36,195 nt of DNA, from assembly GCA_002256025.1 (NCBI GenBank), contig NKIB01015389.1, positions 1-36,195 on the forward strand. The letters run 5' to 3'. This DNA is from Asterionella formosa. Lineage: Eukaryota. Both the position numbers and the translations under genes were made by a program. The notes beneath the pieces are model-generated. The model made no database searches, had not been told where the DNA came from, and worked only from the letters and a program-made list of their open reading frames with translations. Below are positions 1-36,195 of the stretch, one piece after another (the first letter of the stretch is position 1; every line of letters starts with the position of its first letter).

Positions 1-466
1 TAGTCTTTGATCAAAGGAATCACAGGAACCCTTGAATACATTGCCATGTTTGTTGTCTTCTAATTCGACTCTTTTTGAATTCAAAGTGAAGTATCTAACT
101 AGAAGTAGTAGTATTTGTTGAATATATGAGCTTATTAATTAATCCTTATGTATAACTCATTTCCTGAACTGACATCAAAGTATAGAATGGGTGTTAGTCG
201 AGTTCTCTCATTATTGAATTCCGATATATTTGACATAACCCCAACTCTATATATATCTGTATCGATGTGCAGGATTGCTCACCAGGTACCAGGTACCTGG
301 TACAAACGATAGTCTTCTGCATTTCTTGAAGTCACAGACGGGCATCATCATCGACGCAGGTAATTCATTGACACAGGTTGACATCAGTTCAAACGGTAAA
401 AAGCTATCAACGCCCCTCGCCACTTCCCAGAGCAGAGCAGCAGCAAAGAAATCTCTAAGGTCAAGA

Positions 467-1761
467 ATGGACGAAGAAAAGAAATCCGAAGTTGGTTTTG
501 CTGCTCGCTTGGCCCGGCGAAACATCTTGGAGTTGAAACCCTACCGATGCGCTCGCGATGACTACCACGAAGGAGTCTTGCTCGACGCCAATGAGAATGC
601 CTTGGGACCTACCAGTGTACCCAATAACTCGATGGACCCCTACGACAACCATCTCTCTCTGGAGAGATACCCAGATCCCTACCAGCTAGCGCTCAAGAAG
701 AAGTATGCAGCTTATCGAGGAAATGGATTGACTCCTCAAAACATCTTTTGTGGTGTTGGAAGCGACGAAGCGATTGATCTATTGATCCGTATATTCTGCG
801 CGCCTGGTAGAGACAATATTTTGACGGCGCCTCCAACGTATGGAATGTACAAGGTTTGTGCCAACGTTAACGATGTGGAAATTTTGGCGTGCCCGTTGAC
901 CCCGGACTTTGATCTGAGAATTCCTGAGGTATGTTGATTATGATTTAGAGTGGGCCTGGATAGCAGCGCTCCTCCTTCTCACTCCAAATTCGTTCTCGCT
1001 TCTGGAATTGCTCTATAGATGTTGGAACTCGCCAACGATCACACTAAGTTACTCTTTATTTGCAGTCCGGGAAACCCCACCTGTAAGGCAATCCCTCTCT
1101 GTGATATCGAAAGGATCGCTTCTAGTTCCACCTATGAAGGAATTGTTATTGTTGATGAAGCCTACGTTGACTTTTCTGACAAGGGATCTGCCATTTCCTT
1201 GATTCATAAATATCCGAACATTGTTGTCTTGCAAACACTCTCTAAGGCCTTTGGTTTGGCTGGAATCCGATGTGGATTTGCTTTGGGAGCTCCAGATGTA
1301 ATTCAGTTAATGAACAATGTGAAAGCGCCATATAATGTCAATTCATTGACTAGTGAAGTCGCTATGAACGCATTTGCCAATTTGCATGTCTTGGAGAAGA
1401 ACATTGCGACCTTGTTGGAGCAGAGGGCACTCGTGAAAGAAAGACTCTTGGCACTGGACTTTGTTATCAGGGTGTATGATTCGGATTCAAACTTTTTGTT
1501 ATTTCGTGTCAAGGGTAAGGCTCAGCAACTGTACAAGGAGGTAGGTTTTTAAATTGTGATTTACGTGTGCACTAGGTAACATGCGTGGGCGAAGCTAACA
1601 TAACTTCGTTCTTACAGATGGCTGACGGGGGCGTGGTGACTCGTTATCGGGGTTCTGAGATTCATTGTGAAGAGTGTATTCGGGTGACAATAGGCAAGGC
1701 CGAGGAAAATGAAGAATTTCTGGTTAAGTTGCAGGCAATGTGGGCCAAGATTAATCCATAA
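467..1761 (+). CDS. hisC: Histidinol-phosphate aminotransferase; 3 exons (467-928, 1019-1540, 1618-1761)
   Basis: Motifs [57 protein letters not shown] (PLP lysine) and CIRVTIG. Phase-0 introns 929-1018 (GTATGT..TAG) and 1541-1617 (GTAGGT..GCTAAC..CAG) join the two track ORFs and a third exon ending WAKINP*. Confidence 0.95.
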
Positions 1762-1940
1762 CTTGTCTACGAATACTGTTGAATCCTTGAGTGATCTCCA
1801 TCTACGTCAAGCAGAGGTCTTCGGAATTAAAACAGAAATACAACGCAGCAACCCATTTGTGTAAAGCAATTCAAGACGCCATAATTACGTAGTATTCCTA
1901 ATATCGTGACTCATTTTTGGTTACTGGTGAATCACGAGAT

Positions 1941-2865
1941 CTAATTTTTTGTTGGCTCATCCACCCATCCTTCATCAATTCTTGTCTTAAGGATTTTCTG
2001 CTGAGCAGTTCTCAACTGCACTCTCTTTTGTAACCAATCTTCTTCCTTAATGGCTGAACCCAATGCCTTTTTCTTTTCCTCCAGTAAGGCTTCCAACTTT
2101 GAAATCTCTGTTTCCAAAGTGACCTTTTGAATAGATGCAGTATCCAATCTCTCTCTAGCAGATCCCAAGTCTTCTTCTACAGTCTTGGACGCTGCCTTGG
2201 CTCGTCGGCGTCGACCATTCATGAGTGTTTCCATCGATGGAGGGGTCACGGAGATCCTGTAGCTAACAAGCTTTTCGCGAAACATACTGTAGGAATTGTC
2301 GAATTCGAACTTGAGTAGGCATGGAACATTCCCCACCAGAAATTTTCCAGTGACAGGGGAAAGGTGCGAGTCAACTCTGGATTTTTCCTGTAGTATATAT
2401 GTCGAGTCGGAAACTGCGAGTTAGCGTGACAGTGGTTACCTGTAAGTGTTGGCACAGAGGTAGCTCCAAAGGATGACATGAAGTAAACTGAAAACCAATT
2501 AAACTGAGACTCACCCTGACAATAGTCACACCTTCTTCTCTTTCGGCCACCACACTGATGCTAATGTCATAGTTCTTAGTTTCAATGCTATACTCCACAA
2601 CGCTTCCGGGAGTTGTAACGTGGAGAGGAACAACCGAAGTGGCACGAAGTGCAACTGGAACCGACATTCCCACGTAGACGCTTTCCTTGACTTGATACTT
2701 TGATAGATCAGGTCCATCGACTTGAAGAAGCAAGGCATGGGGGTCAGCTGAGTTCAAGAGGGAAGGAGCGGCAGTGAAACTATCGTCAGCATTGGCAATG
2801 GCCTCTTCGACGGCTTGGGCTTCTAGATCTTCGTCGTAGACCTTCGTTTCTGCATGGGACGACAT
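1941..2865 (-). CDS. GOLD-domain protein with C-terminal coiled coil; 2 exons (2865-2515, 2387-1941)
   Basis: GSVVEYSIETKNYDISISV...GKFLV...LLKFEFDNSYSMFREKLVSY matches the GOLD pattern. Phase-0 intron 2514-2388 (GTGAGT..GCTAAC..CAG) joins ORFs 2371-2865 and 1941-2336 in frame. The C-terminus is heptad-rich. Confidence 0.8.
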
Positions 2866-2999
2866 GTCTGCAGGGAGGTGGTAGGGAGAGCCAGGGAAGT
2901 TGACAAGAATGCTGGTATGAGCAGAAAGTCGCTTGAGAATGAATCAACAATGCGATGGAGATGGAAGATTTATGGAAGTATTGACATGGAGGTGTTACA

Positions 3000-3910
3000 T
3001 ATAAAATATACCGGTAGTCAGTCTACCAGGTACCATACCGTACTCCACCAGGTTTGTAGAGCAACTCTACCTACCGGTATCCTGGTAGGCCTATGTATCG
3101 GTAGTCGGTCGATACATACTGATAGTAGATCCTAGATTCATACAATATAGTACATCACCAGAGTACCTGGTATCTGGTACCTTGTACCGGTACCGGTATT
3201 AGACCAATGGAACGTTGCTTTACCGGTATGGTACCAGGTACCAGGGGTAGTATTGTTATACCGGTACATATATTGATTAAAAATTCGTCCAAAGGTGCTT
3301 TCGAGGTCCCAGTTCACTACATATTAGCTACAGTACCAGATACCAGGTCTACCCTGCACAAAACAGTACATTGTTTCTGTATTAACCAGGTACCCCTGGT
3401 AGTGCATACCGGTAGGGGAAAACTCCATACCGGTACGTCTGTATCGTGCACAGACCTCGCTGAGAGGTACAAAACGGTTTGTAATGTATCGGTACAGGAA
3501 ACTCCGTTGTTCCTCGCTACTTACTAGTATAGTAAGTACTGTACGTTGAAAGTTGCTCATGTGTATGTATCGTGCACAGACCTCGTTTGTAGTCTGCTTC
3601 CAAAAATCTTTAGAAACTCTACCGGTACGTACTACGATATGTAGGCAGTCAGTCGCTCGTCGTCCTTCCGCAAAGTAAACAGGCGTACGTAATAATAATT
3701 TTTGGCCACTGCAGTACCGGGACTCCAGTGACTGAATACTGATATTCTATCATTACCGGTATACGACGGCGTACTTCTCCTATTAGCGTACCAGGTACTA
3801 TCGTATTGCAAATGCGATGCTGCAGGGGTATTAAAAATCTGCATGGATCCATTCGGCTCCAGCGGGGTACCAAGTACCCTGGTAGTAAAGGACCGTGAGG
3901 GTACCACGGA
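3000..3910. repeat. GTAC/GGTACC/TACCGGTA palindrome-rich island (largest of about 10 in the window)
   Basis: Dense short palindromes (taccggta, ggtacc, caggtacctg). The overlapping ORFs are low-complexity (VPGT/YQV). Confidence 0.75.
3440..3585 (+). repeat. 20-bp direct repeat TGTATCGTGCACAGACCTCG (3440-3459, 3566-3585)
   Basis: Two exact copies read directly from the sequence. Confidence 0.85.
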
Positions 3911-4670
3911 GAGCTATGTAATCCCCAAGGAAGGTCCGTTAATTAATCGAGATAATTAACTATTTCTATTTCATAGTAAAACCGTGTTTTACCGGACCTT
4001 CCACAGAAGCAAGCAATGGACCACCTTGCCCTTTACGGAACAGGCCTCCGGGCAAAGTAATCTACCGGTAGGTACTTGCTTCCAGAAAAAATAAAATTTC
4101 TGAAATAAAAGGCTATTAGCTAGTTCACAATCAAACTGTTTCATTTCGCCCATCATAAAATGTAAATATTTGCGTGCATTGGCTATAGCTTAAAACTAAT
4201 TGGCCAAAGATAGCATAATCCCCAAAAAAATCTTAAAAGAAGTAGGTACCGTTAGCACTACTTGCTACTATGTGTGTGTATACCTTACAACTATATAGAT
4301 ATATGTAGGAAGATACTCATCAAATTAAGGTCAATTTTTAAAGTAATGTCATCGTTCAAATTATTTACAGCAATGTAGAAAAAATACGCAAGAATGGCCC
4401 AGGTCACAAATTGCAGTGCGCATGGCGATCAGCATCTTCGTCAAGGATTGTTGCAACCATAAATTCTTGGCTTTCGTCCGAGCAGCAGATCTCATTCATA
4501 ATATCGATAGGCCACCCCCAAGATAGTTAGTTGACAGTATAGGGAACAGTCTAAGGATGAATGGATGGAAAAGCGACTGTCTCCTGGTGACATCACTCTA
4601 GCTCGTGATGATGATGGCGACAGAACTCAGTCAGATCTTGAAGAATCAGGCTTCAGTTAAAGCAACACTC

Positions 4671-6725
4671 TCATTCCATGCCATCCAGTAAAGTCCCGAA
4701 TTTGCTTTTCTTGTTCCTCTTAGCAAGAGCGCGTAGGTTTTGTTCGTACGAATCATCACGATCAAGGAATCTTGAGTAGGATCCTTCATCCTGTGTCACA
4801 TCAGCTCGAAGGCCACTATAAAATTCAACTTCTCGTTTCCATCGATCAGATGCTTTGCTGTCACCCGCCTCGCGAGATTCTTCAGCTAGTTCCAAGGCCT
4901 GTTGACGACGACTCTTTTCGGATTCCAAATTACGGACTTCATCCAAGTCACCTCGCATCTTAGCATCTCGAATGAAAAATTGGCGGCGTATCGACTCATC
5001 AATAAGCGGTAACAGCAGCCTGTCTAGTTGATTGATACCTCCAAGGTTAGCATCGGATTCTCTCAATAAGCGAGGTCGTGGAAGCTTGCCGTTGAAATTA
5101 CTCAATGATAGCAACGTGAGCGCTTTAGCAGAATTGTCGAGATTATCGTACTGATCTAAGGACTGAATGGGATTCTCTGTTGGAAAGAGTGACGAAGATC
5201 GCTGGTTTTGAGATGAAGGGGGCTCGAACAAGGAATCGAAGAGAGACGTTGTGGTTCGTGGAATTCGAATAGCAGAAACTTGCTCGGTTACCGATTCGTT
5301 TTGCGCTTGTCCTTCCACAAGAAAAGAAAGTTCCCTATCTCGTGGTTCCCAAGGGGCTAATGCGTCCAAGAGATATTCGCTGGGATCTGTCGTTACCGGC
5401 ATTACAACGAGCTTGGCACGATCCCAAATCTCGCTTTCTACTTGAATCGACGTCTTACTTGCCAGAGCCATACCAATGGCTTCATCCATGAAACATTCGA
5501 CTAGACATATTTCGCCACCTTTGACTAAGTTGCCATAGTCTTCGTTTTCGTCGTCGACGGCAATGGATTCTCCGCCAATGGATAGTATTTTTTTCGGCGA
5601 CTTTCTCTGCAAAATGACAGCGCCACCAACTGCTAAAGTCCCACCAAGCAGACTTGAATTTTCCAAAACGCATCCAATCACTTGAGCTTGCAACTGAGTT
5701 TCGATGATTTCTTTCATTAAATCAAAGGGCGAAGTGTAAGGCAATATAGCGGAGTCCAGGTCATCCTTGGAATCCAAAAGTGGAGCATATCCAGTGGCTC
5801 CTCGATATGGAGCTGCATTTACACCATCTCTAGTCGTTCCTCTTGCAATCTGTTCCAAAATGGAGAAGATTCCTGATTGGGATTGCGAGGATACCTGGAT
5901 TTCCTTGAGTTGCTGTTCCAGAGCTTTTCTATCGCCTTCCAATACGACCATCTCGTCTTCGCACATCTGCTGCTTCGCAATTGCGAGTTCGTAATCACAT
6001 TCAGCCAGCTCCATCTTTAATTCCTTGACTCGAAGCTCGAGAATCCTCGTCGCCAAGTCAATGGTGCCTTTTTCACTTTCACCAGTACTCAACATGAATT
6101 TGGCTCGCATTGCTAAATTTCCGATACTGAAACTTCGACCTTTCCAATCTTTCCCCATCATCACATTGTACGCATCCCTCTTCCCCATGTGAAACTTCTT
6201 GTCAATAAAATTAGATGCAGCATCTCTGTTCCTTTTCATGGGATCTACCGTCCACGAGTCCCAAGGCAAATTATCAAAGAGACCGTCGTCACGATTGACG
6301 AGCAAAGAATTAATTCCCAACAAGACGGACTTGGTAAGTGGAGCATCCCGGACGGCAAACGAAAGGAGCTTGAGATTATTCTTGGTGATTGGGAGACATA
6401 GTCCATCTCGTGGTGAGTCGTGTCCAGGAATATTGCTTAGGACAAGACATGGAGTAGTAGTGTTTCTTGAGGTAGCAAGTTCTGTCTGTCCTACGAGATG
6501 GATTTGCAGCAGCGACGATGTCGAATTAACGACAGCTTGTACTACCGCTTGACGATCCTTTCCCTGTCTAAAGCTCTGTAGGTCTTCTAGCGACCAGTCA
6601 TCAAAGGACGATGCTACATGAGATGTGCGCAACAGCACAAGGCTGGATGTCCTTGGAACGAGAAAGGCAACCGTTGATTGCGCGGCTAGGCACAGCAGCA
6701 ACCATGAAATGGACAGCAGCATCAT
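4671..6725 (-). CDS. Plastid-targeted uncharacterised protein, possibly a divergent bifunctional-nuclease (DUF151)-like protein
   Basis: 684-aa intronless ORF. Signal peptide ends TVA-FL (ASAF-like) and is followed by a Ser/Arg-rich transit peptide. Segments SPFDLMKEIIE and ECFMDEAIGMALASKTSIQVESEIW resemble DUF151 motifs (by eye). Confidence 0.75.
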   Translation of the reverse strand: MMLLSISWLLLCLAAQSTVAFLVPRTSSLVLLRTSHVASSFDDWSLEDLQSFRQGKDRQAVVQAVVNSTSSLLQIHLVGQTELATSRNTTTPCLVLSNIPGHDSPRDGLCLPITKNNLKLLSFAVRDAPLTKSVLLGINSLLVNRDDGLFDNLPWDSWTVDPMKRNRDAASNFIDKKFHMGKRDAYNVMMGKDWKGRSFSIGNLAMRAKFMLSTGESEKGTIDLATRILELRVKELKMELAECDYELAIAKQQMCEDEMVVLEGDRKALEQQLKEIQVSSQSQSGIFSILEQIARGTTRDGVNAAPYRGATGYAPLLDSKDDLDSAILPYTSPFDLMKEIIETQLQAQVIGCVLENSSLLGGTLAVGGAVILQRKSPKKILSIGGESIAVDDENEDYGNLVKGGEICLVECFMDEAIGMALASKTSIQVESEIWDRAKLVVMPVTTDPSEYLLDALAPWEPRDRELSFLVEGQAQNESVTEQVSAIRIPRTTTSLFDSLFEPPSSQNQRSSSLFPTENPIQSLDQYDNLDNSAKALTLLSLSNFNGKLPRPRLLRESDANLGGINQLDRLLLPLIDESIRRQFFIRDAKMRGDLDEVRNLESEKSRRQQALELAEESREAGDSKASDRWKREVEFYSGLRADVTQDEGSYSRFLDRDDSYEQNLRALAKRNKKSKFGTLLDGME

Positions 6726-7544
6726 GTGCCGACTTGGGTATGTTTTCCGGGTGCAGGTGAGAGAGAGAGCTAGAGCAAAGCCAAAGGAAGGAGCTCACAG
6801 AAGGATAGTAAAATTTGTAACCTTCCTTTTTTAGTTCGAGACGTCTTTTACGCTCACACCACAGTTGTTTAAAGTTTGTTCTTTCAAAACAGGAGCAGGA
6901 CGATTTTCACTACCGTATTGTACTGGTAGCTACATACCGGTACATACATAAAATACATACCGGTCATCCTACATATGTAATAATACGGTACCTGGTACCA
7001 GGTATAGACTATTCTTTCGTGCGTGCTAAAGTATATACCGGTATATCCCTGGCATGTATGCATGTCAAACCTGTGCATCTTTTATGCATTTTTTCGGTGC
7101 CGTATATGTGTATAGCAGGTATACTTACTACCTGGTACCTGGTACCAGGTAGTCTTACCTTCATCATACACAGCTGTATCTTGTATGTACAGTAGACTAA
7201 AGACCAGGGACAGGAAGCTTCCATAATGACGCGCATCAGCCATGTGCCCATTACCAGCCTGCAGCCACCACCAGCATGCGCTACATGATGAGCGCCGTCA
7301 AACGTAGAACCATTCTTCGTGCTTGCTTGGCAGTGATGCTTGCTGGCTGTGTAGTTATTGCTCCTCTGCCTGCGACATAAGATTACTACTGTCGTACCGG
7401 TAGCTACCAGTATTTTAGGCAGAGGATACCGGTATATGATAAAATAATATTTTATTGTCTTGTTAAATGGTTGACCATCACTCGCCTGTTCTCTCGTCGG
7501 GCGAATTTAAAACCGAATAACAGCAGTGCTGCACATCTAGGATC

Positions 7545-8595
7545 ATGTTTCGCGGAGGACGCAACGATGGCCTTCCAATCGCATCGTACTCCAATAAGAG
7601 CAAGGTTGATGGCAGTGGCAGATCTATCCGAATGGAAGCACCTTTGGCTCGTTCGATCCGCCTGGCTAGCTGGCAAACCAAGGGTGCTTTCATTACTATT
7701 GCGTTTTCAATTCTATCTATTTATTGGGGATTTTGTCACTTGAGACATAGCAGTGGTGAGTATCACTACACGTACTGGATACTAGCTGCACGCGCACTTT
7801 GCAAACTATGTTAGCGTCTCTGATTCTCACAGAAAGGACTGGTATCAAAACTCGTCCATGCCTGCGTTGCCCACCACAGCGTCGATCTCGTTGACTTGCC
7901 ATGCAGAGGAATGCGAATTGCAGATCTGCCCGCCCTCGAGTAGAAAAAAGCACCTCTTCACTTTCGGTAGAGATCAAGTGGTCAAATCACAAGCTATCAA
8001 GGTGACTAGCAGTGGGGACTTTGTCAGACTCGATACTGGAGCGACTCACCGTCCGTACAAGAAAGGGAAGAAGTACGCAGGTGCTGCTGGTTCGAGCAAG
8101 GGACCGGATGAGAATGGGCACTATGACGATTACACCTTGGTACTTCGACCTCCAAACGACGACAAAAAGCCGGACCCAAACGACGAGGAAGCGGAGTGGT
8201 TTGAAAAGGAATTGACAGAGTTGGCGCCATTTACATATCGAGAAGAGGCGTCTGGGAACTATGTATTGCATATGCGAAAGTTCAACTTAGGTCAGTCGAT
8301 GCGACGCTCGCGTACTTTGGTGACAAGGCTGGAGTCGTACATTAATAAGCGACGACACAAACTAGTAATGAAAGAAAATGCAGCTCTGAGCTGGAAGGGG
8401 ATGTTGGCGTTGGTACTTGGACTCTTTGCCCTCTTGATTGGTATCCTGGTTTGGCAATTTGCAGAGGATGAAAAGGCACATAAATCTGCCGCAAGGAAAA
8501 GTCACAAGACATCAAAGCCATCACGGAACCAAGCTAATAAGGGTCCTGTTCCCAATTATGCATCCCAAGCACCTCCAACAAGAAAGGCATACTGA
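7545..8595 (+). CDS. Uncharacterised two-transmembrane protein; 2 exons (7545-7755, 7880-8595)
   Basis: Phase-1 intron 7756-7879 (GTGAGT..CACAG) joins ORFs 7545 and 7858 in frame. Hydrophobic segments GAFITIAFSILSIYWGF and GMLALVLGLFALLIGILVW. Confidence 0.75.
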
Positions 8596-9154
8596 GCAAG
8601 GTGGTGTATTTAAAAGTCACTTTGTTTCGATTCAGTTCCATTTCCAGGATTTTGCGAACATGCTTGCTTCAAGTCTAGACAATACTTGTTGGTGGGTTTA
8701 CTGCACTGGAGTAGAGTTGTAACAGTATGTAAGATGGATAGTAACGCACTACTTTTGCTTTTGTAGACTATCAGGTACCAGGAACTACCGGTACCGATAC
8801 TCGTATGTACAACCTGTAGTGCCCGTCGGTACGCATGTTCCTGCTACGGGGGGTACTAACTGGTACGGAGTACCAGTACCAGGTACCTGGTACCATTTTA
8901 CTATGTTACCAGGTACTGCTACCGGTTGTACCAGGGTACCAGGTACCGATATACAACCGGTGGTGCAATGATCAAGGCGTATACTGGAATGTACGTACCG
9001 TGTACATTTACGAACACCAACCACATGGTGTTTGTTGATCGCATCGCAGGGAGTATTGTGAACATCATCAACCCCCCGCCAGGCAGGCAGCAGTAGACCT
9101 AGACTATAGTTGTAAACAGACTATGGCATTTGTGTTTCAACCCAGATACTAATC

Positions 9155-9868
9155 ATGTCCATCGAGGGAATCTTTCTCGCGTCCGAGGCGTCAATGCCGA
9201 TGCAATCAATCCAAGAAGGAACACTCGTTGCTGGACGAGGACTCGACGGAGACCGCTATCACAATTGCGTTGGCACCTATTCCCACATCCGCGTATCCAA
9301 GCGCCAACCTGGCGCGAGGGAACCTGGAAGGCAGCTTACCATGATGAGTGCCGATTCAGTGGAAGCTGCCTTTGCGAAGAATAATCTAGTCAAGCCACAG
9401 AGTTTGGGCAGTCTTCGGAGGAACATTGTTGTCCGGGGTTTATCATCCAACGAGCTGCTCGCCGCGATCGGTCACACTGTGAAGTTAGGCACAGTGTGTC
9501 GAGTCCGCGTGCATCGACACTGTGTTCCTTGCATGTATAACGAACGCAAAAATGGTATACCAGGTATGATGGAATCTATTTGGAACGAGGCGGGCGTCTC
9601 TTGTGAAGTTCTCGAGGGGGGACCTATTCTTGTTGGGGACACCATTGAAATTCTAGAGAATGAAATGAGCGATGTTGATGGTGGAGATCAGCCCCCAGGG
9701 TTTTACATTCCGCCTTCAAAGCGAACAACTGAAATGGTCATGGGAGCAATGAAAATGTCGAGAGAAATGCGATTGAAATTGGTTGAGATTGATCCCGTAG
9801 GAGTCGACCGAGCAGAGGCTTCATACTCAAGCGTTGGTCTGACATTTTGGCCACGAGAACATAAATGA
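9155..9868 (+). CDS. MOSC-domain protein (YiiM-like, putative Moco-binding)
   Basis: GLDGDRY, RQLTMM, LRRNIVVRGL, CVPC (conserved Cys) and GVSCEVLEGGPILVGDTI. Confidence 0.85.
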   Translation: MSIEGIFLASEASMPMQSIQEGTLVAGRGLDGDRYHNCVGTYSHIRVSKRQPGAREPGRQLTMMSADSVEAAFAKNNLVKPQSLGSLRRNIVVRGLSSNELLAAIGHTVKLGTVCRVRVHRHCVPCMYNERKNGIPGMMESIWNEAGVSCEVLEGGPILVGDTIEILENEMSDVDGGDQPPGFYIPPSKRTTEMVMGAMKMSREMRLKLVEIDPVGVDRAEASYSSVGLTFWPREHK

Positions 9869-10376
9869 AGAGATTCCTCTTGAAATCTATTCCGGTGCCA
9901 ACGCTGGAATAGGAGTGGATTTGGGCCAATACCAAGAACACCTTCATATTGGATCTCGCTTTGACGCGATGTCGACCGTACAGTTTTCTACATAGTACCT
10001 TGTACTAGGTACCACCAGTACCGGCATTCAAGTCACGTCGTGCATTTTACCCCGTATATCAATATTCCTACGGGATATCAAATGTTAATTATATACCGGG
10101 TATTCATTAAATTTGTATAGGTAAAAGTACCGCTGAACAACGTTTCTTTTGTCATCCTCATAGCATGAACTATGAAGAAAGATTCGTTCGTGTTCCTTCC
10201 CCTCTCTCTACCGATTCCTGGTACCTGGTACTTCATTTCTCATGCCTGCACATAAATTATGTGAGGGGGTTGCATAATGCACTGTGTATATGGGTGCATG
10301 TGTTGTATTTCCGAAGTAACATCCCGGTGTAATTGCTTCACCATTCCTCGGTATCCTTGTTTGTGAAGATTTCATA

Positions 10377-11390
10377 ATGTTCACCGAATCACTTACCGCC
10401 GGTATCCCCCTTCCGCCGATGGACACGGCTCCGATGAGAAAATCCGAGGTATCATCTGGTCCATTGGCTGTTGCCAAATTTATTATTCGGAAATTCTCTT
10501 GTGCTGAGCCTCGGCCTTCACCTGGGCCATCCAAGACACAGCACATTCGATTGGTTACCATCAAGGCTTCACACTTTTGTGAGAAGGTGCGATGGGTTCT
10601 GGATATGTTGGAGGCTGATGAAACGTCTCCAGTATATTTTACTGAGGATGCACACCCGCCTGCTTTTGTAGCATTCGAGACGGTGGCGCTTTCTGGTGAT
10701 ACCACGTCCCAGACGCCTATGATAGTGTATCAGAATGATAAGGGTGAAGTTATTGTCAAGACAAAAAGTGAGGAGATTCTCAGGGAATTTTTGCCGTCGC
10801 TGTATCCCAAAGAAATTGAAAACGAGATTCGCGCCATGGAGGTTGATTTAGGAGTTAGACTCGGCGCAGCTTTACGTTGCTTTTGCTATCACCACCTTAT
10901 TGATCTTCCCAGGTATCATAAGGTACTTGTCAAAGTCTCCGCAGGATCCACATCGTGGATTGAAGAGACGTTGTTTGACAAGATGCTAGACAAAGGAATT
11001 GATGCAGGTATGCGCAAGGCCATGGTAATCAATGAAGAAACAGCAAAGACAAGCGAAATCATCTTGCGAATGGTTTTTTCAGAATTATCTCAGCTCTTGG
11101 AAGGAAAAGATTATCTTATGGATATTCCATCGAAATCCTTTGGCTTCACTGCAGCAGATTTGACACTTGCTGCCCTTGCATACCCATTGCTTCGTCCACC
11201 AGAAATGGACAGCTTTTTAGCCAATATGGAAGAGCTACCACCGCAGCTCAATGAAATGACAACAGAGTTATTGGCCACCAAGGCCGGAGGGCATATATTG
11301 AAGATATATAGTTGCCATCGTGGTAATATTGTCTCATTAAAGAAAGGAAGACGAAATAAGTCTATATTTGAAGTTTGTTTCAGTTGGTAA
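10377..11390 (+). CDS. Glutathione S-transferase family protein
   Basis: N-terminal SHFCEKVRWVLD, QTP and SEEIL. C-terminal YLM...FTAADLTLAALAYPLL. Confidence 0.85.
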   Translation: MFTESLTAGIPLPPMDTAPMRKSEVSSGPLAVAKFIIRKFSCAEPRPSPGPSKTQHIRLVTIKASHFCEKVRWVLDMLEADETSPVYFTEDAHPPAFVAFETVALSGDTTSQTPMIVYQNDKGEVIVKTKSEEILREFLPSLYPKEIENEIRAMEVDLGVRLGAALRCFCYHHLIDLPRYHKVLVKVSAGSTSWIEETLFDKMLDKGIDAGMRKAMVINEETAKTSEIILRMVFSELSQLLEGKDYLMDIPSKSFGFTAADLTLAALAYPLLRPPEMDSFLANMEELPPQLNEMTTELLATKAGGHILKIYSCHRGNIVSLKKGRRNKSIFEVCFSW

Positions 11391-11700
11391 ACAAATGATA
11401 AGATGATTCAATATCAAGAAGCACCAAAGCGATCTGAGTGCTTAACATATTGTGTGCCAAACTATACAATGGCAATGTTAAGATTCAGTTTGAGCTAATA
11501 TCTTGTCTGTCCATCAGTGGAAAAGATCTGATTTCCAGCCAAACTTGGTGGCAAAAAGTAGCCACTGTAATTTATCAAATAGTAAATTAATCATTTTTAT
11601 AGCACATTCTTACTATTCTATTTCTAGAGTTGCAGTCTTTGACTTCTATGGCCCATATAAGGTGGGGCAGTGGAATTTCTGAAGTGGTGATCAGTTCCTT

Positions 11701-11764
11701 GCGTGGATGTGGTGGTTAAAAATTTGTGGTAGAATCATCCCTGGTTCAATTCCCTATGATTGCA
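11701..11764 (+). pseudogene. Degenerate tRNA-like (Gly-like) relic
   Basis: GTGGTAGAAT (A-box/D-loop-like), GGTTCAATTCCC (B-box/T-loop) and a 3' end GATTGCA. No anticodon arm lies between the two boxes. Confidence 0.35.
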
Positions 11765-13962
11765 CTTCTCATGTCAGTTGGAAAATTGGATTGTGAGTGT
11801 TGATTGGGATAAAGACTTCCTTTTTGGTCCCACTTCTGGTTCTATTTGGAGTATCCATAACTGATAATGATTCTGTGGTTTCTAGTATTTCTTTGCCTTT
11901 CTTGTTGTCATTGTCAATGTCATCATAGAATATTTCTGTGAGCAGCACATCCAACTCTGGCTCAATTTCTTCATCAGTAACTTTGTGATTTTTCTGTCTT
12001 CTTCTTCATTCTTCTGGTCAAAGTTGAGCACATCACCATTCTTGCATTCTACTTCTTCCTCTGAATTAGTTCTCATTTTCTCGAAAAAGCTAAAATTATG
12101 TTTTTTCTTCTTTTTCTCTTGTTGTCTTTGTGTCGTTCTTCTTCTGTTCTAGTTGTGTCCATACCTTCTCCATCATTTCCCCTTTGTAAGTGCTTTGTAA
12201 AATGCCAAATCGATAACCATGCAATCAATTTGTTCCCTTCTCCTTCATTTAGCATTGTCTGCTTTTTCCATGGCCAAGTTTAGCTTAGGGATGAACATTT
12301 TGAAGATATGATTAAGGATTCATGAGGCAGCAATAAGTAGGCAATATTTCAGAGTTGAAGCCGTAGAATGTACAGACGTATAAATGCATATTCATCACTC
12401 ATGTTATTGTTTGCCCAAAATGGCAATGACAACATGGTAAAGCTAGACATATTGAAAATACATGTTCACCAAATAATTATCATTAGTCACTCATTGAAAG
12501 ACAAGAAAATCTCCAAGTAATGCACATCCTCAGCAGCATACAGGTTGATTCTAGGATTTGGGTACAGAAAGCTGAGTGGTGCTGATGGACTGCATTGTAT
12601 ATTTACTTTTTGATATGGTAAGGAAGAAACAAGTCCTCTCACAATTAATGTTACAAATGACTTGGAAACAGTAGCTCAACTTCCTCCAGAATCTTGCACA
12701 CTTACACACTTTTCATTCATGTTTTTTCTTTTTGCTGTACATGGCGATAGAGATGCAATGTGGGAAGTTCTTTTTTGAAAAATTCTTATATATTGGGGGA
12801 GGATAAATGAAATTTTTTGAATTCTGAAGATGGCAAGAGTTGCTGCAAGCAATGACCCAACCTCAAACATTATTTCCCCCTGTTTTGTGACTGGTATCCA
12901 TTCTTACTCCCGACTTTTTGGAATTTCGCTTGATTCTAGGTTCCGAGTTCTTGTCGCAGACTCTGTGAAATGCAGTGCTTCATGTTCCGGACTTCATTGA
13001 AACATTTTGTGTTTCACGGTTCTGTTTTTTGTTCATGAATTCTCCATAAAGGAAGCCAAGCCTCCTTGTCTTCGGTTCTCGCTCGTTTTCCGCCGGGAAC
13101 TACATACAATTACACATGCTCAGTCATGCTTCCTGGTACTCCGAGTACCACCAGGGTACCTGGTACCAGGTACCAGTAATTGATATGCTGCGTAGAGATG
13201 TACATGGTACCGTATTCCGGCTTTCCATACACAGATACGGAAGCTTGTGCACCGTTCCAAATACCTTGAAGTAGATGCATCAATGTATTGTGACCCGTGA
13301 AAAGTGACACAAGGAACCCGATGTGGTTAATATTTGCCATGAAGGAAAGTATTTTTTGCGATCCCTCCCTCCGCAAGGATACTTTCAATCTGTAAGGAAC
13401 AATGTATAATTCCTCCGAAACGAAAATCAAGGTAATGCATGTACACATGTCCTAGATACTGGTATACAGCTACCGGGTAGACGTGTTTGATATGAAAAGC
13501 AAATTGTCCAGTATTCGTTGAACGAGTAAGCCTTTTGTTGTCATAGCTCAAAACACCTCCACGTATATACTCCTACATAAAAGCCAACCTGGAAGGTAAA
13601 AGACGACACTATATAGGAGTCGAGAAAAATATGTCCGGAAATGATAATAGGCAATAGGCAGAATCTGAAATCAACCTGTTTTGTCATTCGGTCATAGAGC
13701 ATCTCAGATTTTAGATACCATTTTTTCAGGACTACACTTGAATGTTCAATATCTTGTGATCCCGGAAACGATGTCTTCGTACACAACAAGAACAATCATG
13801 AGATCTGCCTTTACTGAACAATAAATAAGTGTCCGCCTTCAACATGGTCATTCGCATCGCTTGGCTTGAAACACAAGCAACGATCAAGCAACAAAACTTT
13901 TGAACACAAAAATCAAATTACCAGTGAAATACATGCACAATTGCAACATGCATGCCAACATT

Positions 13963-14802
13963 ATGTCGTCACAATATGGTGAGTCGATGTTCGATGCTGA
14001 AGAAAAGACCTACATTTACACGGACGAACCAACTAAGTTCGATATTTTATGCGGGCGCGACAAGCTAAGTTTTAACAATGCGGGAAATATTCGTTTTCGT
14101 TCTGTTGTCATCTTAAACCTTCAAAAATACAAGATGTCGGAATGTAAATTTGAAAGGTCAAGAGTTGTCGACGGGATTAAAGGCGAACTTCAAAAAACTG
14201 GGGGACGTTTCCTAAAATTTGATCGCAAGGCACGCCGGTGGAACAAGCTGAGTGGACGAGAAATTTCTGATAAGATCAGTCATGCACTCCGCGACAAGCA
14301 TCCTCCGATGATTAGCGCGAAGTTGAAAATGGGCAAGGCGCCTCTCTTTAAATTGAGAATGACGCCTGTGAATTCTGGCACATCTACCCTAATTCAAAAA
14401 GGTGCAATGAACAAATTATCTTCTTCTACTAATCGAGATTATACAAGCACTTCCGAAGACACCACCCTTCCAAACGCGATGCCACTTGGCGATACAAATA
14501 CAACAGGATTATCCACTCAGAAAAGAGGATCTTCACAAGTTTCAAATTTTCGACGTCGGCCCAAACTACTATCTGTGCACCATCGTATTGCACCAAATTT
14601 TGTTGTTACAGCAAGGACGCAAAAGAATGCGCCATTCATCAAAACCATTTCATCCAAAGGAGTTCTTTTTTCAGAATCTCTGAAAGGTTTGTGGGCGTCT
14701 GTTGAATTAGATCATGTCGAAAGGGATGAGTTCATGGATGAAATAAACGCATTGGATTTCAGCGGAGTAGGCGACCATTACCTCGAGTATCTCGATCTTT
14801 AA
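13963..14802 (+). CDS. DUF6824-domain protein (diatom-expanded family)
   Basis: PTKFDILCGR...NNAGNIRFR...GGRFLK...W...DKISHALRD is the family pattern, followed by a low-complexity tail. The start is uncertain; upstream in-frame ATGs exist at 13933 and 13948. Confidence 0.85.
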   Translation: MSSQYGESMFDAEEKTYIYTDEPTKFDILCGRDKLSFNNAGNIRFRSVVILNLQKYKMSECKFERSRVVDGIKGELQKTGGRFLKFDRKARRWNKLSGREISDKISHALRDKHPPMISAKLKMGKAPLFKLRMTPVNSGTSTLIQKGAMNKLSSSTNRDYTSTSEDTTLPNAMPLGDTNTTGLSTQKRGSSQVSNFRRRPKLLSVHHRIAPNFVVTARTQKNAPFIKTISSKGVLFSESLKGLWASVELDHVERDEFMDEINALDFSGVGDHYLEYLDL

Positions 14803-15231
14803 ATTAAAGCGTCCAGGATCGAAACAATGTGTTTACTGCTGCAGAATTTTTCCAAATGAGATAACTATTATATTATTTCTTAGAAATTATCACTTTTATC
14901 AACGAAGAAAGGCAAAGACTTGCTTATCTAATATGGCGACCGTCCACAAAACAATATAGCTAAAGTGCCACTATTTACCAGGTTCGTGGCAATTTCAGGC
15001 AACGTGCCGATTTGAAACTAACAGCAACAGTGTCGACTGACTAGGCCTCATTATGTGTGATAATCAGATTCTTCACGGTTTTGATGGCATACATGATTGC
15101 TTGGACGTGACGGTGAATTCAATTTGATTTGACGCTTCGTTCACCAAAATGATGTCATAAAAATCTTTAGTGCTTAGATGATTTTCCTTCAAGTACTAGA
15201 ACGCAGTCTCGGCAAAACTAGATCACTATAA

Positions 15232-15846
15232 TTAGCCTATTTTCCATGGATTATCCCAAGGTGGTTCAAAGAAATCCAAAAAGTTCTTGGTCTTTTCAGG
15301 GTCTGCTGCCGTCGGAGTCTCGAACATGAGAATAACGTCGTCGCATCCAAATTTGAAATCATTGGATTGGATAGCACCCACAACTGTGTCAAAATCAAAC
15401 TTTCGGGCAGGGAGCATCCGTCGTTCCCATTTTGCACCAATGACTTTGACAGCAGTGACTGCAATCAAGACATCTCCGGGTTGAATCCGTCCTTGCCTTG
15501 CCGCTAGGCCATCTTCGACAAGTTCCTTCACGTATACGCCCTGACCAGCGTTGAGTTCCTCAAAGACAATACCCAAAGGCTTGGTCAAGCCTACCTCGTA
15601 AACACCAGGGGGGAACTGAAAGATTTCAGGAAATGCGTCGCAATCTTCCTTGGGAAAAACAGACATCCAGCTTTTGAAGCTCTTATAGAACTTAAATTGT
15701 CCCTTTCCAAAGCTATTTCCAGCATTCCAGAAAGGCGATGTATCGAACGCATGGCAAGAAAGATTTCGAGTAAACTCCGCCGATGGCTTGACAACAAATG
15801 AGTTGGAAACGGCGATATAGTACGCCAACGCGAGAAGTGTTTTCAT
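15232..15846 (-). CDS. Plastid-targeted PDZ-domain protein
   Basis: MKTLLALAYYIAVSNS-FVV is a signal peptide plus Phe. LTKPLGIVFEE...GVYVKELVEDGLAARQGRIQPGDVL is a PDZ domain. The true start is probably the ATG at 15846 rather than the track start at 16080. Confidence 0.85.
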   Translation of the reverse strand: MKTLLALAYYIAVSNSFVVKPSAEFTRNLSCHAFDTSPFWNAGNSFGKGQFKFYKSFKSWMSVFPKEDCDAFPEIFQFPPGVYEVGLTKPLGIVFEELNAGQGVYVKELVEDGLAARQGRIQPGDVLIAVTAVKVIGAKWERRMLPARKFDFDTVVGAIQSNDFKFGCDDVILMFETPTAADPEKTKNFLDFFEPPWDNPWKIG

Positions 15847-17490
15847 CGTTGGATCGACTGCTAGCGCGAAAGGATGGCAAAGAAAGAAAATGAAGAGTTT
15901 CCTTACGACAATTGAGACTGAGGACGGTATCTTGATTGATTTGGTTAACAGGTGACTACCGGTATTGTGTTGTTGCCATCGTGGCCGTCTTTCAATTTCG
16001 ACGTGATCATGACGAAGGGAATCAAATTGCCAATGTACATTCCGGTAATAGTGGTACGTACACACATTTAAGATGAACAATGTACCTGGTACCGATACCG
16101 GTATTTAAAGTGTACGTACGAATACTTCGTGTGGCTGCATTTCCTATCTTGAATACAGGTATTTTATATTTACCATTATAGTCAAACGCAACTCCTAACA
16201 ATTCATATGTACTCTCTCTGTTCAGCAATAGTTACAACCCAAACGTTATGTCGCAACATGCTTCTCATGAAGCGCAAGCTTCAATAATTCTCCAGATAAC
16301 AGTCCTTCCAACTTAAAATTGTTGCAAATTGAATGATGTATATAATTAATATGTTGTAAGTAGTCTAGAATTAGGTGAACCTGACCTTGATTTTTAGGCG
16401 CATTTTCATAGAATTGTGCTCCCTTGGGAATGTTTGCTCCAGGCCCCTCAACCGTTCACTTACCAATAGACATAAGAAGAAGGATTGAACACAGAACAGC
16501 AAAGTACATCGTTGAATGATTGCTTTGCAACCTCAAAAGGGAGGCTGATGAGATCATCAACATGGATGGCCGGCAACTTGTCATAATCCGCCGGGCATGT
16601 ACAAAACTTTTGCTACTGTATATCATTTGAAGTCTGTAGAATAAATTATTTTTTGTCCAGAAACGCATGCTTATTAGTTTATTTATCTATACCACTTTGA
16701 AACTAATAGCCAACATGACATACACAGACACAGGGTCAGCACACTGGCCAACAAAAATCAACAGCCCAAAACAATCCATGCGTATCGCTATTTAGTAGCG
16801 TTATACTTGCCTGATTTACTAATCTAACCAACACACCTGTCACCAGCATGGTCTTGCGTAGAAAATGCATATTGCTTCTACAGAGCCCGCTCAAAGCCGC
16901 TTCTTATTCCCTCGCTTTGGTCTAGCAATTCTGGGGTTAGGCCAGTACACAATGAGCGATCCAGCGCAACCTATTTGGATATTTTTATGTCAGCCAGATG
17001 TGTAAGACTTCGACTATGGCAGAACTCGCCATAGATGTATTTGCTTCAGTATTGAATATTTTGATGTTATCTTGATTGAGTGGGCTAGATATTGTCACTA
17101 ACTTATAAAATCATATATTCAATAAATGCTACTAGTCAGATATTTTACTTTGAATTCAAAAAGCGTCAAATGAGAACTAAAACATGGCAATTTACTTTCA
17201 AGTCCCTGTCCTTCGTCTCTTTACTATTAAGGATTATAATATCTTGAACATCTAAATTCAGATGTTTTGTGTTGCTTTGACCGAATGAAGGTTTGAATCT
17301 TTTGACCAAGATGTGCTTGATGGAAGCTCAGCGGAAAACCCAGTATCATCCCAACAATTTTGGTGTCATTGGGCGCTGGAACGCGGGGATCAGCACCACT
17401 TTTATTCGTTGGAATGGTACAATGGGACCTGTTCTTGGTTCATTAGCCATACCTCCAGAACCCTTGGAACTACACAAAAAGAAAGACAGG

Positions 17491-17552
17491 TGGAGAATGC
17501 AGGAATGGAACCTGCCACCTCGGAAGGCATGCTAACCAACTAAGCAAACCCC
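17491..17552 (-). pseudogene. tRNA-like relic lacking a full anticodon arm
   Basis: Minus strand reads GGGGTTT GCTTAGTTGGTTAGC ATGCCTTCC GAGGTG GCAGG-TTCCATT-CCTGC ATTCTCCA, with a D-arm and a perfect 5-bp T-stem. Confidence 0.5.
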
Positions 17553-17604
17553 TTACCTTAGTATTGACTTGTACAGAGATGGTAATTTATATTCTGATAG
17601 GCTC

Positions 17605-17662
17605 AGGGAAATGGCTTAGTGGTAAGCTTCTGAATTGGTGGTTTTGATTCCCAAATTCTCCA
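17605..17662 (+). pseudogene. tRNA-like relic lacking the anticodon arm
   Basis: A-box TGGCTTAGTGG, B-box-like GGTTTTGATTCCC, and the same 3' end ATTCTCCA as the neighbouring minus-strand relic. Confidence 0.45.
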
Positions 17663-18306
17663 CTTGCTTTGTTTTTGTAGCTCCTAGGGTTCCAGGTGAA
17701 GAGGCAGACAGACAAGTCGAGTTCTTTAACAAACCATACTATAAAATTTACTTAATAATTGCATATACCAGTAGGCTCACAGCATCATGAATCTTAGGCT
17801 ATTAACAAGGTACCGGGTAGAATGACATCACAAGTGATTTGACAAATAACCTAATCCGTCTGTCCTCGAAAATGTACATAAATGAATATGAATATATCTA
17901 GAAAACAGTATTTCAGACATTGACCCGCCATTCCTTGAAATCACTTTTCTAGCAGTTCTATTGCCATTGTACCTTCAGATGTACCAAGTATTCAATAAGA
18001 ATTCGAATACAAAAGCCGGCTTGATCAATACAGCTCTGACACTAGTAGCTAGTAGCTCTAGTGAATTAACCGGTCTGAAATTGGATTTAATTTAATTCTA
18101 GTAGTCAGAAGAGTCAAACAAACACCCTAACTCAAGGGGAGGCTTCCACCAAACGCAGGTCTATCCACGCAATATATTCTCCTCTTCAAACTTCACCATT
18201 CATTTGGATGGAATGGGAAAGCCATCCAGAGACTAAATCTTGCATTTATGTCGTTGCTGTGATGTGATCATGCCAATAAATTTCAATGCAATAAACAAGA
18301 CTGTCT

Positions 18307-18346
18307 CCATATAGGCTTGCAAAACACCATATAGGCTTGCAAAACA
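18307..18346 (+). repeat. Tandem duplication, 2 x 20 bp (CCATATAGGCTTGCAAAACA)
   Basis: Two exact adjacent copies. Confidence 0.9.
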
Positions 18347-19247
18347 TCGTAAAAATTGTGGTTAAGAGTAAGTACTGACCCAAAGTGCCGATACTTTTTC
18401 AAATCATGAAAACACTGGATATTATGCAAGCGTTCGTTTTAACAATGGCATAAGGTGATTGGCACTTTCAGGGTGAGACCTGGCTTTTGTGCATGGGACA
18501 GTTGCCAGCAAATATCACTCGTAAGATGTAAATGAATTATAGATAAAAGTAAAGCAACATATGTAGTACATGGTGCAGTATTGAGATATCAGAGCTGAAC
18601 ATTCATTTATGACATACTTATAGTGCTGAGGGTTCATGTCCATTGTCACAGGAATTCAAATGGCACATACCAGTATCACAACTTGGGTCAAAATCAACAA
18701 TTTGGGGCATTCCCTATGTTACATTAGCTTCATCATAGGAAGGGTCTCCCCAAATAAGTTAGTTTTGGGGGTGAATGTTGCTACATTGTGGGGTATTTCC
18801 CATTTTTTGTCGCTTTGTGTCAACCAAAGAATCAAGGTAAGCCATAATTTTGGAAAATACCACAAATTGCCATCATAATTGATATCCCAAACAGCGTCAG
18901 TCCCATTTGTTGTTGAAAGGGAAAAGTTTATTCTTCCCACAGGATATCAAGACCAAAAGGGAAAACGGCAAAGCTTGACCAAGTGTGTGACAGTATATAT
19001 TCATGTGCCCCATAGGATTACCATGGTGTCTTCTCTGGATTCTTTTACATTGTTCATGACTTCAGATTTATTCAAAGTGACCAATAAATGCTTAATCAAT
19101 CACTGTGTCTAACATGAGATTTAATAACTTTGTGGAAGCAACGTGCAGATGTTGTGGAGCAAAAAACAATTCTTCAGAGTATCAGCTTTCATGATCTTTT
19201 TGCAAAGAATAAAGTTTCTTCTGAGTTGATCAGTTGAATACTGTAGT

Positions 19248-21050
19248 CTATTGTAGCTGATGGAGAAAGGATGCAATAAGTTGTTGAGAATTCATGTCTA
19301 ACAATCCCATATTGCCTTCTAGCTCTGACAAATCAGCTGCATGCTCCTCGGTTGTCTCGCAAAAGTCGCTTGATTCCAAACATCCATTTTCGGCACCTGC
19401 TTCCAGCTTTTCTGATTGCTTGCTTACTTTCAGAGCCTTCCAAAACTGCTCCATTGTTCGTTCTACATCAAATCGACAACCATTCAAGTCTTTGATGACT
19501 TGATTTATGGCAGCGTTTCTTGCCATGTCATCTACCTTACCCAACGGTCGATGAGCTCGACTCCATAAGTGGTAGGTCACTGATTCGGGTGGAGCATAGA
19601 GATTCCATCCAGCACAGAATAAACGTGCTGCCATACTCCATTCCTCACCAAAGAACAAATGTCGAAGTGTGATGTCATAGGGAACTTCGTGCACAGATGT
19701 TGATTTGGAAAAGTTGAAGCCGGCAGCATAAAGATAGCAGGGAATAGGTTTTGACCTTATTGAATGCATCATGCGTCCTCGTTGACGCAAGACCCCGCGA
19801 TCCATCTTCCAAGGCACCAACAATGTCCCTCGAGTTTCGCTTGGTAACTTATTTGGTAAATGATATCCTAGTGGGTAGGCCGTCATCATGCTCTTGTCAC
19901 CAGCAGGTAAAGCATGAATCAAGTATGTGTCCCAGTTGCGTCGAAATCTCATGTGAGAATCTATTTGGAGATAGTAATCTTCTCCCTGCATCAAATGTTG
20001 ACATAGGGCTCGAGCATAACAGGGACCGGCAGCATCCCTAGCGTGTAGCTGCATCATTCGAATATTTGCAGTATTTGGAATGGATTTCAAAATTTCGGCA
20101 TCTTCTTCTGGGTCAACTTGTAGTACAAGTCCGATGATAATACGGCTTGGGTATTGCGCTGTTCGAAGTAACGCCAGAATCGTAGGACCCGTTTCTGAAT
20201 CTCGGTAACTGGCGATAGCAACAAATATTGTCTTGCCTGTAGATGAGTCGTTCTGATAAGAAACAGAGAGCGGAGGTGGACCTTGCCCATCTTCGTTTTG
20301 GGCTGAGATCATTGGTCCTTCTAATATATTGACAGCCTTTCGTAATAACCTCCCATAAACCCAGATAGTCAATGCTGCTCTATCCCTCTTCAAGGAAGGC
20401 AATACTTGATGTTCCACTCCATCACTTCGAAAAATCACCATTCTATTCGAAAATGGCGTAACATCGTAATGGTTTTCGTTTGATTCAAATATTCTCAATT
20501 GTCCTCCATCCTCGTCAGTCCAATCAGGTGGTGTCAAGTAGTAAATGCATGAAATGAGTCGCTGATATTTGTCGGCAAAGTTGGGGCCGATTTCCCTCCA
20601 GCACCTATTCGATCGATCACAATGTCTAGGATATCCACTTCGTCCATCTCCCGGATAAACGGCTATTTGTACCGACGAATGGCTGAACTCCATCGACTCC
20701 CTTAGTTCGTGTCGCACTGTCGCCTCGATGGAGGTGATAAACGTATGCAATAATGGATGATGGACCGCAAATTCAGGTTTTTCTCGAAAATCCTTGGGAA
20801 TAAAACGAGACTTGTCACCGCGTGTCGTAGGTGGTACTCCTGACGCTCCTAATACCACGAATGGATGAACATCACCCTTTGTTCGAGCCGCTTGAAGGTC
20901 GTCCATCCACCCATTGCTGTGAAGTTCGGCTTGAATAGACAACGGTTCAGGAAAAACATGGTCAAGGATATTGTATCCACTAGGACCGCCTTGTAAAAGT
21001 ATTTTTGTAGTGACTGGTGTCCAGCACGAGAGCTGGCCCTTGGTTGTCAT
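19248..21050 (-). CDS. Fusion of a 2OG-Fe(II) prolyl 4-hydroxylase (PhyA/EGLN-like) and a Skp1-hydroxyproline GlcNAc-transferase (Gnt1, GT60)
   Basis: N-half: GYPRHCD (HxD), CIYYLTPPDW, GGQLRIF, VIFRSDGVEHQV, RAALTIW. C-half: TIFVAIASYRD, AAGPCYAR, LQIDSHMRF, YAAGFNF, LFFGEE. Single 600-aa ORF with no signal peptide. Confidence 0.88.
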   Translation of the reverse strand: MTTKGQLSCWTPVTTKILLQGGPSGYNILDHVFPEPLSIQAELHSNGWMDDLQAARTKGDVHPFVVLGASGVPPTTRGDKSRFIPKDFREKPEFAVHHPLLHTFITSIEATVRHELRESMEFSHSSVQIAVYPGDGRSGYPRHCDRSNRCWREIGPNFADKYQRLISCIYYLTPPDWTDEDGGQLRIFESNENHYDVTPFSNRMVIFRSDGVEHQVLPSLKRDRAALTIWVYGRLLRKAVNILEGPMISAQNEDGQGPPPLSVSYQNDSSTGKTIFVAIASYRDSETGPTILALLRTAQYPSRIIIGLVLQVDPEEDAEILKSIPNTANIRMMQLHARDAAGPCYARALCQHLMQGEDYYLQIDSHMRFRRNWDTYLIHALPAGDKSMMTAYPLGYHLPNKLPSETRGTLLVPWKMDRGVLRQRGRMMHSIRSKPIPCYLYAAGFNFSKSTSVHEVPYDITLRHLFFGEEWSMAARLFCAGWNLYAPPESVTYHLWSRAHRPLGKVDDMARNAAINQVIKDLNGCRFDVERTMEQFWKALKVSKQSEKLEAGAENGCLESSDFCETTEEHAADLSELEGNMGLLDMNSQQLIASFLHQLQ

Positions 21051-21394
21051 TGTCGTACGAAATAATTTTAGAAAAAATAAAAGGAAAAATATATTTCGTC
21101 CCCCTCTTTTTGATAAACCCTTAAACCCTAGCCTACAGCGTTAGGGGAAGCAACTCCAACTGCCTATCGGTAGGAAGGCGGCACAAGCTGCTTATAGGGG
21201 GGGCAAGACCGTGTGAGATGGTAAGGAGTGTGAGAGTCAAACCAAACAATAGCTTCTCAAAAAATCGCGGGAATCAAACCACACAACTTCAGATCAAAGG
21301 CAACCTGCTCTACTGACTAAGCCATTCCCTGCGGTGGATATGGTACTTTTAAATTGAAATTAGGCAACAATGGCGATTTGAAAGCGTTGTTCTT

Positions 21395-22600
21395 TTGAAA
21401 GAAATCATGCTTGCTTTCTCATTCAGGCTCAAATATGATGTGTTTATGTTGGATTGTACCTACAAGACAAATCGATTTGGAATGCCTTTACTTAACTTTG
21501 ATGGGATCATTTCCACCTTAAAAATATTCAATGCTGGTTTTCCTTTTTTGTCTGCCAAAAAAGAGGAAGATTATTGATGGGGACTCTCAAAGCATTTGGG
21601 TCAATTGTAGACCAGCCTAAACTCCTAATCACAGACCAAGAGTTTGCACTGATGAATACACTTGCTTAATAGCTTCCAAATCGCACACATTTGCTATGCA
21701 TTTGGCATATCAGCACAAACATTTTTTATGAACACAAGGACAGATAACTGGGACTCTGAGGAAAGACTCAACAACTTTGTGTCCAACTGGGTAAAAGTGA
21801 CTTTGAATGTAAATGGCAGGTCCTGGGATAAGTACGCCTCTCTTGCATCAAGTTATTTGTTTTATGTTACCATAACTTGGATTCCTTTATAGGAAAAATT
21901 GGTGTTGTGTTGGGCAGGCAAACACTTCATCTTGGGTTGGTTACCTTTTCTAGAGTTGAAGGGAACCATGCTGTTTTGAAGAAGTATCTCAAGCACAGAC
22001 ACAATGACTTACCTATGTCTATTCAAAAGATATAATCAATGCTTCACAACAAAATCACAGAGATTAATTCTTTGATAGGAGGGAAAGAGATGATGCAGAT
22101 AACGCACCAGCATACTGACCAATGATTGCTGCATTGACTCGAAAATGTCGCAACATGCACTAGATTTGTTCATGGTGGAATTTGAAGCTGCCAAGAATGT
22201 TGAAACCCAATTTTACAACTGAAGCTTCAGCAAAAATATACCATCTACAACAAAATGCAGAGCTTATTGGACACATTCCAAAGCACCAAATTTCATGAGC
22301 ATTTGATGCTTCATTACAAGGTTCCATCATCAGCAGCCATTGTCTCCTCTCCATGACAGAAACGACTGAATTCAATCCAAGAGACCCTATATTCAGTAGC
22401 AAAGACTTGAGGAAGCTATTTCTTGACTGCTGGATGTGGTGCTTTCTAATCCAGTGGTCAGCATAGTTAGGAAGTGTGGACGCGATCCAGGCTCTAAAAA
22501 CCGTGCTTATCAATGAGTCACAATTAGAATATGTCAGTGGCAATCAATGTGGTAATTGCAGGGTGAATGGGCAAATTTCACGAACCTATCCAAAATGATT
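21395..22600 (+). mobile_element. Decayed MULE/Mutator-family transposase
   Basis: Fragments across stops and frameshifts: MLDCTYKTNRFGMPL, LITDQEFALMN, HLLCIWHI, SRVEGNHAVLKKYL, and a degenerate C-terminal knuckle QCGNCRVNG at about 22545-22575. No TIRs were identified. Confidence 0.85.
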
Positions 22601-23027
22601 GTTAAATTCCGATACACACACATATTTTTAGTAAATCATACACCATGTATACATCATGTATTAGTCAAGCATGTACCGATACGTAGTCTCGAGAGCACAC
22701 CCCAGGATATTACCGTGCAATGAAGTCTAGGCAATATTTTACCTGGTGTGCCGGTAGTACTTTACATGCATGGCACAGGTATCTATTACATATTCGTACA
22801 GTACCTGCTACCTGGTACGAGTACCAGTACCAGGGTATTCTTAAATTTATTATGTGGGGTACATGATAATAGTTTCTAAATCTTCAGTACCCGTCACCCT
22901 TGCTTCAGCATGATGAATGAATCACATCTTCCTCGCGCCGGGGCATTGGTATACCGGTACTGTAGGATACTAATACATACCACCGGTCACAAAAACTATT
23001 TAATATTTCCCGCAATCCACCCTCACC

Positions 23028-23600
23028 ATGCTAAAGTCAACAGCCCGCTCGACCAGCCGCTTACTAGCGGGACGACGAACCCTGGCCACAACACAAGGCA
23101 CTCGCTCCAGTCTGCCCAAGTCGCCGCAGCCGTCCATGCCAACGGGTTCGATAGATCCAAATTACTTGGCACAGCTGCGCATTGAACAAGACATTGGGAA
23201 TTTGTCTGGTATTGAAGCTGTGCAAGCCATGCCATTTCGTATCAAAGCTCAAAACTATGCGACTGCTATGACGTTAATGGGATTTTGTGTCGGGGTCTGG
23301 TATTACAGCATGTCTAGTGTTGGCAATGCTGGTACGAAGGACGAACCGTTGTCGCAGTTGATGATCGAAGCAAATGCGGCCAGCCTCAAGAAAGATAAGC
23401 AGTCTGAAAGAGATGAGGAGAGTTTGAAGCATTTGGACTTGGGCGTGTCTGACCAAGACTTGGAGGACGGCATTGAGATGGCACTGGCTGCACCAGATGA
23501 GATTGCGGAGCAAGAAGAAGCAGAGAATCGGGCGGGATTGAAAGAAAGCGCCACCTCCAAACGGTCTTTGTTAAATCGAATTATTTTCTTTTGGAAATGA
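23028..23600 (+). CDS. Mitochondrial COA3/CCDC56-like (cytochrome c oxidase assembly factor 3-like) protein
   Basis: Arg/Ser/Thr-rich mitochondrial presequence. KAQNYATAMTLMGFCVGVWYYSMSSV resembles the COA3 transmembrane motif. Acidic tail. Confidence 0.65.
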   Translation: MLKSTARSTSRLLAGRRTLATTQGTRSSLPKSPQPSMPTGSIDPNYLAQLRIEQDIGNLSGIEAVQAMPFRIKAQNYATAMTLMGFCVGVWYYSMSSVGNAGTKDEPLSQLMIEANAASLKKDKQSERDEESLKHLDLGVSDQDLEDGIEMALAAPDEIAEQEEAENRAGLKESATSKRSLLNRIIFFWK

Positions 23601-23712
23601 ACGCTGCCTAAAACGAATGTCCTTTTGAGTTCCTAGCTTTACTGTTACATTACATTTACTACGGAATTGGGTATTTCACCGTTAACAATCCTTGATAATG
23701 TCAATGATTTCA

Positions 23713-24151
23713 TTAATTTAGTCTAGGGTCGTCGTCCTTGGCATGCTTGCACCAATATTGGGAGGGTATTCCAGGCCAGGTGGGAGGAATAGGACGCCGC
23801 TCTTTCGAAGCGGAAATACTGCCTACGCCGAAAGCAAGAACGCCTACTACACCAAAGGCAACAGCTGTGTTGCGTTTCCAGGCATTTGGCAAGCACCACC
23901 AACCACCTGAAGGTGTCCAGATCTAGAGGAGAGTTAGGATGAGAGCAACGAGAATGTTAGCGCAATACATCCATTTTGGCTTCCAGCTCCGTCCATGGGT
24001 AACAGAATCACCGTGAAGTCGAACGAGTCAATACTCCTGTTCCGTCGTTTCTTCCAGCATTACCGGGTATTTCATCACCGCCATCGCTTGCTATCTTATT
24101 CACCACGGACCAACGCACCTTCGGAACGTAATACCAACCACCACCGCCCAT
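23713..24151 (-). CDS. 80-aa single-TM protein, NUUM-like putative complex I accessory subunit; 2 exons (24151-24119, 23922-23713); absent from the ORF track
   Basis: MGGGGWYYVPK|IWTPSGGWWCLPNAWKRNTAVAFGVVGVLAFGVGSISASKERRPIPPTWPGIPSQYWCKHAKDDDPRLN*. Phase-0 intron 24118-23923 (GTGCGT..GCTAAC..TAG). Resembles the fungal PKxVWSPAGGWWxxPxNWKxNT family. Confidence 0.75.
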
Positions 24152-24749
24152 TGTAGGATTCAAACGAGGATCTCGAAGGGCTTAGCTTGCCTTGTGATGC
24201 AATCAATGTGTTGATACCGATTCTTGCTTGTCCCTGGTATGCTGAGTCTCTACCGTAAATACCGGTAATAGGTTAGCATACCGGTACATACGTGATATTC
24301 TTTATGTACCCCCAGTGAGTACCTAGTACCCTAGTACCAGCATTACCAACTGGTGCTCCAAGTGCAGACATACCGGCATTTGTGTACAGTACGTATGGAT
24401 TTAGTTACCAGTTGGGGTAACAGGTACCGTTATACCGGTACATATGTAGGATCAATATTAATTTGTCTGTCTAAATACCGGTAGCACTTTACTACCCGCG
24501 CGAAACAGGTACGACAGCACCACTTGCTTGCATAAGCAATGTCTGTGTCTAGTGCCCAGTAGCTCGTAACCCCACAACTTTTCCATTCCCCACCCTCGTC
24601 TGCTCCTCTTCGCCAGAACTGCCTTGGTGCGGAGTAGCTACATACGTATATACTGTTCAATTCGACGAGACAGAGCGAAGCAAAATAATTATTTATGTAC
24701 AGCGTAGAGACACAAGCATACCAGTAATCGAGACGAACACGAAGCCACG

Positions 24750-25438
24750 ATGAGCATCTCCCTCCGGTTCGACCAACAGAAGTTCCTCTGTGTCCTCCTT
24801 TTTGTTACGATGATTGTTATGTCTCTAGCTCAAGAAGTGAGTCAAATAAGGACGAATAAAAATATTGTTGTTGTACTTTTAGGCACTCACTTCCATGGAC
24901 CTTTCTCGAATTTCCTCCACAGGCCAACCCTGCTATTGATCTCCCTCGAGACTTGACTCTTCCCCGAACGAATCCAGCAGACCATTCTGTACAATTTCTT
25001 TTTTGCCGAGGGTGAGGCATGCAACGGAATTTCGTCTCGGCCAAGATGTATCTTGAAGGCGAATTTCCGGGAATTCACGTGGACGGGGAGAATTACCCGC
25101 CTCCACCAATCATTGAACTGTTCATGAAGTTGTTGCAGGCCATTCAACTCTTTGCCATGGGATTAATTGTTTTTGGTGATGTCTTCTGGACAAACATTCT
25201 GAGGTTTCGATCTGTTCCTGCATTTTACCACAAAATTAAGGAGTACTACTTCCAAATGGGCCTTTTGGTCTTTTTCGTGATTCCTCAGATGTTGAATAAA
25301 TACATCATTACTGGGGCGTTTGAAATGATTTTGGATGGAGTAATAGTTTACAGCAAATTGGAAACGGGGCGTATGCCCAACGCTGGTGAATTGTCGGCTC
25401 CGCTGGAGGCAATTGGTCTGTTGAGGGGTGGAAAGTAG
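24750..25438 (+). CDS. SELENOT: Selenoprotein T-like (Rdx family), Sec-containing, CRGU motif; 2 exons (24750-24836, 24923-25438); TGA at 25013-25015 = Sec
   Basis: Signal-peptide exon, then a phase-0 intron 24837-24922 (GTGAGT..CAG), then QFLF-C-R-G-TGA-GMQRNF, GENYPPP, a hydrophobic middle and TGAFE...YSKLETGRMP. A SECIS lies in the 3' UTR and the tandem paralogue has Cys at the same position. Confidence 0.92.
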
Positions 25439-25466
25439 TTCGAGGCGCCAGGAGAGTTGAATTGAT

Positions 25467-25546
25467 TCGATTTCATTCTGGAATGACGAGCATTTATCAA
25501 ATTTATTTATTTATTTTTGATGCTTTGAAAACAAGAAAGAAATCGA
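25467..25546 (+). promoter_or_regulatory. SECIS element
   Basis: Helix I TCGATTTC/GAAATCGA plus TTCT/AGAA. Core ATGA (25483-86) opposite TGAA (25526-29). Helix II GAGCATT/GATGCTT. AAA (25499-501) lies 12 nt after ATGA. Confidence 0.85.
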
Positions 25547-25584
25547 TACAGGGAAACTTGTAAGGATTGGCCTCACACAACTAT

Positions 25585-25640
25585 GCTTGAATGACGACGG
25601 GAGTTTCGACTTTTTTGTCCACTCTTTTCTGAACAATTGC
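25585..25640 (+). promoter_or_regulatory. Second SECIS-like hairpin (no apical AA)
   Basis: ATGA (25591-94) opposite TGAA (25630-33). Stem GACGGGAGT/ACTCTTTTC, apical ministem GAC/GTC and basal TTG/CAA. Confidence 0.4.
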
Positions 25641-26458
25641 GCCATGTGTGAAATATGCCAGTTTTGTCATAAAATCAGTGCCAGTGTAACAAGAAACAGG
25701 ATAAGGATATTGTTTAGGACGTAGTAGAGAAGATTACCATAATTTTGGATTAGTCATTTCCTGTTTCGCCATGGCTTTTGCCTTTTTTGGTCTCTGCTGA
25801 TGTTGAGAATGAATTCGAAGCATCATGATATGAATAATTCATTTATTTTTACCGTAATGATTTCTACTACAACAAAAGCCACCATGGCGATATTTTGAGC
25901 CGAAGATAACCATCACCCTGCAGAACATGGATGTTCCTTTGAAGCTGTAGATGATGTCTTAGACCTCTTGTATGTCATCGTAACTAGAAAAAGGGGGGTT
26001 GAGTTGAATTTCTTTTCAATGGAATGGAAAACTATCCTAAGGAAAGTAGCATCAAGTATTTGCTCTCCATAACTTGTACACTAGCCTAACTCTTTTCTAG
26101 GAGCCATTATACACATCGGAGTTGCCGTCACCATCATAGACTACCGGTATTTCTTGCAAACTTTGGGTGTTCGCTAACTGACATACCGGTACTACCTTAT
26201 GCAGGTTCTCCAAGTACCAGGTACTCGGAGTACCTGGTACCACGTACCACCGGGAACCGGTAGCTGGTACTCCGAGTATCAGGTAGTAACATACACGGTA
26301 CTGGTACCAGGTACCAGGTACCCGGTTTCTCAGGAAAACAATACATATATGTATGATGCCGGGATGTAGCAAGCATAAAAGCCAGATCGCTCGTTCAGAC
26401 AAATTCTTGTTTCCTCTTTCGTTTCGCCAGTGGTGACAAAACTTCATCCGTATTGACC

Positions 26459-27204
26459 ATGGTAGGCACTTCGAGTACCGGTATCTCGTTCCGGTTCGAC
26501 CGCCAGAGAGTTCTTTGTGTCTTCCTTTGCATCTTACTCTCTGGCATCGTTTTTTCTCAAGAAGTGAGTAAATGGCGGATAAATCGATTCTTAATAATGG
26601 CTTAATGTTTTTGTTTCCGTTGTGTACCGGTATTCCATGTAGCCACTCACACTCACTTTCCATGAATGGAATTATTTGACTCCCTGGACAGGACGATGCT
26701 ATTGCCCTCCCTCAAGATTTGACTACTCCCCCACCTAATCCCGCGGAACATTCAATCAAATTCCTATTCTGTCAAGCGTGTGGTATGGAACGGAACTTCC
26801 TCTTCATTAAGCATTTTCTTGAAGCCGAGTTTCCTGGGATTCATGTTGACGGTGGCAATTACCCAACACCACCAATCATTGAGCTGCTCATGATGTCTAT
26901 GAAGGGCACGCAACTTTTCGCGATGGGACTCATCATTTTTGGAAATGGACTGTGGACCAACATTCTGAGATTTCGATCGGTTCCTACGTTTTACTACAAG
27001 GTGAAGGAAAATTATTTTGTTTCGTTCGTCGTTGTTTTCTTTGTCTTTCCGGGACTTTTGAAAAGGTATGAGAAGACGGGGGCATTCGAAATGATTTTAG
27101 ATGGAGTCACAGTCTATAGTAAGTTGGAGACTGGGCGCATGCCCGAACAAGGTGATCTATTGGCTCCGCTGGAGGCCATTGGTTTGTTCAAGAGTAGAAG
27201 ATAG
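26459..27204 (+). CDS. Selenoprotein T-like paralogue, Cys form (CQAC); 2 exons (26459-26563, 26692-27204)
   Basis: Colinear with the upstream copy. Same intron position (SQE|GTGAGT; intron 26564-26691). TGT at 26779-26781 aligns with the Sec TGA of copy 1. Confidence 0.9.
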
Positions 27205-27444
27205 TAGCTCGTAGGAAAGGGTGGATGAGATCGCAAGAATTTATTTTCTGGCATGGCTAGTAGTCATCGGCTTTTTAAGACGCATCGAAATCAAGGAATT
27301 AGCACGTATGCTTAAAAAGTGTGGGTTCAGGTAGACGACAACCAGGAGTGGAGTGCTGTTGGCCTAAAGCCCATGGAAGAGGTGTGTTTCTTTCAAAGAT
27401 ATGGACCACTGACCTAGTCTCATTCATGCATTGGTAGTGCGAAA

Positions 27445-29499
27445 TTATTGGTCCTTCTTTTGAACCGCCAAATCTCTGAGAATGCGTGCGTCTTCCTCGT
27501 GCACAAATTGTGTTCGCTCCAGCTCCTCCATGATTATTTCTGGAATCTCAGGAACAACCGCACGGATCAGTAACCCTGTATAAACTAATATACGTTCCAT
27601 TCCAAAAATTATGAAAACAACAATCCAGCCCTTGCCTGGTATCAAACGCAAGTGACCCGAATCGTCATAATGGTAAAATCCAGGAAGATACTCTCGCATT
27701 TGACCGGAAGTGAAACCAAAGATGAGACAATTTGTGAGAGCTGACAACCATGTAATTCCTAGTAACAAAGTCTTCCACATTCCTAAGCCATTACTCCGGG
27801 TCGACTTGGGCCTTCGACACAAAAATGTCAGCTTGAAACAATCAGCTCGAATTTCGATCAAGTTGGCCACGATTGCAATTAGTGACGCCAATGGATAGGC
27901 CGATGCAAAGAGTGTCACGTAACCATACTGAATCACGATTTCCATGTAGTCATCAAACTGTTCATATTCATCAAGCTCTGCTTCAGTTGAGAGCGAAAAA
28001 GGAGTTGTGCACTTCTTTCTAGTCAAACGTTGAGCAATCATGGGGGTTAAACATTCCAAGAAGAGACGTCGAAATGTGTCGATGTTGAAGACCGAAACAA
28101 GCTCAGAGGTGAGCTTGTTCATGTTTCGCTCAAAAAAGGCCAAGTAGAAGAGTGCGACATAGCAATCAAAAGCTTCGAAAAGAAAGCGCTTCAAAACGAG
28201 CGAGTTTGTGTAACTGGGCAACGTCTGGTGATTTTCCCATTCTGTAAGATGAGTGGCGACCACTCTATAAATCTTATTCAATGAGAAAATTGTGGCCACG
28301 TGAACAATGACTGGCACCAATGATCTGATCGTAGAATTGGCATCAAAAATTTCTCCTGGGTCAGCGAGTTTAGATAGGCTTGGAAAGTAGAATGGATGGG
28401 AGCTACCTGTACCCCATCGATCAGGGTCGTGTTTGGGATCGATGTAGCCTTGAAGGTTTAACGAAAAAATCATGGCTGTAAACGCGACGCCGAGCATGGC
28501 AATTGTCACAATGGCAGACACGGCAAATTTCAACCGTCGCTTGAACTGTGGATAGTGTACTTCTAGCCGTCCTGTCACGGGAGATATTCTCAATTTCCCC
28601 CTGAACTCAGTGCGTACTTCAAAATAGGTTTGTCGTTCGTATTCGTTCAGTAGTGTTCCCCATTGGTATGACCACTGGTACTCTTGACGTCCCCAAAACT
28701 GCAAAAAAATAATTGCCCAAAGGAAAGTGATTAATCCATAAAATGGTGTGAATTCGTCATTATCAATGGTATCATTTCGGTACCATCGATAAAATGATGC
28801 ACAAGTCCCAAGGAAGCCGGGGACGAGGAGCCACTGCGTAAGGAATCCCATCCAACCAAAGTAAAAGGCGACTTCATCGCCATAATATCCTTGAATCAGG
28901 TGTGTTGGGGGTAGCAAACCCCAACCACATGTCTTCTTCCAAATATCTTCCTTCAATCTGGTTAGATGCAGAGATGTTACAACGTCCACAAGTCCTGCAC
29001 GTGTCAATACATAGCGGAGCGACTGGGTAGGATGCTCCTCTTCGCCTGGTGCGATCAAGTCACTTTTGGATGCGCAAAGTCTGCGGCGATATGGTATTTT
29101 GAGTGCGTCGAGCTGACGAGAAAGATCCGAGTATATCTGGCCTTTAGGTAATACATCAACGTCGTTCAAAATTCTCCAACAGAGCAAGGCCCAATCGTTG
29201 TGCGACAAGAGATTATTGGCGAAATTGCTTCGATGCTCCCATCGAAAGGGTTCCATAATTCCCTTGTCGATTCTCTTCTTGATTAGTCTAATCTTTTGTG
29301 CTTCGAGCAAGAGGACTCGCTCTGTCGTTGTGATTCCAAGCGCAACAGGTTGGTTCGATTCTTCACGGTCAACCACTTTCAGTCCTACTTCCATGAGGCG
29401 ATCCACTATGCAGGAAATCAAATCTGCAGATGTCTCTTGCGCAAATCTCATCAAAATGATGGGCTGGGTCTCCATTTCCTGGATGGTTAGTGTCGCCAT
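27445..29499 (-). CDS. Anoctamin (TMEM16) family Ca-activated channel/scramblase
   Basis: IQGYYGDEVAFYFGW, LTEWENHQT, LKRFLFE, DDYMEIVIQYGYVTLFASAYPLA, NLIEIRADCFKL and multiple TM segments. Confidence 0.95.
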   Translation of the reverse strand: MATLTIQEMETQPIILMRFAQETSADLISCIVDRLMEVGLKVVDREESNQPVALGITTTERVLLLEAQKIRLIKKRIDKGIMEPFRWEHRSNFANNLLSHNDWALLCWRILNDVDVLPKGQIYSDLSRQLDALKIPYRRRLCASKSDLIAPGEEEHPTQSLRYVLTRAGLVDVVTSLHLTRLKEDIWKKTCGWGLLPPTHLIQGYYGDEVAFYFGWMGFLTQWLLVPGFLGTCASFYRWYRNDTIDNDEFTPFYGLITFLWAIIFLQFWGRQEYQWSYQWGTLLNEYERQTYFEVRTEFRGKLRISPVTGRLEVHYPQFKRRLKFAVSAIVTIAMLGVAFTAMIFSLNLQGYIDPKHDPDRWGTGSSHPFYFPSLSKLADPGEIFDANSTIRSLVPVIVHVATIFSLNKIYRVVATHLTEWENHQTLPSYTNSLVLKRFLFEAFDCYVALFYLAFFERNMNKLTSELVSVFNIDTFRRLFLECLTPMIAQRLTRKKCTTPFSLSTEAELDEYEQFDDYMEIVIQYGYVTLFASAYPLASLIAIVANLIEIRADCFKLTFLCRRPKSTRSNGLGMWKTLLLGITWLSALTNCLIFGFTSGQMREYLPGFYHYDDSGHLRLIPGKGWIVVFIIFGMERILVYTGLLIRAVVPEIPEIIMEELERTQFVHEEDARILRDLAVQKKDQ

Positions 29500-29884
29500 G
29501 GTGGGCGGTGGAGTGCTGCCAACTATGCACGGGGAGGATTGGCATCAAGTATTCCGCAGTTTCTTGATTACAAGGTCTATTGTAATACCGGTTGTTGAAT
29601 CTACAAGTAGGACCTGTCTTCTATTGTGTCTTTAAGGCAACAATGTAAATGAGGACAGACAACAAAAGAGGTTTGATCGATTGCAAACCAGATACCGGCA
29701 ATTAATTAAGAGTGAACGAGTAAAGCCCATGCTTACTGTGTGTGTGTTCCTACTATCAGGCACCTGTATCCTGGTCCTGGTCCCGGGCACGTAATGTTAA
29801 ACTGATTGTGGCGTGATCTCTGGTGACGCTCCCTTTTTCTTTTTTCGTCGTATGCCTATAACTGAATCCATCCGTTTTCTGTAG

Positions 29885-30755
29885 AGTCAGTATATCACTT
29901 GATGATCATGTAGTGATATATATAAGAGATTGAGTCTTAAATGGAAGGTAATGAAAACTAGAAATTTCCAGAAGATTACAGATTGTAGAAGGATCCAAGG
30001 TTGTGTACTAGAACTTAAGTGACAAACTGTGTGAAAGGTTGAGAAGGGTGGATCTTGTAGGGATCCAAGGTGGTAGATCTTGTAGGGATCCAAGGTTGAA
30101 AGAAAGGAATGAATGTAAGTTTGGTTGACAAAACTGATGTTTTCAATTATACTATGAGCTTAATTCTAGTTGGCAAAATGAGGAAGGTGAGGAAGTGCCA
30201 GAAGCAACTAATGAAGTGCTGGCATCATGGAATGAGTAATGAATCTACAGAATCCTAAGGGAAGCAAAGGTAGAGAAATGCCAGTAGCAAGATCAGAGGT
30301 GCTGACAGTAAGCTGTGTATGAAATGTACAGCCTGGTACCATAGACCTGCCTACTTGGTACCAGCAGCATTGTGCTGGTGCTGTTATACCAGTACTACTA
30401 TGCATAAAATCTGGTACCAGTACACAGTCTGGTAGCATCACTAAATTCCCGCCGGAAGTATCATCATGGTACCTGCCTGGTAACACAGAACCATCATCTG
30501 ATGGCCAGTACTAGGTACTACTACCACCAGGTACCAGGTACAAAGCCTGTTACTGCTAAGCATCACTAAATTCCTGCCGGCAGCTGCTGGTGTGCAAACC
30601 AGTAGTACCTGGTAGTAAAGTGCTGCTCCAGCCAGCAGTATGGTGCTGCCGTCATTGACAGGGCAGAACCGATTTAGCGCTACTACTGTTGGTAATATAC
30701 CAGCATTGCTCCTAGTAGCTACTAGTATACAAATGACCAGTACGCTATACTGACT
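29885..30755 (-). repeat. 3' LTR (871 bp) with 10-bp terminal inverted repeat AGTCAGTATA...TATACTGACT
   Basis: 29885-30011 is identical to 36069-36195. The other end abuts the PPT and carries the inverted copy of the terminus (30746-30755). Confidence 0.85.
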
Positions 30756-30765
30756 CTCCCTCTCA
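30756..30765 (-). other. Polypurine tract (TGAGAGGGAG)
   Basis: Purine run on the element strand immediately before the 3' LTR, about 90 nt after the RNase H stop. Confidence 0.8.
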
Positions 30766-30856
30766 TCTGAAGATACCAACTGAAAGAAGATTGAGGAGTG
30801 AATGAGACAAATATTATTGGTATCACAGGGGGAAGCAATGCATAGAATAGTAAACA

Positions 30857-33800
30857 CTACCACCCCATGACCAACTTCCGAATGGACTCAAAAACAGTGC
30901 GTACAAGTCCTTTGGTGAAAATGTCTGCCTTTTGTTTGGTAGTGGAAATCTTTATGATTTTAATGTATCCATTTGCAACATGGGAACGGAAGAAATGGTA
31001 CTTGACAGCAATGTGTTTAGACCGGGGTTTCATGCGGGGTGAGGAGGCAAGAATGAGAGCCCCATTGTTATCCTCAAAGACCTTACTAGAATAAGTTCGT
31101 ATTTCAAAAATTGGACTATGTCCCATAGAAATTGCCATTTCCTGAACAAGGGCACGAATAGGAATAAGCTCACGCATGGAATGGGATAATGCAATGTACT
31201 CAGCTTCCATACTAGTGGACAAGGCAACTTCAGTTTGAAGTTTTGAGGTCCAGGTAAGAGGACAGCCACCAATAGTGATGAGGTATCCGGTACGCGACTT
31301 GATACTAAGAGGGTTTTGGTCATCTTCATGTAGCCAAAGGCCAGCAAAATCCGCATCAACATAACAATCAACCCCAAGATCCCCAGATGGAGAAAGAATG
31401 AGACCTTTGTCACGGGTACGAATGAGGTATCGTCCAATGGCTTTAATTGCAAGAGCATGCTGGGTTTGCTTGGGAGCATGAGAGAATCGAGCACACTGGT
31501 GAACCGCAAAGGCAATATCAGGACGAGAGTTGTTGCTCAAGTAAAGAAGCATACCTATGACAGATCGATAATTCCATGTGTCAGTCATGGCAAGCCCATC
31601 AACATTAGACCCCAGCGATTCTTTTGTAGTGAGAGTCCAGGTTGGGTTCTTGGCAGAGTTGAGACCTAAGGTAGAGATAATGCGGTCAGTGAGACCAGTT
31701 TGCGTCAAGGTGAAGGTATCATTTTTGCGAGAGACTTGGATGCCCAAGAAAGCGGCAAGTTCACCTTCTGCAGTGAGATCTGCATCAACTTTGAGATCAG
31801 CCACAAGTGCATCAAGAACATTAGAGTCTGGGCCAGCCATTATAATGTCATCCACATACTAGCAAACAAGGACAGTAGTTTTGCAATAGAAAAGACATGG
31901 ATCGAGGGAACTTTGAGTGAAACCGCGTGTTTCAAGTTTTGCTTTCAGATGGTCGAACCAGAGACGAGGGGCTTGCACCAGGCCATAGAGGCTCTTGGTG
32001 AGCTTCAGACAGACATCCTGTTCAGAATCACTCTGATAGCCACGAGGGAGATGGACATAAATTGGTTCATCAAGGGCAGCTTGAACAAAAGCATTGCCGA
32101 AATCAATACACCAAGTGTAGAGCTTGAAAAATAAGGTGAAGTACATCAGAAGACATACAGTAGTCCACATCACAACAGGAGCAAAGGTGTTTTCCATTGG
32201 TTCTTGGAGGTCACCACGAACACACCAACAAGCCTTTAGTGATTTGATGCGTCCGTCTGGGTGACGTTTACGGCGAAGAGTCCAAGTGCCAGGTAGGATT
32301 TTAGTTGTTGCTGAAGATTTTGACACAATTTCCCAAGTTCCTTGTTTGATGAGTGAAGTGATTTCCTTGTGCATGGACTCCCTCCATTCAAGGGCATCAA
32401 CATCACGCATGGCTTCATCATATCGAAGAGTATCAGGGTCACTGGAGGAAGCAACAAAAGCGCCCAAAGCGACGTCATTGAGGTGACCATCTGTGCAGGG
32501 GGCGAGCGGGTCCCAATCAGCAAACTTGGCAACGAGGTGGTTGAATTCAAGTTCATCGCCATATCGTGTGCCTACAACACCTTTTGTACTTCGCTGAGAG
32601 CGACGAGGGGGTACGGGAGCAGGAGCGGGATTGGGTTGTTGGTTCCTTGGTGGAGGTTGTGTCTCCCTCAGAGCCAGGGGAGGTAAACCTGAAGGCTCCC
32701 TCGGAGATGTCAGGAGACTGGGACTCGAGAATCCTGGGCGCCTCTAATGAGTGAGTTTTGCCTGTTATGTTGCTCTTGAGCAATAAAATCTTCATTCCAT
32801 TCATCACCCAATGGAGGAGGTTCATAGTCATCAAAGAAATATTGGAAATGACTGTGCCCAAAGAGGTTGTCCCAAATTGGATCATTTAAGTCTGGAACTC
32901 GATCAGGATCTGAAATGACAGTGGAGAACCAAGAGTCAAATACACAGTGGAACTGAGGGCTGATGTATCCATTGTTCAGATTAAGCACCAGTGGGGCAGT
33001 GGAGGCATGCTTCTTTGAGAGTCCCAAGAAAACTGCACGACGTGAACGAGGTTTCCATCTAGGAAGTTTCTCTCCATCCTGCATGGTAGAATCCAGGACA
33101 TACACGGGACTTCCCCATACTTGGAGATCATTGCATTTGTGGGTGGGCCATTTAGTGCCTGAGAAAATGTTAAGAGGTGCCAGGCCATTTTTCCTGTTAG
33201 GGAGATGATTATGAATGTACACAGCATAGTCAACAGCCATAGGCCAGAGGGTAGTATCAGCAGTGTCACACCAGCGGATGGCAGCATGCAGCATCATAGT
33301 TCGCGCCATAGACATAATGGTTTGAATGTTCCGCTCTGCAACACCATTATGATGATGAGCACCTACTCCAGAAAAGTGGCTAACTTGTTTGAAAGTTGCT
33401 AATTCTGCAACATATTCCTTATCAGTGAAAGCCTTTCCATTGTCTGAAAGGTAAGATTGAACAATAACTCCAGAGTCACGAGCAGCAGCCTCAAATTTGT
33501 GTTTTGAAACAAGAGTTTCATGAGAGGTCAGAGAGACTTGATGTTCCACATGAACAAAACCGGAAGCATGGTCGACAAACAGACATCCTCCTGAGTACAT
33601 TTGCTCTTGAGCCGTTTTTCCTTTTGAATCATACTAGTGTCGTCCCTTAGTGTGACAAACAAAGTGATCGACTGAGACTTGCTGCCCTGGTAGGAGGTCT
33701 CCTTTCTCAAGTGCACCACAGCTTGATGGAACAGGGGTAGAAACACTGCTGGAAGTTGGTCGACGTTTTGCCTTTCCAAATTGGCAGGAGGCACAGCGAG

Positions 33801-35910
33801 GTAGGACACAGTTGGATGCTGAACGGTGCAGATTCTTTTGCCCTTCTTTTGTTGCAAGGGCTCCTGATCTCAACAGTAATTGCATTGATTCAAAGTGTAG
33901 ATGGCCAAGACGGAAGTGCCAACGCAATAGTTCCTTCTGAGCTTCGGTTAGATTTTGATTGTTGGAATCGGTAACATAGAAGTTAAGCTCTTGAGCACAG
34001 CGATTGACATCCACTTCATTGTATCCATAGCTGATAGGAAGGTTATTGTTGGTTGAGAAAGGGACAACAATGTCTGGTGCTCCACCAACACAGATACGAA
34101 TATGATCAGACTCAACTTGACCATAGGCGGGAGTTTTAGATCCAACAAAACCTTGGATATAAGATTGCCAACTGAGGATTCGTTGGTGAGCTCCAGGAGT
34201 ATAGTAAGCAGAGAGCTCAAGACAATGGATAGTACCATCAACTGTTGGAACCATCCACCTGACCTTGCCTTGACCTTCAATTGATAATCCTGCTGCTAGT
34301 CCTTTCAGTATGACAGGTGTGGCCAAGGGGGTTATCCCATCAACAAAGTCCTGGATATTGTGATTAAATGTACTGGATGCTCCTGTGTCCCAAATGAAGG
34401 AGAACTGTGCTGCTGAGGAGAGCCCAAGGACAGTAGTACTTGGACTTTTAGTGGCAAGACAACAAAATGGACTTGGGACTGGATTACTGGCAGCAATTGT
34501 TGGTGTATAGAGAAGACTCCGAGCCTGACAACAATGTTTAACAAAGTCAAAATTGAGTTGCACAAATTCCAAGTCCATCATTGACACCAGCAAGCAAGGT
34601 TTGCACTAATAACAGGTGCTTCAATGGCAGGAGCAGGTGTGGGGGCAGCAGGAGAAGCAGGAGAAACCGCATTTGGAGGTTTCCCATGAGTAGATCCAAG
34701 GTGCGTTGAGGTCCAAAGTCCCAGGCCTTTGCGACACTTGTTACAGAAAATTGAATGATTTATCACCAACAACTTTGACAGTTGGCTCTCCAGGCTTGGG
34801 TGCTACTTCGCGCCAGTTGTGCTTCTTAGGATCTGTGGGCTTGGGAGGAGGAACAGGCACATTACCACCAGGTTTAGCAGCAATGGCTGCTTGAACAAGG
34901 GCATTGAATGATGCTCGGTCCATTCCAGTATAAAACAGGGAAGGGGCCTGTTGCATATCCTTTACAGTGCTGGCAGGGGACCAATCACCATTGTCCAAGA
35001 GAGAGCGGTAGGCTTCTTCAGCAAGATCAAGGATAGCTGTGTAGTGAAAACCCTTTTTGACCATGAACCTTTTGGCTGAATCTTTGGATAGGTAGGCTGA
35101 GTCTGAGAGAGCAGAGTCAAGGTCAAGACGCTTGGGATGCCAAATGGCACGAAAACTCTCAACTGAAACCTGACAGAGTGCCTTAATGATTGCCAACACT
35201 AACACCCATTCAAACTGATGGGCATTTTCAAGTTCAAGGAAAATTCTGCAGATCTTGTTTGCATAAAGTGAGACACTTTCACCAGGTTCCTTAATTGGAG
35301 ACAGCTGCTTGAGTTCATCTTTCTTTCGGTTGAATCGCTCAACAGATCCACTGCTAACCATGAAGGATGCGCATCCAGGTAACGGCAGCAGAGTCACCTG
35401 GTTCCTGACGGAGGTCAAGTTCCTTGAGGAGTGAGGGATCAAGTGTGGATTCAAGATACAAGCTAGCAGTTGTGTCATTGTCCTGGTCATAAGAATCAAT
35501 TTTGTTCTTGTAGTACTCAGATTCGTCAAGGTCATGGGAAAGGGTGACCTGCTCAAAGTCCTTGATGACATTGACCATATTGGTGTCATCACTGAGACTC
35601 TTGTCATACATGATGGAGTCCATACCTGTGAGTTCAAGATGTGCCAAAACCTTAACACCATAGGAGTATAGGTCTAGTTCCTTGCCATCCTTTTTAAACA
35701 GAATGAGAGGTGGAGCTGTGCGGTAGTTCCAGTTCCTTGACTGATCACTGGACTTAGTTGGACGAGAGCAGTTGGGAGAACGCTTGATTGCTTTGACATT
35801 GGTCAGTCCAGTCCAGTCCAGTCAATGATGTTAGATTGACCTCCAGTCCATGCAACAATTTCGGTTGGACAAATGGTGAGTCCTCCCATAATAGGTTTGT
35901 CAATGGTCAT
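30857..35910 (-). pseudogene. gag-pol polyprotein pseudogene
   Basis: Split into at least 6 track ORFs by stops and frameshifts, e.g. TAG at 31859-31861 directly before YVDD and TAG at 33634-33636 inside the integrase. The start at 35910 is inferred. Confidence 0.88.
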
Positions 35911-36056
35911 GGAAGAAGGGAGAGGATCAGGAATATTGCCAGACATGATGAGGAAGGATTATAAAGAAGACTTCCTTGAGTAATACAAAAGAAAGTGACT
36001 GAGATCGTGTTAATCTTGTAGAGGTTGCCTTTATTTCACAGAAAATAAGCGCAATT

Positions 36057-36068
36057 GGGCTTGTAACC
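36057..36068 (-). other. Primer-binding site GGTTACAAGCCC (internal tRNA-iMet-type, variant)
   Basis: Directly follows the 5' LTR end. Matches the complement of the iMet anticodon arm (GGTTATGAGCCC) at 10 of 12 positions. Confidence 0.65.
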
Positions 36069-36195
36069 AGTCAGTATATCACTTGATGATCATGTAGTGA
36101 TATATATAAGAGATTGAGTCTTAAATGGAAGGTAATGAAAACTAGAAATTTCCAGAAGATTACAGATTGTAGAAGGATCCAAGGTTGTGTACTAG
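36069..36195 (-). repeat. 5' LTR (partial, 127 bp within the window)
   Basis: Identical to 29885-30011. Confidence 0.92.

Follow-up and report, generated by a model that had tools for sequence, protein, structure and literature searches.

The window, a 36,195-nt stretch of Asterionella formosa DNA (contig NKIB01015389.1, assembly GCA_002256025.1), holds two neighbouring Rdx-family genes that differ by one base at the catalytic codon, which is TGA in copy 1 (motif CRGU) and TGT in copy 2 (motif CQAC). Quite probably they descend from an old tandem duplication of a selenoprotein T (SelT) gene, after which copy 1 stayed a selenoprotein gene and copy 2 became a cysteine form, with both functional and expressed. 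The UGA of copy 1 (25013-25015) would be recoded to selenocysteine (Sec) with the aid of a SECIS stem-loop in its own 3′ UTR (~25467-25546), and a hairpin just 3′ of the UGA may help this recoding. The TGT of copy 2, where no SECIS was detectable, most likely arose by a one-base Sec-to-Cys change after duplication. Both genes are predicted to encode thioredoxin-fold oxidoreductases (CxxU or CxxC) with a signal peptide and the SelT-type helical, hydrophobic insert. The cell would then co-express Se-dependent and Se-independent versions of one presumed ER-membrane thiol-disulfide oxidoreductase.

Both genes are on the + strand, co-oriented, with two exons each:

24750-24836, + strand: coding part of copy 1 exon 1 (29 codons), with ATG and a hydrophobic, signal-like N-terminus; from translation.
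24837-24922, + strand: copy 1 intron, 86 nt, GT..AG, phase 0; joint 24836>24923 in contigs of RNA runs X1, X3 (PolyA) and X6.
24923-25438, + strand: coding part of copy 1 exon 2, ending in TAG; Rdx/SelT domain with the CRGU motif.
25013-25015, + strand: proposed selenocysteine codon of copy 1, an in-frame TGA at residue 60 of 200, which in the alignment stands opposite the second Cys of the copy 2 CQAC.
26459-26563, + strand: coding part of copy 2 exon 1 (35 codons), with ATG and a hydrophobic, signal-like N-terminus; from translation.
26564-26691, + strand: copy 2 intron, 128 nt, GT..AG, phase 0; joint 26563>26692 in X1 and X5.
26692-27204, + strand: coding part of copy 2 exon 2, ending in TAG; Rdx/SelT domain with the CQAC motif.
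26779-26781, + strand: TGT (Cys) codon of copy 2, homologous to the TGA of copy 1.

With the TGA counted as read through, copy 1 has a reading frame of 200 codons that is free of other stops and frameshifts; the copy 2 product has 205 aa. The intron falls at the same place in both, in phase 0 directly after the Glu codon of 'AQE' or 'SQE'. A sequence-only reading of this DNA had proposed a tandem, co-oriented pair with a common intron position, a single-base TGA/TGT difference and two intact frames, and the gene models and RNA joints agree with it on each point. The five peptides that it quoted as common to the copies (EFPGIHVDG, WTNILRFRSVP, TGAFEMILDGV, YSKLETGRMP and APLEAIGL) were all found in both translations.

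Transcription was assessed by comparing the window with contigs of four RNA runs (X1, X3, X5 and X6, of which X3 is a PolyA library). mRNAs of both copies were found together in all four, a record of presence that says nothing on expression level or protein. Copy 1 gave spliced contigs in three runs (X1, X3 and X6), and in the fourth, X5, an exon-2 contig that ends at 25723 and continues as a run of A. The sequence-only reading had named an untranscribed copy 2 as a sign against the pair; this does not hold, as spliced copy 2 contigs came from X1 and X5, which belong to two studies, and exon-2 pieces from the other two runs. X3 shows a variant copy 2 joint (26564>26695, with 2 other letters in between). 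The contigs also define the untranslated regions of copy 1:

24567-24749, + strand: copy 1 5′ UTR, minimum extent; X1 and X3 contigs match the window from 24567.
25439-25771, + strand: copy 1 3′ UTR; X3 and X6 contigs end at 25771, the X5 contig at 25723 plus the A run.

Upstream of 24567, the X1 and X3 contigs carry 27-29 letters unlike the window, and one X1 contig extends past the copy 1 3′ UTR to 25989. Copy 2 contigs begin at 26381 (X1) and 26390 (X5). Some intergenic stretches, for example 26064-26167, have no RNA contig cover.

Family membership was clear for both copies. The Pfam Rdx profile (PF10262; cut-off 22.6 bits) matched copy 1 with E 2.7e-10 and 40.7 bits and copy 2 with E 2e-11 and 44.4 bits, its positions 2-69 being spread across 136 residues. 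The top ESM Atlas cluster was 'putative SelT-like protein' (score 0.91), and relatives at 77-78% identity carry the JGI name selenoprotein T. An AF2 model of P0006, which is near-identical to copy 2, had a pLDDT of 83.3 and the topology b1 - CxxC - a1 - b2 - helical insert (residues 96-162) - b3 b4 - a, with the CxxC motif (62-65) directly after b1 (56-61) and a1 at 68-81. What separates SelT from SelW and SelH is a long insert, hydrophobic or helical, that lies between b2 and b3. The top PDB matches in Foldseek were MIEN1 (2ljk), SelW-related proteins (2fa8, 2obk and 2p0g) and mouse SelW (2npb); these had probabilities of 1.00 and target TM scores of 0.54-0.82, but E values of 4e-3 to 5e-2, none at or below 1e-3. 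Hydrophobic N-terminal segments span residues 9-30 in copy 1 and 15-35 in copy 2 (Kyte-Doolittle maxima 2.41 and 2.46). Further hydrophobic segments are present in the insert region, where the profiles differ between the copies. As judged from their sequences, both copies are SelT-type Rdx proteins and a real Sec/Cys pair, and both proteins are presumably located in the ER.

The pair resembles SELENOT of animals and algae (PF10262) in its Rdx domain, the CxxU after the first strand, the thioredoxin-like fold, the hydrophobic helical insert and the signal-like N-terminus. The motif of animal SelT is CVSU, unlike the CRGU and CQAC found here, and some distant relatives read CVSW. Another difference is that a Cys paralogue here adjoins the Sec gene. 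The available text of PMC13134290 presents SELENOT as a thioredoxin-like enzyme, anchored in the ER membrane and often duplicated, and that of PMC7539508 names Sec-SELENOT among the most widespread algal selenoproteins.

The exon-2 products of the two copies are identical at 112 of 170 residues (66%) in a gap-free alignment (BLASTP E 3e-80), a similarity far beyond what chance would be expected to give; exon 1 shows 67% nucleotide identity. DNA similarity was confined to the exons, none being found between the flanks, introns, UTRs or promoters of the two copies, and the duplication is therefore old. In agreement with the many third-position differences noted earlier, 82 of the 149 nucleotide differences over the 170 aligned exon-2 codons fall at codon position 3, with 37 and 30 at positions 1 and 2. 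Over 169 codons, three counting methods gave a pairwise dN/dS of 0.17 (NG86), 0.24 (LWL85) and 0.26 (YN00), with dS ~0.9-1.3. Taken by part, dN/dS was 0.29 ahead of the TGA (29 codons), 0.15 past it (140 codons) and 0.44 in exon 1. A value near 1, named beforehand as a sign against the pair, was thus not seen by counting, with the caveat of one Biopython ML (F3x4) run that returned 0.71 (dS 0.27) for the whole of exon 2. We set this run aside as a numerical outlier, at odds with its own part estimates (0.29 and 0.14) and with all three counting methods. We propose that purifying selection kept both copies, the pairwise ratio being an average that cannot assign constraint to the copy 2 branch alone. 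Among the 11 members of the clade, 57 alignment columns are invariant, both rows of the Cys lineage included.

The relatives point to Sec as the ancestral state. Eleven of the 16 (copy 1, as P0003, and 10 others) begin exactly at the Met that follows the Sec position. Such starts are what a gene caller yields on stopping at TGA, which points to a conserved TGA in these relatives. More distant relatives read CVGW, CVSW, CTQW or CASW at the motif, and the W suggests a TGA called as Trp. The change presumably ran from Sec to Cys. Inside the 11-row clade the tree gives no firm branching order (copy 1 and copy 2 as sisters have a support of 45/75), and an AU test did not reject a single clade of all Cys forms (p 0.36); tree and test fix neither the date of the duplication nor a single versus multiple origin of the Cys forms. 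Copy 2 and P0004 make up the Cys lineage, whose stem branch is long (0.34). At eight positions (A39I, L70M, Q71K, I73T, Y107N, Q110V, N124K and I127E), mainly in the helical insert, this lineage is fixed for one residue where seven or more of the other nine clade members share another. Tajima-type relative-rate tests found no acceleration of copy 2 with any of five outgroups (none at p<0.05), the unique changes in copy 1/copy 2 being 11/16, 10/12, 15/11, 5/13 and 7/10.

Recoding of the TGA would call on RNA structure, and two elements of copy 1 were considered:

25467-25546, + strand: SECIS-like stem-loop in the copy 1 3′ UTR, with AUGA at 25483-25486, AAA at 25499-25501 and UGA at 25526-25528.
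25025-25069, + strand: hairpin starting 9 nt 3′ of the TGA, MFE -18.7 kcal/mol, z -1.70.

The SECIS-like element lies within the transcribed 3′ UTR. Rfam SECIS_1 aligned with it over the full length of the model (25474-25539), AUGA/AAA/UGA core included, 45 nt past the stop codon and as the only match on either strand of 24000-28000; it scored 21.7 bits (E 0.84) against a gathering score of 35. A whole-window Rfam scan reported no SECIS, because its filters were stricter, and gave only a mir-624-like match on GTAC palindromes. The fold of 25466-25547 reached -20.7 kcal/mol (z -3.75), with one of 200 shuffles as good, and here, at minimum free energy, the AAA is base-paired instead of lying in a loop. 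Of 132 ATGA..AA..TGA instances folded under constraint across the window, 10 formed both helices; ranked by energy, the copy 1 element came second. The bare pattern is uninformative, with 92 matches against 82.2 expected and so no enrichment. The one polymorphism seen within the element (25536 A>G, in three runs) turns a predicted U-A pair into U-G. We rejected a second ATGA stretch (25578-25650) as a SECIS since its structure was unremarkable (z +0.57). The copy 2 3′ UTR held no SECIS_1 match at E<=10 and no + strand ATGA..AA..TGA pattern, so no relic SECIS was seen there, and 27205-27300 folded with z +0.17. A search for orthologous DNA in metagenome contigs with patterns from the 11-row alignment gave 68 pattern matches, none of them confirmed by tblastn. 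For the TGA-proximal hairpin, 11 of 200 shuffles folded as well, and the homologous copy 2 stretch reached -9.6 kcal/mol (z +1.0); as a lead only, the hairpin could be a Sec-redefinition-type element.

Were the TGA of copy 1 a true stop, copy 1 would be a decaying pseudogene or the source of just a 59-aa peptide or a 139-aa protein truncated at its N-terminus, leaving copy 2 as the sole functional SelT. The gene callers, which give only the 139-aa product (P0003), and the sub-threshold Rfam score fit this account. However, such a product would be without the signal peptide and the CxxU motif, and the codons upstream of the TGA, including exon 1, are conserved at the ratios given above. The 200 codons have also stayed free of further stops and frameshifts despite a dS of ~1, the mRNA is spliced and polyadenylated in several runs and carries a SECIS-like element in its 3′ UTR, and the same truncation recurs in 10 other relatives. 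A true stop is therefore highly improbable. Another view is that the copies are subfunctionalised, having diverged in substrate, partner or membrane context, with the Sec/Cys difference incidental. The eight fixed positions, most of them in the helical insert, the long stem branch of the Cys lineage and the unlike hydrophobic profiles of the insert fit such divergence. Set against this, the relative-rate asymmetry was not significant with any of the five outgroups, and neither copy has lost its redox motif, its signal-like N-terminus or the elements of the fold; we regard this view as rather unlikely.

A selenium-responsive switch, as in Methanococcus maripaludis, would have low Se induce the Cys copy and ample Se favour the Sec copy. 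Adjacent Sec and Cys isoforms of one enzyme, long kept (dS ~1) under promoters and UTRs so fully diverged that independent regulation is possible, are compatible with a switch. An archaeal precedent exists (in the available text of PMC11097638), and the runs that contain these sequences are lake or freshwater metatranscriptomes, where Se may be limiting. The joint presence of both mRNAs in all four runs, PolyA library included, does not suggest on/off alternation, however, and a literature search found no report from a eukaryotic alga of a Se-regulated Cys paralogue. GTAC-rich repeats lie upstream of both copies and were rejected as a shared regulatory element, since many other intergenic regions of the window have comparable clusters; those upstream of copy 2 are likewise not gene-specific. 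A switch of this kind seems unlikely. A selenium-sparing device in a freshwater diatom, with the Cys gene induced, or its protein taking over, at low lake Se and the SECIS and UGA-proximal hairpin tuning the recoding of the Sec gene, is to us quite unlikely; if true, it would give eukaryotes a parallel to the archaeal switch between Sec and Cys isoenzymes, and a way into the study of algal Se sensing. Under the preferred reading of an old Sec/Cys duplication, the Cys codon itself would make copy 2 a selenium-independent isoform; it may act as a backup, and a division of labour between the copies is conceivable.

Sec and Cys copies of the same redox protein are known from another diatom. The Fragilariopsis cylindrus genome has one Sec and one Cys GRX, attributed to duplication of a Sec ancestor and then a point change to Cys (Jiang et al. 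2020; available text of PMC7539508). As described there, that pair is recent, with >80% positives and homologous flanking DNA, unlike the tandem SelT pair here with its 66% identity, dS ~1 and lack of flank, intron or UTR similarity. In vertebrates, duplication with Sec-to-Cys change gave MIEN1 (from SELENOW2), GPX6 and SELENOU1 (available text of PMC13134290). These resemble our pair as paralogues with a Sec-to-Cys change in thioredoxin-fold selenoproteins, MIEN1 being an Rdx member, but in that text are mostly tied to whole-genome duplications rather than a tandem pair. Vertebrate SELENOT duplicates are named there as selenoprotein paralogues, and the portion available mentions no Sec-to-Cys conversion for SELENOT. 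The M. maripaludis genome, too, encodes certain enzymes in both a Sec and a Cys version, the latter serving when Se is depleted (available text of PMC11097638). Unlike our pair, known from genes and RNA presence, those are archaeal methanogenesis enzymes for which the text gives demonstrated Se-dependent expression. Duplication followed by Sec-to-Cys change is already documented, Sec/Cys pairs born of duplication being published for diatom GRX, vertebrates and Methanococcus, and the present pair extends rather than changes this understanding; Sec and Cys SELENOT forms in diatoms may already be listed in PMC7539508 (Fig. 5 or supplements).

The pair offers a clean natural comparison between Sec and Cys forms of one enzyme that are both expressed within a single cell. 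It lends itself to studying what SelT, a protein of still poorly defined biochemical function, gains from selenocysteine, and whether algae fit their selenoprotein use to Se supply. It also exposes a flaw in annotation: for copy 1 and 10 relatives, gene prediction drops the N-terminus and begins the protein directly downstream of the Sec codon.

The region 24750-27204 holds a pair of co-oriented genes of two exons each, one with an in-frame TGA (copy 1) and one with TGT at the same codon (copy 2):

24750-24836, + strand: copy 1 exon 1, followed by an 86-nt GT..AG intron
24923-25438, + strand: copy 1 exon 2
26459-26563, + strand: copy 2 exon 1, followed by a 128-nt GT..AG intron
26692-27204, + strand: copy 2 exon 2

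The intron of both copies is in phase 0, after the Glu codon that closes the hydrophobic N-terminal segment (…AQE in copy 1, …SQE in copy 2). The TGA of copy 1 (25013-25015) lies within FLFCRG-TGA-GMQRNF and the TGT of copy 2 (26779-26781) within FLFCQA-TGT-GMERNF. The exon-2 products align without gaps, with 112/170 residues identical (E 3e-80). The sequence-only reading had described two co-oriented copies with the same intron position, TGA against TGT and many third-position differences. Every detail is borne out in the sequence: each of the five shared peptides it quoted is found in both copies, and 82 of the 149 nucleotide differences across the 170 aligned codons are at third positions.

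Logan contigs from four RNA sequencing runs of three studies (X1, X3, X5 and X6; X3 is PolyA), labelled as lake-water, freshwater or algae metatranscriptomes, demonstrated that both genes are transcribed and spliced as modelled. The copy 1 joint (24836>24923) was seen in X1, X3 and X6, and an X5 exon-2 contig of this gene ends at 25723 followed by a run of A. Other copy 1 contigs end at 25771 (X3 and X6), and one X1 contig extends to 25989. The copy 2 joint (26563>26692) was seen in X1 and X5, i.e. in two studies, and pieces of copy 2 exon 2 are present in X3 and X6. Hence both mRNAs are present in 4/4 runs, the contigs reporting presence and not expression level, and the pair is real, well formed and expressed. 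X3 also carries a variant copy 2 joint (26564>26695, two other letters standing at the junction), and the RNA contigs contain several coding variants, including S69F of the exon-2 product, as in the relatives' proteins P0004 and P0006, pointing to several strains or alleles in the lake samples. Upstream of ∼24567 (+), the X1 and X3 contigs of copy 1 have 27–29 letters unlike the window, which could be explained by an intron in the 5′ UTR, by a difference between strains or by contig chimerism.

Both products are SelT-type proteins. Copy 1 and copy 2 match the Pfam family Rdx (PF10262) with 40.7 and 44.4 bits, both above the cut-off of 22.6, and since the 74-position profile is stretched across 136 residues, they contain a large insert. 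In the ESM Atlas, copy 2 is closest to a cluster named 'putative SelT-like protein' (score 0.91), and relatives with 77–78% identity carry the JGI name 'selenoprotein T'. An AlphaFold2 model (61-row alignment, pLDDT 83.3) was made of P0006, whose 170-residue exon-2 product matches that of copy 2 at all but one residue (99% identity). The model has b1 (56-61), CxxC (62-65), a1 (68-81), b2 (86-91), a helical insert (96-162), b3/b4 (167-178) and a last helix. The PDB structures that it matches best are of Rdx proteins (MIEN1, mouse SelW and SelW-related proteins of bacteria), with probability 1.00 and target TM ≤0.82, at E-values of only 4e-3 to 5e-2. The N-terminus is strongly hydrophobic in both products, and family membership points to the ER as their putative location (PMC13134290, consulted as an extract).

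DNA similarity between the copies is confined to the exons (71% for 24931-25439 vs 26697-27205 and 67% for exon 1), with none found in introns, UTRs or upstream regions, and therefore the duplication is old. For 169 codons of exon 2, leaving out the Sec/Cys column, pairwise dN/dS was 0.17 by NG86 (dN 0.227, dS 1.338), 0.24 by LWL85 (dN 0.223, dS 0.933), 0.26 by YN00 (dN 0.254, dS 0.998) and 0.71 by Biopython ML with F3x4 (dN 0.195, dS 0.273). The last value is an outlier, because the same ML method gives 0.29 and 0.14 for two parts of exon 2. The ratio upstream of the TGA is 0.29 (29 codons) and that of exon 1 is 0.44, so the frame ahead of the TGA is constrained. The earlier proposal that both copies are under selection is favoured by three of these methods and opposed by the ML run; both copies have been maintained since the old duplication, with a pairwise ratio that assigns constraint to neither branch alone.

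An ML tree of 24 rows placed both copies in one clade (98/95) with P0004, a further Cys form, P0005 (CHVC), and seven relatives that are truncated and of the Sec type; this tree does not resolve the inside of the clade. Copy 2 pairs with P0004 (100/100, stem 0.34), and copy 1 and copy 2 are sisters in the best tree with support of just 45/75. The AU test did not reject one clade uniting all Cys forms (p 0.36), and relative-rate tests gave no significant acceleration of copy 2 (0/5 outgroups). The Cys lineage is known from three close variants only, P0006 (99%), P0004 (91%) and P0018 (90%, partial). P0018, from a 567-nt contig, diverges completely past 'TGAF', which would fit an extra unspliced intron in its organism or the contig end. 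The change was probably from Sec to Cys, because Sec-type relatives prevail and the reverse change is argued to be harder (in the part of PMC7539508 consulted).

The TGA of copy 1 is aligned with the Cys of its paralogue, with the frame conserved on both sides. A Met just after the Sec position is the start of 11/16 relatives' proteins in the similarity search, and CxxW is read in more distant relatives, which indirectly supports a conserved TGA in these sequences. An Rfam scan of 24000-28000 (E ≤ 10) gave a sole match to the SECIS model SECIS_1, at 25474-25539 (+), 45 nt past the copy 1 stop codon and within the transcribed 3′ UTR. The alignment is full-length, with AUGA at 25483-25486, AAA at 25499-25501 and UGA at 25526-25528; its score of 21.7 bits is below the Rfam gathering score of 35, and the match is absent from a whole-window Rfam scan with stricter filters. 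The E-value of 0.84 refers to 4227 families and 8 kb, and rough rescaling to one family, the 333-nt UTR and one strand gives an expectation of ∼1e-5. The fold of 25466-25547 (−20.7 kcal/mol, z −3.75; 1/200 shuffles as good) places AUGA and UGA in an internal loop between a long helix I and helix II; the AAA is paired in the minimum-free-energy fold, which counts against the element. The bare SECIS pattern is not enriched in the window (92 observed vs 82 expected), and in a constrained-fold scan 10/132 pattern instances form both helices, the copy 1 element ranking second by energy. The sole variant seen in it, 25536 A>G in three runs, keeps the predicted pair (U-A to U-G). Copy 2 had no SECIS-like match and no unusual 3′ UTR structure. 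The best energy in the crude constrained-fold scan (−22.4 kcal/mol) belongs to 7285-7336 (+), opposite an ORF at 7009-7506 (−); its fold is not SECIS-like and it is probably a chance hit.

A hairpin at 25025-25069 (+), 9 nt past the TGA (−18.7 kcal/mol, z −1.70; 11/200 shuffles as good), has no counterpart in the homologous copy 2 stretch (−9.6 kcal/mol, z +1.0). Stem-loops right after UGA, termed Sec redefinition elements, regulate the synthesis of some human selenoproteins, including SelN (PMC3541580, in extract). The copy 1 hairpin could be a candidate element of this type, as a lead and not a result.

We propose that the copy 1 UGA would be read through as Sec, aided by a SECIS in its own 3′ UTR, to give a CRGU oxidoreductase, that copy 2 would supply a CQAC version needing no selenium, and that both would be made within the same populations. 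Plain co-expression with partial redundancy is the most likely reading of the pair, in which the Cys form may be a backup or a paralogue that has diverged in function. Selenium does regulate Sec/Cys isoenzymes in Methanococcus maripaludis (PMC11097638, in extract), and a Cys form acting here as a selenium-responsive switch, as had been suggested from sequence, is improbable. Duplication followed by Sec-to-Cys change is a published pattern, to which this SelT pair adds a case: it has been reported for a diatom GRX, in Fragilariopsis cylindrus (PMC7539508), and for a number of families in vertebrates, the Rdx member MIEN1 among them (PMC13134290). The same-family algal clusters named in the consulted part of PMC7539508 are SELENOW x2, SELENOU x2 and PRX x3, with no SELENOT pair among them. 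We found no published account of a diatom with Sec and Cys SelT genes in tandem; the figures or supplements of that paper may list one.

The neighbours of the pair are ordinary nuclear genes, listed here with two weaker ORFs:

13870-14802, + strand: DUF6824 protein, its closest Atlas clusters commonest in Bacillariophyta
19248-21140, − strand: prolyl-hydroxylase/GlcNAc-transferase
23004-23600, + strand: Coa3-like ORF (weak)
27445-29544, − strand: anoctamin (Pfam E 1.9e-101)
30857-31858, − strand: reverse-transcriptase ORF (weak; RVT_2 30.7 bits, just below the cut-off of 31.6)

The last belongs to a series of long ORFs at 30857-35673 (−), probably a Copia-type retroelement. The gene neighbourhood, the Bacillariophyta-rich Atlas clusters of the DUF6824 protein and the lake-water, freshwater or algae labels of the RNA runs make a freshwater diatom the likely host. 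Within 27205-29544, the convergent anoctamin gene ends near the copy 2 stop codon, and since a 3124-nt X5 contig spanning spliced copy 2 extends past 27500, the two transcripts may overlap at their 3′ ends. GTAC or GGTACC-type palindromic repeats form dense clusters in many apparently intergenic stretches (3001-4000, 8751-9000 with 16 GTAC, 13001-13250, 16001-16250, 22751-23000, 24250-24500, 26140-26330 and 30251-30750), with 196 GTAC in the window vs ∼137 expected from base composition. These palindromes produced a spurious Rfam match to mir-624 (26213-26287) and also yield short matches to unrelated RNA contigs; they may represent a promoter or spacer motif used across the organism's genome.
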